DNA from: Bacteroidota bacterium
GTDB lineage: Bacteria; Bacteroidota; Bacteroidia; AKYH767-A; OLB10
Length of the DNA stretch: 64,000 nt
Direction of reading: 5' to 3'
Assembly: GCA_947453935.1 (NCBI GenBank)
Contig: CANGJU010000001.1
Location: 11,112-75,111, forward strand
Each line of letters begins with the position of its first letter. Within the stretch, counting starts at the first letter, position 1. The notes under the pieces were generated by a model. The model did not search any database. It was not told where the DNA came from and worked only from the letters and a program-made list of their open reading frames with translations. Shown here piece by piece: positions 1 through 64,000 of this stretch. A program made the position numbers and the translations under genes.

Positions 1-19
1 TTTTTATCACTGACAGGAA

Positions 20-1135
20 ATGAATGGAAAGATGAATAACAACGAACAAAAATATAGTCAGCTGAAAGCCATGTTTGCCATCTCCAAGGCAAGCTTCCGC
101 TCTATTACCAGAAGTCCATCGGCAGTAATTTTCACGTTGGTGTTTCCGTTAATCTTTATTATGGTTTTCGGATTTTTGAAAGGTGGTAGTGTTTCGCTGG
201 ATGTGGCATTATCGCCCGACTGCGATACAAAAAATCCGATTTACATAGGAATGATTTCGAACCCTGCTTTCTCCGTTCAGGAAAAAATGGATACTGCAAC
301 GCAGAAGAAATTATTATTGAAAGGCACGCTCGATGCGATTGTAAATATCCAGCGTTCAGCAATCGATTCAACGTATAACGTTCAGCTCTATACGACAATG
401 GCTTCTGCGGAAAAAGGAGTGATTGTAAAATCGATGTTAGAGCATTTGATTGATAAATTAAATTTGAAGGCAGCGCATATTTCCCAACCAATGGCGACTA
501 TCCAACAAGAGCAGTTAACAGGAAGAACATACGAGACAATCGATTTTATTTTGCCAGGACAATTAGGATTTTCATTGCTGAGCACGGGGGTATTCGGAAC
601 GGCTTTCGTATTCTTTAATTTACGTCAGACGCTAGTTATCAAACGATTTTTTGCAACTCCTATCAAACGGCCATTTATCGTTTTAGGCGAAGCATTGGCT
701 AGAATGGTATTTGCTCTTTTAGGTGCGGCCTTCTTAATTACATTAGGACATTATGCTTTCGGATTTACCTTGATTAATGGACTCTCTACCTTTTTTGACA
801 TGATTGTGCTATCAGCAATTGGATTGATCGTATTTATGGGATTCGGATTCGTAGTTTCTGGTATCGCAAAGAATGAAGGCACTATTCCTCCGTTAGCAAA
901 TATTGTTACGTTGCCTCAATTTTTACTCTCGGGAACATTCTTCGGAATCGATAATTTCCCTTCCTGGTTGCAGCCGGTTTGTAAAATTCTACCGCTTACT
1001 TATCTCAACGATGCTATGCGTAAAGTGGCATTTGAAGGAGCTGGATTAATGGATGTTACAACTCAATTAGGAGTGATTTTACTTTGGGGAGTAATCATTT
1101 ATTTTGCAGCGGTAAAAGTGTTCCGTTGGGAATAG
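20..1135 (+). CDS. ABC-2 family transporter permease (polytopic membrane protein)
   Basis: 371-aa ORF with multiple hydrophobic helices and ABC-2 type permease-like topology. No ATPase motifs in this ORF. Confidence 0.55.
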   Translation: MNGKMNNNEQKYSQLKAMFAISKASFRSITRSPSAVIFTLVFPLIFIMVFGFLKGGSVSLDVALSPDCDTKNPIYIGMISNPAFSVQEKMDTATQKKLLLKGTLDAIVNIQRSAIDSTYNVQLYTTMASAEKGVIVKSMLEHLIDKLNLKAAHISQPMATIQQEQLTGRTYETIDFILPGQLGFSLLSTGVFGTAFVFFNLRQTLVIKRFFATPIKRPFIVLGEALARMVFALLGAAFLITLGHYAFGFTLINGLSTFFDMIVLSAIGLIVFMGFGFVVSGIAKNEGTIPPLANIVTLPQFLLSGTFFGIDNFPSWLQPVCKILPLTYLNDAMRKVAFEGAGLMDVTTQLGVILLWGVIIYFAAVKVFRWE

Positions 1136-1230
1136 TAATTTTAACTTTTATCTATTAAATTTGTTTATTCATTAACCAGTTACAATAAAAAGAAGTTTTC
1201 AACGTATAACAGAAAAAAAATAGTAAGATT

Positions 1231-1908
1231 ATGATGTTTATTCTTTCCTTAATTTTCATGGCCATCGGTTGGATGGTTCAGTCTCGTTTAAAGAGTAAGT
1301 TTGAAAAATACTCTCAAACGCCAATCAGTTCAAATTTATCAGGCGAAGAAATTGCAAAAAAGATGCTTCGCGATAATGCGATTTACGACGTAAAAGTAAT
1401 TTGTGTAGAAGGCCAGTTAACGGATCACTACAATCCCGCAGATAAAACAGTAAATTTAAGTCAGGGTGTTTATTACGGAAAAAATGCAGCAGCAGCAGCG
1501 GTATCAGCTCACGAATGTGGACATGCCGTGCAACATGCAACAGCGTATAGTATGTTACAACTTCGTTCAACATTAGTCCCTATTGTAAGTGTTGCTTCGG
1601 GTTGGATGCACTGGATTTTATTAGCAGGAATTTTAACGATAAATACATTCCCAAGTTTATTACTAATTGGTATCTGTTTATTTGCAGCAACTACTTTATT
1701 CAGTCTTGTAACATTACCTGTAGAATTTGATGCAAGTAACCGCGCTTTAGCATGGTTAGAAACATCAGGAGTTTCGAATGCACAAGAACACGAAAATGCT
1801 AAAGATGCTTTATGGTGGGCGGCCATGACCTATGTAGTAGCAGCAATTGCATCAATCGCAACGCTCTTGTATTACATCATGATTTACATGGGTGGAAGAA
1901 GAAATTAA
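1231..1908 (+). CDS. Membrane zinc metallopeptidase, YugP-like (HExxH)
   Basis: HECGHAVQH zinc-binding motif with flanking TM helices. Family-level resemblance to Zn-dependent membrane protease YugP. Confidence 0.6.
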   Translation: MMFILSLIFMAIGWMVQSRLKSKFEKYSQTPISSNLSGEEIAKKMLRDNAIYDVKVICVEGQLTDHYNPADKTVNLSQGVYYGKNAAAAAVSAHECGHAVQHATAYSMLQLRSTLVPIVSVASGWMHWILLAGILTINTFPSLLLIGICLFAATTLFSLVTLPVEFDASNRALAWLETSGVSNAQEHENAKDALWWAAMTYVVAAIASIATLLYYIMIYMGGRRN

Positions 1909-1928
1909 TTACATCAATTAAAAAGAAT

Positions 1929-1957
1929 AGAGCCGGCTTTCAAGTCGGCTTTTTTTA
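1929..1957 (+). terminator. Rho-independent terminator candidate
   Basis: AGCCGGCTTTCAAGTCGGCT hairpin followed by a T7 run, just after the stop of the peptidase gene. Confidence 0.5.
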
Positions 1958-2015
1958 TGAACAAATCTTTCTCAGATGCAGATAAATATTCAAGCGGAAA
2001 TAGTATTTTTGAAGC

Positions 2016-2969
2016 ATGAGTTTACCTGAAAACATTGAAAGTAAAATTAAGCTTCTGGAAGAGAAGTTTAATGCCATGGGGCAGGATTTAACATCTTACC
2101 TTGATGGGTTGTTATATGCTGATTATTTGACTTATTGGGACTATATTCACTTAGATACGCTTTTAAGTTTACAATCGCCAAAAACGAAGTTCCCTGATGA
2201 AGAAGTTTTTATCATGTATCATCAGATAACAGAATTGTATTTCAAGTTATCAATTCATGAATTCAAACAAATCAGCAATACAAAAAATATAACTGTTGAT
2301 TTATTAATTCAAAAACTGCAACGTATCAATCGTTATTTTGTAGCGTTAACCGATTCGTTTTCGATAATGGTAGATGGGATGGAGCCAGAGCAATTTCAAA
2401 AATTCAGAATGAGTTTATTGCCTGCATCAGGATTTCAGTCGGCGCAGTACCGTTGCATTGAAATTTACTCGACAGAATTCGAAAGATTGGTTTCGAAAGA
2501 TGTCAGAGAAAAAATAAATAGTAAGAGTGCGAGTGTTGAAGAAATGTTTGAGCATATTTATTGGAAGGCAGGAGCAACAGAATTAGCAACGGGTAAAAAG
2601 ACGTTAACGCTAAATCAATTTGAAGAAAAATACTCGACGCAATTAATCACCCTTGCCAAATCGATGGAAGGAGTGAATGTCCTATCGCAATATAAAAAGC
2701 TATCGGCAGAAGATCAGCAGAATGAAAAGCTAATCAAATTATTGAAGCAATTAGATGTGAATGTAAACATCAACTGGCCATTGTCTCATTATAAATCGGC
2801 TGTAAGGTATTTACAAAAAGATCCGGTTGACATAGCTGCAACGGGCGGAACCAATTGGCAGAAGTATTTGCCTCCACGTTTTCAGAAAAGAATTTTTTAT
2901 TACGAACTTTGGTCGCAAGAAGAATTAGACAACTGGGGTAAAGCCTGGGTAGAAGATTTGTTTAAATAA
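2016..2969 (+). CDS. kynA: Tryptophan 2,3-dioxygenase
   Basis: N-terminal region YLxYWDYIHLDTLLSLQSP is characteristic of the TDO family. Length of 317 aa fits. Confidence 0.8.
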   Translation: MSLPENIESKIKLLEEKFNAMGQDLTSYLDGLLYADYLTYWDYIHLDTLLSLQSPKTKFPDEEVFIMYHQITELYFKLSIHEFKQISNTKNITVDLLIQKLQRINRYFVALTDSFSIMVDGMEPEQFQKFRMSLLPASGFQSAQYRCIEIYSTEFERLVSKDVREKINSKSASVEEMFEHIYWKAGATELATGKKTLTLNQFEEKYSTQLITLAKSMEGVNVLSQYKKLSAEDQQNEKLIKLLKQLDVNVNINWPLSHYKSAVRYLQKDPVDIAATGGTNWQKYLPPRFQKRIFYYELWSQEELDNWGKAWVEDLFK

Positions 2970-2978
2970 AACGATAAG

Positions 2979-3635
2979 ATGAAAAAAATAGTAGTAGTTT
3001 TTGTACTGATGAGTATGTCAGTGGTAGTATTCGCTCAAGCACCTAAGCAGGAATTAAAGCGTCCTCCAATGAAGCAAAGTAATGTTAAGCGTGCATTAGA
3101 TCGTTATGTAAGTGTCTGGGATACGTGTGCTAATAATACAACAAGAGCAAAGATTTATGAAGGCTTTGATCGTTTAGCAGCTGCTGATACCACTAATTTC
3201 TACGGACAGTATTATGCAGCTTATATTGATGCTGAATCTGGATTTTTATATTTTGATACCTTACGCAAACAGGAAGTATATACGCGAGCGTTAGGTTACT
3301 CAGATAAAGCAATGAAGATAAATCCGAAGGACGCAGAGCCGATTATTTTAAAGGCGCATATTTTACGTTTGATGGCCAACCATAACGATTCACTATCTGC
3401 AGACCATAAAGCAAAAATTAAAAAGCTAATTGCAGATGCAAAGAAGATAGATGCTGCGAATCCTCGTTTATATTTAGTGATGGGTGATGAGTTGTTAGCA
3501 GAAGGGAATAAAAAAGAGGCGATGAAAAATTACAAGCTGGCAAGCGATGCATTAAAGGCGAGTAAATCGGAAGAATTTTTAAAACCTCACTGGGGCGCCG
3601 ATGAGCTCAAACGATCAATGGCAAAAGCACAATAG
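2979..3635 (+). CDS. Secreted hypothetical protein (signal peptide, helical/TPR-like)
   Basis: N-terminal Sec signal MKKIVVVFVLMSMSVVVFAQA. Begins 10 nt after kynA, so likely co-transcribed. Confidence 0.5.
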   Translation: MKKIVVVFVLMSMSVVVFAQAPKQELKRPPMKQSNVKRALDRYVSVWDTCANNTTRAKIYEGFDRLAAADTTNFYGQYYAAYIDAESGFLYFDTLRKQEVYTRALGYSDKAMKINPKDAEPIILKAHILRLMANHNDSLSADHKAKIKKLIADAKKIDAANPRLYLVMGDELLAEGNKKEAMKNYKLASDALKASKSEEFLKPHWGADELKRSMAKAQ

Positions 3636-3640
3636 ATATT

Positions 3641-3668
3641 AAGGACTGAGTAATCAGTCCTTTTTTTA
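3641..3668 (+). terminator. Rho-independent terminator
   Basis: AGGACTGAGTAATCAGTCCT perfect hairpin plus T8. Confidence 0.65.
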
Positions 3669-3764
3669 TTTTGATATTGTTGTTATATGAAAAACGCAAC
3701 CTGTTAAAATAAGTGTTGCATATGTTGTTTGCGTGATAAGCTCTCCTGCCACTAAAATAGTTTT

Positions 3765-3792
3765 AATTAAAAAAGGGGCACGAGGCCCATTG
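3765..3792 (-). terminator. Rho-independent terminator (shared module, see 15372-15412)
   Basis: On the minus strand GGGCCTCGTGCCCC hairpin followed by TTTTTT, 25 nt after the stop of the 549-aa gene. Near-identical to the element at 15385. Confidence 0.55.
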
Positions 3793-3814
3793 AAATTTAA
3801 ATGCGTTTATAATT

Positions 3815-5464
3815 TTATTCCTTCACCCATCGAACGGTTGTGTTGATTTTTTCGTTCTTAATACTGGTGATATACATACCACTTTGCAAGGATTCTATTG
3901 AAAGTGGAAGTGATAAATCGGAGGTAACTATATCACTCATCACCAAACGGCCATCAAGACTGTATGTATTGATAGTATAAGTTGCAGGCGGCAAGCCGCT
4001 AATATCAATATGGTCTTTTGCGGGGTTAGGCCTTACCGTTAGTGATAAATTATTTTGTAGTTGATTGATAGAAGTAGTTGTTGATGAGTACCCTAATTTC
4101 ACTGCCCAAATATCTCTTGCGCCACGACCTGCATCATGTTTCACATTACTAATTCCATCGTTAGCTGTTGCGGTAATAAGTAACGTACTATCATTTAATA
4201 GCATTAATGCCTCGGCAAATTCTGCTTTGTTTGCCCCAATATTTTTATACGTCAACAATGCCCCTGAGGTATCTAAATCCATAACTACAACATCATAGTC
4301 TCCATACCCAGGGTTAAGAAATGTACCATTTGATACGCTCGGAACTGATGCTACTGCAAAAAAACCACCTTGTGCATTTAGTATAACATCCCCAAATTGC
4401 TCCGGCTGTGAAGTCCCATACGTTTTCTCCCAAATTATATTACCACTTGTATCCGTTTTGATAATCCATAAATCTTCTTGATAAAGTGGAATTAGTACAT
4501 TTTCTTTAAATCCAAATAAGTAATAAAAATTATCCTTTTCAATTATTTTCATCAGCCCTGTCCACCCTGTGCAACCGAAACGTTTATCCCAGATTTTATT
4601 TCCATTTTTATCTACTTTAAATACAATAGCCTCAGCAAAACCAGGAGGAGCGATAGGAGAAGAAGCAATATTTCCACCTATTCCACTCTCGGTTAATCCA
4701 TAAACCAAGTAATTACTATCATTCAAAATTATATGTCCTTGATGTACATTGTTATTATAATTATTAGCAGCTCCTTGATCTCTATCCATTCCTCCAAAAA
4801 CTCGATCCCATTGCTTATTCCCTGATGAGTCTAACTTAATCACCCATAGGTCTTTAGCTGCTTGAAATGGGGTTTGAGATGGATAATAGAATGCGTTTTG
4901 AGTTTTATCAAAATCTTGCACGCCATTACTAGTGCCCGATAACAATAGGCCTCCGTCTAAAGTTTGTTCTGCACTACAATATAGATCATCACCAGAAGAA
5001 CCAAATCGTGTTTCATTAATTTTGTTGCCAAGAGTATCAAGAAATAACAGAATATAATCAAACCCCCCTCTTGTTGTTGTAAATAAACTACAAGAAGAAT
5101 CTCCAGTAGTATGCCCTGCAATTAAAAAACCTTGTTTATATGGTATAATGCTATATGCTTGGTCATAGGCTGAAATTGCACCATAATTTTTATCCCATAT
5201 TTTATGAAGGGAATCATCAAAAGCGACAATCCAAATATCTTGAGTAGCACCTGAGATTTCACAGTTTGGCTCTGTTTTATCTTGCTGTGCAGTATAACAT
5301 TTACTAAAACCTACAATTGCATTTAATTGGTTTAGTCGCGCGATGTCACTTCCTTCGTCCATATTAATTGTTCCGAAGCAATGATCATCTATATAGTTAA
5401 ATGATTGGGCATTGGAGTTGGTTTGAATTAAAAATATAATAAATATGATATATAAGTTTTTCAT
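3815..5464 (-). CDS. T9SS C-terminal sorting domain cargo protein with SBBP/beta-propeller-like repeats
   Basis: Signal peptide, repeated SGNKQWDRVFGG / NGNKIWDKRFG / SGNIIWEKTYG motifs, C-terminal Por-secretion tail (...YITSIKNEKINTTVRWVKE). Paralog of 52945-54594. Confidence 0.7.
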   Translation of the reverse strand: MKNLYIIFIIFLIQTNSNAQSFNYIDDHCFGTINMDEGSDIARLNQLNAIVGFSKCYTAQQDKTEPNCEISGATQDIWIVAFDDSLHKIWDKNYGAISAYDQAYSIIPYKQGFLIAGHTTGDSSCSLFTTTRGGFDYILLFLDTLGNKINETRFGSSGDDLYCSAEQTLDGGLLLSGTSNGVQDFDKTQNAFYYPSQTPFQAAKDLWVIKLDSSGNKQWDRVFGGMDRDQGAANNYNNNVHQGHIILNDSNYLVYGLTESGIGGNIASSPIAPPGFAEAIVFKVDKNGNKIWDKRFGCTGWTGLMKIIEKDNFYYLFGFKENVLIPLYQEDLWIIKTDTSGNIIWEKTYGTSQPEQFGDVILNAQGGFFAVASVPSVSNGTFLNPGYGDYDVVVMDLDTSGALLTYKNIGANKAEFAEALMLLNDSTLLITATANDGISNVKHDAGRGARDIWAVKLGYSSTTTSINQLQNNLSLTVRPNPAKDHIDISGLPPATYTINTYSLDGRLVMSDIVTSDLSLPLSIESLQSGMYITSIKNEKINTTVRWVKE

Positions 5465-5476
5465 TTATACAAAATA

Positions 5477-7018
5477 TTAATGATTAAATCTAGCTATTTT
5501 TTTTGAACTGAATGTATGATTACTATACTCTGATTTTTGTATAATTAAATCATTAGTAAAATGATTAAAGTAATTAAAGTAATTAAAGTAATTATCAAAT
5601 ACATCGGTATTTTTGTTGTTTGTAGTAAATAATAATTTACCGTCTAAAGAGTAGTAACTTGTTTGTATTAATTCTTTAGATGTGTCCAAATGTATTGTTG
5701 TCGCATTTTGATTCAACTTAAAACTAGTAACAGAAGAAATAGATTTTATCATTTTATAATTAACATCCCAGATATTTGTACCTCCAATACTAATATTCTG
5801 ATAAGTGGAGAATAATTCATTGTCTGCATGCCTTCCAGCTAATGATAAAAAGGAAGATACATCATAATTGTTGTTTGTTATGGAATAAGGGACTTGCCAG
5901 AATAGAGAATCAATAGGTATAGCATTATTATTACATCTAAGTGCTATTGAATAATCGGTATAATTAACAATATTTGGATAGGATAAGTTTCCTGAATAAA
6001 ATGACCAACCAACATAAATGCCATCAGTAGGATAGTTACTCGAATAGCAAACGCTTACATAATAGTTTGCATTTTGCGATATATTAGCAGTATTTGTATT
6101 ATAATTAATTACAGATCCACCATTATTAAAGCCTTTTACATTCCAAAATGGGCTTGGTGAAGTTGAGCTGTTCAAGTGTTCATATGAAACAACCGTCCAT
6201 TCAGAAGGGCTACCCCCATTAGGCCCGGGAGAAGCAATTCTTGGAAACTCCCACTTATAACTAATCGTAGGAGGATAAGCCATTGGTATAGTAATCGTAT
6301 TAACTATATTTGAAGCTAAATCATTAAAATTATAATCATCTATTGTTAATTCGCCATTTTTAGCATCAATATAGCATACATGAACTACATCGGCATTACT
6401 GTCAGAGTATAAACTGACATCAGGATTAACTCCAAAATCCAATTGATTTGTCGAAATAATTACTGAAGATGTGTTTCCGACAGCGGCAAATATTCTTTTT
6501 GATTGGTCATCCCAAACTATTGTAAATTCCCCAACTAGCTTACTATTACCATCAATGTTTAAAGTGGTGCCAAAAGGAGCATTTGCAAAATTTGTAACAT
6601 TAACTGATGAAAACGCCAAAATGCTGCTTTTCCATTCAAATATTTCTAAATAATAATTTGAGCTCAATGAATCATAATAAACAACTGCCGCAAGAAGGTT
6701 AGAATCAGACTTTGTGAGTATACAAACGTCAGGGTCCTCTAAATATCCGGGATAAGTAAGGGGTAATGTTCCAACATAGCTATTACCCATATAATCAACT
6801 ACCCAACCGAATCCTCTATTTTTTGTAGCATTACCCCAAACACTTACACGATATGTATTATTATTAAAAGTCATAATATCACAGCCAGTATTACGGCTAT
6901 AAATCGGACTGACTCCATAACTGCTATCCTGTATAACAGGAGAAACAAATTGTGCATTAGCCATAAGAACATTAATTAATAAGCACCATAGTGCTAGTAG
7001 TTTTTTTGATATTTTCAT
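5477..7018 (-). CDS. Secreted protein of unknown function (first gene of two-gene operon)
   Basis: Signal peptide MKISKKLLALWCLLINVLMANAQ. 12-nt gap to downstream 549-aa gene. Paralog (~75-80% aa) of 51394-52935. Confidence 0.7.
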   Translation of the reverse strand: MKISKKLLALWCLLINVLMANAQFVSPVIQDSSYGVSPIYSRNTGCDIMTFNNNTYRVSVWGNATKNRGFGWVVDYMGNSYVGTLPLTYPGYLEDPDVCILTKSDSNLLAAVVYYDSLSSNYYLEIFEWKSSILAFSSVNVTNFANAPFGTTLNIDGNSKLVGEFTIVWDDQSKRIFAAVGNTSSVIISTNQLDFGVNPDVSLYSDSNADVVHVCYIDAKNGELTIDDYNFNDLASNIVNTITIPMAYPPTISYKWEFPRIASPGPNGGSPSEWTVVSYEHLNSSTSPSPFWNVKGFNNGGSVINYNTNTANISQNANYYVSVCYSSNYPTDGIYVGWSFYSGNLSYPNIVNYTDYSIALRCNNNAIPIDSLFWQVPYSITNNNYDVSSFLSLAGRHADNELFSTYQNISIGGTNIWDVNYKMIKSISSVTSFKLNQNATTIHLDTSKELIQTSYYSLDGKLLFTTNNKNTDVFDNYFNYFNYFNHFTNDLIIQKSEYSNHTFSSKKIARFNH

Positions 7019-7039
7019 AATTATTAGATTTTAGATTCT

Positions 7040-7258
7040 CAAATATAAAGTGGCAAATACCTTAAAACAATAAGTAATATTACTTATTTTTCTAGTACTA
7101 CAAAATGACAAGTATTCGCCAATTACAATTGTCTTATTAACTTGTTATCAGTTGTTTATGGTTTCAAACAGAAGGTATTATCACTCAAAAAATTGAAATT
7201 TTTGGTTCTTGAAATTTTTTAAGGTCTCCGAAAAACGTCATAATTACTTGCCACTGTT
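7040..7258 (-). promoter_or_regulatory. Conserved upstream cassette, copy 1: -7 box TATATTTG, 20-bp palindrome, inverted AGTGGCAARTA repeats, distal AAAAACGTCA motif
   Basis: Bacteroidetes-type -7 box (7040-7047, minus). IR arms at 7049-7059 and 7245-7255. Palindrome AATAAGTAATATTACTTATT at 7069-7088. Same architecture at 19524-19742 and 51158-51373. Confidence 0.6.
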
Positions 7259-7379
7259 AAATATAAAATGGATTTTAAAATCCTTTTTGTTGAAGGATAT
7301 AAAGAGGAGATAGTTCCAGATTTTCAAAACAATACTACTTTTGTAAACCCCAAATCATACACTATTCAAACTACCATCT

Positions 7380-7814
7380 ATGAAATCAAAAACCATCCTA
7401 CTATTTGCCTTTTTACTATTATCAAAAAGTATCTTCGCTCAATCTGCGTTCAATGAAATAAAAGCATTTGAGCAGAAAAGATATCAAGCTTTAATTAATG
7501 CAGATATTGCAACAACAACTAAATTGATTTCTCCTGATTTATTATACACGCATTCGAATCTAAACTTTGAAGATAAGAACGCATACCTCCTTGCACTAAC
7601 AAGTGGGAAGTACAAGTTTGAAACATTTCAAACGGATAGCACGCAATATGTTTTTCTGAATAAGAAAACAGTTATAGTAGCGGGATTCGTCCACATGCAA
7701 GGACGTTATAACGATACTCCTTATAAATTAGATGGGCGCTTTACCGCAGTGTACACAAAAAAGAAACATCAATGGCAACTGGCGGCATGGCAAACGACCA
7801 AGAAAGTAAATTGA
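7380..7814 (+). CDS. Secreted SnoaL-like/DUF4440-type small protein (NTF2-like fold)
   Basis: 144 aa, signal peptide MKSKTILLFAFLLLSKSIFAQ. ~92% identical to the 19866-20300 paralog. Confidence 0.55.
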   Translation: MKSKTILLFAFLLLSKSIFAQSAFNEIKAFEQKRYQALINADIATTTKLISPDLLYTHSNLNFEDKNAYLLALTSGKYKFETFQTDSTQYVFLNKKTVIVAGFVHMQGRYNDTPYKLDGRFTAVYTKKKHQWQLAAWQTTKKVN

Positions 7815-7841
7815 TAGTTGAGTATTTACTTTTAAAATTTA

Positions 7842-8159
7842 CTAAATCTTTTTTGCTCCTTCAATAATCGCATCTACTACTGCAGGGTCGAGGAGGGTGC
7901 TAGTGTCGCCTAAATTGCTTAAGTCGTTCTCTGCAACTTTTCTTAATATTCTGCGCATGATTTTTCCCGAGCGTGTTTTGGGTAAGCCTGTCACAAATTG
8001 TATTTTGTTGGAGCTCACCAAAGGGAATATCATTACATCAAATTCGTATTTGCTCACTTTAAAAGCGCCAGCAATAGTAATTGGAGGAAGTTTAAACAGC
8101 TTTGTGAGTGGACCGTTGAAAAAAATTGGCTCTGCTGCGTTTTTATATCCTATTGGCAA
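7842..8159 (-). pseudogene. 3' fragment of acetyl-CoA synthetase (duplicated acs remnant)
   Basis: C-terminal 54 residues ([54 protein letters not shown]) identical to the end of the full acs at 20328-22250. Homology stops near 8007. Confidence 0.75.
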
Positions 8160-8253
8160 ATCTGAGGCTTATAATCCAATTTCATTGACTATTAGTAATA
8201 GTCTTTCAGATAGTTACATTGCCGAATATTTTCATCAAGGCCAAACTTTGAGT

Positions 8254-11200
8254 ATGAATAAAGATACATCTATTAAAGAGTTGAATAGTGAGATGTATTG
8301 GAAATGTACACGAGTATCAGGTTCTTCAGTCCCTTACTTAACACTTTATTGGAATGAAAATAATATCATATTTGCAAAACCTGCAAACTGTAAAGTTTCG
8401 GCATGGAATAATAATAAATGGAAAGATAATGGGTTAACCAGTAGTTCGGGTAATGCACTGATTGGATCCATTACATGTCCATTTGATGTAACTTCAAGTT
8501 ATTATACTGTTGGGAGAATAAATGATACAACATCGGTTACAGATCAAAAATTTCTTAAAGATGTTGCATTGCTTGGATTGGATTCAATTATTACCAAGGA
8601 AACATTAGTTGTTAATGGCAAACTAGTCTACAATAAAAACCTGCCTAATGTTAATTGTATTGATACAATATTTTGGAAATCATCAATTGGAGATTCTATA
8701 ATAAGCGAGTATTCAAATGCTATCGCCACTTTAAAAGGGAAAGATTATTTTGGTTCAATTAATTTGGATGGAGACACAATTTACGGTGGTGGTTTTTATA
8801 AGTTAAATACTAAAGAGTTTGTGAAAGGTTTAACACTTTTTGGTGATTCAACTACTAAATATTATTTCAAATCTGATTCTTTACTTAATTTTCGTAAAGG
8901 CGCAGCAATAATATTTGAAGGTGTTTTAGAAGAAAATGTTACTTGGTGCTTGAATGAACTTAATATAGATTCTCTTACAGAAATACATGGAGTATTCTTC
9001 GCCAATAGTTTTACATCTTATAAATACAATAGTGGTAAAATTCAACTTTTCGTTCAACATAAGGTTAATTTTAATAACGAAAATAATTTTAATGATTATA
9101 TTCATATTGTTAATAAAGTTAATCTCAATAGTTTGCGATATAGTATTCCCATTAATCCTCAAATTTGGTGTGCTGAATGCATTTTTAATCCTGGTTTAGA
9201 GTTAGGCAATATGCCTACTAATTTTGGACAAATAAATTCTGCGATTGGTTGGGGGAATATACGTAACTTAAATTGCAGCGCAATTGGTGGTAATACTCCA
9301 GATTTGATGGATGTTACATTTTTCCCTAGTGCTTATTCTTGCACTTCACAAACAACTGGTGTAGGTATTCCAGTGAATTTTGCAAGTAGTGTAGTAAATG
9401 TTAATACAATTAATACACCTAATAGAAGATACATGCATATGATAAACGGTGAATCTGCTGATATGTCAATAATTAATTCAAGTTTGACAAACAAAAAATA
9501 TCTACTCGACTATTATTACGCTTTCTCTAATTGTAACGGGCCATCTGTTTCGGGGGCTCAAACTTGGATTTCTTGTATATCCTTATCTTCTAATACTAAC
9601 TTTACTCCCAGTTTAGGCGGATTTAATTATGATCAAAGTAATGGTTTAGGCGTTTGGAGGCATGCATTTAGTTGTTTGGATTTGTATAGTTTGCCAAATC
9701 CAATAAATACTTATAATAAGTTGTCAATTACTGGATTAATTAATCAAAATCAACCCGCTGATATTTTTCTTGATGATTTTAGCTTGGTTCAACTTGCTAG
9801 AAATGCAGGTTCCGATACTATTGTTTGTTCAGGCACAACGGGAGTTCAAATCGGTATACCAACATTTTGTTTAGGAAGTAAGCCAGATTTGATAGTTTCA
9901 TATTCATGGACCTCAGTCCCAAATTATAATTTTACATCTGGTCAAAATACTAATCCCTATATAATTGTTAAACCTACAGTTTCTACAGTTTTTCGACTTA
10001 CAACCACAATTCAATACACTGATGGTAATCAAAATATCGTTACTTGCTCTGATTTTGATGATATAAACGTTCAAGTTTCAAATTTATCTGGACAAATTAC
10101 GGTAAATCAAGATCCATGTACTGCTATACAGGCTCAATTAACTGTAATGCAAACTAATGGCATAGCACCATATTCATATTTATGGAGTAACGGCTCCGTT
10201 GGTAATATGACAACAGTAAATACAAATGGAGTTTATTCTGTAACAATAACTGATGCTACAGGTTGTTCGTCTGTGGTTTCTCAAAATATAGTAATTACTA
10301 ATTTTCAAGTTATTCCTTCAAATGCATTAGGTTCTTGCATTGGTCAAAATACAGGTCAAATATCAATAACTACAATTGGTGGCTTAAGTAACTATTCATA
10401 TAATTGGACATGTGGCGCTTTAAGTGGTGGTGGTACCAGTTCTCAGCCTAATTGGACAATATTCAATCTTCCAAATGGTAATATAACAATTAACATATCA
10501 AGCTCTAGTGGTTGCTCTAAGACTATTTCTGTTGTGTTAGTGCCCAGCGTTATTGTTGCTCCAATCCCAATAATCAATGGTGAAATTTCAGAATGTTCAC
10601 CTAATGATTTATATGAGGTTACTAATGTAGTTTCTGGAGCACAGTATAATTATATAATTACATTTAGTAACCTGACTACAGTTACGGGTTCGGGTACAAG
10701 TGTAACAATCAATAGTAATACATATTCCTTATCGTCAGCTGGTTTTAATGTTACTTTTATAGCAAATCAAGGTACTACCTGTGAAGTTTCATCCAATTTG
10801 CAAGTATATAGTTGTTGCGAAGGAGGACCTAATTTAAATAATAATATTAATACAAATTATCCGACACTAACATTTAACAATATGTCAGCGTCTCAATTAT
10901 TATTAATATCTGATTTAAATGGGTATGTTTCGCAATTGAATGGGCCAAATAATTCTCCTTATGTAGTCTTAACTTCTAAAAGCGCTAGTGCGCAAAATAT
11001 TGAAAAATTTGCAATTAATGGTACTTTTAGTGTTGATCAAAACATGGTCATAAGTTTTGCAGAAATATTAATGGGACCGAACGCAAAATTTGTTTTGCAG
11101 CCAAATGTGGCTTTAATAATTCAAGATGATGTTTATATGCATGATTGCGGATATATGTGGGATGGTATTTATCTAACAAATTCATCACCATCAAGTTTTA

Positions 11201-13569
11201 TGTATTCTCAACAATTACTGTATATTGAAGGTTCGAAGAATGGTGTAGTTGTATCAAGAGAAAATGAAGTACACTTAGAAAAAACCACATTTAATCAAAA
11301 TTTATGTGCAATTCAAATTTTAAATTCTTCAAATAATGGAAGTACGTTTACAGGTTGTAAATTTGAATCTGTTAGTAATTTATTTACTGCCCCATTTACA
11401 ACTAATACATTAATTAATCCGAGTCCAACATATTCAGTTATTAATACTCCCCCAATTTCCCAGCAGCAAAATGTGAGAGGAAAAGGATTTTCTGTTTTAA
11501 ATTGCTTCAATACTCAAGGAGGTTTTGGTTTGCAAATAGGACATTCATCTTTAAGTTTGCAAGCTCCTATGTCATCAAATTTTGGTTGTGTTACTTGTCC
11601 TCCCAATGAGTTTATTAATCTTGATAATGGTATTGTTGCTAAAGATGCTCAAATTAAAATTGTAAATAATAAATTTGTTCATATTGATGATTTAATATCT
11701 AATACCATTGCTGGTTCAGGTATTGTTAAAGTTGGTACAGCAGTACATATATCTGGTAGCCCTTCTCCAATAAGTAATAGTAAAATTGTGGTTGGTGGTT
11801 CGAATAATTCAGTATTTAATTTGAATAATTTAAAAAATTATTTTACAAATTGTAAAAATGGAATTTATACTGGACCATATACGGAAGTAGATATTTCTTA
11901 TAATCAATTTGAAAATATATATATCAATGCTATTCATAATTTTTACCCAACAACAAATGTAAATATGGTTGATTTTACAACAAAAATAAACAACAATAGA
12001 TTTCTAAATTGTAATAGGGCAATTATGTCATATAATTTGTTTTCGCGAAGCGGTCAATTACATGAAATAAAAAGTAATTATTATTTTTGGGGAAATTTAA
12101 CAATCCCATTAGCTCCTTTGAATTATAGCCCTTATCGTCAATTCTTAAGTGTTCAAAATACAAACAATACTGCTTTAAATATTGAAGTTTCGGAAAATTA
12201 TATTAGCAATGCACATACAGCTTTTTCTTTTATAGGTGTTGCCGGTAATTCACCTAATTATGCGAAAGTTGAAAATAATACAATTACGCTTGCAGGCTAT
12301 CCACTTGGCACTTATGCTGCTGAATATGGAATCAGAACAATGGTTTCACGAAATCTTTCTTTCAATCAAAATACAATTTCTGGAACTACACCTATGAATG
12401 TATTTCAACGCGGCATCAGTAATGAAACTGGTCAAGGATATATTGAATATAAAAACAATAATTTATTGCATTTAGGTGCAGGAATACGTGCTTATAATAG
12501 TATGGTTACACTTGGTTTGTATTGTAACATCATGGATCATGATTACGTAGGATTTGTGAATGATGGGAGCAACGTAGGGCAACAAGGTAATACATCTAAT
12601 ACAAACGATAACCAATGGACTAATAATTATTATTATGATGAATTTGCTAATGGTCAATATTTTTATAGCAATTGGTATCTGAGAAGTTTTCCTAATAGTT
12701 ATCAACCAATTGTATTGCCTTTAAACATAAATTTGTCAATATTTAAAAATTTAGTCAATAATATTAATATTACAAACTGTACTAACCCATGTTTATCACC
12801 TTCACAATGTAGGTTAAGTTATTATATTGACAAAATTTATGCTATCGATACATCCAACTTTTATTCGTTAGAACAAAAATATTTGGTACAATCAAGTTTA
12901 TATGAAGAATTAATGGCAGAAGGAATTGATACGATAGTTGTTCAGGATTCCCTTTTTATTGCATTTAAAGACAGCATGTCGAATTCCAATGCGACAAAGC
13001 TTAATTCAATTGACGAAGTAGCAAGTATGATTAGTGTTAATACCGCAGAAACAATAAATGATAATATAACGCCAGGTAATAATAGTGAGTCTAACTTGAA
13101 AGTATTTAATGATGTATATTTGGAAACATGGGCTCGTGAAAATTACGAATTGACACCAGCACAAATTGAAATTTTAACTTCAATTGCAATACAAAATCCA
13201 GTGGAAGGAGGTGTGGCCGTTTATTTAGCTCGAATACTTTTAGATATTTTTATTGATGATGAATTGCCAGAAAGTCAAGCTAGATTATTATCAATAAACT
13301 CAGAAAGTAAAAAGCTAAAATTACTAAACTGCAAATTGATCCAAAATCCTATTGAAAACGATATCAGAATTAATTGTACAGACGATATTAAATCTGTAAA
13401 TTCTGTTAATTTATATAATAGTTTAGGTCAATTAGTCGCAAGTTGGCATAATCTATTTGCAAATAACGGTTTACTCGAACTTTCGGTAAATGGGTTAACT
13501 CAAGGATTTTATAACATCGTTTTAATAAGTGATAATAGTGTGTATAACGATAAAATATTTATAAAATGA
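8254..13569 (+). CDS. Giant T9SS cargo protein (~1770-1890 aa), Ig-like/beta-helix-type repeats, Por C-terminal sorting domain
   Basis: Continuous ORF open from 7897. The first ATG after the duplication boundary is 8254. C-terminal T9SS tail (...GFYNIVLISDNSVYNDKIFIK). No clear signal peptide was found, so the true start is uncertain. Confidence 0.55.
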   Translation: MNKDTSIKELNSEMYWKCTRVSGSSVPYLTLYWNENNIIFAKPANCKVSAWNNNKWKDNGLTSSSGNALIGSITCPFDVTSSYYTVGRINDTTSVTDQKFLKDVALLGLDSIITKETLVVNGKLVYNKNLPNVNCIDTIFWKSSIGDSIISEYSNAIATLKGKDYFGSINLDGDTIYGGGFYKLNTKEFVKGLTLFGDSTTKYYFKSDSLLNFRKGAAIIFEGVLEENVTWCLNELNIDSLTEIHGVFFANSFTSYKYNSGKIQLFVQHKVNFNNENNFNDYIHIVNKVNLNSLRYSIPINPQIWCAECIFNPGLELGNMPTNFGQINSAIGWGNIRNLNCSAIGGNTPDLMDVTFFPSAYSCTSQTTGVGIPVNFASSVVNVNTINTPNRRYMHMINGESADMSIINSSLTNKKYLLDYYYAFSNCNGPSVSGAQTWISCISLSSNTNFTPSLGGFNYDQSNGLGVWRHAFSCLDLYSLPNPINTYNKLSITGLINQNQPADIFLDDFSLVQLARNAGSDTIVCSGTTGVQIGIPTFCLGSKPDLIVSYSWTSVPNYNFTSGQNTNPYIIVKPTVSTVFRLTTTIQYTDGNQNIVTCSDFDDINVQVSNLSGQITVNQDPCTAIQAQLTVMQTNGIAPYSYLWSNGSVGNMTTVNTNGVYSVTITDATGCSSVVSQNIVITNFQVIPSNALGSCIGQNTGQISITTIGGLSNYSYNWTCGALSGGGTSSQPNWTIFNLPNGNITINISSSSGCSKTISVVLVPSVIVAPIPIINGEISECSPNDLYEVTNVVSGAQYNYIITFSNLTTVTGSGTSVTINSNTYSLSSAGFNVTFIANQGTTCEVSSNLQVYSCCEGGPNLNNNINTNYPTLTFNNMSASQLLLISDLNGYVSQLNGPNNSPYVVLTSKSASAQNIEKFAINGTFSVDQNMVISFAEILMGPNAKFVLQPNVALIIQDDVYMHDCGYMWDGIYLTNSSPSSFMYSQQLLYIEGSKNGVVVSRENEVHLEKTTFNQNLCAIQILNSSNNGSTFTGCKFESVSNLFTAPFTTNTLINPSPTYSVINTPPISQQQNVRGKGFSVLNCFNTQGGFGLQIGHSSLSLQAPMSSNFGCVTCPPNEFINLDNGIVAKDAQIKIVNNKFVHIDDLISNTIAGSGIVKVGTAVHISGSPSPISNSKIVVGGSNNSVFNLNNLKNYFTNCKNGIYTGPYTEVDISYNQFENIYINAIHNFYPTTNVNMVDFTTKINNNRFLNCNRAIMSYNLFSRSGQLHEIKSNYYFWGNLTIPLAPLNYSPYRQFLSVQNTNNTALNIEVSENYISNAHTAFSFIGVAGNSPNYAKVENNTITLAGYPLGTYAAEYGIRTMVSRNLSFNQNTISGTTPMNVFQRGISNETGQGYIEYKNNNLLHLGAGIRAYNSMVTLGLYCNIMDHDYVGFVNDGSNVGQQGNTSNTNDNQWTNNYYYDEFANGQYFYSNWYLRSFPNSYQPIVLPLNINLSIFKNLVNNINITNCTNPCLSPSQCRLSYYIDKIYAIDTSNFYSLEQKYLVQSSLYEELMAEGIDTIVVQDSLFIAFKDSMSNSNATKLNSIDEVASMISVNTAETINDNITPGNNSESNLKVFNDVYLETWARENYELTPAQIEILTSIAIQNPVEGGVAVYLARILLDIFIDDELPESQARLLSINSESKKLKLLNCKLIQNPIENDIRINCTDDIKSVNSVNLYNSLGQLVASWHNLFANNGLLELSVNGLTQGFYNIVLISDNSVYNDKIFIK

Positions 13570-14564
13570 AAAAATACTTAATCATTTTGTTTGTTTTGGT
13601 TTTCGCACAGCCATACATTGGTTTAGCCCAAATTAACCTTGTACCCAACCCTTCTTTTGAAGATACGGTAGATTGTCTTACCAGTGGATTAGGAGGGATA
13701 AATAGTAATAAATGCTTGTATTGGTATTCCTTTCGTTCTAGCCCAGATTATTGGACAGAATGCTCCAATTATGATCAAATTCCTAATATTGGAGCTACTT
13801 ATCAATATGCTCATTCTGGTAATAAAATGATAGGATTTGCCACTTATACAACTCCAATTGCAATACCTGGACTTTTTCGTGAAATTCCGGGCGTTGATTT
13901 AATTCAACCAACTATATCAGGGCAACGCTATTATTTTTCAATGTTTATAAATCAATGCTATAACAACAAACCACTATGGTATTGTTCACTAGGTTCAAAT
14001 AGAATGGGAGTAAAGCTAACAAATACATATTACATTCAAGGCGCTCCCATTAATAATAATGCGGATTATGTTGATACTATTTTTCATACTGATACATTAA
14101 ATTGGACTAAAATTAGTGGTTCATTTATCTCCAACGGAAGTTTTACTAAATTGATGATTGGTAATTTCTTTGATGATGCTCATACAGATACAATAAATTT
14201 AGATAATGATAGTGTTACCTATCAACTTGCTATCGCTTATTATTTAGTTGATGATGTTTGTTTATCAACTGATTCTATATACGCTGCAACGTGGACAGGA
14301 ATAAAGGAAAATCAATTAAGTCAACTACCAATTTCTTTATCGCCAAATCCAACAAATAGTTCAATAACCATCAATGGTTTAATTTCACCATTCTCGGAAT
14401 TTAGAATAATCGATGTTCAAGGAAAAGTTTTGCAAAATCAAAATTTGAAACCTAATTCAACAAATTCATTAAATATTGATGTTTCCTCTTTACCAACGAA
14501 TATGTACATTATTCAGTTTATTTCTGCTAACGAAATTGTGTGTAAGAAATTCATTAAAGAGTGA
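13566..14564 (+). CDS. T9SS C-terminal sorting domain cargo protein
   Basis: ATGA start/stop overlap with the giant gene. Signal peptide MKKYLIILFVLVFAQPYIGLAQ. Por tail at C-terminus. Confidence 0.7.
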   Translation: MKKYLIILFVLVFAQPYIGLAQINLVPNPSFEDTVDCLTSGLGGINSNKCLYWYSFRSSPDYWTECSNYDQIPNIGATYQYAHSGNKMIGFATYTTPIAIPGLFREIPGVDLIQPTISGQRYYFSMFINQCYNNKPLWYCSLGSNRMGVKLTNTYYIQGAPINNNADYVDTIFHTDTLNWTKISGSFISNGSFTKLMIGNFFDDAHTDTINLDNDSVTYQLAIAYYLVDDVCLSTDSIYAATWTGIKENQLSQLPISLSPNPTNSSITINGLISPFSEFRIIDVQGKVLQNQNLKPNSTNSLNIDVSSLPTNMYIIQFISANEIVCKKFIKE

Positions 14565-14692
14565 TTAAAAGTTCGATTTAGTTATTTTTGCAAACATTTA
14601 ATATCAACCAAAACTGAATTTATTTTTTCGATTTAAATTTTTGTTTATTCCACTATTAAATAGGAGTAATTTTTAATGAGAAACAATAGGCC

Positions 14693-14716
14693 CAGACTTA
14701 ATTAAGTCTTTTTCCT
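14693..14716 (+). terminator. Terminator candidate
   Basis: Perfect 16-nt palindrome AGACTTAATTAAGTCT followed by TTTTT. Confidence 0.4.
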
Positions 14717-15089
14717 AAATTATTGCCTTACTATATTCTAATATCCCATTTTAACATGAAAATTTCAATTGGTAAGATACAGCATCAGTAATAAATAATA
14801 ATGGATGCCCATTGTTTTCTATTGCCTATCATTATTTCGTAGTACTGATATTGGTAAAGTAAGTAAGATGGGAATAAGAAGAAAATAAATAGGGTACAGC
14901 ATGAATTAAGTGAAGGCATAAGAAAGGCACTTAACTGGCAATCACCTAAAAAAGTGTTGGCACAAGAGATACTAAATCTTTCTAATTAATAATATTGGTT
15001 TTAATACTACTAATTTCATATGCTTGATTATACAAAAAAAGTGCACTAAAATATTGAACCGAATAAATCAAATTGTCAAATTTCCAATC

Positions 15090-15370
15090 GCAATTCTGAT
15101 TCCTCGGGAAGTGATCAAATCGTCATATCAATTAAACGTTTGTAAATGCGTATCAACCGTATAATTATTTCCAGATGTTTAAATTTACTGCGGTCCCGAG
15201 GTTTTCTCGGGATTCGGTGGGGCTGTTGTCCCCCCATAGTGTTGAGAGATTGTTTTTTTAGTTCGAGGCCTCGCTAATTGCTAATGAAATACATTAAATT
15301 TATTTAGCATATTCACACATCGTGATCCCAGCCCGAGGAATCGGGATCGCAATGCGAGCTCATTAATATT
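15090..15370. other. GC-rich structured non-coding island in an 880-bp gene-free convergent spacer (possible sRNA or repeat element)
   Basis: Local GC spikes with hairpins TCCCGAGGTTTTCTCGGGA, TGGGGCTGTTGTCCCCCCA, CGAGGCCTCG, GATCCCAGCCCGAGGAATCGGGATC. No ORF of 60 aa or more. Confidence 0.35.
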
Positions 15371-15371
15371 T

Positions 15372-15412
15372 TTTTGCATAAAAAAGGGGCATGAGGCCCC
15401 TTGATATTTTTG
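15372..15412. terminator. Bidirectional rho-independent terminator (shared module)
   Basis: AAAAAAGGGGCATGAGGCCCCTTGATATTTTTG. Hairpin flanked by an A-run and a T-run. 30 nt downstream of the 384-aa gene stop. Confidence 0.6.
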
Positions 15413-15442
15413 AAAAACTAATTATTTATTTATTTTTAATAA

Positions 15443-16597
15443 TCACTCCAACACTATTTTTTTACTGGTTATTATTTTGCCATTTTCTTGAAGATTGACC
15501 AGGTAAACCCCACGCGACCAAGTAGAGCAGTTAATAGTGTTATAATTAATTGCAGCCGAAGAATAAATAAGTTGCCCTTGTGAATTAACAACTTTTATTT
15601 GAGCTTGCGCCGAAGTTTTATAGGGCAAATAAACTGTGAAATTAGAACTGGCAGGGTTGGGGTACACTGACAAATCCTTTAGAGCGGAAGGTATTTCATT
15701 TACGCTTACTAAGGAGCCATTGATGCAGGTTGCCATAGTTTTTCTATTTGTAGGTGCAATAAAATTAATGGGAGGTTCTCGAACTACTGTGTCATTTATA
15801 ATTGCGAAGGGAATTAAATCAGTAGGAGACGGCCCATTGGAGGCATCAGTCCCTACATAAATTTTATTGTTCATTATAAACATCCCGTGAGCACCAAATA
15901 GGTCACAATAAAAATTCAATGGATAGTCATGAATTAAATTACCCATTTCATCGATGCATCTTAAGTTGGTAGCAACCCAATAACCACTGCTGTTACCAAT
16001 GTGATCAAAAAACCAAATTTGATTTAAATTATCGATTGCCAATTGAGTAATAATATATTCATTTGGATTCCATGGATAAATGATAGTATCCGCAATTTGA
16101 TTCAAATTATTATATTTTAATCGTACTAAATCTACTTCCCACCCACCACTAGCGATAGGTGAAGAAGCTGCAGCAACAATAAAATTGTCATTACCTGTCA
16201 TTGAGCCACAAGGGAAATTCAAATTGACATTAATTGTATCCCAATTATTTAAATTGGTATTAAACCTCCTTAAATAACTAGTATCCAAATCATAAAAAGT
16301 CCTACATGCACTTGGGTATTCTAAATTTACGAGAGCTAAATTTGGAGAATATGGTGCGATACTTGTTTTATTTAATGTAACCAAAGAAATTGTATTATTT
16401 ACCAGGGTATATTCTGCTATTCTGAATGAGTCAACTGGCGGACCAAGATAATATTTTAGCCAAAATGTATTTGGATTGCAGGGTATATTGAAACATGCAG
16501 CAGTATCATTTACTTTATTAGCAGATGTTTGCCCGTATATATTTATATTGACAATTATCACAAATATAATTGTCAAATAATGTTTTATATTTTTCAT
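15443..16597 (-). CDS. T9SS C-terminal sorting domain cargo protein
   Basis: Signal peptide MKNIKHYLTIIFVIIVNINIYGQ. Por tail (...LVNLQENGKIITSKKIVLE). Confidence 0.7.
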   Translation of the reverse strand: MKNIKHYLTIIFVIIVNINIYGQTSANKVNDTAACFNIPCNPNTFWLKYYLGPPVDSFRIAEYTLVNNTISLVTLNKTSIAPYSPNLALVNLEYPSACRTFYDLDTSYLRRFNTNLNNWDTINVNLNFPCGSMTGNDNFIVAAASSPIASGGWEVDLVRLKYNNLNQIADTIIYPWNPNEYIITQLAIDNLNQIWFFDHIGNSSGYWVATNLRCIDEMGNLIHDYPLNFYCDLFGAHGMFIMNNKIYVGTDASNGPSPTDLIPFAIINDTVVREPPINFIAPTNRKTMATCINGSLVSVNEIPSALKDLSVYPNPASSNFTVYLPYKTSAQAQIKVVNSQGQLIYSSAAINYNTINCSTWSRGVYLVNLQENGKIITSKKIVLE

Positions 16598-16605
16598 CGT
16601 TTGAA

Positions 16606-19503
16606 TTATTTCGTGTTGAGTTCTTTTTTACTACCTATATATTGATTTTGATAGTAATATTTAATAAGGAATAAGGAATTAGGGTACTTTAATTTGTCTT
16701 TGCTCCAACTCATTAAAGAGTTTTGGTAAACTAATTTACCTGATATATCAAAAACCTCTAAACGTACAAATTCTTTTTGCATATCATTTAATTGCAATAG
16801 TTGTTCAAGAGTTAATATTTCAGTAACATTAGTAGTTGAAATATTGCTTATTCTTAAATTAAAATTATTGATATGATATTCACGATCAAGTAAGGTGCGG
16901 CTGTTTCTAACTCCTGTTCCACCAATTAATTCATCTGTAATTGCAATTGCTTCTAAGTCTTGTATTTCATTTTCGGTAGGGTCTCTATCTTCTGCAATTA
17001 ATGATAGTGTTATCCTATCCACAATTAGGTTGTTCTCTTCAATTGTATTATTTGAAATCATATTGTTTAATCGATATAAGGCGTCAATAACGGTTTTTTC
17101 ATTGCTTAGTGCTATTGCATCTACATAATTCCCTATATTATCTTGACGATGCAAGTTAATAAAATCTACATAGTTTTGATCTAACGCTTGAAGAGCAGAG
17201 TCATTTGAGATTACTGAGTAAGCAAATACTTTATCTAAATAATGATTTTCTTCTATGTTTTCATCATATTCTAATTCATTATAAATTATTTGGCGAACAC
17301 GTTCATAAATAGCATCTGTTAAAGTGGAGTTTGATTGACCACAGAATGAATTTTGAGCAACATTAGTAATGTGTACAATAAAATTATTAATTGGATTAAC
17401 ACTAATGGATATAATTGGTGAACTGCCAGATAAATACCAACTAACGGCATCTACCGTACCTCCAAATTTAGAAATATTGATTTTAAAAGAGGTAAAAAAG
17501 TTATTATAGGGCATTAAAGGCTTGCCTTGATCGGCTAACTTTGCTTTGCTAAAATAAATACCATTTAAAAACCCTGTTAAAGGAGTAGATGGATCTCCTT
17601 CAAAGTTATTACAATAAATATTTGTGCCAACACAATCATCTTTGATATACAAACCACTACCCATTTTATTTAATTTGTTTTCACTAATAATTGAGTTTCT
17701 TCCACTGCAATTATCTAACTTAATTCCAATCAACTGGTTTATATAATCTTTAGTAGTACTATTTATGGGATTCGTTTGAAAAATATCATTAGAATTTACG
17801 AATATTTGATTCGAATTTTCTAAGTAGATTCCTGCATGATAAGGGTTTTCCGAAATATTAGGTGTTGGTGTATGACTTAAATTAAAACTATTAAACCTTA
17901 TAGGAAACATGCTTGTAGTATCATTTCCTAAACCTTTAATATTGCTAGCATAAATACCCATTCTAGCCGCGTTAAAAGTATTGTTTTGAATATGACCATT
18001 AATGGTAGTAGGGGATACAAATGCTAAGCGAATTGCAACATTTTCTAAATTGCCATATGGTTTTTGAATTTGAAAATAAGTACCAGTATTAAACGTATTG
18101 CTGTCAATTTCTAAAGTAGCTTCAATAAATCTTTTGCAATAAATTGCGCAGTAAAAGCGTGAATCGAAACTGTTTCCAAAAATTTTAATCGTTTTACTTG
18201 AAATATTAAAATTATCTACGCGCACACCACCTAGTGAATTAACATTATTTATGTTGTTTTTATAACAATAAACATTAACATTTTTAAAAGCATTTACACC
18301 ATACTTGCAGTTATTTATTAGATTATTATTGGGTTTTAACAAGTGTCCAAAATTTATTGTTTGTTCTTGGTTTGATGTTCCTTCACAATAAATAGCACTC
18401 CCATTATAAATTCGGGTATTGGTATAAGCGGATATAGGAATTGTATTAACTATAGTAACACGCTCTGGAAGTGTTATTGATCCTCGGATATTAGCAATAC
18501 CAATATTCATATTCTGAATATTAATTTGCATTACATCATTATTTATTTGGTTGTTGAAGTTAGGGTTGTCATATAGATAAAATCCAGCAAAACTTTTGCT
18601 TTGTGGTGTAGTTTGTTGCCCGCAGTAATTGGGTAATAAATTAAAATTGTTGTTTATTGAAATTCCTGGTCCAGTAGAACCGCCAAAATTTAAGTTATTG
18701 CCATTAGGATTTTCAGGTGAATAAACAGCTATGTAATTATCTAAAAATTGACTTGCATTAGGTGATCCATTATTGAAATCACCTGTTATTGTCCCTTTGT
18801 AATAAAGGCCATATTCCGCATCTCTTATTGTACTTCCATCCCTTATTTTAATTGTTGCTTGATCCTGAGCGTGTATACCTTGCCACAAATGCCCACATCC
18901 TGCTTGGATGGTTGAGTTTATTAATCCAAATCCCATATTAGGTATAACATTGATAATTCCACCTTGGTCAACATTTATAATTGTATTGTGAATTTCAAGG
19001 GTTTGATTGACTAATAATTGACCGTGTAGTTCAATTATACTATTTTGATTTGGATATATTAACGGGTCATAGATAAAGGTAGTTCCATTTTGAACGATAT
19101 TAGGTATTTTATCTGGTGTAATGTCAATTAATTGCGGAAGTGAATCATTTTGACAACAAGGTTGTAGGTACAAAGTATCAGTAGCATTACAAGGACTTGT
19201 TTGGTGCAAAACAATCATTGCATAATAAAAAGTTGAACTATTGATTGCAGAATTTGCTGAAAACTGATTTCCTGTTACTGATAAAATACTTGTTGTAATA
19301 GGCGAATCATATACATCATAAGTGGTCAATTCTGCTGAATAAATTCCTGCATTATTATAATTATCAATTGTGTAAATAAATAAGTTTTGAGGACCACACA
19401 AGCTTTGTTTGCCATTAATTTTGGGGTTGCAATTTTGTCCGTTAGCCAAAACGCAATTTAATAAAATGCACCAAAGTGCTAATAAGTAGTTGCTTTTTTT
19501 CAT
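16606..19503 (-). CDS. Large secreted right-handed beta-helix-like protein with T9SS C-terminal domain
   Basis: Probable start is M18 of the track ORF (MKKSNYLLALWCILLNCVLANGQ), 21 nt downstream of the TATATTTG box. The longer 19554 start would overlap the promoter. 8-nt gap to the 384-aa gene. Confidence 0.7.
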   Translation of the reverse strand: MKKSNYLLALWCILLNCVLANGQNCNPKINGKQSLCGPQNLFIYTIDNYNNAGIYSAELTTYDVYDSPITTSILSVTGNQFSANSAINSSTFYYAMIVLHQTSPCNATDTLYLQPCCQNDSLPQLIDITPDKIPNIVQNGTTFIYDPLIYPNQNSIIELHGQLLVNQTLEIHNTIINVDQGGIINVIPNMGFGLINSTIQAGCGHLWQGIHAQDQATIKIRDGSTIRDAEYGLYYKGTITGDFNNGSPNASQFLDNYIAVYSPENPNGNNLNFGGSTGPGISINNNFNLLPNYCGQQTTPQSKSFAGFYLYDNPNFNNQINNDVMQINIQNMNIGIANIRGSITLPERVTIVNTIPISAYTNTRIYNGSAIYCEGTSNQEQTINFGHLLKPNNNLINNCKYGVNAFKNVNVYCYKNNINNVNSLGGVRVDNFNISSKTIKIFGNSFDSRFYCAIYCKRFIEATLEIDSNTFNTGTYFQIQKPYGNLENVAIRLAFVSPTTINGHIQNNTFNAARMGIYASNIKGLGNDTTSMFPIRFNSFNLSHTPTPNISENPYHAGIYLENSNQIFVNSNDIFQTNPINSTTKDYINQLIGIKLDNCSGRNSIISENKLNKMGSGLYIKDDCVGTNIYCNNFEGDPSTPLTGFLNGIYFSKAKLADQGKPLMPYNNFFTSFKINISKFGGTVDAVSWYLSGSSPIISISVNPINNFIVHITNVAQNSFCGQSNSTLTDAIYERVRQIIYNELEYDENIEENHYLDKVFAYSVISNDSALQALDQNYVDFINLHRQDNIGNYVDAIALSNEKTVIDALYRLNNMISNNTIEENNLIVDRITLSLIAEDRDPTENEIQDLEAIAITDELIGGTGVRNSRTLLDREYHINNFNLRISNISTTNVTEILTLEQLLQLNDMQKEFVRLEVFDISGKLVYQNSLMSWSKDKLKYPNSLFLIKYYYQNQYIGSKKELNTK

Positions 19504-19523
19504 GATTTTTAGTTTTAGGTACT

Positions 19524-19742
19524 CAAATATAAAGTGGCAAATAACTGAAATCAATAAGTAAAATTACTTATTTTTTAATCCATTAAAAATGGCAAATAAC
19601 GTTTCTTGATTATTGTCCTTTAAATTAATAATCAGTTATTTATAGACTATTATACTTATATTTTTTGGCTCGATCAATCAAAATTTTACCTTTTTGAAAT
19701 TTTCAAAGGGCTTCAAAAAAACGTCAGATTTTACTTGCCACT
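19524..19742 (-). promoter_or_regulatory. Conserved upstream cassette, copy 2
   Basis: -7 box at 19524-19531 (minus). IR arms at 19533-19543 and 19732-19742. Near-palindrome AATAAGTAAAATTACTTATT at 19553-19572. Confidence 0.6.
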
Positions 19743-19865
19743 GAATTATATAATAAAGACGGAGAACTGCAAGTTGTTTCGCTTCATGGGAATGCATAAA
19801 ACGCTAATTTCAAAACAATCCTACTTTTGTAAACCCCAAATCATACACTATTCACACACCTATCT

Positions 19866-20300
19866 ATGAAATTAAAAACTATCTTACTATTTACCTTTTT
19901 ACTATTATCAAAAAGTATTTTCTCTCAATCTGCATTAAACGAAATAAAAGCTTTTGAACAGAAAAGATATCAAGCTTTAATTAATGCAGATATTGCAACA
20001 ACAACTAAATTGATTTCTCCTGATTTATTATACACGCATTCGAATCTAAACTTTGAAGATAAAGCAGCATATCTCTTTGCATTAACAAGTGGAAAGTATA
20101 AATTTGAAACATTTGAAACGGATAGTACGCAGTATGTTTTTCTGAATAAGAAAACAGTTGTTGCAGCGGGATTAGTCCATATGCAAGGACGTTATAACGA
20201 TACTCCTTATAAATTAGATGGGCGCTTTACCGCAGTGTACACAAAAAAGAAACAGCAATGGCAATTAGCAGCCTGGCAAACGACCAAGAAAGTGAATTGA
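19866..20300 (+). CDS. Secreted SnoaL-like/DUF4440-type small protein
   Basis: Paralog of 7380-7814. Signal peptide present. Confidence 0.55.
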   Translation: MKLKTILLFTFLLLSKSIFSQSALNEIKAFEQKRYQALINADIATTTKLISPDLLYTHSNLNFEDKAAYLFALTSGKYKFETFETDSTQYVFLNKKTVVAAGLVHMQGRYNDTPYKLDGRFTAVYTKKKQQWQLAAWQTTKKVN

Positions 20301-20327
20301 TAGTTGAGCAATTAAATTTTCAATTCG

Positions 20328-22250
20328 CTAAATCTTTTTTGCTCCTTCAATTATCGCATCTACCACTGCAGGATCCAGTAGAGTGCTGGTATCTCCTAAA
20401 TTGCTTAAGTCGTTCTCCGCAACTTTTCTTAATATCCTGCGCATGATTTTTCCTGAGCGTGTTTTCGGTAAGCCTGTCACAAATTGTATTTTGTCGGGCT
20501 TGGCAATAGGACCAATAACTTTGCTTACGACGTCTAAAATTTCTCTTCGTGTTGTGTGTTCATCTTCTGGTAAGTGGTCGCATATAACGTAAGCGTATAT
20601 ACCCTGTCCTTTAATTTCATGCGGGTAACCAATCACCGCCGATTCAATCACGTGAATATGCTCGTTAATGGCATTCTCAACCTCTGCGGTTCCTAGTCGG
20701 TGGCCACTTACATTGATGACATCATCAACACGTCCAATTATCCGGTAATAACCATCGTGGTCGCGTTTGCAACCATCACCTGTAAAATATAAATTCTCGT
20801 ATGTACTGAAATAGGTCGTGCGACATCGCTCATGGTCGCCATAAGTGGTGCGCAGCATACCAGGCCATGGGTACTTAATGCATAAGTTGCCTTCTACATT
20901 ATTGCCTTCAATGATTTTTCCTTCGGCATCTACCAGCACAGGCTGCACGCCCGGAAGTGGTAAGGTAGCAAAGGTCGGTTTAGTAGGAGTGATATTAGCA
21001 AGAGGAGATATCATCACGCCTCCAGTTTCCGTCTGCCACCAGGTATCAACAATGCCGCAATTTCCTTTCCCAATTTTTTCATCGTACCAATGCCATGCTT
21101 CTTCATTAATAGGTTCTCCAACGGAGCCCAATGTTTTTAAGCTTGCTAACGAATACGGAGTAACGAACTCGTCACCTTGTGCCATCAGCGAACGAATAGC
21201 AGTCGGAGCAGTATAAAAAATATTTACTTTGTGTTTATCAATTACATTCCAGAATCTTCCTGCATCAGGATAAGTAGGAATGCCTTCAAACATTAAAGTG
21301 GTGGCACCGTTTAATAAGGGTCCATAAACAATATAAGAATGACCTGTCACCCAGCCGATATCTGCAGTACACCAGTAAATATCACCTGCGTTATATTGAA
21401 ACACATTGGCAAAAGTATAAGCTGCCCAAACCATATAGCCAGCTGTTGTATGCACAACTCCTTTTGGTTTACCTGTAGATCCAGAAGTGTATAAAATAAA
21501 TAACATGTCTTCTGCATCCATCGATTCAGCAGCACATTCATTCTCACAGTCTTTTATTGCATCTTTCCAGTAAACATCTCTTCCTGCTTGCATGTTAATC
21601 TCTGAATTTGTATTCTGAAATACAATTACGGTTTCAACGGAAGAAGTAGAAGCGAGCGCATTGTCTACAATTTCTTTTAAGTTCAATGCTTTTGCTCCTC
21701 TGTAAACACCATCTGCTGTAATGACCATCTTGCAAGTAGCATCATTAATTCTATCTGCTAAACTCTGAGCAGAAAATCCCGCGAACACAATCGAATGAAT
21801 AGCGCCAATTCTAGCGCAGGCTAACATCGCAACAGCTGCTTCGGGTACCATTGGCATATAAATACAAACACGGTCGCCCTTTTTTACTCCAGCATTTTTA
21901 AGCATGTTAGATGCTTTACAAACTGCGTGATACAATTCACGATACGTAAGCGTACATCCCTTGCCGTTAGGGTCGTTGGGTTCCCAAATAATAGCAGGTG
22001 TATTTCCATTTGTATCAAGATGACGGTCGAGGCAGTTTTCTGTGATGTTTAAAACGCCACCTTCAAACCATTTTACATCAAACGATCTAAAATCCCAGTT
22101 CAATACGTTATCCCAACGTTTCTTCCACACAAAATTCTCCGCTATATCATTCCAGAAGGATATAGGATAATTAACGCTTTTTTCATAGGCCTGCTGATAG
22201 GCTTCCATCGACTCAATACGTGTATTCATGCTAGTTGATTTAAAAGTCAA
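20328..22250 (-). CDS. acs: Acetyl-CoA synthetase
   Basis: 640 aa with canonical AMP-binding and ACS motifs (YTSGSTGKPKGV, TYRELYHAVCK...). Confidence 0.9.
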   Translation of the reverse strand: MTFKSTSMNTRIESMEAYQQAYEKSVNYPISFWNDIAENFVWKKRWDNVLNWDFRSFDVKWFEGGVLNITENCLDRHLDTNGNTPAIIWEPNDPNGKGCTLTYRELYHAVCKASNMLKNAGVKKGDRVCIYMPMVPEAAVAMLACARIGAIHSIVFAGFSAQSLADRINDATCKMVITADGVYRGAKALNLKEIVDNALASTSSVETVIVFQNTNSEINMQAGRDVYWKDAIKDCENECAAESMDAEDMLFILYTSGSTGKPKGVVHTTAGYMVWAAYTFANVFQYNAGDIYWCTADIGWVTGHSYIVYGPLLNGATTLMFEGIPTYPDAGRFWNVIDKHKVNIFYTAPTAIRSLMAQGDEFVTPYSLASLKTLGSVGEPINEEAWHWYDEKIGKGNCGIVDTWWQTETGGVMISPLANITPTKPTFATLPLPGVQPVLVDAEGKIIEGNNVEGNLCIKYPWPGMLRTTYGDHERCRTTYFSTYENLYFTGDGCKRDHDGYYRIIGRVDDVINVSGHRLGTAEVENAINEHIHVIESAVIGYPHEIKGQGIYAYVICDHLPEDEHTTRREILDVVSKVIGPIAKPDKIQFVTGLPKTRSGKIMRRILRKVAENDLSNLGDTSTLLDPAVVDAIIEGAKKI

Positions 22251-22361
22251 ATATAAAAAGATGCATGGAATACGAGTGCGAAAAATGGAGATTGTAAGGT
22301 GCTTGTAAGATTTACCCTTAAAATAATCATTACTGTTTCAAGCTGAAGTTAACTTGCCTTC

Positions 22362-22754
22362 ATGATTAAGCGAACAATTATACTTTCTATGTTTCTTGCT
22401 ATGAACTATGTTTCATCGGCGCAGAACTCTAGCGAATGGAAAGAGCTGATCATAAAAACACCTACGCTCAATGAATGGACGGTGTTTAAAATTAATCGTT
22501 GGTTGCATTGCCTTGATGGAGTTCACTTGAGCGGATATTACCAGCCTTCCAGTTGCTTATTAATTAAATATGATACACAAAAAATTCTCGATCCCGCCAT
22601 AATCAAGGTGGTTATCTCTTACCTCAATCAGAAAATGAAATCGGAGGTATTATCAGGCTACACTATTTACGACATTGTCGATAATAAATATGTAGCTCCT
22701 GAGCCAATCAAATCACAAACAGTATTAAAAACTTCAAAAAACAAAGGAGGCTAA
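22362..22754 (+). CDS. Hypothetical secreted protein
   Basis: 130 aa with N-terminal signal peptide. Confidence 0.4.
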   Translation: MIKRTIILSMFLAMNYVSSAQNSSEWKELIIKTPTLNEWTVFKINRWLHCLDGVHLSGYYQPSSCLLIKYDTQKILDPAIIKVVISYLNQKMKSEVLSGYTIYDIVDNKYVAPEPIKSQTVLKTSKNKGG

Positions 22755-22830
22755 AAAAAAGAATAAATGAATAATGATTTACTTCAAAAGGCTTTGTGAT
22801 AAATGTATGTTATTGCAAAGCCTTTTTATT

Positions 22831-23562
22831 TTACGATTGCAGATAAGTCAACATTTGTTGACGCACCATTTCTTTTAAACGAGGTACATCTGCTTCAGTC
22901 ATTCCTTTTGTCTCGATAGGTTTACTCCACGTGCCATGCAATATACCCGGGCGCATACTTAACATACGCTTAGGTGAATGTAGGTGATGAGGATTTTTTA
23001 ACGTTAACACAGCAATAGGAACCTGTGCAAATATGGCTAATCGGAATGCGCCATCTTTGAAGTCTAATAATGGTGCTTCGGTTTTATTTCTGGTTCCTTC
23101 AGGAGCTAAAAAAACAGAGAGGCCTTCGTCGATGGTTTCTTTCATTCGCTCGATGCTTTTACTTCTATCATTGCGATCAGTTCTGTTAACTGTGATGTAA
23201 AGATTTTTAATCACGTAGCCTAACAACGGAATTTTTGCCAGCTCTGCTTTAGATAAGAATCGGAAACTGTTGCTACAAGCTGCTGCGTAAGCAGGAATAT
23301 CCAACATTGATAAATGATTCGCCACAAAAACATATTGCTTGTCGGGATTGATGTATTCTTTGTTTTCAATTTTACATCGCACTAAAAACAACACGAATAA
23401 TAAGAGCGCCCAGAATTTAGAAACTTTATGTGCAATAAATGGTGCCTTCTTTTTCGAGAAGAGATTAAAAACAATAAAGTAACAAGGAATAACAATGATG
23501 AACGATGCTGCAAATGCAATTAAGCAATAGACAGCATAAATCGCTTTAAGAAGTTTGATCAT
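22831..23562 (-). CDS. plsC: 1-acyl-sn-glycerol-3-phosphate acyltransferase
   Basis: NHxxxxD (NHLSMLD) and PEGTR acyltransferase motifs, with an N-terminal TM. Confidence 0.75.
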   Translation of the reverse strand: MIKLLKAIYAVYCLIAFAASFIIVIPCYFIVFNLFSKKKAPFIAHKVSKFWALLLFVLFLVRCKIENKEYINPDKQYVFVANHLSMLDIPAYAAACSNSFRFLSKAELAKIPLLGYVIKNLYITVNRTDRNDRSKSIERMKETIDEGLSVFLAPEGTRNKTEAPLLDFKDGAFRLAIFAQVPIAVLTLKNPHHLHSPKRMLSMRPGILHGTWSKPIETKGMTEADVPRLKEMVRQQMLTYLQS

Positions 23563-23563
23563 A

Positions 23564-24265
23564 TTATGGGGTACTTAGTGCTACTGGAATTATTTTTCCG
23601 TTAAAGTAATGATGTCCGTTTTCAGCAAACCAGGTAATATAGTTTCCCATCTCAGATGCGCTGAGTGGTGCAATATATCCAGGAAATGCCTGCGCTAACA
23701 TTTCGGTATTTACAGCACCGAGTGCGAGACAGTTTACTTTGATATTAGTCTCTTTAAATTCTTCGGCTAGGCATTCCGTTAGTATGCTTAATGCACCTTT
23801 GGAAGAAGAGTAGGCGGATAGTCCTGAGAATTTCACACTACCTTGAATTCCTCCAACAGAACTGATATTGATAATATGTGCACTGCTTGAATTTTTCAAA
23901 TGGCCCAGCAGCGATTGAATCAATAAATAAGGAGCAAATACATTTGTATTATATGCTTTTTGTAAATCTTCTTTAGAAATGCTCTCAAACGGCTTATTGA
24001 CTAATTGTCCAGCATTATTAATCAGGACATCAATTTTAGTAATTGATTTTTCATTCAGAAAATTTATAAGGCTTTCGAAACTCAGCTGACTTAAATCGTG
24101 AGGGAAAGAAATAATTTTTCCGTTTGATGCGTTTGAAAGTTGATTTAATAATTCAGCGTTTCGTGCAAGTGCAATAACGGTATGTCCTTTATCAGCTAAT
24201 TGCATTGCTGTTTGATAGCCAACGCCAGACGATGCGCCGGTGATTAAGATGGTTTTATTTTCCAT
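23564..24265 (-). CDS. SDR family NAD(P)-dependent oxidoreductase
   Basis: TGASSGVG Rossmann motif and YSSSK catalytic motif. Confidence 0.8.
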   Translation of the reverse strand: MENKTILITGASSGVGYQTAMQLADKGHTVIALARNAELLNQLSNASNGKIISFPHDLSQLSFESLINFLNEKSITKIDVLINNAGQLVNKPFESISKEDLQKAYNTNVFAPYLLIQSLLGHLKNSSSAHIINISSVGGIQGSVKFSGLSAYSSSKGALSILTECLAEEFKETNIKVNCLALGAVNTEMLAQAFPGYIAPLSASEMGNYITWFAENGHHYFNGKIIPVALSTP

Positions 24266-24323
24266 ATCCGATGCAAAGTAAACAATCTATTTAATTCAAT
24301 ATCTTTGAAACAAGAATTATTTT

Positions 24324-24857
24324 ATGAAATACAGATTATTCATTCTTTCTTGTTTCCTATCGTTTGCCACATTGGCTCAGGAAACAAATTCTTTATCGGA
24401 AGTGCCTTTCAAAGACCGCTTGTTTTACGGCGGTAATGTAGGATTGAATTTCGGAACCGTTACTTATATCTATCTCGCACCTACCATCGGTTATAGAATT
24501 ACAGAGGCGTTTGGTGCTGGAGTTGGTCCTTCGTATAGTTATTTAAAAGATAAGCGCTATGCCAATTATATCTACGAAACGGATACGTATGGAGGACGAA
24601 TATTTGCACAATACAGAGTGCATCCGAAGGCTATTTTGTATGGCGAGTACGAAGTAATCAACGCAGAAGTACCAAACTTGTTACAAACAGAATTAATTCG
24701 GACTAACATTGAATCGATATTGTTAGGTGGGGGATATGTTACACCAATCAGCGATCATTCAAGTTTTGTATTAATGGGTTTATGGAATTTTTCTCCGAGT
24801 CAGTATTCGATTTATGAAAATCCGATTATTAGAGCTGGAGTTAACTTCGGGTTTTAA
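24324..24857 (+). CDS. Outer-membrane beta-barrel protein
   Basis: Signal peptide, alternating amphipathic strands, C-terminal GVNFGF ending in Phe. Confidence 0.5.
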   Translation: MKYRLFILSCFLSFATLAQETNSLSEVPFKDRLFYGGNVGLNFGTVTYIYLAPTIGYRITEAFGAGVGPSYSYLKDKRYANYIYETDTYGGRIFAQYRVHPKAILYGEYEVINAEVPNLLQTELIRTNIESILLGGGYVTPISDHSSFVLMGLWNFSPSQYSIYENPIIRAGVNFGF

Positions 24858-25534
24858 TTATTGATTTCTTTTAGCTCGATGTACTTCATGTGCGTCATGA
24901 TCCAAACTTTTTTTCGTCGGATGTAAGGAGTGGGCTTTGATGCAGACCATTTTAAGGGGTTAGGTAAAATAGCGGCGATTAATGCAGCTTCACCTTTTGA
25001 TAATTTGGCGGCGGGTTTTTGAAAATAATATTGCGAGGCCGCTTCTGCTCCATATATACCAGGTCCCATTTCAATCACGTTTAAATAGACTTCCATGATG
25101 CGTTCTTTACTCCAAAAAATTTCAATTAAAAAAGTAAAGTACACTTCAAGTCCTTTTCTAAACCAGCTTCGCGATTGCCAGAGAAAAACATTTTTGGCTG
25201 TCTGCTGACTAATTGTAGAAGCACCTTTCACTGGTTTGCCCTTATGCTTAGCGTTATAGTCGGCAGCTTTTTCAATCGATTCTAAATCGAAACCAAAATG
25301 ATCTTCAAACTTTTGATCTTCGGATGTAACAACCGCAAGAGGTAACTTAGGAGAAATTTCATCAATCGATTTCCATTCCTTTTCTAGCTTACCAATCTCA
25401 GGATCGAAGTATCGTGAAATCATGAGCAGGGTAACTGGAGGATTAATCCAGCGATATAAAATAGTTGTACCAATGCTTAACAAAAAAAATCCAACTGCAA
25501 TTAGTCCAACAATTCGTAACACCTTTTTAAACAT
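24854..25534 (-). CDS. mtgA: Monofunctional biosynthetic peptidoglycan transglycosylase
   Basis: GT51 motifs EDQKFEDHFGFD and GASTISQQTAKN. N-terminal TM anchor. Confidence 0.8.
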   Translation of the reverse strand: MFKKVLRIVGLIAVGFFLLSIGTTILYRWINPPVTLLMISRYFDPEIGKLEKEWKSIDEISPKLPLAVVTSEDQKFEDHFGFDLESIEKAADYNAKHKGKPVKGASTISQQTAKNVFLWQSRSWFRKGLEVYFTFLIEIFWSKERIMEVYLNVIEMGPGIYGAEAASQYYFQKPAAKLSKGEAALIAAILPNPLKWSASKPTPYIRRKKVWIMTHMKYIELKEINN

Positions 25535-25736
25535 GGTGCTAAGGTATTAAATATTTTATTGCTTAAGATTATCAATTGAATTGGATGGAGGCATTCCATG
25601 TTTTATATGAGCAATAATCATAGCTATTTAAATCAATTAAAATTTCGAAGAGACTGAAAAATTGAATAGTAATAATTATTATTCATCGTTTTATATTTTT
25701 AAAACAAATGCTCATCATATATTCTAAAATCAGGAA

Positions 25737-25765
25737 GAGGGGCACAATCACCCCTCCTCCAATAT
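25737..25765 (-). terminator. Terminator candidate
   Basis: GAGGGGCACAATCACCCCTC hairpin just downstream of the stop at 25777. Confidence 0.35.
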
Positions 25766-25776
25766 AAGCAATAAAA

Positions 25777-26226
25777 TCAGCGAAGATTCCATTCAACATT
25801 CGATATAATTTCTTCACTGTCGTCGTATACTAATTGATGCGTTTCATTATTATTGGTGAATGGCCTACCATTAAATATGCCTTTGACAAACACATTTGCT
25901 TCCAGATCCATATTAAAGGTTATATCAAGGTAATTCCACTTTTCATCGGTAACTTGGAACTTCATATTTGTACTTAGTAATGTGGGGATGTACTTAGGCT
26001 CTGCCCAAGTAGTATCATTAATTAACTCGAATATATAGATTACCTTGCATGACTTTACGTTGGTAAATACCATATTCTCAATGCTCATATCTAAAAATTG
26101 GATTGTAGATTTAGCCACTTCTTCTACGGTATCACCTTCGTGGTATTCGTTTTTAAAATACTCTTGCCCTTGACTTGTTGTAACCATTCCTAGAATAGTC
26201 AGCAACAGAATAAATGATTTTTTCAT
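25777..26226 (-). CDS. Hypothetical secreted protein
   Basis: 149 aa with signal peptide MKKSFILLLTILGMVTTSQGQ. Confidence 0.4.
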   Translation of the reverse strand: MKKSFILLLTILGMVTTSQGQEYFKNEYHEGDTVEEVAKSTIQFLDMSIENMVFTNVKSCKVIYIFELINDTTWAEPKYIPTLLSTNMKFQVTDEKWNYLDITFNMDLEANVFVKGIFNGRPFTNNNETHQLVYDDSEEIISNVEWNLR

Positions 26227-26268
26227 AGTGCTATTTTTTAGATGATTTAGTTAAATGGTTTTTGGTAT

Positions 26269-26604
26269 TTAATTTCGACTGAATGACATTCCCAGCTTGT
26301 CATTTGTTGGACCTTTTAATTCTAATGCCATTAGAAAACTTCTTCCCATGTCTTGAGTTGTCAAAACTCTTTCATGATCTTCGACTAATATTTTGCCTTC
26401 GCTCTTAAAGAAAATTCCTGATTTTATTTCCTGATTTTCAGTATATAGATTTTTAAGAATATACTTTCGAAGCTTTAATTCGTAAGTAACTTTCGTAAGT
26501 ATCAAGCGCGGACTTTTAAAATCGCGGTTGTGAGTAGTCAGGCAATTTAATAAGTCGATTAGCTTTTCGTCGGTCGCGGCTTTAATAATTTTATCGGTTC
26601 TCAT
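26269..26604 (-). CDS. Hypothetical protein
   Basis: 111-aa ORF, 22 nt downstream of metK. Confidence 0.35.
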   Translation of the reverse strand: MRTDKIIKAATDEKLIDLLNCLTTHNRDFKSPRLILTKVTYELKLRKYILKNLYTENQEIKSGIFFKSEGKILVEDHERVLTTQDMGRSFLMALELKGPTNDKLGMSFSRN

Positions 26605-26626
26605 ATCGATTTTTGGTTTTGATGTG

Positions 26627-28054
26627 TTATTGTTCTAAATTGTTTTCAGAATTAATTAGTTGTAAAGTATTATCAACTAATTGAACTTTTTGATTAAGCT
26701 TGATTGAATTATTATCGCCTGTAATTATGCTTACATCAATGCCTCTATTCTTGAATTCATCTACGAGCAAGATTATATACTCAAAGCGCGCACTTGCTGA
26801 AGCTCTGGAATTGACTTCCCGATTAAAAGAATCTACTAAGTTCTGAGCATCGCAGCTCGAAAGAATTTTCTTCCATTCATTTCTACGTTTTTCACCTCCA
26901 AAGTCTTTATCGAAATATTCTATTAGCTGGTTAAGTTTCTCAGTATCTAAATTTTCCCATGGGTAATCAAGATTTCCAAAATGTCCGTGAACTGCGGTTG
27001 GACCATAAATCGGACGCTTTAATTGAAGTGCGTTGATTATTCCCTTCGGACTTAAATCAAATACCGACCTAACGGCAAGGGCTAACCGAGAATCTACATG
27101 ATGTAAACTGGTTCCATGGGTATCAACATGAACTGATAATGGTTGATTATGTCCAATAGCATACGATAACTGAATGGTACATTCTTTCGCAAGTCCTGAA
27201 GCAACAATTAATTTTGCAATCCAGCGAGCCATGTACGCTGCTGATCGATCTACTTTACTTGGATCTTTGCCTGAGAATGCGCCACCACCATGCGGACATT
27301 TTCCTCCATACGTATCAACAATAATTTTTCTTCCTGTTAATCCGGTATCTCCATGTGGACCACCAATGGTGAATCTTCCAGAAGGATTAATGAAATATTC
27401 CGTTTCTGATTCTCCTTTGTAGTTTGCAATTACAGGATTAATGATTTCACGAATTATAAATTCGTGTAAAAATTCTTGAGAGATATCGGGAGTGTGCTGT
27501 GCTGAAAAAACTACTTTACTAACTCCTATAGGCGAGTTGAGTTTATAATCGACAGTTACCTGCGATTTTGCATCAGGAAGTAAGAATGGATAGTTGCCAG
27601 TGTCACGTAGCTCCTGATGTTTGCGAATAAGTTCATGTGCAAGATAAATTGGGAGCGGCATAAGGTTCGGACCTTCAGAAGTTGCGTAACCGAACATGAG
27701 TCCTTGATCACCTGCACCACCATCAATAACGCTATCGTTAATCTCTTTACTTTGTTGATGTAAGAGGTTTTGATAGAAGGCCGTTTTCCAATTAAAGCCA
27801 GTTGATGAATCGTTATATCCGATTCGCTCTAACACTTCCTTCGCAATCGCAATTGGATCAACTACAGCAGAGGAGGTGACTTCTCCTGCAATGGTTAAAT
27901 GGTTGGTGGTGATTAAACATTCGCATGCAACTTTTGCATCCGGGTCTTTTGCTAAATAAGCATCTAAGATAGCGTCTGAAATTTGATCAGCCACTTTGTC
28001 TGGGTGTCCTGCCGACACCGATTCGCTTGTGAACGAATGATTGAATAGATTCAT
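26627..28054 (-). CDS. metK: S-adenosylmethionine synthetase with ~85-aa C-terminal extension
   Basis: N-terminus FTSESVSAGHPDKVADQISDAILDA and GGPHGDTGLTGRKIIVDTYGG motif. Core ends near YPWENLD at about residue 370, but the ORF continues to 475 aa. Confidence 0.85.
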   Translation of the reverse strand: MNLFNHSFTSESVSAGHPDKVADQISDAILDAYLAKDPDAKVACECLITTNHLTIAGEVTSSAVVDPIAIAKEVLERIGYNDSSTGFNWKTAFYQNLLHQQSKEINDSVIDGGAGDQGLMFGYATSEGPNLMPLPIYLAHELIRKHQELRDTGNYPFLLPDAKSQVTVDYKLNSPIGVSKVVFSAQHTPDISQEFLHEFIIREIINPVIANYKGESETEYFINPSGRFTIGGPHGDTGLTGRKIIVDTYGGKCPHGGGAFSGKDPSKVDRSAAYMARWIAKLIVASGLAKECTIQLSYAIGHNQPLSVHVDTHGTSLHHVDSRLALAVRSVFDLSPKGIINALQLKRPIYGPTAVHGHFGNLDYPWENLDTEKLNQLIEYFDKDFGGEKRRNEWKKILSSCDAQNLVDSFNREVNSRASASARFEYIILLVDEFKNRGIDVSIITGDNNSIKLNQKVQLVDNTLQLINSENNLEQ

Positions 28055-28139
28055 AGTATGAAAGAATTAAAGATTAATTTCTAACTCAATACATACATCA
28101 AAAAGAAGCGAAGTGGATATCCTGTTATATTTTGACTGA

Positions 28140-28360
28140 ACGTCCACATCGCTTCACCACCGTGGCGCGGATACGCTCGGTTGGTATTATAGTCGGAACT
28201 ATAATTCTTGATGTATTAAAAAATAAAGAACAAATTGTATTCAGCAATTTGTAAATTAAACGAGAGGAGGGAGGGTTTATTGTGCAAAGCGCTTTTTTGA
28301 CTCCTGGTCCGCATCGTTTTACCACCGTTGCATCGTCCGCTCGGTTGGTATCATATTTAC
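28140..28360. repeat. Two copies of a REP-like hairpin element (ACCACCG...CGGTTGGTAT)
   Basis: Copies at ~28156-28190 and ~28320-28354 share conserved stem arms with variable loops and conserved flanks (CGATG-YGGAC...AGTCAAAA on the minus strand). Confidence 0.5.
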
Positions 28361-28470
28361 ATATGATGTCTGAATGATCTGCAAAGTAAAAGCGATTTTT
28401 TTAATTATCCAAATCATTTTTTCTAATTGACCTGTATTGTCGGAAAAATTAAATTGGAATAAATGATTAA

Positions 28471-28917
28471 TCAGGAAAAATACTTTTTATAAAATTCAAT
28501 TTGGTGGGCGACTAATAAATCGTTTAATTCATTTAGCGAATTCTTTTTCTTGTGATGCTGCTCTTGATTTTCAACATAGCGTATTAGTCGTTCTTTTTCT
28601 TTAACTGTATAGGTGAAGGCTCCGTAACCTGATTGCCATCCATTAAATTTTTTGAAGAGCTTTTGTTCTTTGATAAAATGGGTGCTTGATAGTTTAATGT
28701 CTTTTACCAACGCAGCCAAGGAAACGGATGGATGTAGGTCGCATACAATGTGCAGGTGATCTTCAACCCCGTTAACACAATGTGTGAAGCATTTTTTATT
28801 TCGGATTACAGTTGCAATATATGCGAACAATTCTTGGCGTTTATCGGCGCTTAATGTTTTTTCTCTTCGCTTCGTCGCAAAAACTATCTGGTAAATGATT
28901 TGAGTATAGGTCGTCAT
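28471..28917 (-). CDS. tnpA: IS200/IS605-family HUH (Y1) transposase, RAYT-like
   Basis: 148 aa with HuH motif (DHLHIV) and C-terminal catalytic Tyr region (GYGAFTY). Flanked on both sides by hairpin repeat arrays. Confidence 0.65.
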   Translation of the reverse strand: MTTYTQIIYQIVFATKRREKTLSADKRQELFAYIATVIRNKKCFTHCVNGVEDHLHIVCDLHPSVSLAALVKDIKLSSTHFIKEQKLFKKFNGWQSGYGAFTYTVKEKERLIRYVENQEQHHKKKNSLNELNDLLVAHQIEFYKKYFS

Positions 28918-28929
28918 ATAGGTATTTTT

Positions 28930-29290
28930 TATTGAACCGCGTCGCGGTTCGGCGTTGTCGGTTATATGTCTATCGTTAATGTTGGTGAACCGCGTTGCGG
29001 TTCATATCACAACCCCGCCATAATGCGGGGTTGAATAAATGTGGCAAAATGTGGTTTGAAATTTTTATTGTTTTCTATTCATTCATTCGTTTTGTTGACA
29101 ACCCCGCCGCATGGTGGGGTTGAATAACGGTAGCATTAGTTGATTCGAAATATTGTAATTGTATTTTCATCATTTATTGATGACGATCACAACCCCGCCG
29201 ATAGCGGAGTTGAATAATGGTGGTTTAAATGGTTTGAAAAATTTTCATTGATAGCGGTTCATTTATCGGAATGCATAAATAAATCGTACG
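28930..29290. repeat. REP-like hairpin array, including a 3x ~85-bp tandem repeat
   Basis: GAACCGCGTCGCGGTTC at 28934-28950 and GAACCGCGTTGCGGTTC at 28987-29003. CACAACCCCGCC-N6-GCGGGGTTGAATAA units at 29011, 29100 and 29191, each followed by a TGGTTTGAAA-TTTT-ATTG motif. Confidence 0.6.
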
Positions 29291-29402
29291 CAATTTTAGG
29301 AAACAAGAATTATTTATTCGGTTGGTAAATGATTATATCCATTTACAAACGATTAATTAAAAATTGTAGGATAATTATCAATGTCAATCATATCTTTGTA
29401 GG

Positions 29403-30302
29403 ATGCAATTTAGTTTATTAAGCAGGTGTTTAGGACATACAGGTGGTGTGTATGATTTAATTAAAATTTCGGATAGGGAATTTTTATCAGCGTCGGGCGA
29501 TCGATTAGTAGTGTCTTGGAATATTGATAATCCGGAGCATGGAAATCTAATTGCAAGAGCAGCTGATAGTATTTATGCAATCTGTTTTTTGTCGGATACG
29601 AATGAGCTTTTAATTGGACAGGCAAAAGGCGAAATTCATGTCATAGATTTATCGACTAATCAGGAAAAGAAATTATTAAAGATAAATGACAAAGGCGTGT
29701 TTTCTATTTTAGAAAACAAATTGAAAAACAAAATTTACGTTTTAGGTGGTGATGGAGTTTTATCTGTTTTAAATTCAAAAGATTATTCATTGATTGCTAA
29801 AAAGAAGATTTCTACAATGAAGCTTCGTTCTGTTTTGTTTGATGAAGCATCTAACAAACTTTATTTCGGGTGTGGTGAAGGTGTTGTAACTGTTTTTGAT
29901 GATGATTCAATGGAACTGTTATTAAGCAATCAAATTTCTAATAACGGATTTTCAATTAATACAATGATGGATTTTTCGGAAGAACATATTATATGTGGAG
30001 GAAGAGACGCGCATTTACGATGGATACAAAAAGGTGACTTATCAATTGTTGATGCAGTGCCTGCTCATAACTATGCAATCTATAAAATCAGTTTTTCTCC
30101 CGATAAAAATTTATTTGCTACTGCAAGTCGCGATAAAACTTTGAAGATTTGGGACGCAAAAACAAAGCAGATTATTCAGCGCATTGAGCAAGCAAGCGAC
30201 GGACATCTTAATTCAGTAAATACACTTTTATGGATGGATGATCACACTCTTATAAGTGCAGGTGATGATCGTTCAATTAATATCTGGAGAAAAAATAATT
30301 AA
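29403..30302 (+). CDS. WD40-repeat protein
   Basis: Repeated WD motifs (TLKIWDAKT, SINIWRKN), about 7 blades. Confidence 0.7.
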   Translation: MQFSLLSRCLGHTGGVYDLIKISDREFLSASGDRLVVSWNIDNPEHGNLIARAADSIYAICFLSDTNELLIGQAKGEIHVIDLSTNQEKKLLKINDKGVFSILENKLKNKIYVLGGDGVLSVLNSKDYSLIAKKKISTMKLRSVLFDEASNKLYFGCGEGVVTVFDDDSMELLLSNQISNNGFSINTMMDFSEEHIICGGRDAHLRWIQKGDLSIVDAVPAHNYAIYKISFSPDKNLFATASRDKTLKIWDAKTKQIIQRIEQASDGHLNSVNTLLWMDDHTLISAGDDRSINIWRKNN

Positions 30303-31450
30303 GCAGGAATGCTAATCTTTACAGTAGTTCCAATTCCTAATAGCGATTCGAGGGTAATAGTTCCTCCTAATTTTGAAACCATTTCCTTGCAGATATATAA
30401 ACCGAGACCAGTTCCTTCTACGCTGCTTGTTGCTCGATAAAACATATCAAAAATTTTAGGTAGACTTCTTTCGCTTATCCCGATGCCATTATCTTGAATC
30501 GTTATTTCAAGAAATGAATTTTGCTTTGAAACAATTATCTTAACAAAACAATTATCATTATTTGACTTTCTGTATTTTACTGAATTGCTAATAATGTTTT
30601 TCAGTATGGTGGTCAAACGAAATTTATCACTTGAAATAGCAGGAGCAGTATTGAATTCAATATCAAAATTGATGTTTGCTGAGTGTTTTAAGTCCTCTGT
30701 AATCTGCCTTAGTATCACTGCTAAGTCTAAATCTGTATTTTGAATATCAAATCTGGCATTGCGACTATAATCTAAAATTTCAACAATGGAATTATCTAAT
30801 CGATTTATGGAATTAATAATCATTTGTAAAAGTGATATGGTAGATTCGCTTAATTCCTCTCGTTGTTTTATAATATCTATTATGCCGTGAATAGATAATA
30901 ACGGAGAGCGTAAATCGTGCGATACACTGTAAACAAATCTGTCAAGCTCCGCATTTGCTTTTTTGAGTTCATCGTTTTTAGCGGCGAGCATTTCATTTGA
31001 ATGATTCGAATCTTCTACTGCCATTTGCTGTACTCGCAAATTTTGTATCATATCGATAGTCGAATCATGCACAGCAAAATCATTGATCTTTAATCCGAGT
31101 TTTTCAAAATCTTTTTCATTCAAAATCCAAGGTGATCCACAAAAGAGTAATGATTTATTTTCTTCGTGAAAGACAAACTCTCCTTTTAAACGAAACGTAA
31201 ATTCGTTCGATTTGCCTGCTAAAATGAAAATTTGATTTTCATATAATCGAATAGAATCAATTTGATATTTGATGCCAAGGCCGGGGCGTACGAATGAAAA
31301 ATACTTGGTAAAAGGCATACCCACACAATCGTCACCGATTATTTTTTTTAAGCTGTTACCCGCCTCTGTAATTATTAATTCTTGATTAAGAAAAAAGTGA
31401 AATGGGAACAATCTGCTTATTAGTAAATTGCTCTCTTTAGTGCTAATCAT
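30299..31450 (-). CDS. H-NOX-associated sensor histidine kinase (HNOBA-HisKA-HATPase_c), cytoplasmic
   Basis: N-terminal region FRLKGEFVFHEENKSLLFCGSPWILNEKDFEKLGLKINDFAVHDSTIDMIQNL aligns with the sGC HNOBA domain. H-box SHDLRSP. G-box GTGLGL. No TM segments. Confidence 0.8.
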   Translation of the reverse strand: MISTKESNLLISRLFPFHFFLNQELIITEAGNSLKKIIGDDCVGMPFTKYFSFVRPGLGIKYQIDSIRLYENQIFILAGKSNEFTFRLKGEFVFHEENKSLLFCGSPWILNEKDFEKLGLKINDFAVHDSTIDMIQNLRVQQMAVEDSNHSNEMLAAKNDELKKANAELDRFVYSVSHDLRSPLLSIHGIIDIIKQREELSESTISLLQMIINSINRLDNSIVEILDYSRNARFDIQNTDLDLAVILRQITEDLKHSANINFDIEFNTAPAISSDKFRLTTILKNIISNSVKYRKSNNDNCFVKIIVSKQNSFLEITIQDNGIGISERSLPKIFDMFYRATSSVEGTGLGLYICKEMVSKLGGTITLESLLGIGTTVKISIPA

Positions 31451-31995
31451 TGTATAATATCGATTTCAAAAATATCATGCTCATCTCCATTTCTACGATC
31501 AGCTACAAGTGCAACATTAATTGGAGTATTATAAAGTTCACCTAACCCCTGTATAAGTCCGAACATAAAGTCTGTTAGTCCTTGTCTTGTTGAATAATAA
31601 TGCAACATCAGTTTACTAGCAGTCGCTTTTTCAACGATAAATTCCGGCGGTTTAATATCGGAGTAGATAAGCATTACACGGCTATGAAAATTAGGAAGGT
31701 TAACGATAAAGTCGATGAAGTTATCTCCACCAGATTTCATCAACGGCCCATATTTTTCATTGCCTACTTTTATTATCCAGTATTTGCCAAACGTTTTTAA
31801 TACATCGGAAAGTGGGATATCTAATATTTCAGATGCGGATATTGCCAGATTGAATGTGATGCTATCATCGTAAATTTCATTACTTAAAAAAGCCTCTTCT
31901 GCAACACCTGCTTTTTGTTTTATTTTATTCCAATTATCGCTTCCAAAGTTGTCGATAACTAATCCTTGGATGGCTTGATTTACTAAACCGTACAT
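31447..31995 (-). CDS. hnoX: H-NOX (heme-nitric oxide/oxygen binding) domain protein
   Basis: MYGLVNQAIQGLVIDNFGSDNWNKIK...IYDDS closely resembles the sGC beta1 H-NOX N-terminus. Proximal His at residue 104 (NFHSRV). YxSxR motif (HYYSTRQ). 4-nt overlap with the kinase gene. Confidence 0.85.
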   Translation of the reverse strand: MYGLVNQAIQGLVIDNFGSDNWNKIKQKAGVAEEAFLSNEIYDDSITFNLAISASEILDIPLSDVLKTFGKYWIIKVGNEKYGPLMKSGGDNFIDFIVNLPNFHSRVMLIYSDIKPPEFIVEKATASKLMLHYYSTRQGLTDFMFGLIQGLGELYNTPINVALVADRRNGDEHDIFEIDIIQ

Positions 31996-32132
31996 AATAC
32001 TTAATGTTAATTAATTCGGGAAGATAGTAAAATCTAATGTATTTTGTGTATGAAAAAACAAACTGAATAATTCTATTAAGAAATAAAACAATAATGCAAT
32101 AATTACAATAAGATGTTTCATAAATTTGTTTA

Positions 32133-33170
32133 ATGAGAAATCAGCATTTAGATCCTGAAAAAGAAAAAATGAACAGTACGGAAAAAGACATTGAAAAAGT
32201 GTTAAGGCCGGGTGACTTCAGTGATTTTACTGGTCAGGACCTGGTTGTTGAGAATTTGAAAATTTTTGTAAAGGCTGCTGCTCAACGAGGAGAATCACTT
32301 GATCACGTGTTATTGCACGGCCCTCCGGGATTAGGAAAAACGACCTTAGCCTATATCATTTCAAATGAGTTGGGGTCGAATATTAAAACAACTTCAGGAC
32401 CTGTATTAGATAAGCCAGGTGATCTTGCTGGTTTGCTGACTAACCTTGAACCGAATGATGTTTTATTTATTGATGAAATTCATCGATTAAGTCCTGTAGT
32501 GGAAGAGTATTTATACTCTGCCATGGAAGACTTTCGCATTGACATTATGATTGAAAGTGGACCCAATGCACGTTCGGTACAAATTCAATTGAATCCTTTT
32601 ACATTGGTTGGTGCAACTACTCGCTCTGGATTGTTAACGGCGCCATTGCGTGCTCGTTTCGGTATCACGTCACGTTTAGAATACTATGATGCGAAACGAT
32701 TAACATTAATTGTGCAGCGTGCAAGTGAGATATTAAAGATTGAAATTTCGGAAGAAGCAGCGTATGAAATTGCTCGTCGCAGTAGGGGAACTCCTCGTAT
32801 TGCGAATGCATTGCTACGTCGTGTGCGTGACTTTGCACAGATAAAAGGAGATGGGAACATCGATTTAGCAATTGCTCAGTTTTCATTAGAGAAATTGAAT
32901 GTAGATATGTATGGATTAGATGAAATGGATAATCGAATACTTTCATCAATCATTGATAAATTTAAAGGTGGTCCTGTTGGATTAAATACGTTAGCAACAG
33001 CAGTTGGTGAAGAAGGTGGAACGTTGGAGGAGGTGTATGAACCATTCTTGATTATGGAAGGATTTCTGGTGAGAACACCGCGAGGAAGAGAGGTAACGGA
33101 AAAGGCTTACCGTCATTTAGGGAAAAAGTATTTTAAGGATAAGGGAAGTTTATTTGATGATTTAGCGTAA
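32133..33170 (+). CDS. ruvB: Holliday junction branch migration helicase RuvB
   Basis: Walker [10 protein letters not shown]. RuvB N, AAA and C domains over the full length. Confidence 0.9.
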
Positions 33171-33214
33171 GAGTCAAACAAGTAATTTTTGCTTTGATAA
33201 ATTTGCGCCAGGGA

Positions 33215-33305
33215 TAGAAGCGATTTCCTGCGTCAGCAGAAACAAGCGGATAGCCCGGCCATGTAGTGTGCGAGCGCAGCGAGCTCTACTGCATGGAGGC
33301 GCCCA
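33215..33305. other. GC-rich hairpin-forming element in the ruvB-queG spacer
   Basis: CCATGTAG...CTGCATGG 8-bp stem enclosing GCGAGCGCAGCGAGCTC. Local GC above 60% in an AT-rich background. Confidence 0.3.
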
Positions 33306-33338
33306 AAGAAAAAAGAAAAAACAAATTAGAAGTTGTAA

Positions 33339-34247
33339 ATGACAGATATTGCTCAAAAAATTAAAGAGGAGGCCTATCGGCTGGGCTTTGAGCATGTAGG
33401 TTTTTCGAAAGCTGATTTTTTAGAGGAGGAGGCACCGCGATTAGAAAAATGGTTAACGAATAATTACCATGGTAAAATGGCGTACATGGAGAATTGGTTC
33501 GATAAGCGATTAGATCCGCGATTGCTGGTAGACGATGCAAAAACGGTTATCAGTTTACTATTAAATTATTATCCGCCACAATTACAAAATGCAGAGGCTC
33601 CACAGATTTCTAAATATGCATATGGTCGCGATTATCACTATGTGATAAAGGAAAAGTTAAAGGAGTTGTTGCACTTTATACAGGAAAATGTGGGTGAGGT
33701 GAATGGAAGGGCCTTTGTTGATTCTGCTCCAGTTTTAGACAGAGCATGGGCAAAGAAAAGTGGATTGGGTTGGGTTGGAAAGAATGGAAATCTGATTCAT
33801 CCAAAGTCAGGTTCTTTTTATTTTATTGCTGAATTAATTGTTGATTTGCCCTTACCAACGGATGCGCCTATCCGCGATTATTGCGGAACGTGTACCAGGT
33901 GTATTGATGCTTGTCCGACTCAAGCGATTATATCTCCGAAAGTAGTCGACGGTAGTAAATGCATTTCGTATTTTACTATTGAATTAAAAGAGCATATTCC
34001 TGCTTCGTATAGAGGGCAATTTGATAATTGGGCTTTTGGTTGTGATACCTGTCAGGATGTTTGTCCGTGGAATCGTTTTTCGAAACCTACGAAGGAAAAA
34101 GATTTTATTCCTGATGACAATCGATTAGCGTGGTCGCGCAGTGAATGGGAAGAGATTACGGAAGAAGTTTTTAAAAAAGTATTTAAAGATTCTCCGCTTA
34201 GTCGTTCGGGATTTGAAAAAATAAAAGACAATTTAAAATTGCTTTAG
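33339..34247 (+). CDS. queG: tRNA epoxyqueuosine(34) reductase
   Basis: Two 4Fe-4S cysteine clusters ([25 protein letters not shown]). DUF1730 plus ferredoxin-like domain. Confidence 0.85.
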
Positions 34248-34347
34248 TGCTGAAATAAATAGGTTGTTATACTTTAATAAAATGTTGATACGCTTCCTTC
34301 GACTACGCTCAGGAAGCTAGGGTCTGTTATAGTTTACATTAAAATGA

Positions 34348-34539
34348 TTATCGCACTACCTGCTTAAATGCCTGCATGATGATAGTACTATATCGATCCT
34401 GAAAAGTGGCGAGGCACCAGATCATTAATAATTTTCGTTCATCAGCAGTAAGCCATTTGATAGCTTTCATTAGTTCCTTACGGAATAGTTCTCTGTCAAA
34501 ACTAACTTTCGTTAAAATCTCTTTTGAATATTCAAACAT
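34348..34539 (-). CDS. Small hypothetical protein (63 aa)
   Basis: ORF only. Weak call. Confidence 0.3.
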   Translation of the reverse strand: MFEYSKEILTKVSFDRELFRKELMKAIKWLTADERKLLMIWCLATFQDRYSTIIMQAFKQVVR

Positions 34540-34630
34540 AGGAGCTTGTTTTAAGTGATATTCAAATTTAAATAATCAGGAATTAAAAAAACGAATTATT
34601 TTTAAATTTCTTGCATCAATTTTACAAAAA

Positions 34631-35194
34631 TTATTCGCTCCAGCGATAAGTGTCTTGTGTTAAACCTATTTGATCAATTATTCTATCCACGACTGTAGCT
34701 GCTAAATCTTCAAACGATTGAGGTTTACTATAAAACGATGGTGCTGCTGGCAAGATAATACCTCCTGCAAGAGTAACAGTTCGCATGTTGTCGATATGAA
34801 TTAAACTCAAAGGAGTATCTCTTGTTACTAGGATTAATTTTCTTCGCTCTTTTAAAATTACATCTGCTGCTCGTGTGGTTAAGTCGTTGCTGATTCCCGT
34901 TGCAATTCGAGCCATTGTTCCCATTGAGCAAGGACAAACAACCATTGAATCATACTTTGCGGAGCCAGATGCAAATGGAGCAAAGAAATCATTCTTATTA
35001 TAAATTTTAAAAGGCAGGTTGTCATATGAAGTGTCGCCTAGTTCGAACTTCCAAACATCTTTTGCATTATCGCTCATTACAATTCCTACTGCATCTATTT
35101 GATCTTGCAAGACAACTAGTTTGTCTAAAAGTACTTTCGCATAAATGGATCCGCTAGCACCTGTAATAGCTACGATTATTTTTTTCTTATTCAC
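34631..35194 (-). CDS. ubiX: Flavin prenyltransferase UbiX
   Basis: KKIIVAITGASGSIYAKVLLDKL flavoprotein N-terminus. 187 aa. Confidence 0.85.
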   Translation of the reverse strand: MNKKKIIVAITGASGSIYAKVLLDKLVVLQDQIDAVGIVMSDNAKDVWKFELGDTSYDNLPFKIYNKNDFFAPFASGSAKYDSMVVCPCSMGTMARIATGISNDLTTRAADVILKERRKLILVTRDTPLSLIHIDNMRTVTLAGGIILPAAPSFYSKPQSFEDLAATVVDRIIDQIGLTQDTYRWSE

Positions 35195-35813
35195 TTTTTT
35201 CTGTTTTATTTCCGAATGATTTAACCAAGGTAAAAGTAATAACAGAATTATACTGCCCTTTGTTTAAATAATAGGTTTCTCCTGAGCCATGCTCTCGAAT
35301 TGGTAATAGTGATTGAAGGTATCCAAATTCAAAATTCCAAGAGTTAGAGAAGGGAAATCCGAGTGCTCCCGCAAGGCTAATATCTACAGGAGAAAATTTA
35401 CTTCTATTTCCTAATGGTCCGTCTTGATCTTCTTCTTTTGATGAAATTAAATAGCCGATTGATGGCCCAGCGCGGAGATATAATTTACGGCTTAATGAAA
35501 AATCGTAGCTTACGGTTGACTCGATATAATTGAGACGCATGAGATAAGTAGATGGGTCGCCTTGATCTAGTTTACTTGGCTTGCGACTACCTTTTTGTAA
35601 GTAATAAAGTTGCAGACTTATAGCAGAGGTTGCTTTTATAGGGTAAGTTACGCCTAGTCCGAAGAGGGCAGTCCCTTTATTAAACCCCGAAAGCTCGTCT
35701 CCCGATACTTGACTACCAGCTGCTCCAAGGAATAATTTAGCTTTAAAATTTTGCGCTTTTAGGGATGTTAAAAAGAATATAAATAGAAGTCCTAGAATGT
35801 ATTTTAATTTCAT
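35187..35813 (-). CDS. Outer-membrane beta-barrel (porin-like) protein
   Basis: Signal peptide MKLKYILGLLFIFFLTSLKAQ. Amphipathic beta strands. 8-nt overlap with ubiX. Confidence 0.5.
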   Translation of the reverse strand: MKLKYILGLLFIFFLTSLKAQNFKAKLFLGAAGSQVSGDELSGFNKGTALFGLGVTYPIKATSAISLQLYYLQKGSRKPSKLDQGDPSTYLMRLNYIESTVSYDFSLSRKLYLRAGPSIGYLISSKEEDQDGPLGNRSKFSPVDISLAGALGFPFSNSWNFEFGYLQSLLPIREHGSGETYYLNKGQYNSVITFTLVKSFGNKTEKSE

Positions 35814-35935
35814 GAATTCACTTGTATTTTGCTCTGTAAAGGAACGAAAATAAATAATCGTCCGAAATAGTTGTTCACAAAGTTTAATAATTGAGATAAT
35901 ATTTATATCTTACATGGCTAATCGAAAAAAAGAGC

Positions 35936-36313
35936 ATGTTGGCTATGTATCTTAAACGCGGAATTTTTGTTTTGTTTTTCATGATGAGTTGTAAACTTAT
36001 GAGTGCTCAAAGTACGAATCAGTTTTATTCAATTGTTGTGGAGGTACCTTCTTTTTCAGAAGGAAAGACGATTCAAGTATGGAAAGATGCTTTAGTAACA
36101 TTAGACGGTGTTAAGCTTGAGAAATATTGTCCTGCACAAGGATGGTTAGTCCTTTCAGTTGATAATTCAATTATTCCTACATCAACAGATCCAGAAACTA
36201 TCTTACGTAATGCGAATTTGCAAGGGATAATAAAGTATGGTGCTACTGGGGCACAGGTTGAAGCGAATTGTCATGGAGAATTGAAATATCTTAACAAACG
36301 AATATATCATTAG
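35936..36313 (+). CDS. Hypothetical secreted protein
   Basis: 125 aa with signal peptide. Immediately upstream of the 1473-aa gene. Confidence 0.4.
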   Translation: MLAMYLKRGIFVLFFMMSCKLMSAQSTNQFYSIVVEVPSFSEGKTIQVWKDALVTLDGVKLEKYCPAQGWLVLSVDNSIIPTSTDPETILRNANLQGIIKYGATGAQVEANCHGELKYLNKRIYH

Positions 36314-36319
36314 AAGATT

Positions 36320-39300
36320 ATGAAATATTTTTTACGAACAATATTATTTATAATCTTAACAACTGCAAGTTTTTTTGCACATGCCCAATGTTCAGGGGGT
36401 GTTGCAAAAGGAAGTATAGTTCCAACCGCCAGTTGGCAATCATTAAATACCACGAACATTGATGGTAATGGATATTGGACTTTTGCAGCCACTGCTGGAT
36501 TTAAATATTATTTTTCATTTTGTACAGCGGACGGAGGCTCTTCAACTTATGATACTCAAATAACTATTCTTGATAATTTGGGTGCTGCTGTTGCAGGCGG
36601 ATATAATGATGATTTTTGTGGCACACAGTCGTATGTGGCATGGACATGCGTAACCGCTGGGACCTATCGTGTATTAGTAACAAAATTTAGTTGCGCAGGG
36701 CAAGTAGGTCTAGGAACCTTTGTATATAAATCTGGCGCACCATTATCTTGTCCTAATAATATGGGCGGTGGTGTAGTAACGGTACCGTCTTTACCCTATA
36801 GTGCGGGTGCAGGTACTACTTGCGGAGCAGGAAATGATTTAACAAGTTCAAATATTATTTCGTGTGGGACGGGTTATTATTTTGATGGCGAAGATCGTGT
36901 TTGGATTTTTACTCCTACAGCTACGGGTACCGTAACAATAAATTTAACTTCATCAGGGACATACACCTGCCTTGCGCTATATGACGGTTGTCCTTTACTC
37001 GGACAAGGTGGTGTTTGCTTACAGGTTACGCAATCGTCGTCAGGTAATAAAACAATTACAGCATGCCTATCTGCTAATAAAGCGTATTATTTGATTTTAG
37101 ATTCATGGCCTAGCCCTACCTGCAACGCCTATACGAACTTGACTATTTCAGCGCCAGTAACTGGAAATGGTTGCTCTTTGGGAACAGGTGTGAATGCAAT
37201 TACTTTACCTTATACAAGTGCTGGTCGTACAACATGTGGTAAAGTAGATGATATTACTTCTTCTAATACTATTGCATGTGGAAGTTCATTGTATTATACT
37301 GGCGAAGATGAGGTGTTTACTTTTACGCCTGCTTTGAGTGGAAATATTTCAATTGCGCTTACTTCTTCGGGTTCTTATACTGGAATTACTTTGTATGATG
37401 GTTGTCCGTTAACATCGAGTTGCTCAGGAACAGGTGGTGCATGTGTTGCTTTCGAACAAAGTTCAACAGGAAGCAAATCGTTGTGCGCAAATGTAACAGC
37501 TGGAAAAACATATTACTTAATTATCGATTCTTGGGCCTCGCCTGCTTGTAATCCTTATTCAATATCTATCACAGCACCAACAGGTATTTTACCAGGAGCA
37601 ACTTGTGCTTCTTCTGTTGCTGTGACGGCTTTACCATTTACAAGAACTGGTGAGTCTACAGCATGTTTAGGAAATGAATATACAAATGCATCAACTGGAT
37701 CGTGCGGAACATTTTATGAATCAGGAGAAGATAAAGTTTATTCCTATGTTGCTACTGGTCCTGAATGTTTAAGTATTACACTTTCAGGTGCAAGTACTAA
37801 TTCTATCGGATTTCAAGTTTACCAAGGTTGTCCCGGAGTTGTAGGAACTACTTGTATAGGCAACGCTGGTGGTGCTAACTCGGGTACTTTAACCGGGAGT
37901 ATTACTTTACCAAGTGCTGGAACATATTATATTGTTGTTGATACATGGGCGAGTCCTACGAACGCACAATATAATATTTCTATTTCCTCATTCGGACAAG
38001 GAGCGAGTAACGATTTACCTTGTAATGCTACTCCGTTGGTATTAGGAATTCCTCTCAACGGAGCCAATAATTGTTCAAGTGGAGCATCGGAGCCTTCAGC
38101 ACCTGCATGCTGGCTTACACCAAATAATTTAAATACTGTATGGTATTCAGCGGTGGCACCTGCAAGCGGACAAATGCGCGTGCGCGTTATTCCTAATTCA
38201 TTAACTAATCCACAGGTAGCAATTTATTCTGGTGTTTGCGGTACGGCAATGACGTTAGTAGGGTGTAATGATGATGGTACTCCTTGCGGAACTACTACTA
38301 ACTATAGTTCAGATGTAACGATGGCAGGTTTAACTGCTGGTGCAACGTATTACATCGTTGTTGATGGTTATAGCGCTGACGTAGGTACGTATTCGGTAAT
38401 GGCTGTTGATGCATCGATTCCTTTAACTCCGTTGAATAACGGTCAGGATTGTGGTACCTATTTGCCAGTATGTGATACTACAATGAGTTTTGGTGATCCA
38501 GGCTTTCAAAGTTTTGGAAATATTTGCGATTTCCCTGGTGGTGGAACAAACTGTTTATTATCTGGAGAAAGAAGTACTGTTTGGTTTGAAATTCCAATTT
38601 TAGCGAATGGAAGTATTGAATTTTCTATCGTGCCGAAAGATTGGGCTGGTGCTCCAAGCACTGTTTGTACCGATTATGATTTTGCAGTTTGGAAAACAGC
38701 AGGAACAGGATCAGTAACATGTGCTCAAATTGCAACCGGTGCAACACCTGTTAGTTGTAATTATAATTTTTTAGGTGTAACTGGATGTTTCAGTGCAGCT
38801 GCTGGTGTTTCTCCAAATGCATATCCAGGTTTTGGTGGTTCGTTTAATGCAGGTATTCCTGTTGTAGCAGGTGAAAAATATGTATTAGTAGTAAGTAATT
38901 TTACTAATAGCACAAGCGGATTTGATATTATTTTTAGTAATGTTTCTCCTGTTAATTATGCAGCGACAGGAACACGGTCTAACTGGTCTGGTGGTATAGA
39001 TACCGATTGGTTTAAGTCGGACAACTGGGGTGGTTGTCCTGTACCTAATTGTACCAAGGATGCCATTATCCCTGGTGGTATTGTTAATCAGCCAACAATT
39101 TCTCCTCTTCTTGCAAGTTGTAAATCAATTGTAATAAATCCAGGAGCAACATTAACAATGAGCGCTGGTTCAACGCTTGCAGTTTGTGAAAACTTCACTA
39201 ACTATGGTTCTTTATCTGCATCAACAACATCAACATTATTATTGTCTAATGCTGCAGTGAATCAGAACTTAGATGGAAACTTATTAGCACCAAATGCTTT

Positions 39301-40741
39301 TGGTAATTTAACAATTACTAAAACCGGAGGCACTGTTTCGATATTGCAAAATGCAGAAGCACGAGGTAATTTTTCAGTTACTAATAATACTTCTGTATTC
39401 ACAATGAATACAAAGAATTTAAAAGTAGGAGGTAACTTTAATAATGTTGGAAATTTTATTCCATCAACTGGTGTTTTAGAATTTAATGGAACAGCTGCTC
39501 AAACATATTCGAATACTGGGTTGAATGGAGCAGAGGTTGGTAATGTGAAAATGAATCATACTTCAACGGGAGTAACATTGCTAAATAATATGGTTTTAAA
39601 TACGAGTGGAAATTTAGATTTGACACTCGGAAAAATTATTACCAATGCAAATGAAGTGAGTGATAAAAACAGGGCTTCAACTTCCGTAAGTGCGGGAAAT
39701 ACCTCCAGCTTTGTACAAGGTAAATTACGTCGTTATTTAAATACGTTAGGCGCGTATGATTTTCCTGTTGGAGAAGCAACGAAAGGGTATCAACGTGCGA
39801 ATCTAAATTTTAATAATAGTGCTTTTCCAACAGCAATCGATAATATCCTCGCTAACTTTGCAATTCATCCGGTGTTGCCTGTTGCATTGGGTGTTACGGA
39901 GTGTGGTACTACGTATAGTAGTCCTTCGTTAGATAATGGTTATTGGAACTTTGTTGCGAATGCGAATCCAACTTCAGGCAAGTTCGACTTAACACTTTAC
40001 AATTTGAATTACACCAATGCTGCTGGCCGTTGGACAATTCAGGCAAATAGCGGGGCTGCGTGGGTGTTAGCACCTGGAACCTGCGTTGTTTCACCTGTTA
40101 CTGCAGTACAGCGTCTGGCTGTTTCAGGCATCACTCCGTTTAGTACGGCGCAAGGACCATCGCCTCTAGCAATTCAGTTAATGAGTTTTAATGCGAATGC
40201 ATTGACTTCAGATATCGAATTAAAATGGATGACGAATTATACACAGGGTAATCTTCAGGGTTTTGAATTATATCGCTCCACAGACGCAAATAGCTTTGAA
40301 CAAATTGCATGGATCGATCAATCGCAAGGACTTAATTTTAATGCAGGTGTTCGTTACAATTTTATCGATCAATCAATTGATTTGAACAAACGTTATTACT
40401 ATCAGCTGGCCTATGTTGATGATATGGGTCAGAAGCAATATTCAGCGATTCAATCGGCTATTATTAATAGCATTAATAGCGAATTTAAATTAGCTGTATT
40501 CCCTAATCCAGTGAAAGATGTTATGGATGTTGTTTTCGAATTAGAAAATGATTCAAAAGTAACAGTTGAAATTTTTGATCAGTTGGGTAAAGCAATTATG
40601 ATTGATAATTCGTTGTTCTATAAACAGGGATTAAATAAAATTCATCTCGATAAAAGTCAGTTGAATTTAAGCTCAGGAATTTACTCTGTTCGCTTGTTAT
40701 CCGAAGGGAAATCGGAGCTTGTAAAAGTGATGGTTGAGTAA
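36320..40741 (+). CDS. Giant secreted T9SS cargo protein with five tandem ~95-aa Cys-containing repeat domains
   Basis: Signal peptide MKYFLRTILFIILTTASFFAHAQ. Repeats ending YYLI(I/L)DSWASP(A/T)CN. C-terminal Por tail (...YSVRLLSEGKSELVKVMVE). Confidence 0.7.
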   Translation: MKYFLRTILFIILTTASFFAHAQCSGGVAKGSIVPTASWQSLNTTNIDGNGYWTFAATAGFKYYFSFCTADGGSSTYDTQITILDNLGAAVAGGYNDDFCGTQSYVAWTCVTAGTYRVLVTKFSCAGQVGLGTFVYKSGAPLSCPNNMGGGVVTVPSLPYSAGAGTTCGAGNDLTSSNIISCGTGYYFDGEDRVWIFTPTATGTVTINLTSSGTYTCLALYDGCPLLGQGGVCLQVTQSSSGNKTITACLSANKAYYLILDSWPSPTCNAYTNLTISAPVTGNGCSLGTGVNAITLPYTSAGRTTCGKVDDITSSNTIACGSSLYYTGEDEVFTFTPALSGNISIALTSSGSYTGITLYDGCPLTSSCSGTGGACVAFEQSSTGSKSLCANVTAGKTYYLIIDSWASPACNPYSISITAPTGILPGATCASSVAVTALPFTRTGESTACLGNEYTNASTGSCGTFYESGEDKVYSYVATGPECLSITLSGASTNSIGFQVYQGCPGVVGTTCIGNAGGANSGTLTGSITLPSAGTYYIVVDTWASPTNAQYNISISSFGQGASNDLPCNATPLVLGIPLNGANNCSSGASEPSAPACWLTPNNLNTVWYSAVAPASGQMRVRVIPNSLTNPQVAIYSGVCGTAMTLVGCNDDGTPCGTTTNYSSDVTMAGLTAGATYYIVVDGYSADVGTYSVMAVDASIPLTPLNNGQDCGTYLPVCDTTMSFGDPGFQSFGNICDFPGGGTNCLLSGERSTVWFEIPILANGSIEFSIVPKDWAGAPSTVCTDYDFAVWKTAGTGSVTCAQIATGATPVSCNYNFLGVTGCFSAAAGVSPNAYPGFGGSFNAGIPVVAGEKYVLVVSNFTNSTSGFDIIFSNVSPVNYAATGTRSNWSGGIDTDWFKSDNWGGCPVPNCTKDAIIPGGIVNQPTISPLLASCKSIVINPGATLTMSAGSTLAVCENFTNYGSLSASTTSTLLLSNAAVNQNLDGNLLAPNAFGNLTITKTGGTVSILQNAEARGNFSVTNNTSVFTMNTKNLKVGGNFNNVGNFIPSTGVLEFNGTAAQTYSNTGLNGAEVGNVKMNHTSTGVTLLNNMVLNTSGNLDLTLGKIITNANEVSDKNRASTSVSAGNTSSFVQGKLRRYLNTLGAYDFPVGEATKGYQRANLNFNNSAFPTAIDNILANFAIHPVLPVALGVTECGTTYSSPSLDNGYWNFVANANPTSGKFDLTLYNLNYTNAAGRWTIQANSGAAWVLAPGTCVVSPVTAVQRLAVSGITPFSTAQGPSPLAIQLMSFNANALTSDIELKWMTNYTQGNLQGFELYRSTDANSFEQIAWIDQSQGLNFNAGVRYNFIDQSIDLNKRYYYQLAYVDDMGQKQYSAIQSAIINSINSEFKLAVFPNPVKDVMDVVFELENDSKVTVEIFDQLGKAIMIDNSLFYKQGLNKIHLDKSQLNLSSGIYSVRLLSEGKSELVKVMVE

Positions 40742-41974
40742 TCAGTAAATCGTTTTAATAAACGTACTAATCAGCGTAAATACTTCTTTAAACTTTGTTA
40801 ACGGCAAACCAGGTCCATCATCGTAAATATCATGATAGGCTGTTCTTCCACCTGTTGTGTATAAGAAAAATGATGGGACTCCTTTTTCGGTAAAGTAGTA
40901 ATGATCGCTATTTTGAGCTTTACCACGTTTACCAACTGTCGTTAGTAATTTTAAATCTGAATTTATTTTTTCCATCATTAAAAATTCTTTTTCAAAAAAA
41001 CTTCCGTTAACGACCATAATTCCATCATCACCAGTGCCCATCAAATCAAGGTTCAGCAAGAACTTTATTTTTTTCAAATCTTTTGTTGGATGATTAGTAT
41101 AATATTCTGAACCTAGTAATCCCGCTTCTTCGCCTGCGAATGCAATAAACACAAGTGTATATGTGGGCTTGTTTTCTTTTATGGCAAAATACTGCATTAG
41201 GTTTAACAGCATTGATGTCCCCGATGCATTATCATTTCCTCCGGGGAAATAAGTTTTCTTTCCCATCTGTCCAAGGTGATCATAATGCGCAGTAATAAAA
41301 ATGCATGTATCAGCAATCTTACCCTCAATTTGTCCAATTACATTTTTTGCCGTGTAATTTATCAGTTGAGCATCTACCTGTAATTTTATTTTTGATGGCT
41401 TGGCAGGCAATGCCTTTCTTAAAATATAAACAACAGGGAATTTCTGAACGCTATTAACCGACCACGTAAGTTTCTTTTCTTCTATTTGAATATAGCCCGC
41501 TGTTTTATTAGCAAGTTGAAATCGTTTGATAAATTCCTTGTCGATTTCTCCATTACTTCCTGTTGTATCAAATAAAACAAATTGATTGTTTAGGTCTGTC
41601 GGAATTTTGTTGTAATTGGACTTATTAATTGAATAGATTTTAAATTCACCTTTAATTGTAGGACAAGCAGTACCAATAATGTAGTCTTGGCCAGGCACTA
41701 AATTTCTCCCATTCACAACTACGTTCATTTTACCTGGAAATGTATTCACAGGGAAGGAAAATGATTGGTTGTAAGGTTTGTCAGTGGAATATTTTAAAAA
41801 TTCATCAAACAAAAAAGAGGCAGCTCTATTGCTGCCATCTTCTACATATCCTCTGCCGTTATATTTCTTAGAAGTTAACTCGTTAACACAGTTTCTTGCG
41901 TACTCAATATTCTGTGTTTTAGCAACGAAAAACGAAAAAATAAAAACGATGAAAAAACTAAATCCTTTTCTCAT
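40742..41974 (-). CDS. M28 family zinc aminopeptidase
   Basis: HYDHLG, GGNDNASG, FAGEEAGLLGS and LDLMG zinc-ligand motifs. Signal peptide present. Confidence 0.8.
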   Translation of the reverse strand: MRKGFSFFIVFIFSFFVAKTQNIEYARNCVNELTSKKYNGRGYVEDGSNRAASFLFDEFLKYSTDKPYNQSFSFPVNTFPGKMNVVVNGRNLVPGQDYIIGTACPTIKGEFKIYSINKSNYNKIPTDLNNQFVLFDTTGSNGEIDKEFIKRFQLANKTAGYIQIEEKKLTWSVNSVQKFPVVYILRKALPAKPSKIKLQVDAQLINYTAKNVIGQIEGKIADTCIFITAHYDHLGQMGKKTYFPGGNDNASGTSMLLNLMQYFAIKENKPTYTLVFIAFAGEEAGLLGSEYYTNHPTKDLKKIKFLLNLDLMGTGDDGIMVVNGSFFEKEFLMMEKINSDLKLLTTVGKRGKAQNSDHYYFTEKGVPSFFLYTTGGRTAYHDIYDDGPGLPLTKFKEVFTLISTFIKTIY

Positions 41975-42966
41975 TAACCATTAAAACGACGTTTCACTAA
42001 TTCATCTAAAACGTGAAAAGTGTTTCCTTCTGTATTCCATTTTAATTTTCCAGCTAATTCTTCATAAAGCATTTTACGTGCGTCATCGTACGCATTCACA
42101 TTGTTAATTTTATCAATGCTTTCCATGAATAACTGCTGATTACCACCAAACAGTTCATTGATCAATGTGAATCGTTCGTTAATGCCAATCGATTTTCTTA
42201 AATCGCCAACTGGCTTCGCTGATAAACGATCTGCAACTGTTGGATTGCTTTGCTGGCGAAGACGATCGTAGATAGTCTCCTGACCTTTAAAACGATTACC
42301 AGTTGTTGTATCTGGCTCAGGATAAACAGTTCTTGATACTTGCAAAGCTGGCTTTGATGCGGGTTTCTCAGCAACAACATTGATTGCTTGTTTAGCTGTC
42401 TCTTCCTGTTTAACCTCGGCAGTTTTTTCCGTTGGTTTAGCTTTTAATATACGAGATAAAAATCCTTCACTTGTTGTGCTTGGGGTCTCTGCAACAATTG
42501 TAGTTGCTTCTTCTGCAAAAGACTCTTCGTTGATAATGGATGTTAATTCCATTTCAGGGGTTTCATTAATTATTGCTTCCATTACAGGCTCTTCCAATAC
42601 TGGTGTTTCCATCACCGGAGTTTCAATCTCTGGCGCTACCATTACAGGGGCTTCAAGTTCTACAGTAGTTGTTGCTTCGTTGAATAGCAACTCAGTTGGC
42701 TTTGATTCCATTTGAGGTTCTTCAACCGGACTAGTTACAATGATTGTTTTTTCTTCCACCACCTGAGTTGGAATTGATACAAGTTCATTGGTAGTTTGCC
42801 AATCGTTGATTTGTTGGTATAAGGTGCGAACACTTTCTTTTAAAAGGTCAATTTCAATTAATGGAATAGCCCCTTTGTTCTGACTTGCCATTATGAATTG
42901 TTCTGTAATTATTTCTAGTTGGTCGCTGATAGCTAACGTAATTTGTTCTCTTTGATACTTTGTCAT
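41974..42966 (-). CDS. Hypothetical protein with Glu/Pro/Thr/Val-rich low-complexity linker
   Basis: 330 aa. Central ETPVMETPVLEEPVMEA repeats. Conserved-looking N- and C-terminal globular parts. Confidence 0.45.
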   Translation of the reverse strand: MTKYQREQITLAISDQLEIITEQFIMASQNKGAIPLIEIDLLKESVRTLYQQINDWQTTNELVSIPTQVVEEKTIIVTSPVEEPQMESKPTELLFNEATTTVELEAPVMVAPEIETPVMETPVLEEPVMEAIINETPEMELTSIINEESFAEEATTIVAETPSTTSEGFLSRILKAKPTEKTAEVKQEETAKQAINVVAEKPASKPALQVSRTVYPEPDTTTGNRFKGQETIYDRLRQQSNPTVADRLSAKPVGDLRKSIGINERFTLINELFGGNQQLFMESIDKINNVNAYDDARKMLYEELAGKLKWNTEGNTFHVLDELVKRRFNG

Positions 42967-43221
42967 TTGACTTGCAGTAATTTAATTTTTCTCAAATATC
43001 TCCGAAAATTCTTAAGTTTTTTCAAGAGCAATCAATAGTATTTCAACAATCGAAAGTTAATTAGTATGGATTGTTTTTCCATTCAAAAAAACCTGCTTTT
43101 GTTCATTTTCCCTAAGTCCAACTTTTCTTTGTCAGTTCATTGTCAGAATCGGTTCAATTTGACATTTCTCAGTTTTTCCTATTGGATGCAATCCGTTTGA
43201 GGAAGGTATTTTCGCACCACA

Positions 43222-45432
43222 ATGAAAAAACGCATATTGGCTTTACAAATTGTACTGTGCTCCCTTTTCACTTATTCGCAAGGGCAGCAGGTACATGTTC
43301 AGATCTCCAGTGGGGATAATCTGGAGGGTGCCGTTGTGGTTTTTCAATCTTTATCAGATGGTAAGCAGGAGGCAAGGTTTACCAATAATCAAGGTTTCGC
43401 CACAATTCCGAAGTTTAGTTTGCCTATTTACTACAAAGTTACTTACCTGGGTTTTGAATCGTTTGCAGATACTATTCATAGTTATACTTCCAAGAAAAAA
43501 GTTTCGCTTGTGGCTTCGCCCATGAATTTTGATCAGGTAACGATAACAGGTAATTATACTCCTGGATTTAAATCCAATTCAATTTATAATATCGATGTAA
43601 TCTCAAATAAAGAGATTGAACAACGTGCAGTTTATAATGTGCGTGATTTGATGACCCAGCAGTTGAATGTGCAGCTTTCCAATGATGGTGTGCTCGGAAG
43701 CAGCATTTCTTTGCAAGGTGTGGGTGGACAACATGTGAAGTTTTTAATTGATGGTGTTCCTGTTATTGGTCGCCAGAATGGGAATGTCGATATCAGTCAG
43801 TTGAACTTAGCCAACATCGATCACATAGAAATGGTGAAAGGACCAATGTCGGTTTTATATGGTAGCGATGCTTTAGGTGGTGTGATTAATCTTATTACCA
43901 AATCAAATAAAGAAGAACGATGGAATGGCAATGCAACAGGTTATTATGAATCAGTTGGAAATTACAATACGGATATAAGTCTTGGAAAAGGATTCAAAAA
44001 TTCAAGTTTGTATTTTAATGCTGGTCGTAACTTTTTTGATGGATGGAGTCCGAATGATTCGTTGAGAAGTCAGCAGTGGAATCCAAAAGAACAATACTTC
44101 GCAAATTTAAAGTACAACAAAACTGTAAATGGCTATAAGATGACATTGCAGTATAACTTCAGCAACGAAACTGTTTTTAATAAAGGCGATATTACAATTA
44201 CACCGTATCAAGCTTATGCGTTTGACCAGGATTTTCAAACATCACGTAACCAGATTTTATTTACAACGGATAAAAAACTGAATGATAAATCTTCCTGGCA
44301 GTTTACCGCAGCATATAACCACTACCGTTATATTAAGAATGCTTATCGTAAAAATCTGGTCGATTTGTCATCACTGTTAACAGAAGATCCTTCTGATGAT
44401 GATACAACTATTTTTCAATCGTATTTTACCCGCACTGTTTATAATCATTCATTATCGAAAAAGGTTTCTTTGTTATCAGGTTTAGAGCTGAATCAAGAAA
44501 CAGCGCAAGGAAAAAAAATTGATAATGCTATACACCAGATAACAGACGCTGCTTTGTTTGCTTGTGTTGATTATAATCCAACTAAAAAATTAACAATTCG
44601 TTCTTCGCTGCGTGGAATCTATAATTCACAATATAAAGCCCCATTGGTTCCATCGTTAAACGCGTTGTATAAAATTTCTGATGTGTATGCGTTGCGTTTT
44701 AGCTGGAGTAAAGGCTTTAGAGCACCATCTATCAAAGAGCAATATTTGTATTTTGTAGATGCATCGCATAACGTACGTGGTAATCCTAATTTGAAAGCGG
44801 AGAATTCAGATAACTTTAATTTTTCTTTTAATGTAAAATATGTGAAGTCAAAATCAGTAATAGAAATTGAACCTGCATTATTTTATAATCATATACGCAA
44901 TCAGATTTCATTGGCTCAGGCGGATAAGTACACGAGCTTATTCACTTATATTAATCTCGATGAATTTACAGCGATGGGTGGAGAGGTTCAGTTGCGTTAT
45001 CTCGTAAATAGTTTTGAAATTAAATCCGGAATTTCTTATACGGGTACAAGTGCAACCTACAATGGAAATATCAAACAAGAAGATCAGGCCTGGTATTTTG
45101 AAACCACTTCATCGGCATCTTACACGATTGAAAAATGGGAAACGTCAATCGCATTATTTTGTAAGTACACCGGAGTAAAGCCTGTTTATTTACTTGAAAG
45201 TGATAATACAATTTCACTTCAGCAAAATGCAGCTTATACGTTAATGGATTTTACAGCATCCAAATTTTTCTTCAAAAAGAAATTAAATATTTCAGCAGGA
45301 TTGAAAAACATATTAGATGTTCAGAATGTTAATGCTGCAATGAATAATGGCGTGCATGCTGGAAATAATAACGGAACAATGATGGTTGGTACTGGGCGCT
45401 CGTCTTTCGTAAAACTTAATTACAAATTCTAA
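43222..45432 (+). CDS. TonB-dependent outer-membrane receptor
   Basis: Signal peptide, carboxypeptidase-regulatory-like N-domain, plug domain, C-terminal beta-barrel ending in KF. Confidence 0.8.
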   Translation: MKKRILALQIVLCSLFTYSQGQQVHVQISSGDNLEGAVVVFQSLSDGKQEARFTNNQGFATIPKFSLPIYYKVTYLGFESFADTIHSYTSKKKVSLVASPMNFDQVTITGNYTPGFKSNSIYNIDVISNKEIEQRAVYNVRDLMTQQLNVQLSNDGVLGSSISLQGVGGQHVKFLIDGVPVIGRQNGNVDISQLNLANIDHIEMVKGPMSVLYGSDALGGVINLITKSNKEERWNGNATGYYESVGNYNTDISLGKGFKNSSLYFNAGRNFFDGWSPNDSLRSQQWNPKEQYFANLKYNKTVNGYKMTLQYNFSNETVFNKGDITITPYQAYAFDQDFQTSRNQILFTTDKKLNDKSSWQFTAAYNHYRYIKNAYRKNLVDLSSLLTEDPSDDDTTIFQSYFTRTVYNHSLSKKVSLLSGLELNQETAQGKKIDNAIHQITDAALFACVDYNPTKKLTIRSSLRGIYNSQYKAPLVPSLNALYKISDVYALRFSWSKGFRAPSIKEQYLYFVDASHNVRGNPNLKAENSDNFNFSFNVKYVKSKSVIEIEPALFYNHIRNQISLAQADKYTSLFTYINLDEFTAMGGEVQLRYLVNSFEIKSGISYTGTSATYNGNIKQEDQAWYFETTSSASYTIEKWETSIALFCKYTGVKPVYLLESDNTISLQQNAAYTLMDFTASKFFFKKKLNISAGLKNILDVQNVNAAMNNGVHAGNNNGTMMVGTGRSSFVKLNYKF

Positions 45433-46457
45433 TGAGAAGTCTTGGGATATTGATTTTGTTTTTGGCTACGTTGACTTCTTGTATGAAGGAAGATGACGCG
45501 ATAACATTGCCTGCACCAGGACCTGTTAAACAAGGTACGGCTAACATGGGATTGAATTATGAAAATCAGGTTTACTTCGATTTAGAATCTGGTAATGCTG
45601 TTGTTCGTCCTTATAAAACGTACGACTTAGCTTTTGAAGCATCTAAAAATGGATGCCGTATTTATTTGAACAGTGCAAAATTTATGTTTGCTTGTAATAC
45701 GCAATCGTATAATGTGTCTGCCGCAGATACTGTAGGACATGCCTGGACGTTAGATTGCGAACAATTATTAGAAGATACATTAGCACTTACTAAATACTGG
45801 CAGGATGTTAATTTTTCTTCGCAAGGAAGTAAGGTGTTTGCAGTAGATCGTGGTAAGCTGGAACATACTGGTCCTGCCCGTTGGAGAAAGTTTAAAATAT
45901 TATCAGTAGATAGTTTAAAATACACTATCTGTTTTAGTAACTACGATAATTCATCGATGGATACCGTTGATATTATGAAAGACGAAAATTATTCGTTGAT
46001 GTACTTTTCGTTCGATACGCCGAATCAGTTAGTGCAACAAGCTCCACCAAAAGATCAATGGGATTTTGTTTTTACAAAGTACACCCATGTCTTTTTTGAA
46101 TATGATGTGTTATCTCCATTCAGATATTATTTTGTTACAGGAGTTGTACAAAATATCTGGAACAACACTGAGGTCTTGCGCTTTCAGAAAGATTCCATGC
46201 CTGCAAATGTTCCGTATTTGCCAATAGAGCAATTTAATTATTCGCAGGTGTCGAATTTTGCTTTTTCAAATTACGCTAATACGATTGGCTATAATTGGAA
46301 GTATTATAACTTCAGTGATGCACATTATCATATTTATCCCGACTTATATTTCGTTGTGAAATCAAATAACGGATTTTACTACACTGTAAAGATGGTCGAC
46401 TTTTATGACACTGCAGGTAACAAAGGCCTAGTCACATTTCAAACTCAAAGAATATAA
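45432..46457 (+). CDS. Lipoprotein, HmuY-like accessory protein candidate
   Basis: Lipobox LATLTSC. Start overlaps the receptor stop. Shares motifs (IGYNWKYYNF, YFVVK...VKMVDF) with the next gene. Confidence 0.5.
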   Translation: MRSLGILILFLATLTSCMKEDDAITLPAPGPVKQGTANMGLNYENQVYFDLESGNAVVRPYKTYDLAFEASKNGCRIYLNSAKFMFACNTQSYNVSAADTVGHAWTLDCEQLLEDTLALTKYWQDVNFSSQGSKVFAVDRGKLEHTGPARWRKFKILSVDSLKYTICFSNYDNSSMDTVDIMKDENYSLMYFSFDTPNQLVQQAPPKDQWDFVFTKYTHVFFEYDVLSPFRYYFVTGVVQNIWNNTEVLRFQKDSMPANVPYLPIEQFNYSQVSNFAFSNYANTIGYNWKYYNFSDAHYHIYPDLYFVVKSNNGFYYTVKMVDFYDTAGNKGLVTFQTQRI

Positions 46458-46490
46458 TCAAATCAAAAAAAATAAAAACAAATAAACCAT

Positions 46491-47750
46491 ATGAAATCAA
46501 TTTTACAAAAGCTATCATTAGCAATTCTTGCAGGAGTGTTTACATTATCTGTAAAAGCACAAACTACGGATACGGTTACTGTTAATCCTGGTTACACTAA
46601 TCAAACGTTTTACAGTTTTGCAACAGGAACTGTAAGTTCTGTTTCCAATTTAAATTGGGATTTAGCATTTCAACTTCGTGGATATGCTGCATCAATTTTA
46701 ATTAATTCGAAAAATAATGTGCGTTTGTATAATGCGAATAAATCAGCTGCTGATTGGTCAACTATGACAGTTGCTGATACAACAGGAATTTTAAGCAGTC
46801 CAACAAATGAGTTATTTAATTCTGATACTTCTTGGAATTTTGGTGCATTCAACAGAACGAATAATCCTGCAGATATGTTCGACTTGGGCTGGGGGAATTA
46901 TGATTTTATGACGCATGCTATTACAGGCGACTCTGTTTACTTTATTAAATTATCAAGCGGCGTTTACAAAAAGTTATGCATCGTTTCACTTGCAAATAGC
47001 ATCTACGATTTTAAGTGGGCCGATTTAGATGGAAGCAACGAAACATTAGGAGCTATCAATAAAACAACGTATGCTGGAAAGAACTTCGTTTATTTCTCAA
47101 TCTCGAACAATCAAACTATCGATCGTGAGCCTGCTTACAATGCATGGGATTTATCATTCGCTCAGTATTTAACTACAACTCCAATTGTATACAAGGTTTC
47201 AGGTGTATTAACAAATGATTCAGTATTTGCAGTGAAAGCATATCCGGTAGATGTAAATACTGTTTCTTCTGCATCTTATACATTCAATAACGCAATCAAT
47301 AATATTGGTTACGATTGGAAAGCATTTAACATGACTACTAATATGTACGACATCGCTGATTCAACTGTTTACTTTGTACAAGATCGTCAGGGAACAATCT
47401 GGAAAATGATCTTCACTGGTTTCGGTGGTGCTGCAAATGGTAATTTCTATTTCTCGAAAGGAACTACCACGGGTATTGGTCAAATAGAAAATTCCTCAAT
47501 CAAAACATTTGATGCTGCTCCGAATCCTGCACATGGTACTACTCGTTTGATTTTATCTTCTGAAAAAGCAGGCGATGCTACGATGCAGGTGATTTCAATG
47601 AACGGAATGTTAATGTCATCTGATGTAATTCAATTAAACAACGGATTACAATCAGTAGATTTAACGTTAGAGTCATTAACACCAGGAATTTATCAGGTAT
47701 TAATTACAATGGGTAACGAGCGTCAAATTACGCGTATCGTTGTTCAATAA
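46491..47750 (+). CDS. Secreted paralog of the preceding lipoprotein, with T9SS C-terminal domain
   Basis: Signal peptide. Motifs IGYDWKAFN and YFVQDRQGTIWKMIFTGF. Por tail. Confidence 0.6.
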   Translation: MKSILQKLSLAILAGVFTLSVKAQTTDTVTVNPGYTNQTFYSFATGTVSSVSNLNWDLAFQLRGYAASILINSKNNVRLYNANKSAADWSTMTVADTTGILSSPTNELFNSDTSWNFGAFNRTNNPADMFDLGWGNYDFMTHAITGDSVYFIKLSSGVYKKLCIVSLANSIYDFKWADLDGSNETLGAINKTTYAGKNFVYFSISNNQTIDREPAYNAWDLSFAQYLTTTPIVYKVSGVLTNDSVFAVKAYPVDVNTVSSASYTFNNAINNIGYDWKAFNMTTNMYDIADSTVYFVQDRQGTIWKMIFTGFGGAANGNFYFSKGTTTGIGQIENSSIKTFDAAPNPAHGTTRLILSSEKAGDATMQVISMNGMLMSSDVIQLNNGLQSVDLTLESLTPGIYQVLITMGNERQITRIVVQ

Positions 47751-47775
47751 TCAATTTAAAAATTACTGAATTTTA

Positions 47776-47803
47776 AAGGGTTGCCAATGGCAACCCTTTT
47801 TTG
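47776..47803 (+). terminator. Rho-independent terminator
   Basis: AAGGGTTGCCAATGGCAACCCTT plus TTTT. Confidence 0.7.
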
Positions 47804-47864
47804 TTGAGCGCAGTTAAAAATGCTACCTCAAAATTTTGTAATTTAGAGCCTCATTCAAATATTC

Positions 47865-48473
47865 ATGTTTTTAGAGCACACACGTAAGCACCTTCCTCGT
47901 AAGGGTTGTATAGAAGTTATAACAGGAAGTATGTTTTCTGGTAAAACAGAAGAGTTAATTCGCCGTTTGAAAAGAGCGAAGATTGCTAAGCTCGATGTTG
48001 AAATTTTTAAACCAGGTGTGGATGTTCGTTACGATGAAGAAAACATCGTTTCGCACGATTCGAATTATATCATGAGTACTCCTATTCCTTCATCATCGAA
48101 TCTTTTATTGCTTAGCCATACCGTTGATGTAATCGGAATTGATGAAGCACAGTTTTTTGATGATAATCTTCCATCCGTAGTAGAGCAATTAGCTGCACAA
48201 GGTACGCGAGTAATTATTGCGGGTCTTGATATGGATTACCTTGGGAAACCATTCGGACCAATGCCTAATCTTTTAGCAATAGCTGATTACATCACAAAGG
48301 TGCATGCAATCTGTATGCACTGTGGCGACCTGGCTTCTCACTCGCATCGTACCGTGCAGGATGATGCCTTAGTGATGTTGGGCGAGAAAGAAAGTTATAT
48401 CCCTTTATGCAGAATGTGTTTTGTAAAAGCAGTTCAGCATTCAGAAGTTAAATCAAAAGAAAATTCTAAATAG
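47865..48473 (+). CDS. tdk: Thymidine kinase
   Basis: P-loop [18 protein letters not shown]-terminal zinc ribbon (CMHCG...CRMCF). Confidence 0.85.
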
Positions 48474-48474
48474 T

Positions 48475-50967
48475 ATGGCGCATGCATCGTATCCTTTGCA
48501 ACAACTGGCCGAAGTTCTTGGTGTTGATTGCAGAATAGGCAATGAAGGTGCAAGTGCTATTTCATTTTTAATTACCGATAGCCGGAAGGTTGTTGATCCC
48601 GAGCATTCTTTATTCTTCGCTATCAAAGGCGAACGACACGATGGTCATAAGTATATTGCCGACCTATACGCTCAAGGAGTAAGAAATTTTGTTATCAGCG
48701 ATGAGTCCGTTACTGAACAAGTTCCTCAGGCTAATTTTATTTTAGTGATGATTCCGTTGCAGGCAATGCAACAACTCGCTGCGTGGCACCGACGAAAATT
48801 TTCTATTCCTGTAATTGGAGTTACGGGCTCTAACGGAAAAACAATTGTAAAAGAGTGGTTGTATCAATTACTACGCGAAGATTATTCAATTGTGAGAAGT
48901 CCGAAGAGTTATAACTCCCAGATTGGAGTGCCGCTTTCAATCTGGCAGATGGAAGATAACCATACGCTGGGAATTTTTGAAGCAGGAATTTCACAGCCCG
49001 ATGAGATGCTTAAACTAGGCGAAATGATTCGTCCTACCATTGGTATCTTAACGAACATCGGAACTGCACATGATGAGAACTTTACCGACTTAAATGCAAA
49101 GATTGTAGAGAAGTTAAAACTTTTCGTACATGCGCACCAGCTAGTGTATTGTAAGGATTACACTGCCGTGCATGAGCTTATCACTGCTGGCGGAATGCTT
49201 TCTTCGCATTGTAATACGTTTACATGGTCGCGTAAATCGAAAGCCGATTTGCAAATTGGTCGTATTGCTAAACATGAGCACGATACAGAGATTCAAGGTA
49301 TTTATAAAAATCAGTTTATCGGAATTAAAATTCCTTTTACTGATGAAGCCAGCATCGAAAATGCAATTCATTGCTGGGCGTTAATGTTGTTCCTCGATAT
49401 TCCTTTTGAACAAATCACTAAACGCATTGAGTTGTTAAGTCCGGTGGCTATGCGCCTCGAGATGAAAGAAGGAATTAATAATTGTTCTGTTATAAACGAC
49501 TCATACAATTCCGATTTTGGTTCGCTTACTATTGCGCTCGATTTTATGTTGCAGCAAAAACAACATGAACGTCGCACACTTATTTTGAGTGATATTTTAC
49601 AGAGTGGAAAAAGTGAAGAAGTACTTTATAAGCAGGTAGCGGATTTATTAGCACAGAAAAAAATAAACCGATTAATTGGAATTGGAGAAGCCATTGCGCG
49701 ACAAAGTGATTTGTTTAATATCGAAAAATCGTTTTACCGTACTACCGATGAATTTTTGCGCGACTTGAATTACTCTTCGTTTAACGATGAAACGATTTTA
49801 ATAAAAGGTGCTCGTTCCTTCGGATTTGAACGCATCAGTAAATCGTTGCAACAAAAGGCGCACGAAACGGTACTTGAAATAAATTTAAATGCAGTTGTAC
49901 ATAATCTGAATTTATATCGCTCGCGCTTACGACCAGAAACAAAGTTGATGGTAATGGTGAAAGCATTTTCTTATGGAAGTGGTAGTTTTGAAATTGCGAA
50001 TGTGATGCAGTTTCATCGCGCCGATTATTTAGCCGTGGCATATGCCGATGAAGGAGTAGAGTTGCGTAAATCAGGAATTACGTTGCCAATCATGGTAATG
50101 AATCCGGAGGAGCAAAGCTTTGAGGCTATGATTAACTATCAGCTGGAGCCGGATATTTATAGCTTCCGCATACTAAATCATTTTACAGAAGCTTTAAAAC
50201 GCAGAGGAGAAGAAAACATCACTCGTTTTCCGGTACATATAGAATTAGATACTGGTATGCACCGTTTAGGTTTCGATGAACGTGATATTAATGAAATGAT
50301 TATTCGCATTAAGAATAACAAGTACATTAAAATTGCAACCGTATTTTCTCATTTAGTAGCAAGTGATGAATTAGAGCACGATCAGTTTACGCGCGATCAG
50401 ATTGCACGCTTCAATAAAATATCCATGACCTTGCAATCGCATTACAACTATCCTATTATCCGACATATATTAAACTCCTCCGGCATTCTTCGTTTTCCAG
50501 AGGCGCAGTTTGAAATGGTGCGATTAGGAATAGGATTGCATGGTATAGCAGCCACAGCTAATGAGCAACGCCAATTACAAATGGTGGCCACTTTAAAAAC
50601 AACCATATCTCAATTAAAAACGGTAAGTGCAGGCGATACGATAGGATACAGTCGCAGAGGAGTAGCGCAGCGCGATATGCTCATTGCAACCGTGGGTATA
50701 GGTTACGCCGATGGATTAAGCAGGCGACTAGGAAACGGAGTAGGGAAGATGCTGGTCAACGGACAGCTTGCTCCGATTGTAGGTAGTATCTGCATGGACA
50801 TGACCATGCTCGATGTAACGGGTATGGATGTCCGCGAAGGCATGGAAGTAATTGTTTTCGGACAAGAAAACTCCATTATTGAAATTGCGCAACAGTTAGG
50901 CACCATTCCTTACGAAGTCCTCACCGGAATTTCAGAGCGCGTAAAGCGGGTGTATTATCACGAATAG
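48475..50967 (+). CDS. murF-alr: Bifunctional UDP-MurNAc-pentapeptide synthetase MurF / alanine racemase Alr fusion
   Basis: N-terminal Mur ligase (GVTGSNGKT). C-terminal PLP alanine racemase (VMVKAFSYGSG...). Total 830 aa. Confidence 0.85.
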   Translation: MAHASYPLQQLAEVLGVDCRIGNEGASAISFLITDSRKVVDPEHSLFFAIKGERHDGHKYIADLYAQGVRNFVISDESVTEQVPQANFILVMIPLQAMQQLAAWHRRKFSIPVIGVTGSNGKTIVKEWLYQLLREDYSIVRSPKSYNSQIGVPLSIWQMEDNHTLGIFEAGISQPDEMLKLGEMIRPTIGILTNIGTAHDENFTDLNAKIVEKLKLFVHAHQLVYCKDYTAVHELITAGGMLSSHCNTFTWSRKSKADLQIGRIAKHEHDTEIQGIYKNQFIGIKIPFTDEASIENAIHCWALMLFLDIPFEQITKRIELLSPVAMRLEMKEGINNCSVINDSYNSDFGSLTIALDFMLQQKQHERRTLILSDILQSGKSEEVLYKQVADLLAQKKINRLIGIGEAIARQSDLFNIEKSFYRTTDEFLRDLNYSSFNDETILIKGARSFGFERISKSLQQKAHETVLEINLNAVVHNLNLYRSRLRPETKLMVMVKAFSYGSGSFEIANVMQFHRADYLAVAYADEGVELRKSGITLPIMVMNPEEQSFEAMINYQLEPDIYSFRILNHFTEALKRRGEENITRFPVHIELDTGMHRLGFDERDINEMIIRIKNNKYIKIATVFSHLVASDELEHDQFTRDQIARFNKISMTLQSHYNYPIIRHILNSSGILRFPEAQFEMVRLGIGLHGIAATANEQRQLQMVATLKTTISQLKTVSAGDTIGYSRRGVAQRDMLIATVGIGYADGLSRRLGNGVGKMLVNGQLAPIVGSICMDMTMLDVTGMDVREGMEVIVFGQENSIIEIAQQLGTIPYEVLTGISERVKRVYYHE

Positions 50968-51000
50968 GAATTTATATATAGATTTTTTGGTAAATGATTA

Positions 51001-51069
51001 TCGGTCGCTGAGGCTCTCGAAGCGCGAATGGCACTATAATCGGTTCGCTTCGAGGGCCTCAGCGACCGA
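51001..51069. repeat. Long GC-rich perfect hairpin (24-bp stem, 21-nt loop)
   Basis: TCGGTCGCTGAGGCTCTCGAAGCG / CGCTTCGAGGGCCTCAGCGACCGA. One G-T wobble. 35 nt after the alr stop. No U-tract. Confidence 0.5.
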
Positions 51070-51157
51070 AGGGATATAGCGTTTATTCTCAAAAATAGCT
51101 TTTGGTTAATTTTATTTCGTATGCCTATAAAAAAGCAATGAATAAATTATATAATCT

Positions 51158-51373
51158 AGTGGCAAGTAAAATTTGACGTTTTTTGGGCCTGTTAAAATAT
51201 TTTTTGGAAATTTATTTTAGGCATTTTGCTCGAAATGGCCACTTGATTATTATCCTATTATACTAATATACAGCCATTTAAATTCAATATTTTAGAAAAA
51301 AGCCACCATTTTTAAAAACTTCAAAATAAGTAATTTTACTTATTGTTTTCAGTTATTTGCCACTTTATATTTG
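51158..51373 (+). promoter_or_regulatory. Conserved upstream cassette, copy 3
   Basis: IR arms at 51158-51168 and 51354-51364. Palindrome AATAAGTAATTTTACTTATT at 51325-51344. -7 box TATATTTG at 51366-51373, 20 nt before the ATG. Confidence 0.6.
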
Positions 51374-51393
51374 AGCACTAAAAATCTTAAAAT

Positions 51394-52935
51394 ATGAAAA
51401 AATTAAGACAAGTATTAGTATTATTATGTATAGCTGTTTTGAGCTACAATGCAAATGCTCAATTTGTACCACCTGTCATACAAGATAGTAGTTATGGTGT
51501 TAGTCCTATTTATAGTCGTAATACAGGCTGTGACATTATGACTTTTAACGACAACACTTACCGTGTAAGTGTATGGGAACATGATACTTTAAAAAGAGGT
51601 ATTGGTTGGGTAGTTGATTATAATGGAAATCATTTTGTTGGCACGCTCCCTTATACTTATTCAGATGGTATAATTGATCCAGATGTGTGTTTGCTTACAA
51701 AGTCTGATTCTACACTTCTTGCAGCAGTTGCGTATTATGATTCATTGAGTTCAAATTATTATTTAGAAATATTTGAATGGAAACCTAGTATCTTGTCTTT
51801 TTCATCAGTGTATGTGACAAGTTTTGCACATGGAAATTTTGGAACCACATTAAATATTGATGGTAATAGCAAAATAGATGGGGAATTTACAATAGTTTGG
51901 GATGACCAATCAAAAAGAATATTTGCGGCTGTCGGAAATACTTCTTCTGTAATTATTTCAACGAATCAATTATCCGACGGAATTAGTCCTGACGTTAGTT
52001 TGTACGCAGATGGCGGAGCGGACGTTGTTCATATATGTTATATTGATAATTTCGACAATCTAACTGTTGATGATTATAATTTTAACGATTTAGTTTCAAA
52101 TTCTGTAAACAAAATTGCTGTACCATTGACTTATGCCCCTTTAAATAATAATAAGTTTGAATTCCCACGAATTGCATCTCCTGGTCCTAATGGTGGGAGT
52201 TCTACTGAATGGACAGTTATTGCTTTTGAGCATCTGAATATGCCATCTACACCAAGTCCAAATTGGTATGTAAAAGGGTTTAATAATGCAGTAGTTGGGC
52301 CTATTAACTATAATGTAGCTTCTGTAGATATTTCAAAAGTCCCTAATTATTATGTAAGCGTATGCTACTCCAACAGCTATCCATCCGATGGTATTTATGT
52401 AGGTTGGTCATTTTTCCATGATAGTCAATTTATAGGGAATCCAGTTTATAATAACATTATCGATAGTGCAGATTATTCCATTGTGGTAAAATGTGACAAT
52501 TATGCAATGCCAAAAGATTCTTTGTATTGGCAAGTTTCAAGTTTAATCACTAATGGAAACTATGATATATCGTCTTTTCTATCGTTAGCAGGTAGGCATG
52601 CGGATAATGAATTATTTGCTACCTATCAGAATATTAGTATTGGCGGTACCAATATTTGGGATGTAAATTATAAAATGATTAAACCTATATCATCAGCTAC
52701 TAGTTTTAAGTCGCATCAAAATGAGACTATAATACAATTGGGCTCATCTAAAGAATTATTACAAACAAATTATTACTCGTTAGATGGCAAATTATTATTT
52801 ACTTTAAAAAACAAAAATATTGATGAATTTCAAAATTACTTCAATCATTTTACAAATGATTTTATTATTCAAAAATCAGAATATAGTGATCATACATTCA
52901 GTTCAAAAAAAATAGCCGGATTTAATCAAAAATAA
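51394..52935 (+). CDS. Secreted protein of unknown function (paralog of 5477-7018)
   Basis: Signal peptide MKKLRQVLVLLCIAVLSYNANAQ. ~75-80% aa identity to the minus-strand copy. Confidence 0.7.
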   Translation: MKKLRQVLVLLCIAVLSYNANAQFVPPVIQDSSYGVSPIYSRNTGCDIMTFNDNTYRVSVWEHDTLKRGIGWVVDYNGNHFVGTLPYTYSDGIIDPDVCLLTKSDSTLLAAVAYYDSLSSNYYLEIFEWKPSILSFSSVYVTSFAHGNFGTTLNIDGNSKIDGEFTIVWDDQSKRIFAAVGNTSSVIISTNQLSDGISPDVSLYADGGADVVHICYIDNFDNLTVDDYNFNDLVSNSVNKIAVPLTYAPLNNNKFEFPRIASPGPNGGSSTEWTVIAFEHLNMPSTPSPNWYVKGFNNAVVGPINYNVASVDISKVPNYYVSVCYSNSYPSDGIYVGWSFFHDSQFIGNPVYNNIIDSADYSIVVKCDNYAMPKDSLYWQVSSLITNGNYDISSFLSLAGRHADNELFATYQNISIGGTNIWDVNYKMIKPISSATSFKSHQNETIIQLGSSKELLQTNYYSLDGKLLFTLKNKNIDEFQNYFNHFTNDFIIQKSEYSDHTFSSKKIAGFNQK

Positions 52936-52944
52936 GGGGTCTTT

Positions 52945-54594
52945 ATGAAAAACATCTATTTATTAATTATAATAATATTAATGACGACCAATGCAAAAGC
53001 ACAGTCATTTATTTATATAGACGATCATTGCTTTGGAACAAGTGCTGGAGAAGAAGGAAAAGCTATCGCACGTCTAAATCAATTAAATGTAATAGCAGGA
53101 CATAGTATATGTTATTATTCTCAACAAGATAAAACAGACCCAAATTGCGAATTAACCGGAAGTAGTAAAGATATTTGGATTGTTGCTTTTGATGATTCGT
53201 TACACAAAAAATGGGACAAAAATTACGGCACAAATTCACCTTACGATGATTCATATAGCATTATCCCATATAAACAAGGGTTTTTAGTTGCAGGACATAC
53301 TAATGGCGATTCTTCATGTAATCTAATAACTACCACCAAAGGAAATTGGGATTATATTTTATTATATCTTGATTCACTTGGAAATAAAATCAATGAAACA
53401 CGCTTTGGTTCAATAGGCAATGATAAACTTTGTAGCGCCGCACAAACTTTAGATGGAGGTCTCTTATTATCAGGTTCGAGTAATGGAGTACATAGTTTTG
53501 ATAAATCTCAAAATGCATTCTATTATCCAAATCAAAATCCATTTCAAGCAGAATATGACCTATGGGTAATAAAGCTAGACTCATTAGGAAATAAACAATG
53601 GGACCGAATTTTTGGAGGATTGGATCGTGACGCAGGAGAGGGTATAGGGTATTTGCACAAAACACAAGGGCATACAATACTGAAAGATAGTTCTTACCTT
53701 GTATATGGCGAAACAATAAGTGGTGTTGGCGGAAATATAACTTCTTCACCCATCTCACCTAACTATGGAGAGGCAATAGTTTTTAAAGTTGATAAAAATG
53801 GAAATAAAATTTGGGATAAACGTTATGGTTGTACAGGTTGTATAGGGTGGACAGGGTTGGTAAAAATTATTGAAATGGAAAATTATTATTATCTATTTGG
53901 TTTTAAAGAAAACACATTGTTGCCAAATTATCAACAAGACTTATGGATTGTCAAAACGGATACAAGCGGCAATATTATATGGGAGAAAAATTATGGAACT
54001 TCAGAAATCGATTTGTTTGCTGACGTATTACTGAATACACAAGGTGGCTTTTTTGCCTTAGGGTCTATTGCTATTGCAAATGGTTCTTTTCTTAATCCTG
54101 GATATGGAGCTTATGATGCAGTAATTATGAATTTTGATACATCTGGAGCATTATTGACCTATAAATATTTAGGGGCGAACAATTCAGATTTTGGGAATGC
54201 ATTAACCCTAATAAATGATAGTACTTTACTTATTTCTGCCACAGGGTATGACGGTATAAGCAATGTTAAACATGATGTAGGCCATGGCTATACTGACATT
54301 TGGGCCGTGAAAGTTGGCTATAGTACCACCACCACTTCTCTAAATCAACTTCAAAATAATTTATCACTAACGGTAAGGCCTAACCCCGCAAAAGATCAAA
54401 TTAATATCACAGGATTACCACCTGGCAGCTATGTCCTTCAAACCTACAACATCGATGGCCGGTTAGTAATGAGCGATATGGTTACCTCTGTTTTATCACT
54501 ACCACTTTCCATTGAAACTTTGCAAAGCGGTATGTATATTACAAATATCAAAAACGAAAAAGTAAGTACAACTGTTCGTTGGGTGAAAGAGTAG
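52945..54594 (+). CDS. T9SS cargo protein with SBBP-like repeats (paralog of 3815-5464)
   Basis: Same repeat motifs and Por C-terminal tail. 9-nt gap from upstream gene. Confidence 0.7.
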   Translation: MKNIYLLIIIILMTTNAKAQSFIYIDDHCFGTSAGEEGKAIARLNQLNVIAGHSICYYSQQDKTDPNCELTGSSKDIWIVAFDDSLHKKWDKNYGTNSPYDDSYSIIPYKQGFLVAGHTNGDSSCNLITTTKGNWDYILLYLDSLGNKINETRFGSIGNDKLCSAAQTLDGGLLLSGSSNGVHSFDKSQNAFYYPNQNPFQAEYDLWVIKLDSLGNKQWDRIFGGLDRDAGEGIGYLHKTQGHTILKDSSYLVYGETISGVGGNITSSPISPNYGEAIVFKVDKNGNKIWDKRYGCTGCIGWTGLVKIIEMENYYYLFGFKENTLLPNYQQDLWIVKTDTSGNIIWEKNYGTSEIDLFADVLLNTQGGFFALGSIAIANGSFLNPGYGAYDAVIMNFDTSGALLTYKYLGANNSDFGNALTLINDSTLLISATGYDGISNVKHDVGHGYTDIWAVKVGYSTTTTSLNQLQNNLSLTVRPNPAKDQINITGLPPGSYVLQTYNIDGRLVMSDMVTSVLSLPLSIETLQSGMYITNIKNEKVSTTVRWVKE

Positions 54595-54607
54595 ATATAA
54601 TATTTCA

Positions 54608-54632
54608 AAAGGGGCCAAGAGCCCCTTTTTTT
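54608..54632 (+). terminator. Rho-independent terminator
   Basis: AGGGGCCAAGAGCCCCT plus T7. Confidence 0.7.
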
Positions 54633-54662
54633 GTATAATAATTTTAGTGGTTTGCTAATTAA

Positions 54663-56039
54663 TCACGCAAACAAGGCCTGCAATACTTCTTCTACTTTAC
54701 CAACGCCAATTACTTCAATTGTTTTTTCTGATTTTAAATCTAAACCCTGTAAATTGTAGCGCGACACAAATATTTTTTTGAATCCTAATCGCGCAGCTTC
54801 TTTAATACGAGTTTCAATTCTGTTTACTGGTCGTATCTCTCCCGTTAATCCAACTTCTCCCGCAAAACATATCATCGGGTCAATTGATAAATCTTCCGAA
54901 GAGGATAAAATAGAACATATAACGGCGAGGTCTATGGCCGGATCTTCTACGCGAATGCCTCCAGCAATATTTAAAAATACATCTTTGGTCCCTAAACGAA
55001 ATCCACAGCGTTTCTCTAATACCGCTAATAAAATATGCAGTCTGCGCATATCAAATCCGGTAGTGGTACGTTGAGGAGTTCCATATACTGCTGTGCTTAC
55101 TAATGCTTGGGTCTCAATTAAAATAGGGCGCGCTCCTTCTAAGGTGCAGGCAATGGCGGTTCCACTTAATTGTGCGTCCCGCTGACTTAATAATAACTGC
55201 GATGGGTTCGCTACTTCGGTAAGTCCTGCGCCTTGCATCTCGTAAATACCTAATTCCGCTGTAGAGCCAAAACGATTTTTTACTGCTCGAACAATGCGGT
55301 AGATATGATGACGGTCGCCTTCAAATTGCAAAACCGTATCCACCATATGCTCTAATACTTTCGGACCAGCAATGCTTCCGTCTTTGGTAATATGTCCGAT
55401 CATTAAAACAGGAGTGGCAGTTTCTTTTGAGTATCGTAATAACTCTCCCGCACAGCCGCGTATCTGCGATACCGTTCCCGGTGCCGATTCATATACCGAT
55501 GAGTATAATGTTTGAATGGAGTCAACAATTACGAACTCGGGTTTTAATTCTTCTATCTGTCTGAAAATATTTTGTGTAGATGTTTCAGTTAAGATGTAAC
55601 AGTTGCTTTCCAATTTACCTATACGCTCAGCACGCATGCGCACTTGTTGTTCGCTCTCTTCGCCAGATATGTAAAGAATCTTTTTGTTTTTTAATCGCAC
55701 TGCTAATTGTAATAGCAAGGTAGATTTTCCAATGCCTGGTTCACCACCTAATAGGGTTAATGATCCCGGTACTAATCCTCCTCCTAATACACGATTTAAT
55801 TCTTCATCGGGTAAAATGATTCTCGGACTTGATTCAAGTTCTATCTCGGTAATTAAACGTGGCTTTGCAGCTTTGGTTTCTTTGGTGGCAGCCGATTTCC
55901 ATTTGTTGTGGTCTGTTCCTGTAGGAACCACTTCTTCTACATAAGTGTTCCATTCGTTACATGAAGGACATTTGCCAATCCATTTAGTAGCATTTGCTCC
56001 GCACGACTGACAGTAAAAAGTAGTTTTCGTTTTTGCCAT
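54663..56039 (-). CDS. radA: DNA repair protein RadA/Sms
   Basis: N-terminal C4 zinc finger (CQSCGANATKWIGKCPSCNEW). Walker A GGEPGIGKSTLLLQ. Lon-like C-terminal domain. Confidence 0.9.
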   Translation of the reverse strand: MAKTKTTFYCQSCGANATKWIGKCPSCNEWNTYVEEVVPTGTDHNKWKSAATKETKAAKPRLITEIELESSPRIILPDEELNRVLGGGLVPGSLTLLGGEPGIGKSTLLLQLAVRLKNKKILYISGEESEQQVRMRAERIGKLESNCYILTETSTQNIFRQIEELKPEFVIVDSIQTLYSSVYESAPGTVSQIRGCAGELLRYSKETATPVLMIGHITKDGSIAGPKVLEHMVDTVLQFEGDRHHIYRIVRAVKNRFGSTAELGIYEMQGAGLTEVANPSQLLLSQRDAQLSGTAIACTLEGARPILIETQALVSTAVYGTPQRTTTGFDMRRLHILLAVLEKRCGFRLGTKDVFLNIAGGIRVEDPAIDLAVICSILSSSEDLSIDPMICFAGEVGLTGEIRPVNRIETRIKEAARLGFKKIFVSRYNLQGLDLKSEKTIEVIGVGKVEEVLQALFA

Positions 56040-56135
56040 GCAACAAAGTAAAAAAATATTCTTGGAGGAGATTAAGTGTTTAAGGTATTTGTTGAAAAAT
56101 TGTTTTTGTATCTTCGGCTATCATAATCCTGTTTT

Positions 56136-56630
56136 ATGTTTGAATTAAGAGCTGCAACGGCCAACGATGTAAAAGTGATTACCGAAATTTATAATGATGC
56201 AGTCTTAAATACGACTGCTACATTCGATACCGAAATTCAAGCGGAAGCCGATCGATTGCAATGGCTCGTAAATCGTAAATCGATACATCCTGTTATTGTA
56301 GGCTTGATTAATCATCAGGTTGCTGGATGGGCTGCTTTAAGTCCGTGGAACCCGAAAAAAGGCTACGATATTATTGCAGAGGTATCCGTTTATATTCATC
56401 CTGAATTTCAATTTCAAGGGTTAGGAAGTATTTTGCTCAACGAAATTATCAAGCAGGGAAAATCGGTTGGTTTACATTCCTTATTATCGCGTATCACAAC
56501 GGATAATGTACATAGCATTCACTTGCATGAGAAAGAAGGATTTGTTCGTACAGGGGTTTTAAAAGAGGCAGGGCAAAAGTTCAACCGCTATCTCGATGTA
56601 ATGATTATGCAGAAAATGCTAAATCCTTAA
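56136..56630 (+). CDS. GNAT family N-acetyltransferase
   Basis: 164 aa with acetyl-CoA-binding motif (QGLGSILL). Confidence 0.7.
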   Translation: MFELRAATANDVKVITEIYNDAVLNTTATFDTEIQAEADRLQWLVNRKSIHPVIVGLINHQVAGWAALSPWNPKKGYDIIAEVSVYIHPEFQFQGLGSILLNEIIKQGKSVGLHSLLSRITTDNVHSIHLHEKEGFVRTGVLKEAGQKFNRYLDVMIMQKMLNP

Positions 56631-57663
56631 TTCTTCGGATACCCACGCCGTTAGACACATTAGGCACAATACATCCATGCTGGTAGTTAACTCCTTCAAA
56701 CGGATCATTGCTAATTAATAAAGGTCCGTCTAAATCAACCCAATCGGCCAGACCTGCTAATTCCGCCGCTGCTGCTGCACCACAGGTGCTCTCCGACATA
56801 CAGCCTATTAATATTTTCTTTCCATAACGTTTAGCTGTCTGAATTAAATTTTTTCCGGCTGCTAATCCTCCGCATTTCATCAGCTTTACATTAATGCCAT
56901 CGCAACTGTTTTTTAGGATGTCAAAATCGCTGGCATTCTGAATAGATTCATCAAGGATAATAGGTAACTGAATATTTTTTTTCAAATCACGTAAATGTTC
57001 ATTCATAGCAACCGGCATTGGTTGCTCTACAAACAAACATCCGAGTTCTTGTAAAAAATGTATTTGTTGTGTTGCTTCTTCCACCGATTTCCAGGCCTGA
57101 TTTGCATCCACACAAAAATCGGCGTTGGTAAATTCTTTAAAAGCTCGAATACGCTCTAAGTCATTTTCTCCTCCTAATTTATGTTTGAAAAGCGTAAATC
57201 CGAGATGAGATTCAGTAGTAACCTCTTTAATTTTTTCAATCATTTCCTCTACGCTACTGATTCCAAGTGTTACACTGCAACGCACATTAATGGCAGCGGG
57301 CACTTCCAGAATTTTACGTGCAGGTATGTTTGCTAATTGTCCGCATAAGTCATGCAAGGCAATATCCATAGCGCATCGTAAGGGTGATGGAATATCAGAG
57401 TTGGACAATGAAACTTTTTGTAATAATCCGAATAACTCTTCATAGCTATGAATGACAGAAGGAAAATAAAGAATAAAATCATTAATCAGTTGATGCACAT
57501 CATAACCCAAATAAGGCGGTAAGGCTGCTTCACCAAATCCTTCTTTATCATTAGTGCTTGCGCGAATAAAAAGTGAGTCGGTGCCCGTACGCGTACCATG
57601 CGCAATACCAAAGGCTCTTTTAAAGGTCAGATGATAAGTAAAAGGAGTAAGTTTAATTTCCAC
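56605..57663 (-). CDS. Enolase-superfamily dipeptide epimerase/OSBS-like enzyme
   Basis: KxK ... D ... E ... D metal ligands in a MR/MLE-type barrel (KLMKCGG, ILDES). Confidence 0.65.
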   Translation of the reverse strand: MEIKLTPFTYHLTFKRAFGIAHGTRTGTDSLFIRASTNDKEGFGEAALPPYLGYDVHQLINDFILYFPSVIHSYEELFGLLQKVSLSNSDIPSPLRCAMDIALHDLCGQLANIPARKILEVPAAINVRCSVTLGISSVEEMIEKIKEVTTESHLGFTLFKHKLGGENDLERIRAFKEFTNADFCVDANQAWKSVEEATQQIHFLQELGCLFVEQPMPVAMNEHLRDLKKNIQLPIILDESIQNASDFDILKNSCDGINVKLMKCGGLAAGKNLIQTAKRYGKKILIGCMSESTCGAAAAAELAGLADWVDLDGPLLISNDPFEGVNYQHGCIVPNVSNGVGIRRIKDLAFSA

Positions 57664-57731
57664 GTGCTAAATATCTGAAAATATCTATAACTTTTTGTGA
57701 TACTAGGTGTTTTATTAACTTCACACTAGCA

Positions 57732-59033
57732 ATGAAGATGATTCGGTCGAGTAAATTTTGGTTTTGGTCAATAGTCGTATTGATACACGTTGTGTTTTTT
57801 TCGATTGCTATTCAGAAGAAAAATTTCACAACCAAAGATTCATTGGATTATTTATGGCAATCGCAGAATTTAAAAGCAAATGGGTCCTGGTATTGCGGCG
57901 ATATGAATCAGGGGATTATTCCTGCATTGTATAACCAACGACCTCCAGCTTATGGTGCTTTCTTATCGCTGCTGAATGTAGATACTGCACTCAACAATAT
58001 TTATTTATTGCTACTTGTACAACTTGCGCTTAGCTTACTAACGATATTCCTATCCGTTCAATTTGTAAAATTGTTTTTAGGCGAGGAATGGAATCGTTTA
58101 TGGCTATTGATACCATTAGTGTTTTTTCCATCGCAGTTTGTTTACTGCAATATGGTGATGTCGGAAATTCTCTTTCAGTTATTCGTCTTACTATCCATTT
58201 ATTTTATTGCACGATTAATCAAATACAGTCAGATGAAAGACCTTTGGTGGTCGCAGTGGTGCGTAGCAATTTCAATGGCTGTAAAACCCGTCATGTGGTT
58301 GTTCCCTTTTGTAGCTATTGTTAGTTTTTTGATTCACTTTTTCAATAAAAAAGTAAAGCTGATTGCTTTAATCACTTTCATAATTCCATTTACAACAATC
58401 GGTTTGTTTATGGGATACAGTCATGCGAAAACAGGCATCTGGGAGTTTTCAAGCATCCAGCGAAAGTTGATGATTAATTATAACTCGTATGCGATACTGA
58501 AAGATGTATTCAACGAGGAGGAGGCTGTCAAAACAATCAGTGAATTTCAGAACAGTGTAGATACATTGCCTTACGTGGAAAAATGTAAGCGTATCGATGA
58601 GTTCAACAAAGAAGTCGTTATGCATCACCCCATGAGTGCTATCAAAGCGGAGTTGTCAGGTATGTTTCGGTTTTTTGTCGGACACCCGCGATGGGATTTG
58701 GAAGTGTTTTCTATTGGAAATTTAAATGTTATTCAACCCTTCCGACCTGATTCCCGTATAGCGTCTATCGCTTATTATGCGTATCTGTTGGCTTGTTCGT
58801 TTATAGGTTTGATAATTTTACTCGCGTTCCTGAAGTTTATTTTTTCTCCTCATATTTCTTATTCACTTCGTGGATGCATTGCGAGCATCGTTATTTACTT
58901 CGCGATTGTTACTGGTCCTTCAGCAAGCACACGTTTCCGATTGCCCGTTTTTCCTGTACTCATGGCTACATTCTGTATTGTTGCTCATGAAATATCCATC
59001 AAAAGGAAATCGGCTGCTACATATGCAGAATAA
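57732..59033 (+). CDS. Polytopic membrane protein (putative glycosyltransferase family 39/ArnT-like)
   Basis: About 10 TM helices. Lies upstream of lnt. Family assignment is tentative. Confidence 0.45.
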   Translation: MKMIRSSKFWFWSIVVLIHVVFFSIAIQKKNFTTKDSLDYLWQSQNLKANGSWYCGDMNQGIIPALYNQRPPAYGAFLSLLNVDTALNNIYLLLLVQLALSLLTIFLSVQFVKLFLGEEWNRLWLLIPLVFFPSQFVYCNMVMSEILFQLFVLLSIYFIARLIKYSQMKDLWWSQWCVAISMAVKPVMWLFPFVAIVSFLIHFFNKKVKLIALITFIIPFTTIGLFMGYSHAKTGIWEFSSIQRKLMINYNSYAILKDVFNEEEAVKTISEFQNSVDTLPYVEKCKRIDEFNKEVVMHHPMSAIKAELSGMFRFFVGHPRWDLEVFSIGNLNVIQPFRPDSRIASIAYYAYLLACSFIGLIILLAFLKFIFSPHISYSLRGCIASIVIYFAIVTGPSASTRFRLPVFPVLMATFCIVAHEISIKRKSAATYAE

Positions 59034-59050
59034 ATTAAATTTGCAGAGTT

Positions 59051-60664
59051 ATGCAAGTTTCCAACTTTACTATCAAACATAAAATCATCAGCATTTTGTT
59101 ATTCGCATTATTCATGTGGATGGCATGGCCTGCTGGTGGATTAGCACCTTTATTATTTATTGGGTGGTTACCACTTTTATGGTTAGAGCAAAATGTGTTG
59201 GAGCAAAAGCGAGCAGGAGTGAAAGTCCGTTTATTCTGGTGGACCTACCTCGCATTTATACTTTTTAATTTAGCAACAACATGGTGGATTTACTTCGCAA
59301 GTGGAGGTGGAATGGTTGGTGCTGTATTAGCCAATTCATTATTAATGGCAGGGGTATTTAATGTATTTCACTGGGTGCATAAACGCTTGGGTGATTTCTT
59401 CGGATATGCCATGCTGTTAGTAGGGTGGGTTGCCTTTGAGCATTTGCACATGGACTGGGATTTATCGTGGCCCTGGTTAAACATGGGAAATGGTTTTGCT
59501 GCATGGGCCGATATGGTGCAGTGGTACGAATACACAGGAACCTTAGGTGGAACTATCTGGATTTTGCTCGTCAATATTTTACTGTTTCTGTTCATCAGCA
59601 AAGCGGAATTCAGAACGAAGAAAAACATTCTGATTACTTCATGCATTATCGTTTTACCATTGCTAATATCATTCGTCATTAAATCAAACGTGGATGATAC
59701 CGGTAAATCAATTGAAGTGGTAGCCATCCAACCTAACATCGATCCTTACAACGAAAAATTTTCGGGGATGTCGAGTGATGATCAGGTAAAAAAAATAATT
59801 CGCTTAGCAGAAAGTAAAATCACTCCTAAAACAAAGTTGGTGGTCGCTCCAGAAACCGCTATTCCCGATGCTATCTGGTTAAACGATGTACCTGTTCATC
59901 CGAGTGTATTGCCCTTCATAGATTTTGTCAAGAAACATCAAGGCGTTCACTTTTTATCAGGCCTCACTGCATTAGAGTTGTATATGGATCCTGCTAAAAA
60001 ATCAGCTACTGCACGACAGATTTCAAATGGTGAAGCTTACTATGATGCATATAATGCCGCGACCGATTTCTACGATAGCACGAATTTCCCCATGCATTAC
60101 AAATCGAAGTTAGTTCCAGGTGTTGAGAAAATGCCTTTCCCGGCTTTCTTCGGATTTTTCGAAGAGTACGCGATTGATTTAGGAGGGACTGCAGGTAGTT
60201 TAGGGAGCAAGAAAGTGCCTACAATTTTACCAATAGGCGACGGAGTAATTACCGCACCTGTTATTTGTTACGAGTCGATTTATGGAGAGTACGTAGGCGA
60301 ATACGTAAGACAAGGAGCCAACTTAATTTGCATCATGACCAACGATGGCTGGTGGAAAAATACTCCAGGGCATAAACAGCACTGTCAGTATGCGCGCTTG
60401 CGGGCAATTGAAACCCGCAAGAATATTGTTCGCTCTGCCAATACAGGAATTTCTTGCTTTATTAATTCAAGAGGAGAATTAACCGATATAACAAAGTGGT
60501 GGACAGATGATGTCATTCGCAAAGAAGTGTTCATTCACGATGGACAGACATTTTATACCAGTCACGGTGATTATTTAGGCCGTATTGCGTGTTTAATCGT
60601 TGGATTACTAATGATAATTACCATTCTTTCCTACTTCCCCATTGGTATTTTTAAGCAGGAATAG
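59051..60664 (+). CDS. lnt: Apolipoprotein N-acyltransferase
   Basis: N-terminal multi-TM domain plus C-N hydrolase domain with E (VVAPE), K and C (VICYES) catalytic triad. Confidence 0.8.
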   Translation: MQVSNFTIKHKIISILLFALFMWMAWPAGGLAPLLFIGWLPLLWLEQNVLEQKRAGVKVRLFWWTYLAFILFNLATTWWIYFASGGGMVGAVLANSLLMAGVFNVFHWVHKRLGDFFGYAMLLVGWVAFEHLHMDWDLSWPWLNMGNGFAAWADMVQWYEYTGTLGGTIWILLVNILLFLFISKAEFRTKKNILITSCIIVLPLLISFVIKSNVDDTGKSIEVVAIQPNIDPYNEKFSGMSSDDQVKKIIRLAESKITPKTKLVVAPETAIPDAIWLNDVPVHPSVLPFIDFVKKHQGVHFLSGLTALELYMDPAKKSATARQISNGEAYYDAYNAATDFYDSTNFPMHYKSKLVPGVEKMPFPAFFGFFEEYAIDLGGTAGSLGSKKVPTILPIGDGVITAPVICYESIYGEYVGEYVRQGANLICIMTNDGWWKNTPGHKQHCQYARLRAIETRKNIVRSANTGISCFINSRGELTDITKWWTDDVIRKEVFIHDGQTFYTSHGDYLGRIACLIVGLLMIITILSYFPIGIFKQE

Positions 60665-60745
60665 GATAGGTATTTAATCGATTTTCTTTGCTTTTACATT
60701 CGAATTACTTGTAAATTTGCGGGCAATCAATAAAATCAAACTGAA

Positions 60746-62152
60746 ATGGCTTCATATGATGCAGTAGTAATTGGTGCTGGTCCTGGTGGTTACGTAGCAG
60801 CAATTCGTTTAGCGCAATTAGGAAAGAAAACAGCTTTAATAGAGAAATATAATTCCCTTGGTGGAACTTGTTTAAATGTTGGATGTATTCCTTCAAAAGC
60901 ATTGTTAGATTCATCAGAACATTATCATCAGGCAGCGCATCAGTTTAAAGAGCATGGTATTGATGTAAAAGGATTGTCAATCAATTTTGCTCAGATGATT
61001 CAACGCAAAGATGATGTAATCACGCAAACGGTGCAGGGTATCCGCTTTTTGATGAAGAAGAATAAAGTGGAAGTGATACATGGCTTTGCTTCATTTGTAG
61101 ATGCGAACACCATCAATGTGAAAAAAGAAGATGGAACCGTTGAAACCATCAATACTACAAATACTATCATCGCAACAGGATCAAAGCCTTCCAACTTAAA
61201 AGGCGTTACCATCGATAAGCAGCGTATCATTACTTCTACAGAAGCATTAAAGCTGAAAGAAATTCCAAAGCATTTATTAATCATAGGTGGAGGAGTTATC
61301 GGATTAGAATTAGGAAGTGTTTATGCACGGCTAGGCGCAAAGGTTAGTGTAGTAGAATATGCTGATTCTATCATTCCAACGATGGATAAGTCGTTAGGAA
61401 AGGAATTGCAAAAAGTTTTAGCTAAGTCGGGAGTAGAATTTTATTTATCACATGCGGTAAGTGGTGTTGAAGCAAAAGGAAAAAATGTGAAGTTGAAAGC
61501 AACTGCCAATAAAGATGGTAAAGAGTTAGAGTTAACCGGCGACTATTGCTTGGTATGTGTTGGTCGTTCGCCTTATACCGAGAATTTAGGATTAGAGAAT
61601 GCAGGCATCAGCAAAGATGAGCGCGGAAGAATTATCGTTGATGAGCATTTACAAACAGCAGCAAAAGGTGTTTACGCTATTGGCGATGTTGTAAAAGGAG
61701 CAATGTTAGCGCATAAAGCAGAGGAAGAAGGCACATTTGTAGCAGAACAAATTGCAGGGCAAAAGCCACATATCAATTATCTGTTAATTCCAGGTGTTGT
61801 TTATACATGGCCAGAAGTTGCTGCTGTCGGACATACCGAAGAAGAATTAAAAGCACAGGGTAAGGCATATAAGTCGGGAGTGTTTCCATTTAAAGCAAGT
61901 GGAAGAGCGCGTGCGAGTATGGATTTAGACGGATTTATTAAGGTATTAGCCGATCAGGAGACAGATGAAATATTAGGTGTTCACATGATTGGACCTCGTT
62001 GTGCCGATTTAATTGCGGAGGCGGTTGTAGCTATGGAATACAGAGCATCTGCAGAGGATATTGCTCGTATGAGTCATGCCCATCCGACCTTCACGGAGGC
62101 CTTTAAAGAGGCTTGCTTAGCGGCAACGGATAATCGAGCTATTCACATATAA
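60746..62152 (+). CDS. lpdA: Dihydrolipoyl dehydrogenase
   Basis: FAD motif GAGPGGY. Redox-active CLNVGC disulfide. NAD and dimerisation domains. Confidence 0.9.
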   Translation: MASYDAVVIGAGPGGYVAAIRLAQLGKKTALIEKYNSLGGTCLNVGCIPSKALLDSSEHYHQAAHQFKEHGIDVKGLSINFAQMIQRKDDVITQTVQGIRFLMKKNKVEVIHGFASFVDANTINVKKEDGTVETINTTNTIIATGSKPSNLKGVTIDKQRIITSTEALKLKEIPKHLLIIGGGVIGLELGSVYARLGAKVSVVEYADSIIPTMDKSLGKELQKVLAKSGVEFYLSHAVSGVEAKGKNVKLKATANKDGKELELTGDYCLVCVGRSPYTENLGLENAGISKDERGRIIVDEHLQTAAKGVYAIGDVVKGAMLAHKAEEEGTFVAEQIAGQKPHINYLLIPGVVYTWPEVAAVGHTEEELKAQGKAYKSGVFPFKASGRARASMDLDGFIKVLADQETDEILGVHMIGPRCADLIAEAVVAMEYRASAEDIARMSHAHPTFTEAFKEACLAATDNRAIHI

Positions 62153-62158
62153 AATGTT

Positions 62159-62190
62159 AAGGTCTTATTACAAAATAAGGCCTTTTTTTT
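62159..62190 (+). terminator. Rho-independent terminator
   Basis: AAGGTCTTATTACAAAATAAGGCCTT plus T8. Confidence 0.7.
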
Positions 62191-62259
62191 ATTCATTATT
62201 TTTTTATTTTTGATAGACAGAAAATACAGAAATAAAATAACCCGTTACATTTAGTTATT

Positions 62260-63924
62260 ATGAAAAAAAATTTACTAGTTGTTGCATTGGTGTTAATATG
62301 CACTAATGCATTGTATGCACAAACGCCAGCCTGGGTATGGTCAAAATCAGTAAGCGCGCGTTTAGACAATGATGCAAAAGTAACTGCAGTTAGAGATGCG
62401 GCAGGTGGTATAATTGTATCAGGACAATTCGATGCGAATGCTCTATTTGGAGCCGCTAATCTTCCAATTACTGGTACAATAGATTTGTATGCGACTAAAT
62501 TCGATCAAGCTGGTACACCTGTATGGGCAAAAGGATTCGGAGGTTTGTCAAACATTATGTTCCCAGGTGGAATTGTAATGGATGGAGCCGGAAATAGTTA
62601 TTTAGCAGGTTCATATTCTTTTGGAATGACAATTAACGGTATTAATTATTATTCTGCAGGTGATAAAGATGGTTATATCATTAAGCTGGATCCTAGTGGT
62701 AATGTAATTTGGGTAAAGTCGTTTGGCTCAGCTACACCACAAGCCTTTAACGGAATCGCAATTAGTGGAAATAACATTTATGTTGCAGGTGCTTATTCAG
62801 GTACTTTCAATGCAGGATCAGTTACATTGCCTGCAAGTAATGGCGGAAGCACAGACGCAATGGTAATTGCATTTGATACTGCAGGAACTGCTTTATGGGC
62901 TGCTACAGGTGGTGGTGCCGATGAAGATTATTTTTATGGTGTATCTGCTTCATCAACTAACGTATATGCATGTGGTGCAGTTCGTGGTGCATCAGCAACA
63001 TTTGGCTCAACAAATCTTACTGGGGCTGGCTCAGCAGATGATATTTTAATTACAAGACTTACAACAAGTGGAGCATTTAATTTTGCCAAGAGAGTAGGCT
63101 CTACAAGTACAGATCAGGCAACACGCATCGGTAATGATGCTAATGGAAATATGTACATCAGCGGTAGCTTTTTAGGTGCTGTTAATTTTGGCGGCACTAT
63201 CAGTTTAACATCAGTGGGTACAACTACCTACAGCGATGGTTATGTCGCTAAGTATGATGCTTCTGGAAATTGCCTATGGGCTTGTCGACAGGGTGGTGCA
63301 TCAGATGATATTACAACATCGATGGAGGTCGCTTCAAACGGTTATGTATACATCTGCGGTTACTACAATAATTCAACTGTTACATTAACCACTACAACTG
63401 GCACCCCAGTTACTTTAACTAACTCAGGTGGTGCTGATGGATTTGCAGCTAAATATAATCCATCAGGGAAAATTCTTTGGGGAGTAAAAGCTGCTAATAC
63501 CAGCGATGATCGTCCAAAAGCAATTGTGAGTGATAACAACGGCTATTGTTATCTGATGGGCAATTACTTTGGCGCTATGACACTTGGCACACTGGTGCCT
63601 GTTAATTCAATGCCTCTAAGCCCTAGTACCTATATCGGCCGTTTGAATGGATTTACAACAGGTTTTCAGGAAGTGAAAGCTCCAATAGATTTCTTGCTTT
63701 ATCCAAACCCCTCTACAGGGCAAGTTAATATTGAATTGCCAGAAGGTAATTACATGAATGAAATTGAAGTGTATTCAATCACAGGTCAACGCGTCCATCA
63801 TTTAGAAATGGACATGCCATTAAAAAGCACTACGCTTGATTTAACAGGACTAACCACCGGAGTATATCAAGTAAAAGTTTTAACTCCTGATGGATATACA
63901 AACCAGGCTATTCAGATTAAATAA
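62260..63924 (+). CDS. T9SS cargo protein with SBBP beta-propeller repeats
   Basis: Signal peptide. Repeats (AGTPVWAKGFGG, SGNVIWVKSFG, SGNCLWACRQGG). Por C-terminal tail. Confidence 0.7.
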   Translation: MKKNLLVVALVLICTNALYAQTPAWVWSKSVSARLDNDAKVTAVRDAAGGIIVSGQFDANALFGAANLPITGTIDLYATKFDQAGTPVWAKGFGGLSNIMFPGGIVMDGAGNSYLAGSYSFGMTINGINYYSAGDKDGYIIKLDPSGNVIWVKSFGSATPQAFNGIAISGNNIYVAGAYSGTFNAGSVTLPASNGGSTDAMVIAFDTAGTALWAATGGGADEDYFYGVSASSTNVYACGAVRGASATFGSTNLTGAGSADDILITRLTTSGAFNFAKRVGSTSTDQATRIGNDANGNMYISGSFLGAVNFGGTISLTSVGTTTYSDGYVAKYDASGNCLWACRQGGASDDITTSMEVASNGYVYICGYYNNSTVTLTTTTGTPVTLTNSGGADGFAAKYNPSGKILWGVKAANTSDDRPKAIVSDNNGYCYLMGNYFGAMTLGTLVPVNSMPLSPSTYIGRLNGFTTGFQEVKAPIDFLLYPNPSTGQVNIELPEGNYMNEIEVYSITGQRVHHLEMDMPLKSTTLDLTGLTTGVYQVKVLTPDGYTNQAIQIK

Positions 63925-63944
63925 TAATTTGAATAGGTAACAAA

Positions 63945-63978
63945 AAACCCCTGTAGTATTTACTGCAGGGGTTTTTTG
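63945..63978 (+). terminator. Rho-independent terminator
   Basis: CCCCTGTAGTATTTACTGCAGGGG plus T6. Confidence 0.65.
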
Positions 63979-64000
63979 TTATTTGTTGTTTCTGATTTTA

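Follow-up and report, generated by a model that had tools for sequence, protein, structure and literature searches.

The window analysed here, 64,000 nt of DNA from a Bacteroidota bacterium, probably holds (at a probability of about 0.72) a hypervariable locus for secreted proteins twice, in two lineage versions that lie head to tail and are connected by a single illegitimate join. It is read as alternative versions of one locus in tandem because parts of both versions are seen at the equivalent position in relatives. The hypervariable slot would extend from a conserved 218-aa gene to a DUF4440 (144 aa)-acs pair, with lineages differing in their sets of secreted and T9SS cargo genes. Naming genes by the length of their products, the left version would be 549-513-intergenic A-144A-acs', a type found singly in the related loci L003 and L014, and the right version would be giant gene-332-spacer-384-965-intergenic B-144B-acs, of which L001 would have a reduced form. 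One microhomology-guided illegitimate join at 8004-8011 would link the giant gene, at about codon 430, to acs at a point 54 codons from its stop, the joint expected from tandem duplication of a unit that starts at codon 430 of the giant gene and ends at acs codon -55, and rampant homologous recombination with diverged relatives at the locus would have supplied or overwritten the copies. The two copies would differ because they are different alleles and not because of decay in place.

The direct repeat beside acs, described in a first-pass annotation of the same DNA, was recovered by a repeat search and by MAFFT alignment of its two copies and is genuine, being well above chance. Copy A lies at approximately 6946-8007 and copy B at approximately 19431-20493, an offset of 12,485 bp, and the search found a 300-nt block (91% identity) together with 86-nt and 52-nt blocks, all at a spacing of 12,484-12,486 bp. 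On the left the repeat starts ~70 nt beyond the proposed 7019 and 19504, at 6946 and 19431, within the first 23 codons of both divergent minus-strand genes; the added stretches, 6946-7018 (MKISKKLLALWCLLINVLMANAQ) and 19431-19503 (MKKSNYLLALWCILLNCVLANGQ), share 67% nucleotide identity. Both copies comprise an upstream module and a 144-aa DUF4440 gene, flanked by the signal-peptide end of the divergent gene and by the final 54 codons of acs, so that similarity is not limited to the 144-aa coding region: an acs-derived segment and the upstream module are repeated too. Identity between the copies is uneven, at 84% over 7019-7093, 58% over 7094-7324, 91% over 7325-7380, 89-99% in the 144-aa gene and 92% in the acs 3' end, and the segments common to both are 6946-7093 and 7325-8007 only. 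Exact runs of 104 and 74 nt occur inside the repeat, and a further exact run of 28 nt (7981-8008) stands just ahead of the joint. The two 144-aa genes lie on the plus strand at 7380-7814 (copy A, DUF4440/SnoaL-like with a signal peptide, Pfam DUF4440 2e-16) and 19866-20300 (copy B, 1.2e-16), their products scoring 60.8 and 61.5 bits against PF14534 (gathering cut-off 25.2). Of their 144 residues the proteins share all but 11 (92.4% identity, in agreement with the earlier figure of ~92%), with dS 0.30 and dN/dS 0.12.

Among the relatives compared, all of them MAG or metagenome contigs and several of them short, a single 144 gene was found in 16 of 16 related loci and a convergent acs came next in all 15 that extend past it, and in loci that show both the 218-aa gene and the 144 gene, 0 to 8 genes separate them. 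The earlier expectation of a single unit in related genomes was thus borne out, but not that of an absent block, since the block is partly present in L001, where a C-terminal remnant of the giant gene, then 333, the spacer and 390 lie upstream of the single unit. The 549/513 genes, which flank copy A on the left and stand in place of the giant/332/384/965 set of the right copy, occupy the equivalent position in L003 and L014, the latter reading 549-like, 510, intergenic A, 144 and full-length acs. The 231 nt of the central intergenic stretch of copy A (7094-7324) agree with L003 in 231/231 positions and are 99.6% identical to L014, against only 58% identity to copy B, and the corresponding stretch of copy B (19578-19810) matches the MAG L001 at 233/233. 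The 144 gene of copy B is 98.6% identical to that of L001 at the nucleotide level and the 3' 166 nt of intact acs 100%. Judged from these alignments, copy A is identical or nearly so to the L003/L014 allele and copy B to the L001 allele, each being single there. For the 144 gene of copy A the closest sampled allele is just 92% identical and for 144A-acs' as a whole none is closer than 92-94%, so the source of the right half of copy A is unsampled. The pattern is a mosaic of ~100% identical tracts set within flanks of 80-90%. Window 3717-7338 is ~100% identical to L003/L014, including the 549 gene region (3717-5416 to L003, 4089-5464 to L014) and the 513-aa gene (to L014), whereas identity to these two is no more than 80-91% in 144/acs and the right flank. 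The left tract is a mosaic too, its ~100% identity to L014 ending at 7338. The L003 locus ends at window 2217, its left flank is again mosaic, and against it the right flank is 87% and the left flank 96-100% identical.

Intact acs (acetyl-CoA synthetase; 20328-22250, minus strand) has the Pfam domains ACAS_N, AMP-binding and AMP-binding_C. Its fragment acs' (7842-8006, minus strand) consists of the stop codon and the last 54 codons, as had been recognized earlier (at 7842-8007), and corresponds to 20331-20492 and the stop codon at 20328-20330. It is separated from the other 586 codons and is a non-functional remnant, in accordance with its previous description as dead. Its peptide is the intact C-terminus with no residue changed, all 13 nucleotide differences being synonymous (dS 0.47, dN 0), an outcome with a probability of ~5e-9 under random placement given 37 synonymous and 125 non-synonymous sites. 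Eleven of the 13 also occur as polymorphisms in the functional acs of other lineages, leaving 7878 and 7980 private to acs'. On the evidence of these substitutions, the divergence of acs' arose inside working acs genes.

The acs homology of copy A ends abruptly at 8008, beyond which identity with copy B is 36%. A three-way alignment of copy A, copy B and L006 placed the switch within 8004-8011, acs homology continuing up to 8008 and giant-gene homology starting from ~8003; in a DNA comparison with L006 the giant-gene homology begins at window 8001. The two parents share TTTnTnGG (~6 of 8 nt), a microhomology that is short, imperfect and possible by chance in AT-rich DNA. Read from this alignment, 8004-8011 is an illegitimate join that falls within two genes and truncates both, the acs copy and the giant gene. 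Recombination beside acs, as previously proposed, was upheld as the origin, but not an insertion footprint.

The giant gene had been listed as an 1890-aa ORF (7897-13569), an entry that does not stand, as its GTG start at 7897 falls in the antisense of acs' and true coding homology begins at ~8003. Residues 31-231 of the ORF align with residues 428-628 of P0001 at 69% identity, P0001 being a full-length giant homolog with a normal signal peptide, MRTSLKSILLIVALFSFFSSYAAN, which maps to the ~430 N-terminal codons absent here. As homology starts at about codon 430 at the joint, the ORF is a 5'-truncated remnant that has lost its signal peptide, with 1853 codons left (8008-13569, plus strand). 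A search for the missing 5' part elsewhere in the window found nothing, and the gene is without start and signal peptide. A SprB repeat was detected in the remnant, and its Por_Secre_tail and TIGR04183 scores (23.0 and 21.6 bits) lie under the curated cut-offs of 27 and 23. The frame is open over all 1853 codons with no stop, which fits a recent event but would equally fit continued selection. The gene has probably become a pseudogene only recently, and read-through from 144A may still yield transcripts of it.

Three cargo proteins, of 549, 332 and 384 aa, score above the curated cut-offs for Por_Secre_tail/TIGR04183. The 549-aa gene (3815-5464, minus strand, type A C-terminal domain, Por_Secre_tail 3.9e-08) is the second of a 513-549 operon to the left of copy A. 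The first, for a 513-aa secreted protein (5477-7018, minus strand, from the ORF list), is divergent from copy A, with its first 23 codons (6950-7018) inside the repeat, and the N-terminal 38 aa of its product are 45% identical to those of the 965-aa protein. The 332-aa gene (13566-14564, plus strand, 3.8e-11) has an ortholog in L001 at 89% nucleotide identity and in the same gene order. It is followed by a gene-free spacer (14565-15442), the ~880 bp noted previously, in which Rfam and tRNA searches found nothing. The spacer contains a GC-rich hairpin element (~15138-15260), 100% identical in L001 and found at 74-77% identity directly upstream of the 144 gene in L004 and L012, and a terminator-like hairpin (~15379-15412). 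The 384-aa gene comes next (15443-16597, minus strand, 2.5e-14), and in L001 its 390-aa ortholog lies next to the single 144-acs unit and is divergent from it. The last gene before copy B, again for a secreted protein taken from the ORF list, had been given as 982 aa from a TTG at 19554, but to judge by its alignment with the 513-aa start it most likely begins at ATG 19503 and encodes 965 aa (16606-19503, minus strand, divergent from copy B). The repeat takes in the first 23 codons of this gene, which is absent from L001. The 332-, 384- and 982-aa products had all been called T9SS cargo, which is substantiated for the first two; for the 965-aa protein, as for the 513-aa protein, Pfam and NCBIfam detected no T9SS C-terminal domain, and the 513-aa protein drew no match of any kind from either library. 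The N-termini of the cargo proteins other than the giant remnant look, by eye, typical for a Sec signal peptide. The 8-19.5 kb block contains no further ORF that reaches 80 aa.

That block had been interpreted as an inserted island flanked by a duplication diverged in place. Constant-spacing direct repeats do bracket it, the acs fragment is truncated and relatives have a single unit, all as would follow had a ~1-kb segment been duplicated in situ with island insertion beside acs, the acs piece subsequently decaying. This is nevertheless highly improbable. The central intergenic stretches each equal a different external allele while being 58% identical to one another, and the 13 of 13 synonymous changes in acs', mostly found in functional acs too, contrast with the ~77% non-synonymous changes predicted by neutral decay. 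The block is moreover native to the locus, the 332 gene, spacer, 384 gene and giant remnant being at the equivalent place in L001, and the joint truncates the giant gene. An integrative element at 144-acs, site-specific or Campbell-type, with the repeats as attL and attR, is scarcely more credible, although the present topology would result from a circular intermediate that contained the homologous 1 kb, and the GC content of the block is lower (28-36%, against 36-41% in the housekeeping flanks). Low GC is common to all cargo genes, those outside the block included. Integrase, recombinase and transposase domains were not found by Pfam among all ORFs of >=100 aa over 3.8-22.3 kb, nor were att-like short repeats found, or tRNA genes anywhere in the window, and repeats of ~1 kb that are 58-99% identical by segment are unlike short exact att sites. 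The right and left flanks, at 87% and 96-100% identity to L003, are also a poor fit to a single-crossover insertion into one background.

An assembly or concatenation artefact, in which two strain variants (an acs end and a giant-gene interior) were abutted at 8007, is unlikely but has more in its favour than either of these. The copies are different population alleles, each single in MAGs, no other assembly with the acs'::giant joint was found, and the 28-nt exact run before the joint is as seen at contig ends of collapsed strain bubbles. Against this, only ~6-8 nt are common to the two sides of the joint, well under any assembler k-mer, the longer exact runs of 104 and 74 nt were crossed unbroken, there is no run of N, and the structure, including the orientation of the two broken genes, is exactly that predicted from one joint made by tandem duplication or by homology-facilitated illegitimate recombination (HFIR). 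The least likely of the alternatives is that acs' belongs to a functional small protein. An in-frame upstream TTG opens a 105-aa ORF (7842-8159, minus strand) with a conserved C-terminal motif, and its product might act as a decoy for Acs-modifying enzymes; the 54-residue peptide is perfectly conserved and both private substitutions are synonymous. However, the conservation is accounted for by divergence within functional acs genes, and finding both of just two changes synonymous lacks significance. In its N-terminal half the ORF runs antisense to the giant-gene remnant with its demonstrated plus-strand homology, it has no Pfam match and such a gene occurs in no relative.

The reading as two versions of one locus in tandem can be reached by two routes, which predict one and the same joint. 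A related-strain fragment may have integrated by way of a homologous left anchor and an illegitimate right end (HFIR), or the outer parts may have been replaced by other alleles after a microhomology-mediated tandem duplication of ~12.5 kb in situ. Bacterial tandem duplications that have a RecA-independent joint with microhomology are known, e.g. in E. coli lac/ampC amplification (PMC1428787). The present structure resembles these in its direct orientation, with copies one unit length apart, in its one novel joint between the right end of the unit (acs) and the left end (giant gene), in having repeats that are substrates for loss or amplification by homologous recombination and possibly in the few bases of microhomology (~6 of 8 nt, which may be chance in AT-rich DNA). 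It differs in that the whole unit is not shared, just ~0.75 kb of 12.5 kb being common and then as different alleles, so that an extra allelic replacement is needed, and the copies are non-identical, unlike those of fresh laboratory duplications. HFIR in foreign-DNA uptake (de Vries & Wackernagel 2002; Prudhomme et al. 2002), with joints of 3-10 bp (PMC6382021), would similarly place related-lineage sequence beside a homologous left flank and end in a few-base illegitimate joint inside a resident gene. It involves RecA-dependent uptake by a naturally transformable host, whereas the present organism is uncultured and represented by sequence only. The illegitimate end and DNA of another lineage are present here (the latter at window 3717-7338 against L003/L014), but the left tract is itself mosaic, with ~100% identity to L014 only until 7338.

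Hypervariable flexible genomic islands, or replacement islands, are slots for surface and secreted-protein genes between core genes in environmental bacteria. The locus is like these in its conserved flanks (the 218-aa gene and 144-acs), in slot content that differs in every sampled lineage and in recently exchanged ~100% tracts in 80-90% backgrounds; it is unlike them in having two slot versions in tandem in one chromosome with genes broken at the joint. The type of event is already known, and the join seen here is an ordinary structural variant in a recombination-prone locus. The genome would be richer by a second DUF4440 gene and the 513-549 operon. Recombination between the 0.7-kb repeats, which are 91% identical, could remove 12.5 kb and leave a single hybrid unit again; deletion by homologous recombination between the copies, anticipated in the first-pass annotation, is plausible given the exact runs of 104 and 74 nt.

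The intergenic region of copy A (7019-7324) is composed of module block 1, an A-type allele-specific stretch and block 2, and motif searches located CTCAAATATAAAGTGGCAAATA and the palindrome AAGTAATATTACTT in block 1 (7019-7093) and TTACTTGCCACTG in block 2 (7244-7256). That of copy B (19504-19865) similarly has block 1, a B-type allele-specific stretch, block 2 (19731-19743) and the promoter of the 144 gene. In copy A the promoter region (7325-7379, plus strand) contains TACTTTTG at 7336-7343, a putative Bacteroidota-type -7 motif that we take to be the TAnnTTTG promoter motif; it is kept in both copies, L012 and L004, while the L005 version is TACATTTG. By blastn, motif searches and alignment, part of the cargo upstream module was found a third time, and inverted, at approximately 51130-51393 (plus strand), and this copy is followed on the plus strand by paralogs, identified by tblastn and as ORFs, of the 513-aa type (51394-52935, 70.5% aa identity) and the 549-aa type (52945-54594, 73% aa identity).

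The direct repeat beside the acetyl-CoA synthetase gene acs, reported as ~970 bp in the first-pass annotation, was recovered with slightly wider limits. A repeat search of positions 5000-23000 returned three co-linear direct-repeat blocks of 300 nt (91% identity), 86 nt (81%) and 52 nt (73%) at a spacing of 12,484-12,486 bp, and pairwise alignment of 6900-8200 with 19385-20690 showed similarity between copies A and B from ~6946/19431 to 8008/20494, followed by a sharp drop to background. The similarity goes beyond the 144-aa coding region. It spans 23 codons at the start of each of two divergent minus-strand genes (513 and 965 aa), an intergenic region, the 144-aa gene (Pfam DUF4440; 144A in copy A, 144B in copy B) and the acs stop codon with the last 54 codons, present in copy A as the fragment acs' (7842-8006). 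Identity was 67% in the signal-peptide codons, 84% over 7019-7093 and 58% over 7094-7324 (copy A coordinates), 91% in the 144 promoter, 89-99% in the 144 gene and 92% in the acs 3' end, with 11 of 144 residues differing between the two proteins. On this profile the repeat is a mosaic rather than a uniform duplicate. Within it, A and B are identical over stretches of 104 and 74 nt. Runs of this length are long enough for RecA-dependent recombination, which makes a 12.5-kb deletion or amplification by recombination between A and B feasible, as was originally proposed. Two variants in the 104-nt run are common to A and B and missing from L001, a related MAG locus, a hint of gene conversion from one copy to the other.

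Scans of genomes and metagenomes, together with a protein search and context look-ups, yielded 16 related loci with a 144-aa homolog. Exact-protein look-ups with both 144-aa proteins gave no match, and the metagenome scan with 144A gave one short locus only. The central intergenic region of copy A (231 nt) matched L003 at 231/231 positions and L014 at 99.6%, and that of copy B matched L001 at 233/233. Over the whole of copy B identity to L001 was ~98%; the flanks common to both were 84-92% identical, except for a tract at 97-100% that covers the 218-aa gene, the conserved left flank. Along the window, identity to L001 was 84-92% at 1-2500, rising to 97-100% at 2501-3670. L014 was ~100% identical to 4089-7338 (the 549-aa and 513-aa genes and the copy A intergenic region) and L003 to 3717-5416, but for their 144 gene and acs end the identity of these two loci to copy A was only 80-94%. 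Such a pattern is the mark of diverged relatives that often exchange DNA by homologous recombination. Codon -54 of acs was not a special boundary, the near-identity tract of copy B and L001 continuing until mismatches resume at 20532. Further mosaicism was seen outside the repeat region, where ~3.8 kb (25566-29391) is missing from L003. L001 was deposited as 'MAG: Chitinophaga pinensis', yet its low-GC locus also occurs in MAGs carrying the labels Chitinophagales or Bacteroidota bacterium; the species name seems to be a placeholder or mis-assignment.

All 16 related loci carried a single 144 gene, with convergent acs next in the 15 that extend past its end (L005 ends inside the gene). The slot between the 218-aa gene and the 144 gene was empty in L005 and held one 173-aa gene in L009-L011, a 552-aa homolog of the 549-aa gene in L003, 549-like and 510-aa genes in L014 (whose contig begins within the former, leaving the 218-aa gene out of view) and eight genes in L007. 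In L001 it held a 172-aa gene, a C-terminal remnant of a giant-like gene, a 333-aa gene, a spacer and a 390-aa gene. In the window a set of the L003/L014 type comes first and an expanded one of the L001 type after it; the 8-19.5 kb block is thus native to the locus, as the second of two slot versions. The block had been taken for an inserted accessory island of T9SS cargo genes, expected to be absent from relatives with a single 144 unit; the single unit held throughout, but the block is partly present in L001 and not foreign to the locus. Swaps of slot genes had breakpoints at or inside signal-peptide codons. Read along the window, the 549-aa gene and its L003 homolog are ~100% identical until the last ~48 nt, where the homolog has a different signal peptide (5416-5464 versus L003 3198-3255), and the starts of the 384-aa and 965-aa genes have ~30 nt in common (16568-16600 and 19474-19506).

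The 1890-aa ORF at 7897-13569 is a giant gene that lacks its 5' end. Residues 31-231 of the frame read from GTG 7897 matched residues 428-628 of P0001, a full-length homolog on ENA contig L006, at 69% identity. A normal signal peptide is present in P0001, together with ~427 further N-terminal residues that are missing from the window ORF. A three-way comparison placed the switch from acs to giant-gene homology within 8004-8011, where TTTnTnGG is common to both parents. The missing 5' part was not found elsewhere in the window, so a local inversion or translocation is unsupported. The remnant (8008-13569) has no stop in 1853 codons, with 4.9% of random substitutions expected to make one, which argues that the truncating event is young. 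No intrinsic-terminator-like site was found between 144A and the remnant, in a scan that overall did no better than shuffles. The L006 gene, the only close homolog, is called at 471-4240 as two overlapping ORFs (642 and 621+ aa) on a contig of 2.8x coverage; the split is probably an assembly frameshift error and not real.

Simple duplication with divergence in place, acs' being a dead in-situ copy as the first-pass annotation had it, would account for two co-linear copies, but is contradicted by the 58% central intergenic region, in which each copy matches a different external allele, and by acs' itself. Compared with intact acs (20328-22250; Pfam ACAS_N, AMP-binding, AMP-binding_C) the fragment has 13 nucleotide differences, all third-position and synonymous (neutral probability ~5e-9, from 37 synonymous versus 125 non-synonymous sites). 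Alignment with acs 3' ends of 15 related loci showed that its peptide is the consensus of the related C-termini and that 11 of the 13 variants also occur in functional acs of other lineages, leaving two private (7878 and 7980). The divergence therefore built up inside working acs genes of different lineages, and acs' is an allele that lost its remainder recently rather than an old in-situ copy. The synonymous pattern also prompted the idea of a functional acs' peptide, which is not needed to explain the data and was rejected, as 11 of the 13 variants occur in functional orthologs; a 105-aa ORF over acs' was likewise dismissed as a peptide gene, half of it being antisense to demonstrated giant-gene coding sequence.

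An assembly or concatenation artefact at the joint is unlikely, for only 6-8 nt are common there, whereas the longer exact runs inside the repeat were crossed without a break. Integration of an element at 144-acs would also leave direct repeats, but is disfavoured since no recombinase, tRNA or att-like ends were found and the left and right flanks differ in lineage affinity; a Campbell-type insertion was set aside on the same ground of flank affinity. One illegitimate join between two locus copies accounts for the topology, the joint being the novel joint of a tandem duplication with a unit that begins at giant-gene codon ~430 and ends at acs codon -55. Because copies A and B differ as alleles, inter-lineage homologous recombination is also required, and such exchange is independently evident here. 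A related strain's fragment may have been integrated by homology-facilitated illegitimate recombination, which gives joints of 3-10 bp (PMC6382021). Alternatively, an in-situ microhomology-mediated tandem duplication, with precedent in PMC1428787, would have been followed by allelic replacement of 3717-7338 and copy B. This second route is slightly favoured because both joint flanks, 7339-8007 and 8008-19503, are without a near-identical relative.

It is well supported that this is a structural variant of an ordinary kind, lying in a secreted-protein locus with fast turnover in an uncultured Chitinophagales-like bacterium. The mechanisms are already known, and this is a new instance, not new in kind. 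Its main use lies in correct annotation and in caution when reading diverged repeats. The "1890-aa gene" becomes a 5'-truncated remnant, its apparent start being antisense acs; the 105-aa ORF becomes a fusion artefact, and one DUF4440 gene a xenolog-like allele rather than a paralog born here. Diverged direct-repeat pairs can mislead, and the locus offers a clean worked example in which joined alleles were told apart from in-place divergence by an all-synonymous "dead" fragment and the different external match of each copy. It also documents a slot beside acs in an uncultured freshwater-type Chitinophagales/Bacteroidota lineage, in which homologous and illegitimate recombination give secreted/T9SS cargo genes a very rapid turnover.

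The left part of the repeat has a promoter, inverted GTGGCAA/TTGCCAC motifs and the palindrome AAGTAATATTACTT, and also takes in the first ~23 signal-peptide codons. This unit occurs three times in the window and also before different cargo genes in L001, L003 and L014. The third copy (~51130-51393, inverted; block 1 with CTCAAATATAAAGTGGCAAATA, block 2 with TTACTTGCCACT) precedes paralogs of the 513-aa (70% aa identity) and 549-aa (73%) genes, and the left part is on that account an upstream module of cargo operons. The inverted operon paralog (51130-54594) lies ~44 kb from copy A, after an 830-aa murF-alr-like gene. AAAGTGGCAAATA and inverted ACTTGCCACT lie ~200 nt apart in every copy, at 7038-7059 and 7244-7256 in A, 19522-19543 and 19731-19743 in B, and 51354-51375 and 51157-51169 in the third. 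The palindrome is perfect, between block 1 and the gene-distal side, with A/T variants in copy B and the third copy. These motifs and the palindrome may be regulator binding sites for cargo-gene expression. The right part, from ~7325, holds the 144 gene with its own promoter, whose motif TACTTTTG (7336-7343) is kept among relatives, and the acs end; consensus promoter and terminator scans did no better than shuffles. That the module is a portable recombination cassette, swapping secreted-protein genes in and out of the slot beside DUF4440-acs, is very improbable; it would mean a homology-guided cargo-exchange system, not incidental recombination.

Within the gene-free spacer a conserved element of ~120 nt was found on the plus strand at 15138-15260, and also at L001 8164-8324, L004 467-594 and L012 1-99. 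It consists of GTTTGTAAATGC...TTTACTGCGG, followed by an optional hairpin GGTCCCGAGG/CTCGGGATT, in which L004 has one compensatory pair, and then by a GC hairpin GGTGGGGCTGTTGTCCCCCC and a T-run. The element had no Rfam match, and neither an Rfam search (E up to 0.1) nor a tRNA scan of the region returned a hit, hence giving no RNA gene or tRNA att site there; it may be a small RNA, leader or terminator. Because it lies directly upstream of the 144 gene in L004 and L012, the element seems to have been separated from the 144 promoter by insertion of the 965-384 operon.

Follow-up and report, generated by a model that had tools for sequence, protein, structure and literature searches.

Secreted-protein operons and their surroundings

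The window, by which we mean the whole 64-kb stretch of DNA analysed here, has a G+C content of 35.6% and carries housekeeping genes together with many genes whose products have a T9SS C-terminal sorting domain (CTD). This study centres on three operons for secreted proteins, each of two genes. The first, at 3815–7018 on the minus strand, encodes a signal-peptide protein of 513 aa with a β-propeller core and, 12 nt further on, a β-propeller protein of 549 aa that carries a CTD. The second, at 15443–19503 on the minus strand, encodes a signal-peptide protein of 965 aa and a CTD protein of 384 aa, their genes lying 8 nt apart. The third, at 51394–54594 on the plus strand, again encodes a 513-aa protein and a 549-aa protein with a CTD, with 9 nt between the genes, and is a paralogue of the first. 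The two 513/549 operons are 71–73% identical at the amino acid level and 76% at the nucleotide level, and are old paralogues. All three first genes encode signal peptides, and their products gave no Pfam match. Only 31 of 5.8 billion clustered proteins belong to the 513-aa family, whose core was modelled as a β-propeller (mean pLDDT 70), with resemblance to lectins, sialidases and polysaccharide lyases at the level of the fold only. The 549-aa protein matches the CylK propeller.

The initial annotation had described all three operons as paralogous. This holds for the two 513/549 pairs and for the promoters, but not for the 965/384 pair, in which only the first 38 aa, signal peptide included, match. 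Judged from the sequences, the 965/384 and 513/549 operons have the promoter and the signal-peptide region in common, but not their genes. The length of 982 aa first given to the larger protein also has to be revised, as that open reading frame starts at a TTG inside the palindrome described below, and the conserved layout favours the ATG at 19503 and a product of 965 aa.

A divergent DUF4440 (SnoaL-like) gene lies beside the first operon (7380–7814, plus strand). A second copy, 92% identical, is found beside the second operon (19866–20300), and there is none at the third. After this second copy, at 20383–20497, we see a 115-nt copy (93% identity) of the 5′ end of the 1890-aa SprB-repeat gene (7897–8011), placed antisense within the 3′ end of an acetyl-CoA synthetase ORF. 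This fragment indicates that the first two promoter regions derive from a segmental duplication that was later truncated.

Elsewhere in the window, the 880 nt between two convergent cargo operons (14565–15442) are free of ORFs longer than 46 aa, and neither a tRNA nor an Rfam match was found there. The RNA scan of the window returned a SAM-I/IV riboswitch only (28118–28219, minus strand, 51.5 bits), 5′ of the S-adenosylmethionine synthetase gene at 26627–28054, and no tRNAs. Adjoining the riboswitch and metK is an IS200-type Y1 transposase gene (28471–28917, minus strand), the sole mobile-element gene seen in the window. An H-NOX (haem-NO-binding) gene followed by an HNOBA histidine kinase gene occupies 30299–31995 on the minus strand; the pair may serve as the gas-sensing input of a two-component system, and no response regulator is encoded close by. 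At 43222–47750 on the plus strand, a TonB-dependent receptor gene is followed by two HmuY-like genes, one of them with a T9SS CTD, in a cluster that looks like haem uptake and has no palindrome. Finally, a single ORF of 830 aa (48475–50967, plus strand) fuses MurF-type ligase domains to an alanine racemase, and 3′ of it, at 51001–51069, lies a 24-bp G+C-rich hairpin (96% complementary) that is conspicuous in this A+T-rich genome.

A palindrome embedded in consensus-like promoters

A perfect 20-bp palindrome, AATAAGTAATATTACTTATT, is located 5′ of the first operon at 7069–7088 (site 1). Near-perfect counterparts precede the second operon at 19553–19572 (AATAAGTAAAATTACTTATT, with AA at its centre on the plus strand; site 2) and the third at 51325–51344 (AATAAGTAATTTTACTTATT, with TT at its centre; site 3). 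In both of these the 9-nt arms are perfect and only the central 2 nt are asymmetric. All three copies had been reported in the initial annotation, and each is present where it was placed. The palindrome is A+T-rich (18 of 20 bases, 90%). With up to two mismatches allowed, AATAAGTAAnnTTACTTATT occurs three times in the 64-kb window against 0.02 occurrences expected from shuffled sequences, although the three copies do not count as independent events because they are located in paralogous intergenic regions. Relaxing the search to four mismatches adds two weak matches, at 4515 and 38890, and both are intragenic (ORFs 3815–5464 and 36320–40741, respectively).

In gene orientation, the three sites have one layout in common: first the palindrome and a G, then six variable bases, TTATTTGCCACT with one T more, the box TATATTTG, about 20 nt and the ATG. 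The palindrome ends 49–50 nt before the operon ATG and 21 nt before TATATTTG. Its terminal TT and the following G form a −33 TTG, found at 51343–51345 on the plus strand for site 3 and at 7068–7070 and 19552–19554 on the minus strand for sites 1 and 2. A 20-nt spacer separates this element from TATATTTG, which lies at 7040–7047 and 19524–19531 on the minus strand and at 51366–51373 on the plus strand for sites 1, 2 and 3. The Bacteroidota −7 consensus TAnnTTTG is known from Bacteroides and Flavobacterium promoters, and TATATTTG fits it perfectly. The box is 28–29 nt 5′ of the ATG, and the full TTG-20-TATATTTG arrangement is at 51–52 nt 5′ of it, in each case, so that all three sites qualify as Bacteroidota −33/−7 promoters. 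The proposed geometry, in which the palindrome covers the −33 region about 20 nt 5′ of the −7 box, is thereby borne out at every site. The palindrome is centred about 9.5 bp 5′ of the −33 TTG, at a predicted position of roughly −42. Complete promoters of the form TTG-N17-22-TAnnTTTG precede four genes in the window, and three of these are the palindrome sites; the remaining −7-box promoters of the window lack the palindrome.

The spacer element TTATTTGCCACT lies between the −33 and −7 elements at 51353–51364 (plus strand) for site 3, and at 7049–7060 and 19533–19544 for sites 1 and 2. Its invariant TTGCCAC could be a further protein site, or could be left over from a duplication, in inverted orientation, of the core promoter; both are conceivable. 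A sigma-54 or ECF-sigma promoter at GTGGCAA/TTGCCAC was considered and rejected on inspection, as the spacings misfit both TGGCAC-N5-TTGC and the typical ECF −35/−10 arrangement. In subsets of promoters, a third TTTGCCAT is found about 25 nt upstream of the palindrome.

A conserved module bounded by inverted repeats

Alignment of the three window copies resolves two conserved islands. Island A, the 55 nt from the palindrome to the −7 box, is 91–95% identical among the copies. Island B (AGTGGCAAGTAAAAnCTGACGTTTTT) lies about 166–169 nt upstream and is 82–90% identical. The variable region between them (136–138 nt) is only 54–63% identical, and the 5′ untranslated region 68–74%. At site 3, island B reads (T)AGTGGCAAGTAAAATTTGACGTTTTT and occupies 51157–51184 on the plus strand, 166 nt upstream of the palindrome; its counterparts on the minus strand are at 7231–7256 (site 1) and 19715–19743 (site 2). 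The palindrome is one component of a larger conserved module.

Island B combines the distal arm of an inverted repeat with a degenerate, operator-like half-site (CAAGTAA...TGACG). The repeat, a 12-nt AGTGGCAA(A/G)TAA of which TTATTTGCCACT is the proximal arm, flanks 183–186 nt at all three window sites and is present in most relatives. Its arms are at 7049–7060/7244–7255, 19533–19544/19731–19742 and 51158–51169/51353–51364. Exact matching of the arms extends over 8–12 nt only. If two 3-nt indels are allowed, the symmetry reaches about 25 nt, with a TATA-like box outside each arm, an extension established partly by inspection. Island B was also considered as a canonical divergent promoter and discarded, as no TAnnTTTG is found at the right distance and the DUF4440 gene owns a TACTTTTG box 44 nt 5′ of its ATG. 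At site 3, a stretch of approximately 90 nt (51070–51157), from the murF-alr terminator hairpin to island B, is conserved in three relatives (L053, L078 and L104) although no divergent gene is present there; a small divergent transcript is conceivable, as is a remnant of the DUF4440 leader.

Occurrence in related genomes

A scan for the exact arms across one genome per species (596 Gb) gave at least 117 stretches. Among the matches listed, about 100 are singletons scattered over genomes that are unrelated and mostly A+T-rich, and they show neither a promoter context nor any other common one; by our own estimate, these look like roughly what chance would give for an 18-base A+T-rich pattern in 596 Gb. 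Three hits to viral contigs have unrelated contexts, and a phage origin was set aside. A further 17 of the matches listed come from eight freshwater Bacteroidota MAGs. Together with the source contig and a few metagenome contigs, these eight representative genomes provide at least 23 sites in the clade, which fall into 18 of type I and five of type II.

Type I (at least 18 loci: 12 scan matches, L123, L144, L145 and the three in the window) reproduces island A, and nearly always island B, upstream of genes for signal-peptide proteins of 384–972 aa that belong to different families. The register of the palindrome before an ATG-proximal TATATTTG is kept at no fewer than 15 type I promoters besides those of the window. 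Type II (at least five loci) has the palindrome, a G and a T-run, a variable 20-nt spacer that is unrelated to that of type I, and a −7 box TATTTTTG, in flanks that are likewise unrelated. Across both types the pair of 9-nt arms is invariant, as are a portion of the GTTT and a portion of the −7 box, and nothing else; the centre of the palindrome is AT, AA or TT.

All 23 listed clade sites are located at −33/−7 promoters, as seen in 8-kb pieces of the relatives and 69 kb of the source contig. The 9-nt arms are perfectly complementary at the three window sites and at least 20 sites in relatives, and positions 6 and 15 of the palindrome are G and C, respectively, at 23 of 23 listed sites, an invariance that is partly built in because most comparative sites came from exact-arm searches. 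The G after the palindrome is retained at 22 of the 23, the exception being L123. Sampling that was independent of the palindrome covers about four lineages. It includes a search of metagenomes with the spacer and −7 box as anchor, which recovered one true promoter (L123), and contigs reached through protein homologues with identities down to 46% (L144, L145 and L156); the arms are intact in every one of these. A core-promoter search with mismatches across the relatives' loci found no promoter with a degraded palindrome.

More distant homologues of the 513-aa protein (39–45% identity, from other lineages) were checked for a diverged palindrome, and there the entire module is missing, which restricts the motif to a narrow clade. 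A different dyad-like element, GGGTTGCTTTTCTnTTCAACCC (GGGTTG-N10-CAACCC), lies about 45–70 nt before the annotated ATG of such homologues (L137:2735–2775, L141:2925–2955, L143:2925–2955 and L157:1125–1150), the copy in L157 having a stem mismatch.

The combinations of upstream regions and genes are mosaic. One 965-type gene is found behind two different upstream types, and the site 2 promoter of the window is nearly identical to one that directly drives the 384-aa gene in the relative L051. Because related genomes exchange promoter segments in this way, the sites are not fully independent. The conserved island is evidently used as a substrate for recombination, and the block of promoter plus signal peptide appears to behave like a cassette.

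A candidate small RNA and a possible auxiliary upstream site

Driven by the type II promoters is a non-coding stretch of about 115 nt that is highly conserved in five related species. This candidate small RNA lies directly 3′ of the palindrome promoter (L009:1935–2060; also L012, L015, L072 and L102). A coding frame can be excluded for it because of a 1-nt indel. The sequence is nearly invariant, with a 12-bp stem closing it (GGCTTGCTTAC...GnAnGCAAGCC), and the copies are too alike to give covariation support. Comparison with Rfam gave no match, even at E ≤ 1.

Upstream of the type II palindrome we find a second, degenerate palindrome, AATAAGTAAnnTGACTTA, at 185–186 bp in four loci and about 185 bp in the fifth, and the DNA between the two has diverged. 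In type I, island B offers a good half-site, CAAGTAA, followed by TGACG after 3–4 nt instead of 2. Because of this variable centre, a rigid dimer could not bind island B in the same manner as the palindrome. A conserved second site at a constrained distance is the layout of looping regulators, which is suggestive only.

We also examined the proposal that the palindrome marks T9SS cargo genes, with hits clustering in front of them. This does not hold as a general rule, since five other CTD genes in the window lack it, and in the relatives the palindrome also precedes the small RNA while its degenerate form AATAAGTAAnnTGACTTA precedes a divergent cytidine deaminase gene by about 47 nt.

The palindrome as a putative operator

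The palindrome is most probably an operator for a homodimeric, possibly tetrameric, transcription factor, with binding predicted from the sequence pattern. The block that contains it is conserved above the surrounding non-coding DNA (91–95% against 54–63% identity), and the palindrome is also conserved in the otherwise unrelated type II promoters. Hitch-hiking in a duplicated segment cannot explain this conservation, because type II shares only the palindrome, the −33 and the −7 elements. Invariant arms around a variable centre are the pattern expected of a dimer that contacts two half-sites. The suggestion in the initial annotation of a dimeric operator over the −33 element that co-regulates the three operons is thus retained as the best-supported reading, and has gained from the recurrence of the motif at 23 or more promoters; its details on paralogy, gene length and T9SS cargo needed correction.

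A bound dimer would sit where sigma region 4 and the α C-terminal domains dock on a near-consensus promoter (TTG-20 nt-TATATTTG), since the palindrome is centred near −42 and its 3′ arm supplies the TT of the −33 element. From there the operator would control the three two-gene secreted-protein operons of the window and, in relatives, more operons of this kind together with the conserved small RNA, which would make up a lineage-specific regulon. Control might be by repression through promoter occlusion, perhaps aided by looping to the degenerate second site some 165–186 bp upstream. We infer that a repressor is somewhat more likely than class-II-type activation, because the core promoters are consensus-like and the auxiliary site is at a conserved distance, although a centre near −42 is an equally classic position for a class II activator. 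In Pfam scans, neither the window ORFs (thresholds relaxed for those without annotation) nor the type II neighbourhood gave a DNA-binding protein gene. The 5 kb beyond the window (81-kb metagenome contig ENA ERZ27263685) hold no transcription factor gene, and encode only DsbD, a DUF3267 protein, CtaA and an amino-acid kinase. Our literature search on the half-site and on palindromic regulators of T9SS cargo returned nothing relevant.

Several other explanations for the palindrome have to be weighed against an operator. It occupies the position of an UP element (about −35 to −54), is 18/20 A+T, accompanies consensus −33 and −7 elements, and in type II promoters is directly preceded by an A-tract, so it might be an intrinsic UP-like element to which the α C-terminal domains of RNA polymerase bind, giving these promoters great strength with no dedicated factor involved. 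UP elements are degenerate A/T tracts, however, and an exact dyad with an invariant G6 and C15 at 23 of 23 listed sites, with variation confined to the centre, is not expected of them; other window promoters with −7 boxes also do without the palindrome. We regard this as unlikely. A functionless palindrome could instead have been kept by gene conversion that homogenises a block of about 55 bp among paralogous promoter cassettes. The shuffling of upstream types and downstream genes shows that recombination in or beside the conserved block does occur, and the signal peptide of one 513-aa protein (p513a) is closer to that of the 965-aa protein than to that of its own paralogue. Yet type II keeps the register of the palindrome with an unrelated spacer and unrelated flanks, the arms are fixed where the centre varies, and conversion tracts would not end exactly at the edges of a 20-bp dyad, all of which makes such an origin decidedly unlikely. 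The perfect inverted repeat followed by GTTTT also recalls a hairpin in RNA or DNA, whether a terminator or attenuator of the upstream transcript or a cruciform. The predicted structure reaches only −4 kcal/mol (z-score −1.7), its stem being all A–T except for one G–C pair, and the palindrome is not in the operon transcript because it lies 5′ of the −7 box. At site 3, moreover, a 24-bp G+C-rich hairpin already follows the upstream gene, at 51001–51069. A hairpin function is scarcely credible on these grounds.

The inverted repeat raises two further alternatives that concern the module as a whole. Invertons of about this size are common in Bacteroidota, the repeat is found at all three window sites with nearly constant spacing, and the L144 contig (assembled with MEGAHIT) starts exactly at the first base of the distal arm (AGTGGCAAG...). 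The region could then be an invertible promoter switch, in which inversion uncouples the palindrome and −33 from the −7 box and the surface proteins vary in phase. A single orientation is seen, however, in all of the type I loci (at least 18) and in seven further independent assemblies of site 1 from different samples. The signature of the inverted orientation would be TTACTTGCCACT joined to TTATATTTG, and no inverted junction appeared in a metagenome scan able to catch it, which recovered one true locus. A Pfam search of the 64 kb, covering ORFs of 100 aa or more, turned up no recombinase gene, nor does the adjoining 5 kb contain one; what the repeat encloses is the −33 element and the palindrome only, the −7 box being beyond its proximal arm. 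Given the one orientation in assemblies, the lack of a nearby recombinase and the lack of an inverted junction, we rejected the switch as very improbable. The start of the L144 contig at its position 1 may be fortuitous, or it may reflect a breakpoint, from recombination or from assembly, at the edge of the module. The same terminal inverted repeats, present in several copies per genome with unrelated genes downstream, might alternatively bound a miniature mobile element of about 210 bp with an outward-facing promoter. Against such an element, no target-site duplication can be defined, and the functional context never changes: each copy is followed at a constant distance by the ATG of a signal-peptide gene. 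Identity within the interior is 54–63%, unlike copies from recent transposition, and the 64 kb contain no copy at an unrelated position. The probability of a mobile element is next to negligible.

A probable lineage-specific regulon

Returning to the operator, these observations describe a putative new operator motif with a small lineage-specific regulon. To our knowledge, gene regulation in uncultured freshwater Bacteroidota is largely uncharted, and few operator motifs have been described for the −33/−7 promoters of the phylum. The palindrome would provide a precise cis-element for a small regulon of secreted β-propeller proteins (lectin- or glycosidase-like) and a candidate small RNA. The kind of control element is ordinary, and no new kind of mechanism is involved. 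The occurrence of a common promoter and signal-peptide block in front of unrelated cargo genes bears on how these bacteria vary their secreted proteins.

A more far-reaching idea, which we put forward tentatively and consider doubtful, is that of a private regulon in a narrow freshwater clade. The palindrome and an auxiliary site about 165–185 bp away might then coordinate fast-diverging β-propeller operons with the previously undescribed RNA of approximately 115 nt, and the promoter and signal peptide might travel as a portable cassette. If this is true, the cassette would be a way to swap which variable surface or secreted proteins obey one control signal.

Comparison with known systems

The system can be set beside several known types of control element. 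Fur/Zur-type boxes of the 7-1-7 kind were considered, but the even-length 9-2-9 geometry does not seem to fit them. Closer are the operators of the lac (O1/O3), gal (OE/OI), deo and ara (O2/I1) type, which similarly have a near-palindrome of about 20 bp with a tolerated central spacer, overlapping an upstream core element, and which occur at several promoters per genome and with a weaker second site, here 165–186 bp upstream at a conserved distance. The differences are that the present sites belong to −33/−7 promoters, that the auxiliary site of the operons has a different half-site spacing, and that looping is only suggested. Class II activator sites of the CRP/FNR kind are also dyads of about 20 bp, centred about 42 bp from the start and abutting or overlapping the −35 equivalent. 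The palindrome is, however, unrelated to TGTGA-N6-TCACA and TTGAT-N4-ATCAA, and no Crp/Fnr gene was seen nearby; its core promoter is already consensus-like, which is unusual for activator-dependent promoters.

With Bacteroidales invertons the module shares short inverted repeats around a promoter-proximal segment of about 185 bp, in front of genes for surface or secreted proteins. It differs from them in its one orientation in assemblies, in having no recombinase nearby and in a −7 box that lies outside the repeats. In the core promoter there is a likeness to the housekeeping promoters of Bacteroidota (−33 TTG and −7 TAnnTTTG), as all three window sites have the TTG, a 20-nt spacer and TATATTTG. 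Compared with this general consensus, the promoters described here have two extra features, an invariant palindrome 5′ of the −33 element and an invariant TTATTTGCCACT in the spacer.

Follow-up and report, generated by a model that had tools for sequence, protein, structure and literature searches.

The gene considered here lies in a 64-kb stretch of Bacteroidota DNA (the window), at 28471-28917 on the minus strand, and encodes a 148-aa Y1 HUH protein. To its left is metK, which encodes SAM synthetase (26627-28054, minus strand; three S-AdoMet_synt Pfam domains, E 1e-37 to 1e-62) and is a neighbor rather than a component of the system. A preliminary description of the locus placed the Y1 gene between two families of REP-like hairpin arrays and regarded it as a REP-associated tyrosine transposase (RAYT). 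The left-hand pair of ACCACCG...CGGTTGGTAT elements does exist, but instead of a REP-like array the two were found to be the cores of full-length SAM-I/IV riboswitch aptamers (RF01725), and they are kept as such in relatives. The proximal (downstream) aptamer of the metK leader (28118-28219, minus strand) scores 51.5 bits (E 1.3e-6), above the gathering score of 41.1, and its orthologue in the related locus L013 scores 53.7 bits. The distal (upstream) aptamer (28283-28382, minus strand) is matched over its full length at 40.2 bits (E 4e-4), just below the gathering score, with the L013 orthologue at 42.9 bits. Both precede metK, which provides the SAM-related downstream gene characteristic of RF01725. 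These matches predict that the leader carries tandem SAM-I/IV riboswitches, unrelated to the Y1 gene, through which abundant SAM shuts off metK. Two complete SAM aptamers in series before metK recall the tandem same-ligand riboswitches, for which the excerpted text of Sherlock et al. (2022; PMC9481103) counts 164 double SAM-I and 44 double SAM-II examples and calls them pseudo-cooperative. The same excerpt mentions SAM-II followed by SAM-I/IV, whereas here both aptamers are SAM-I/IV; no description of a double SAM-I/IV riboswitch was found in the literature. For annotation, the case is a warning that riboswitch cores can be mistaken for REPs.

The HuH/Tyr nature of the Y1 protein, also part of the preliminary description, was borne out. 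The protein matches Pfam Y1_Tnp with an E value of 2.9e-21, its HUH motif reads EDH54LH56IV, and its Tyr motif reads Y114-VEN-Q118-EQHH. Across 40 aligned homologues H54, H56, W94, Q95, Y114, Q118, and H122 are invariant and H121 is nearly so; the ORF is intact and retains every catalytic residue. HUH and Y---Q motifs of this kind are those of IS200/IS605 TnpA, and the NCBIfam IS200 model (NF033573, named IS200/IS605 transposase) gives 60.8 bits against a cut-off of 55. Moreover, a PDB search with the Y1 family profile matched IS200/IS605 TnpA proteins only, with IS608 and ISDra2 as the best matches (E 1e-7), while E. coli TnpA-REP was not matched at E<=10. These closest solved relatives, which have the HUH motif and the Y---Q catalytic helix in common with the Y1 protein, are hairpin-recognizing ssDNA enzymes. 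The RAYT identity could not be upheld: the NCBIfam model REP_Tyr_transpos (NF047646) reaches 28.3 bits against a cut-off of 80, and in place of the class-2 RAYT signature Y---NP (PMC6006769) the protein carries the class-1 form Y---Q--HH (YVENQEQHH).

Within class 1, the protein resembles TnpA_Y1 subclass 1.2, whose members are IS200-like, low in copy number, hosted by Bacteroidetes and Cyanobacteria, and reported to be without REPs (Quentin, Siguier, Chandler, and Fichant, 2018, BMC Genomics 19:475; PMC6006769). The subclass has a median length of 148 aa, DHuH, WQ, and Y---Q--HH motifs, and a conserved C-terminal tail (PMC6006769). The DHLH, GWQ, and YVENQEQHH motifs and the 148-aa length found here agree with these values (PMC6006769, Table 1), as do the C-terminal tail, the hosts (homologue matches are labeled Bacteroidota), the low copy number, and the non-IS behavior. 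By these published length and motif criteria, the Y1 protein is assigned to class 1, subclass 1.2, and not to the class-2 RAYTs.

The behavior of the gene was followed through its relatives. No second Y1 gene copy was found in the 64-kb window by tblastn, and the exact protein sequence was found at a single place. Synteny of the locus is shared by L013, L004, L093-L095, and all 24 of the 24 contigs read for P0131. The dN/dS of the gene is 0.069-0.096, i.e., purifying selection, over dS values of 0.4 to >1.3 at a locus shared by several species. Near-identical Y1 genes have common flanks, with no such pair in differing contexts, and the multiple near-identical copies per genome that mark IS200/IS605 mobility were not seen. 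These observations indicate that the ORF encodes a functional, vertically inherited ssDNA nuclease without IS-like behavior, and genes of subclass 1.2 should not be annotated as active transposases. The preliminary description had a decayed single IS element as its fallback; if this were an insertion of the IS200/IS605 type, the hairpins would be remnants of its ends. The NCBIfam model name would suit such an origin, but the intact ORF with its complete catalytic residues does not, and since the gene is syntenic with a dN/dS of 0.07-0.10 over this range of dS, which argues strongly against decay, a decayed insertion is considered very improbable.

The hairpins lie to the right, upstream of the Y1 gene. 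The proximal upstream module, GAACCGC-GAC-GCGGTTC with the tail AATAAAA, occupies 28934-28950 on the minus strand, its stem ending 16 nt upstream of the ATG in the canonical place and orientation. It is followed at 28987-29003 (minus strand) by a second palindrome, GAACCGC-AAC-GCGGTTC, with the degenerate tail ACCAAC. The corresponding sequences, GAACCGCGTCGCGGTTC at 28934-28950 and GAACCGCGTTGCGGTTC at 28987-29003, give 4 strand matches where 0.02 are expected. The two palindromes can also pair mutually (inverted repeat I2, 89% complementary), and do so in the minimum-energy ssDNA fold; ssDNA folding of 28918-29290 has a z score of -6.1. Beyond them, three direct tandem units lie on the plus strand. 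Unit 1 (29009-29097, 89 bp) contains the hairpin CAACCCCGC-CATAAT-GCGGGGTTG with the tail AATAA, inverted relative to the gene and followed by an AT-rich spacer (direct repeat families D1-D3). Unit 2 (29098-29188, 91 bp) shares 74% identity with unit 1 and has a single G-T mismatch in its hairpin. Unit 3 (29189-29277, right end approximate), with the hairpin CAACCCCGC-CGATA-GCGGAGTTG, is the most degenerate, and its spacer is family D2 at 29239-29266. Each unit opens with an exact copy of ACAACCCCGCC (29009, 29098, and 29189; 0.27 expected). The tandem stem is AACCCCGC/GCGGGGTT with a loop of 5-6 nt and with mismatches in units 2 and 3. All the right-hand hairpins of the preliminary description are thus present, three copies of the tandem one included, but its unit of ~85 bp has a real period of 89-91 bp, and its pattern AACCCCGCC-N6-GCGGGGTT as written gives 0 matches, the spacing being off by one.

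The link between these hairpins and the gene was established with a covariance model (R1) trained only on hairpins adjoining homologues in other genomes. The highest-scoring match in the window falls on the proximal module (28924-28954, minus; 31.3 bits, E 3e-6), followed by matches on unit 1 (29006-29043, plus; 25.9 bits, E 1.3e-4), unit 2 (29095-29132, plus; 21.4 bits, E 0.003), and the second palindrome (28977-29007, minus; 15.9 bits, E 0.11). The four best matches in the 64 kb are therefore all on the right-hand hairpins, and unit 3 is matched at 10.7 bits (29186-29222, plus; E 3.9). The right-hand hairpins are the same flank module as in the homologous loci. No downstream hairpin is found in the window; only the upstream side has hairpins, in both orientations. 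The downstream side has been lost in this lineage, leaving two canonical upstream modules and three inverted ones in the tandem units. This one-sidedness, with the modules typical of the downstream side missing, and the degeneracy of the three units (pairwise identity only 71-75%) are what a decayed insertion would predict, and they are set against the evidence from relatives below. The arrays are located in the divergent promoter region between a WD40 gene and the Y1 gene. In the array, scans for promoter and terminator consensus sequences returned nothing above shuffle expectation. A weak MIR7729 match at 29159-29239, which at 20 bits falls far below the gathering score of 92, was rejected as chance.

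Further analysis of the family revealed modules at 70 of 74 non-redundant homologous loci. The stem of a module is short and GC-rich, with an AA..TT foot; its loop is usually of the GAA type, and a tail (G/C)AA(T/C)A, e.g., GAATAA, follows on the 3' side. The module scanner and the model were derived from near-gene hairpins, which makes statistics on structure partly circular but not the bias in position or in orientation. Modules number 10.5 per kb in the 100 bp next to the gene vs. 6 matches in 184 kb at 1-4 kb (~300-fold). Within 100 bp upstream, all 78 matches lie on the gene strand (0 on the opposite strand), and within 100 bp downstream the opposite strand has 71 matches and the gene strand 4. 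The modules flank the gene on both sides in inverted orientation, with their tails toward the gene. The stem of the proximal upstream module ends 11-20 nt from the ATG (mode 15), and that of the downstream module starts 4-9 nt past the stop codon. IS200/IS605 elements, by comparison, have same-strand subterminal hairpins at both ends (LE and RE) and are multi-copy and mobile, whereas here the modules are on opposite strands, the gene is single-copy and syntenic, and in the window one end is missing. The inverted ends of the family further weigh against a decayed IS200/IS605 insertion.

A related possibility is that the family is a genuine IS that seldom moves. The structured inverted hairpin modules would be its ends, and the copy in the window would be one-ended and immobilized. 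The gene and its inverted modules do form a compact unit of ~0.7 kb, and homologues occur in many differing gene contexts. However, no near-identical gene pair was found in differing contexts, copies of subclass 1.2 number 1.7 per genome on average and are only 36% identical to each other (Quentin et al., PMC6006769), and selection on the gene persisted after the downstream end was lost. A rarely moving IS is accordingly given a slim chance.

A true REP/RAYT system, in which the ORF as a RAYT would mobilize REPs present in tens to hundreds of intergenic copies, has the layout in its favor: as in the E. coli-type REPtron (TnpA-REP with REP/BIME), a low-copy, vertically inherited Y1 gene is flanked by inverted hairpins that are its presumed substrates, with clusters in both orientations. 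The RAYT-like layout of the preliminary description thus holds for the family, although the window retains its upstream side only and the two-array reading fails with the riboswitches on the left. Gene-less cognate hairpin clusters were also found 1.9-2.8 kb away at two homologous loci (L019 and L074), and many homologues carry the label 'RayT' at JGI. Against this, the REPtron protein is class 2 and the Y1 protein here class 1, and the hairpin feet read (C/G)AAC.. without the RAYT-type 5' GT[AG]G foot, the conserved element here being a 3' tail such as GAATAA. REPtron hairpins are dispersed genome-wide, whereas here they remain close to the gene, within ~1 kb, and are amplified in tandem. Neither the patterns nor R1 found further hairpin copies elsewhere in the 64-kb window, and across the 185,579 GTDB species genomes scanned the hairpin turned up in a single related MAG, at the syntenic locus and nowhere else. 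In the DNA examined, namely the 64 kb, a fragmented MAG from one related species, and the homologue flanks (with the six matches in 184 kb), the hairpins are not dispersed, and the intergenic copies predicted by the preliminary description were not seen. Together with the protein profile matches, this leaves a true REP/RAYT system improbable. The two near-matches to GGGGTTGAATAA with a single mismatch, at 35677 and 58729, do not form hairpins. Scanner matches at 3641-3662 (minus), 62159-62184 (minus), and a few other places occur at about the rate of shuffles and were taken as unrelated because the covariance model did not list them.

Copy number varies between strains instead. The window holds 3 diverged units, whereas strains whose protein is at least 90% identical have 6-7 or more: 6.2 units at 95% identity in L094, ~7 in L093, and at least 6 in L095. 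The CALQOD01 MAG has at least 7 plus 2 units, and its assembly breaks within the array. No array is found in L013, an 80% relative. Other family members have arrays with periods of ~33, 50, and 68 bp and up to 13 copies. The array is locus-specific, tandem, and variable in copy number, and the long, 95% homogeneous arrays of the relatives point to ongoing turnover rather than to the decay that the degenerate units of the window might suggest.

It was also considered that the hairpins act as RNA or plain structural DNA (stabilizers, attenuators, or terminators for the Y1 transcript and its neighbors), with arrays expanding and contracting by slippage and the enzyme having a different substrate. 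The constant spacing of the hairpins from the start and stop codons and the position of the arrays in the divergent promoter region are consistent with such a role. So are the loops on the sense strand, which are GAA/GAAA upstream and UUCG downstream; the downstream hairpins read C(UUCG)G on that strand, and therefore a role at the RNA level is possible. However, the modules have no U-tracts, and no Rfam family fits them in the window or at seven homologous loci. Gene-less clusters, and arrays that reach 13 copies, are not readily accounted for as UTR elements, and the layout, symmetric and inverted with the conserved tail on opposite strands, has the look of a DNA-strand-specific recognition site. 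An RNA or structural role is considered unlikely, though less so than the readings as an IS or as a REP/RAYT system.

The explanation that we favor, with moderate confidence, is that a domesticated Y1 nuclease has been kept beside locally amplifying hairpins, of which CAACCCCGCCATAATGCGGGGTTGAATAAATG and GAACCGCGACGCGGTTCAATAAAAA are the candidate substrate sequences. By analogy with the hairpin binding and cleavage of IS608 TnpA and E. coli TnpA-REP, the enzyme would bind hairpins that extrude where the DNA is single-stranded, as at replication forks, and would cut and rejoin at the conserved tail. If equivalent sites in adjacent modules were joined, whole units would be added or removed, giving rise to arrays and to differences between strains, while the Y1 gene itself would stay put. 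Array length could also change without the enzyme, through replication slippage or unequal recombination. As a counterpoint, the proximal hairpins lie within what are presumably the 5' and 3' UTRs of the Y1 gene. GC skew is weakly positive across most of the window, and therefore leading and lagging strands cannot be assigned with confidence.

The only survey that defines subclass 1.2 reports no associated hairpins (PMC6006769), and in the literature no hairpins described for the subclass and no Bacteroidetes REPs of this type were found. Here, in contrast, 70 of 74 loci have inverted hairpin modules, often amplified in tandem. The conserved hairpin-plus-tail module, which adjoins nearly every homologue in strict strand orientation and is amplified locally rather than genome-wide, supplies concrete candidate substrates for subclass 1.2 Y1 enzymes. 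The system can be seen as an intermediate between mobile IS200 elements and REP-spreading RAYTs. More speculatively, subclass 1.2 Y1 proteins, which have been described to date as orphans lacking both REPs and IS ends, may lie at the heart of a 'local REPtron' found throughout the Bacteroidota, in which the enzyme is kept beside inverted GAA-loop mini-hairpins and resizes them in place into strain-variable arrays (33-91 bp periods) without dispersal; this broader proposal is a tentative one, to which we give perhaps a minor chance. If true, the arrays could be a programmed copy-number switch acting on the adjacent promoters, those of the Y1 gene and of the WD40 gene that diverges from it. In the comparison with L004, finally, dS is discordant between the Y1 gene (0.375) and metK (1.16); transfer of the Y1 gene alone was rejected as the cause because a mosaic breakpoint lies inside metK.

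The 148-aa ORF at 28471-28917 (-) matched the Pfam Y1_Tnp family (E 2.9e-21), and the HUH/Y active site of the encoded Y1 protein was found to be intact. Aligned with 39 homologues, the protein showed invariant HUH histidines (H54 and H56), W94-Q95, Y114 and Q118. A preliminary description had read this gene as a REP-associated tyrosine transposase (RAYT), a membership that was not borne out. The protein scored far under the cut-off of the NCBIfam REP-associated tyrosine transposase model (REP_Tyr_transpos; 28.3 vs 80) and passed that of the IS200/IS605 transposase model (60.8 vs 55). Searched against the PDB as a single sequence and as a 40-member family profile, it matched only IS200/IS605 TnpA structures (IS608 at E 1e-7, ISDra2 at E 2e-7); neither query matched E. 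coli TnpA-REP, even at E<=10. In the Y1 HUH survey of Quentin et al., the hallmarks of subclass 1.2 are a median length of 148 aa, the HuH motif DH[IV]H, WQ, the Y motif Y---Q--HH and a specific C-terminal tail (PMC6006769). Its hosts are Cyanobacteria and Bacteroidetes, where the genes average 1.7 per genome and are mutually just 36% identical; the subclass is entered as 'REP: no' and, according to the authors, 'does not share IS properties' (PMC6006769). The window protein (148 aa, DHLH, GWQ, YVENQEQHH) agreed on every point checked, and by these sequence features it is classed as a member of subclass 1.2 and not as a RAYT. The protein database search yielded 978 homologues, nearly all exactly 148 aa long, about 60% identical and, if a name was given, labelled Bacteroidota.

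Comparison with homologues on metagenomic contigs gave dN/dS values of 0.096 against L004 (dS 0.375) and 0.069 against L013 (dS about 1.7), and the adjoining genes gave comparable values (0.05-0.14). Pairs of Y1 genes above 90% nucleotide identity had common flanks, at similar or lower identity. No second copy was found in the window by tblastn, and the exact protein is known from one place only. These flank comparisons and the copy search gave no sign of recent transposition. A decaying IS, the fallback offered in the preliminary description, is ruled out by the dN/dS range, the shared flanks of near-identical pairs, the single copy and the conserved locus. Judged from sequence comparison, the Y1 gene is functional and vertically inherited.

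The flanks of 80 metagenomic loci encoding Y1 homologues were fetched and read. In most loci, the upstream side carries small GC hairpins on the gene strand; their foot is AA..TT, their loops are mostly of GAA type, and a tail such as GAATAAA follows. The last hairpin ends 11-20 nt before the ATG. On the downstream side the reverse complement of this module (e.g. TTCAACCACTTCGTGGTTG) begins 4-9 nt past the stop codon. A covariance model trained on 64 modules, all from genomes other than that of the window, returned 329 matches at E<=0.05 in 74 non-redundant loci. Among the 300 of these matches listed, module density reached 10.5 per kb in the 100 bp nearest the gene and dropped to 6 matches in 184 kb beyond 1 kb. 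Within 100 bp, the listed matches comprised 78 upstream modules on the gene strand vs 0 on the other, and 71 downstream modules on the opposite strand vs 4 on the gene strand; at least one listed match was present in 70/74 non-redundant loci. The association of the module with Y1 homologues, its position and its strand orientation are strict. Only two contigs, L019 and L074, had clusters of cognate hairpins at distances above 1 kb from the gene. The L019 cluster (1184-1935) is gene-less and lies 2-2.8 kb off the gene; in another contig, L017, a repeated CCATCGGTGCAACCGATGG hairpin was seen downstream of the gene at about 4460-4600. Hairpin modules at subclass 1.2 genes were recorded neither in PMC6006769 nor elsewhere in a limited literature search, within which their link to these genes is previously unrecorded. 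The family-wide pattern offers substrates that can be tested for an enzyme subclass not yet characterised.

In the window itself, direct reading and ORF listing confirmed that all the sequence elements described earlier exist: the ORF, the palindromes and three copies of a ACAACCCCGCC...GGGGTTGAATAA hairpin, starting at 29009, 29098 and 29189. The tandem arrangement also holds, with a period of 89-91 bp instead of the reported ~85 bp; the reported loop spacing was wrong by one. The units are direct, with pairwise identity of just 71-75%, and the hairpin region has a much stronger ssDNA fold than shuffled sequence (z = -6.1). With filters off, the top four covariance-model matches in the 64-kb window were the proximal palindrome (28934-28950, gene strand, 31.3 bits), array units 1 and 2 (25.9 and 21.4 bits, both opposite to the gene) and the second palindrome (28987-29003, gene strand, 15.9 bits); unit 3 scored 10.7 bits, and the search gave no credible match elsewhere in the window. 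The window hairpins are therefore members of the family-wide module, and their proposed tie to the Y1 gene is upheld. The proximal palindrome occupies exactly the canonical place, 16 nt before the Y1 ATG. The hairpins in the array have the opposite orientation to the gene, a minority arrangement shared with other loci (29/147 upstream matches among those listed), and no downstream module remains. As an instance of the family pattern, the locus is somewhat degenerate and has one side only. Past the Y1 stop (28383-28470 (-)), the sequence TAATCATTTATTCCAATTT is similar to TTATTCAACC, the leader of downstream modules in the family, but has no hairpin; it may be what is left of a lost downstream end that has become joined to the promoter region of metK.

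The dispersal expected of REPs was not found. One genome per species from 185,579 species was scanned with a 19-base degenerate hairpin pattern, and 11 stretches matched. Nine were single matches in unrelated phyla, about the chance estimate; the other two were contig ends of one MAG, CALQOD01, and represent two sides of one syntenic locus (metK-riboswitches-Y1 gene-array-WD40 gene), whose assembly breaks within a longer array than that of the window. This MAG is labelled Chitinophaga pinensis, which looks doubtful because the G+C of the window is only about 35%. Relatives with a Y1 protein at least 90% identical had the same neighbours in 24/24 contigs read. Module dispersal was absent from the window, the genome scan and the homologue flanks, the DNA available. 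Array size varied among these relatives at or above 90% identity: L094 carries 6.2 units (91 bp each, 95% identical), L093 about 7 hairpins, and L095 at least 6, its array being cut by the contig end. L013, whose Y1 protein is 80% identical, keeps the synteny; in place of a 90-bp array it carries four hairpins spaced by about 50 bp. Elsewhere in the family, L071 has a period of about 68 bp, and amplification is extreme in L043, with 13 and 7 copies of an about 33-bp module, one set each side of the gene (3527-4780). The modules amplify locally in tandem, with strain differences.

The layout of the Y1 locus is closer to that of a REPtron than to that of an IS200/IS605 element, because the modules are inverted, whereas IS200/IS605 hairpins lie on the same strand. 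However, a REPtron has a GT[AG]G foot and dispersal, and the Y1 locus has neither. IS608 TnpA and E. coli TnpA-REP recognise ssDNA hairpins and cleave at a short sequence nearby (PMC6006769). By analogy, the strand carrying the 3' tail would be the one whose hairpin the Y1 enzyme binds, and cutting and rejoining of DNA would take place at that tail. Exchange between equivalent sites of adjacent modules would then lead to gain or loss of whole units. C-GAA-G loops are unusually stable in DNA, as in d(GCGAAGC) mini-hairpins, which fits an ssDNA substrate. The hairpins may alternatively have a role at the RNA level, as C(UUCG)G, the reading of the complementary strand, is an RNA loop of high stability.

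The left-hand ACCACCG...CGGTTGGTAT elements, taken previously for a second REP-like array, proved to be the conserved cores of two SAM-I/IV aptamers (RF01725). Both are full-length and lie within the metK leader on the (-) strand, at 28118-28219 (proximal, 51.5 bits) and 28283-28382 (distal, 40.2 bits), against an Rfam gathering score of 41.1. The same doublet precedes metK at the orthologous locus of L013 (53.7 and 42.9 bits) and is also visible in L004. By eye, candidate terminators follow the first aptamer (hairpin ACAAATTG..CAATTTGT and T-run TCTTTATTTTTT) and the second (hairpin GAAGCGATGTGGA..TCCACTTCGCTTC and TTTTT). Tandem same-ligand riboswitches, which this doublet resembles, are a known arrangement: the accessible text of a 2022 survey counts 164 double SAM-I and 44 double SAM-II riboswitches, read as giving a steeper response, and no mention of a SAM-I/IV doublet was found in that text (PMC9481103). 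The left-hand elements therefore belong to ordinary metK regulation and are unrelated to the Y1 gene. The RAYT/REP reading is thus supported in part: the gene is linked to the hairpins on its right, while the left array, RAYT membership and dispersal were not upheld. The metK product has 475 aa, and its three SAM-synthetase Pfam domains stop at residue 367. The C-terminal tail of about 108 aa (26627-26950 (-)) matches no Pfam family, and it is here that the gene diverges most among relatives (50-60% nucleotide identity).

From 29180 to about 27850 (array, Y1 gene, riboswitches and 5' part of metK) the window is 90-100% identical to L004. Deeper into metK and beyond, L004 resembles L013 (85-90%) more than it does the window (50-80%), the switch falling inside metK at about 27600-27850. 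Such a mosaic points to recombination among related lineages or to chimerism of the MAG contig. L001, an 11.6-kb metagenome contig (Logan assembly, SRR9214416), is 100% identical to window 27329-38917, and the same strain was therefore present in that public run. Beyond the array, a bacterial WD40 beta-propeller gene (29403-30302 (+)) adjoins an H-NOX (HNOB) sensor gene that overlaps an HNOBA-HisKA-HATPase histidine kinase gene by 4 bp (30299-31995 (-)). The latter two look like a gas-sensing two-component pair, and the synteny of all three extends to L013 and L093.

Follow-up and report, generated by a model that had tools for sequence, protein, structure and literature searches.

A predicted NO-sensing pair of H-NOX protein and HNOBA histidine kinase, with no receiver encoded nearby, in an uncultured freshwater member of the Bacteroidota

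The genome of an uncultured freshwater member of the Bacteroidota carries two overlapping genes that encode a predicted haem NO sensor of the H-NOX (haem NO-binding) family and its partner histidine kinase. The pair raises the question of which gas it senses, how the signal might cross from one polypeptide to the other, and to what a kinase with no receiver beside it would pass its phosphoryl group. The locus was analysed within the whole available stretch of DNA, 64 kb in length and referred to here as the window, and the features on which the argument rests are listed below by their positions in it.

31447..31995, minus strand: stand-alone H-NOX gene, 182 aa (Pfam HNOB, PDB match, AF2 model)
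31684..31686, minus strand: codon of H104, predicted proximal haem-iron ligand (aligned with Nostoc H-NOX H105; invariant in 26 sequences)
31585..31599, minus strand: Y133-Y-S135-T-R137, the YxSxR haem-propionate motif (Y133, S135 and R137 invariant in alignment A1)
31567..31569, minus strand: codon of F143 at the hydrophobic distal-pocket position (aligned with Nostoc M144; predicts O2 exclusion)
31447..31450, minus strand: ATGA overlap of H-NOX stop and kinase start (sequence)
30299..31450, minus strand: soluble histidine kinase gene, 383 aa, with HNOBA/PAS, signalling helix, HisKA and HATPase_c (Pfam, PDB matches, AF2 model)
31076..31438, minus strand: HNOBA (H-NOXA) PAS-like domain, residues ~5-125 (PDB matches, AF2 model)
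30941..31063, minus strand: signalling helix/coiled-coil linker, residues ~130-170 (AF2 model, HNOBA match)
30752..30946, minus strand: HisKA/DHp domain, residues 169-233 (Pfam HisKA, HK853 alignment)
30917-30919, minus strand: codon of the phospho-acceptor H178 in the H-box SHDLRSPL, which begins at residue 177 (invariant in alignment A2)
30305..30628, minus strand: HATPase_c catalytic domain, residues 275-382 (Pfam, motifs)
30299..30302, no strand: TTAA in which the stop codons of the convergent kinase (minus) and WD40 (plus) genes overlap (sequence)
31996..32132, no strand: 137 bp between the divergent H-NOX and ruvB genes, presumed to hold the promoter of the two-gene operon

The initial annotation had described the product of 31447-31995 as an H-NOX protein of 182 aa, and the open reading frame, its coordinates and its minus-strand orientation are all borne out. 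[quoted passage not shown] The AF2 model (pLDDT 90) superposes on 2o09 with a TM score of 0.95 and an rmsd of 1.3 A. The proximal histidine and the YxSxR motif that had been recognised at the outset are both present, and an alignment of 26 sequences finds H104, Y133, S135 and R137 invariant, along with P117, W73 and G70, P117 being the conserved proline that distorts the haem.

The same annotation had left the ligand as NO or O2, and of these the NO type can be kept. The distal position F143, which we take to be equivalent to Y140 of Tt H-NOX and I145 of sGC beta1, is occupied in the alignment by phenylalanine in Bacteroidota, by methionine in cyanobacteria and by tyrosine in 0 of the 26 relatives, and it is a tyrosine at this position of Tt H-NOX that stabilises O2. 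This pattern points to a protein of the NO- and CO-binding, O2-excluding type and predicts that the window H-NOX is of the NO-selective sGC/cyanobacterial subtype. A sensor of O2 or of redox state, as are the H-NOX domains found in obligate anaerobes, would still be compatible with the Pfam match, as the family takes in both NO- and O2-binding members, but the distal phenylalanine and an identity of only 18% to the O2-binding Tt H-NOX, compared with 41% to that of Nostoc, make such a sensor very improbable.

The kinase is as clearly identified as its neighbour. It was annotated as soluble and no transmembrane segment is found in it, the maximum Kyte-Doolittle value over a 19-residue window being 1.2. 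The assignment of its N-terminal ~170 aa to HNOBA is upheld by a match to Pfam HNOBA (PF07701) of 96.3 bits (E 2.4e-27; curated cut-off 23.4 bits) that reaches residue 171, and HisKA (39.6 bits) and HATPase_c (89.8 bits) follow as had been described; for both proteins the Pfam matches lie many orders of magnitude past chance. Residues 10-122 match the H-NOXA domain of the Nostoc punctiforme STHK (2p04/2p08, E 8e-12), and the PAS-CC region matches residues 212-354 of sGC beta1 and residues 205-388 of Manduca beta1. In the AF2 model (pLDDT 80) residues 5-118 adopt a PAS-like alpha/beta fold, followed by a single helix, residues 130-197, that bears H178, after which come the second DHp helix and the CA domain. 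The linker thus runs on into DHp helix 1 after a conserved 'HD' hinge (H128-D129), of which H128 is invariant and D129 nearly so in the kinase alignment A2.

The N-box (285), the G1 box DNGIG (320), the F-box FDMFYR (334) and the G2 box GTGLGL (346) are all in place, and N285, N289, D320, G322, G324, G346, G348 and G350 are invariant in A2. With its catalytic motifs all intact, the protein is by its sequence a HisKA-class (class I) sensor histidine kinase. A Foldseek search of the PDB with the full kinase model returned mostly kinase cores and PAS/LOV kinases, and nothing on HNOBA beyond the 2p04 sequence match; among NCBIfam models none names either protein, the kinase hitting generic kinase equivalogs only, far below their cut-offs. 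The kinase sequence is 99% identical to the entry P0001, and the nearest genome bins are CANFIN01, JBJOND01 and CAINEC01. Nothing contradicts the identity of the two genes.

The 4-nt overlap that had been reported between the genes is confirmed as ATGA at 31447-31450, and a similarly tight junction is seen in relatives of the locus, an arrangement that marks the two genes as a probable translationally coupled, two-gene operon. Its promoter presumably lies in the 137-bp region shared with ruvB, where the Bacteroidota -7 motif TAnnTTTG was matched only with one mismatch; a sigma-70 promoter scan found fewer sites than in shuffled controls and is uninformative. At the other end lies a gene for a WD40 beta-propeller protein (29403-30302) on the opposite strand, convergent with the kinase gene. 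The two stop codons overlap in TTAA, so that there is no room here for a downstream receiver gene, a receiver remnant or a terminator. The WD40 gene is the convergent neighbour in all loci of the window lineage that reach far enough beyond the kinase gene to include what follows it, and is not found at any module locus outside this narrow lineage. Elsewhere in the window, haem-uptake genes (a TonB receptor and an HmuY-like protein) are found at 43.2-47.8 kb; as these lie 11 kb off with unrelated genes between, no functional link to the pair is claimed.

The pairing, though real, was known before from cyanobacteria and is nothing new in principle. H-NOX genes adjoining genes for HNOBA-domain kinases were recognised already when the domains were defined, and the structures of Nostoc H-NOX and N. 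punctiforme H-NOXA, which come from an operon of the same kind, date from 2007-2008. In Nostoc sp. PCC 7120, as in the window, a stand-alone H-NOX gene (Alr2278) is directly upstream of and overlaps that of an HNOBA kinase, and both H-NOX proteins have the proximal histidine, the YxSxR motif, the Pro-Pro and the equivalent of Trp74, although the distal residue differs (Phe in the window, Met in cyanobacteria). In work of Ma et al. in 2007, Nostoc H-NOX reportedly bound NO and CO and did not bind O2. The cyanobacterial kinases are hybrids of 1157-1296 aa that carry inserted GAF or PAS domains and one or two receivers fused to them, in some cases also an Hpt, whereas the window kinase, from another phylum, has 383 aa, runs straight from HNOBA to HisKA and has no receiver. 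The two halves of such a system have both been solved from Nostoc, as the H-NOX and as the H-NOXA domain of the N. punctiforme kinase, and Nostoc H-NOX structures with NO and CO bound are mentioned (PMC2576301). Three founding papers are those of Iyer et al. 2003 (BMC Genomics 4:5), Ma et al. 2008 (JBC 283:1167) and Plate & Marletta 2013; what is said here of this background draws in part on citations in PMC2576301 and PMC2828450.

A survey of related loci overturns the suggestion in the initial annotation that the two-gene combination is uncommon. In 76/76 evaluable loci of the H-NOX clade, a set that spans Bacteroidota and cyanobacteria and includes the cultured Flammeovirga agarivorans and Nostoc-type cyanobacteria, H-NOX is followed after no more than 200 nt by the start of an HNOBA kinase gene; H-NOX and HNOBA kinase on two genes is the bacterial rule. 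The window pair is its smallest form, with HNOBA leading directly to HisKA and no receiver, and what is particular to it is this minimal architecture together with a receiver-less lineage. The further remark that such systems are little characterised in Bacteroidota appears true, as a literature search found no paper on an H-NOX/HNOBA-kinase pair in the phylum.

Two more distant systems are also relevant. In animal sGC beta1, H-NOX, PAS/H-NOXA and coiled coil follow one another, and all three are homologous to parts of the window pair, with 34% identity and a TM score of ~0.9 between the human sGC beta1 H-NOX domain and the window H-NOX and with conservation of the HD hinge. In the window, by contrast with sGC, H-NOX is encoded as a polypeptide of its own, a HisKA/HATPase kinase takes the place of the class III cyclase as output, and the protein presumably forms a homodimer where sGC is an alpha/beta heterodimer. 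The proteobacterial H-NOX/HnoK systems of Shewanella oneidensis, Vibrio cholerae and Silicibacter sp. TrichCH4B likewise consist of a stand-alone H-NOX beside a cytoplasmic kinase, which is often an orphan with its regulators elsewhere in the genome. Their H-NOX proteins, that of Shewanella included, are only ~20% identical to the window H-NOX, and their kinase outputs are c-di-GMP enzymes; no GGDEF, EAL or HD-GYP gene is found within the 64 kb window. To our knowledge the proteobacterial H-NOX-associated kinases have no HNOBA/PAS domain.

On this evidence we consider the pair to be a translationally coupled two-gene NO-sensing module of the cyanobacterial/sGC-like type, acting by the mechanism set out here, with a probability of roughly 80%. 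Five elements of that mechanism are ones that we infer, namely haem and NO binding, the contact between H-NOX and kinase, the direction in which NO regulates the kinase, which regulator receives the signal and what the output is. Ferrous haem would be held by H104 of the H-NOX, with its propionates bound by Y133, S135 and R137, and the hydrophobic distal pocket formed by F143 and W73 would admit NO (and CO) but not O2. The H-NOX would dock non-covalently on the HNOBA/PAS domain and signalling helix of the kinase, and NO binding would cause a conformational change in the H-NOX that is relayed through the PAS domain and the long helix (130-197) to the DHp bundle, where autophosphorylation at H178 would be altered. 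The phosphoryl group would then pass to a response regulator whose gene lies in another part of the genome, unlinked to the pair.

The sign of this regulation is most likely inhibitory, by precedent, as NO-bound H-NOX inhibits every H-NOX-associated kinase tested so far (PMC4436077; PMC8738867). That precedent rests on proteobacterial kinases, since the literature search turned up no pair of H-NOX and HNOBA kinase that had been studied biochemically. In sGC, which is also laid out as H-NOX, PAS and coiled coil, NO activates the output. An sGC-like polarity, in which H-NOX with NO bound would free or straighten the PAS-coiled-coil unit and so activate kinase autophosphorylation, is a possible though less favoured alternative; it gains from the homology of the kinase N-terminus to the sGC PAS-CC, the H128-D129 hinge included, and from the closer identity of the H-NOX to human sGC beta1 than to the Shewanella protein that provides the precedent for inhibition. 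On the other side stand the uniform inhibition of the kinases tested and the difference in output, a DHp bundle in place of a cyclase dimer, to which the coupling geometry of sGC need not carry over. How H-NOX communicates with PAS domain and coiled coil is the central mechanistic question for sGC, a drug target, and a soluble bacterial pair of 182 and 383 aa, in which kinase activity is simple to read out, would serve conveniently to model that relay.

The initial annotation was also right that no response regulator is adjacent, and the result extends to the whole 64 kb window: searches with E. coli CheY (phmmer), with three lineage-specific receivers from locus L011, with a seven-sequence receiver HMM and with Pfam on all open reading frames of at least 140 aa gave only noise (E > 0.3). 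The window therefore holds neither a receiver fused to the kinase nor one encoded nearby, by which a two-component system would be recognised. This orphan status is specific to the lineage. A receiver is fused or adjacent in 41/47 evaluable loci, and the 6 of the 47 without one all belong to the window lineage, which is the only sampled lineage lacking it.

The comparison is sharpest with the sister modules in Bacteroidota (loci L008-L011, L094-L100 and L081 of Flammeovirga agarivorans), which share the order of H-NOX then HNOBA kinase and whose H-NOX proteins are 52-67% identical to that of the window. The minimal HNOBA-HisKA-HATPase architecture also recurs there, in L008-L011, L094-L097, L099 and L100, but unlike the window every sister locus long enough to judge has a receiver, either as a stand-alone protein of 128-143 aa directly downstream (often also upstream) that has no output domain, or fused, or as an NtrC-type regulator upstream. 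The adjacent stand-alone receiver is probably ancestral, kept in the sister lineages and missing in that of the window. The RuvB and WD40 flanks of the window occur in none of the sister modules. A simple deletion of the receiver was sought by synteny with the nearest receiver-bearing relatives, with which the window has no flanking genes in common, so that the event of receiver loss is not reconstructable.

It might be thought that a pair deprived of its adjacent response regulator has stopped signalling and is drifting towards pseudogenes, since the window lineage alone among those sampled has no fused or adjacent receiver and none occurs in 64 kb. The two genes, however, show the marks of a working module. 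Among the 12 loci of the window lineage both open reading frames are intact wherever the locus is complete, even at 72-82% kinase identity, and dN/dS between these genomes is 0.03-0.06 for H-NOX, 0.05-0.125 for the kinase and ~0.12 for the WD40 gene, figures that are approximate because dS has reached or nearly reached saturation (values of ~1 and above). Strong purifying selection on the H-NOX and kinase genes is indicated by these values, and together with the conservation of all haem-binding and catalytic residues it already largely refutes the idea of a decaying remnant, which we regard as extremely improbable. Orphan H-NOX kinases with distant regulators are, besides, the norm in Proteobacteria (PMC4436077). 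The persistence of the pair indicates that NO sensing is kept up in uncultured lake and river Bacteroidota, and it offers a natural comparison, with the same module design in Bacteroidota and cyanobacteria and with an abundant freshwater lineage that has lost the linked receiver. Loss of the receiver while both genes remain under strong selection makes this a tractable case of how orphan kinases find partners.

Transfer to an unlinked response regulator, the route preferred above, may be set against two others. The kinase might act with no conventional receiver at all, either through the convergent WD40 protein or by serving a paralogous pathway solely as phosphatase or sink. The WD40 gene is an invariable neighbour in the window lineage and is itself conserved, and some sister modules have as neighbours a second HNOBA kinase and a FIST(NosP-like)/PAS-kinase/receiver module; the kinase core of that FIST module is closely paralogous, which makes cross-talk plausible. 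The WD40 gene is, however, on the opposite strand, and its absence from module loci outside the narrow lineage means that its conservation is explicable by recent common ancestry alone, while the canonical H-box and DHp domain kept by the kinase indicate ordinary His-to-Asp transfer; output of this kind is improbable.

A second route is also unlikely, if somewhat easier to entertain: the minimal kinase, once detached from its ancestral receiver, might feed the NO signal into another pathway, by way of the receiver of a paralogous FIST(NosP-like)/PAS-kinase module or through a partner that is no receiver, such as the WD40 protein. Were this true, the pair would be a two-component system rewired through receiver loss, and its two proteins, 565 aa in all, would form the smallest natural surrogate of the sGC relay of H-NOX, PAS and coiled coil.

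The H-NOX protein and its partner kinase are encoded by two overlapping minus-strand genes at the coordinates reported in the initial annotation, with a WD40 gene converging on the kinase gene:

31447–31995, minus strand: H-NOX gene, 182 aa (open reading frame and Pfam HNOB)
30299–31450, minus strand: HNOBA histidine kinase gene, 383 aa (open reading frame and Pfam HNOBA, HisKA and HATPase_c)
29403–30302, plus strand: WD40 beta-propeller gene, 299 aa, sharing TTAA between its stop codon and that of the kinase gene

The H-NOX stop codon and the kinase start codon have an ATGA tetranucleotide in common, and the two genes are translationally coupled. Both signature domains score far above their Pfam cut-offs (HNOB, 161.3 bits against 25.5, E = 2.4e-47, profile positions 1–161 of 163; HNOBA, 96.3 bits against 23.4), and the original observation is confirmed at a significance far beyond chance. 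NCBIfam offers no dedicated model for either of the two proteins. On one flank ruvB is divergent from the pair across a 137-bp spacer, and no promoter of the pair was identified by a sigma-70 scan and a search for the Bacteroidota −7 motif. The rest of the window is unremarkable Bacteroidota chromosome in which T9SS cargo genes are numerous, and, judging by where its closest relatives come from, the host belongs to an uncultured freshwater lineage of Bacteroidota.

The nearest solved structure to the H-NOX protein by sequence is Alr2278 of Nostoc sp. PCC 7120 (E = 1e-45, residues 1–178 aligned), followed by human and Manduca sGC beta1 (E = 1e-30 to 1e-27), with Kordia, Shewanella and Tt-type proteins far more distant in the PDB sequence search. 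An AlphaFold2 model made from a 26-sequence alignment (mean pLDDT 90.2) superposes on 2o09 with a TM score of 0.95, an rmsd of 1.3 Å and 41% identity. This outcome counters the structural ground for refutation named in the initial annotation. To human sGC beta1 the protein is 34% identical, to the Shewanella oneidensis protein ~20%, to the O2-binding Tt H-NOX 18% and to that of Kordia algicida 26–27%, the one H-NOX solved from Bacteroidota, which is a distant relative. In the residue alignment of 22 Bacteroidota and four cyanobacterial sequences, the proximal histidine H104 and the Y133-x-S135-x-R137 motif named at the outset are present and invariant, as are P117, W73 and G70. The distal-pocket position matching Nostoc M144, which we take to be equivalent to I145 of sGC beta1 and Y140 of Tt, is Phe143 in the window protein, and in this column every Bacteroidota sequence has Phe and every cyanobacterial one Met, with Tyr in 0/26. 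This argues that the protein belongs to a predicted NO/CO-binding, O2-excluding type, and of the proposed 'NO/O2 sensor' the NO part stands while the O2 part does not. Every testable feature of the NO-selective H-NOX proteins is found in it.

The kinase has the predicted order of an HNOBA N-terminus followed by HisKA (39.6 bits) and HATPase_c (89.8 bits), which is borne out by matches to solved structures. Residues 10–122 match the Nostoc punctiforme STHK H-NOXA/PAS crystal structures 2p04/2p08 (E = 8e-12), the same stretch also matches the sGC beta1 PAS–coiled-coil (residues 212–354; Manduca beta1, 205–388), and residues 160–382 match HK853 (E = 2e-32). In the AlphaFold2 model (pLDDT 80), a PAS-like alpha/beta domain at residues 5–118 is linked to DHp helix 1 by one unbroken helix, residues 130–197, which bears H178; DHp helix 2 (202–233) and the CA domain (239–382) follow. 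All five kinase boxes are present (H-box SHDLRSPL at 177, N-box 285, G1 320, F-box 334, G2 346) and invariant among 29 homologues, in which H128 of the H128–D129 hinge preceding the long helix is likewise invariant and D129 nearly so. No transmembrane segment was found in the 383 residues, in agreement with the description of the kinase as soluble. HNOBA is the only sensor domain of this soluble class I kinase, which is complete and has every testable feature of HNOBA/H-NOXA proteins and HisKA-class kinases.

The generality of the pairing was assessed in 91 distinct loci with an H-NOX of this clade, drawn from species-representative genomes, metagenome contigs and exact look-ups of distant homologues, among the best 80 matches of each scan, and scored by HMMs for H-NOX, HNOBA, kinase core and receiver. 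An HNOBA reading frame begins at most 200 nt after H-NOX in 76/76 of the listed loci that extend 450 nt or more past that gene, a figure that holds for this clade only as the sample leans towards relatives of the query. Partners include a 1077-aa HNOBA-PAS-kinase with fused receivers in cultured Flammeovirga agarivorans, a 513-aa kinase in a Bacteroidetes MAG (receiver, H-NOX, kinase), a 902-aa hybrid kinase after an NtrC-type regulator and H-NOX, and, in two Nostoc-type cyanobacteria, a 1157–1296-aa HNOBA-GAF-kinase-receiver(-Hpt) hybrid overlapped by H-NOX. The Nostoc H-NOX derives 'from a histidine kinase operon', and the H-NOXA domain of the N. punctiforme kinase is a dimeric PAS fold (PMC2576301). 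Within this clade, then, a split over two genes is the rule, and the arrangement is not, as had been supposed, uncommon. The window pair and the Nostoc operon are systems of one kind; the window pair differs in its minimal kinase (383 aa, compared with over 1100 aa), its want of a receiver and its host phylum. We found no paper biochemically characterising any H-NOX/HNOBA-kinase pair, nor one on any H-NOX signalling pathway in Bacteroidota.

A linked response regulator is the one expected feature that the pair lacks. Searches of the 64-kb window found neither a receiver domain nor a second kinase, nor any Hpt, GGDEF, EAL or HD-GYP gene, so the kinase is an orphan, as first proposed, at least at the scale of 30 kb either side. 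Among the matches listed are 47 loci in which the kinase is complete and flanked on each side by 450 nt or more; a receiver is present in 41 (36 fused or directly downstream, five upstream only), and the other six (L001–L004, L006 and L093) are, without exception, closely related to the window, with H-NOX 84–90% and kinase 72–82% identical and genes in the same QueG-RuvB / H-NOX-kinase / WD40 order. In the nearest other lineages the minimal kinase architecture is identical (H-NOX 62–67%, kinase 44–51% identical to the window's) and a stand-alone 128–143-aa receiver lies 12–30 nt past the kinase; these lineages have no flanking genes in common with the window. Approximate dN/dS values, with dS at or near saturation, are 0.03–0.06 for H-NOX and 0.05–0.125 for the kinase in the receiver-less lineage, compared with ~0.12 for WD40 and ~0.015 for RuvB. 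Such strong purifying selection on both genes indicates a functional module, not a relic, and the pair illustrates how a conserved module can lose its receiver in nature. The regulator that carries the output must have its gene elsewhere in the genome; in Shewanella and Silicibacter the cognate regulators are likewise orphans, found by phosphotransfer profiling (PMC4436077).

The convergent WD40 gene, sole conserved neighbour on the kinase side, is kept in every window-lineage locus long enough to show it and absent from all other loci of the module; its adjacency is probably just inherited synteny. In the sister lineages (L011:4050–14839; also L008–L010, L094, L095 and L097), a FIST_N+FIST_C (NosP-like)/PAS-kinase/receiver module directly precedes the H-NOX/HNOBA-kinase/receiver module, and ~4 kb past the latter lies a second HNOBA-kinase/receiver pair without its own H-NOX gene. 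This cluster could be a composite of two putative NO-sensor types and three paralogous kinase-receiver pairs. The stand-alone receivers adjoining the sister modules have no output domain.

The domains, the residues for haem ligation and catalysis, the translational coupling and the constant adjacency of H-NOX to an HNOBA kinase are established, and a signalling route may be proposed. Ferrous haem held by H104 would bind NO, the H-NOX would dock on the PAS/signalling-helix unit of the kinase, as in sGC, and a conformational change would travel down the 130–197 helix to the DHp domain and alter autophosphorylation of H178. Alongside the receiver loss, the chief value of the pair is that it offers a compact model of how sGC relays a signal from H-NOX through PAS to the coiled coil. 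All H-NOX-associated kinases tested are inhibited by NO-bound H-NOX (PMC4436077; PMC8738867), and by analogy the window kinase would be too. An opposite, sGC-like polarity, with NO-bound H-NOX activating the kinase, draws on the homology of the sensor half to sGC and not to proteobacterial kinases, but in the face of that precedent is the less likely of the two, and inhibition is the sign we favour.

Several other features were seen in the window:

26627–28219, minus strand: metK, 475 aa, with three SAM-synthetase domains ending near residue 367
28118–28219, upstream of metK: SAM-I/IV riboswitch (Rfam RF01725, 51.5 bits)
28471–28917, minus strand: gene for an IS200/IS605-type Y1 transposase of 148 aa (Y1_Tnp, 76 bits in Pfam), with the WD40 gene and metK on either side
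43222–47750, plus strand: TonB-dependent receptor gene, then a pair of HmuY-like genes, of which one encodes a T9SS sorting tail
48475–50967, plus strand: fusion of a Mur-ligase (MurF-like) region to a complete alanine racemase with both N and C domains, 830 aa

The C-terminal extension of MetK, ~100 aa, has no Pfam match. The transposase gene occupies the same site in the related loci L004 and L006 and is absent from L005 and L093, so its presence at this site varies between related genomes. The TonB/HmuY-like genes look like a haem-uptake locus, ~11 kb from the haem-dependent H-NOX, with no functional link claimed. A diverged inverted duplication (3705–7090 and 51323–54694; 75% identity over 3.4 kb) holds a pair of 513-aa and 549-aa genes, the 549-aa copies having a T9SS sorting tail, and its copies bracket ~44 kb with the H-NOX locus inside. 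A direct duplication (6950–8011 and 19435–20497; 82.6% over 1.08 kb) includes two 144-aa DUF4440 genes, and the 8–20 kb region between its repeats has lower G+C (0.29–0.32) and encodes very large T9SS/SprB-repeat proteins.
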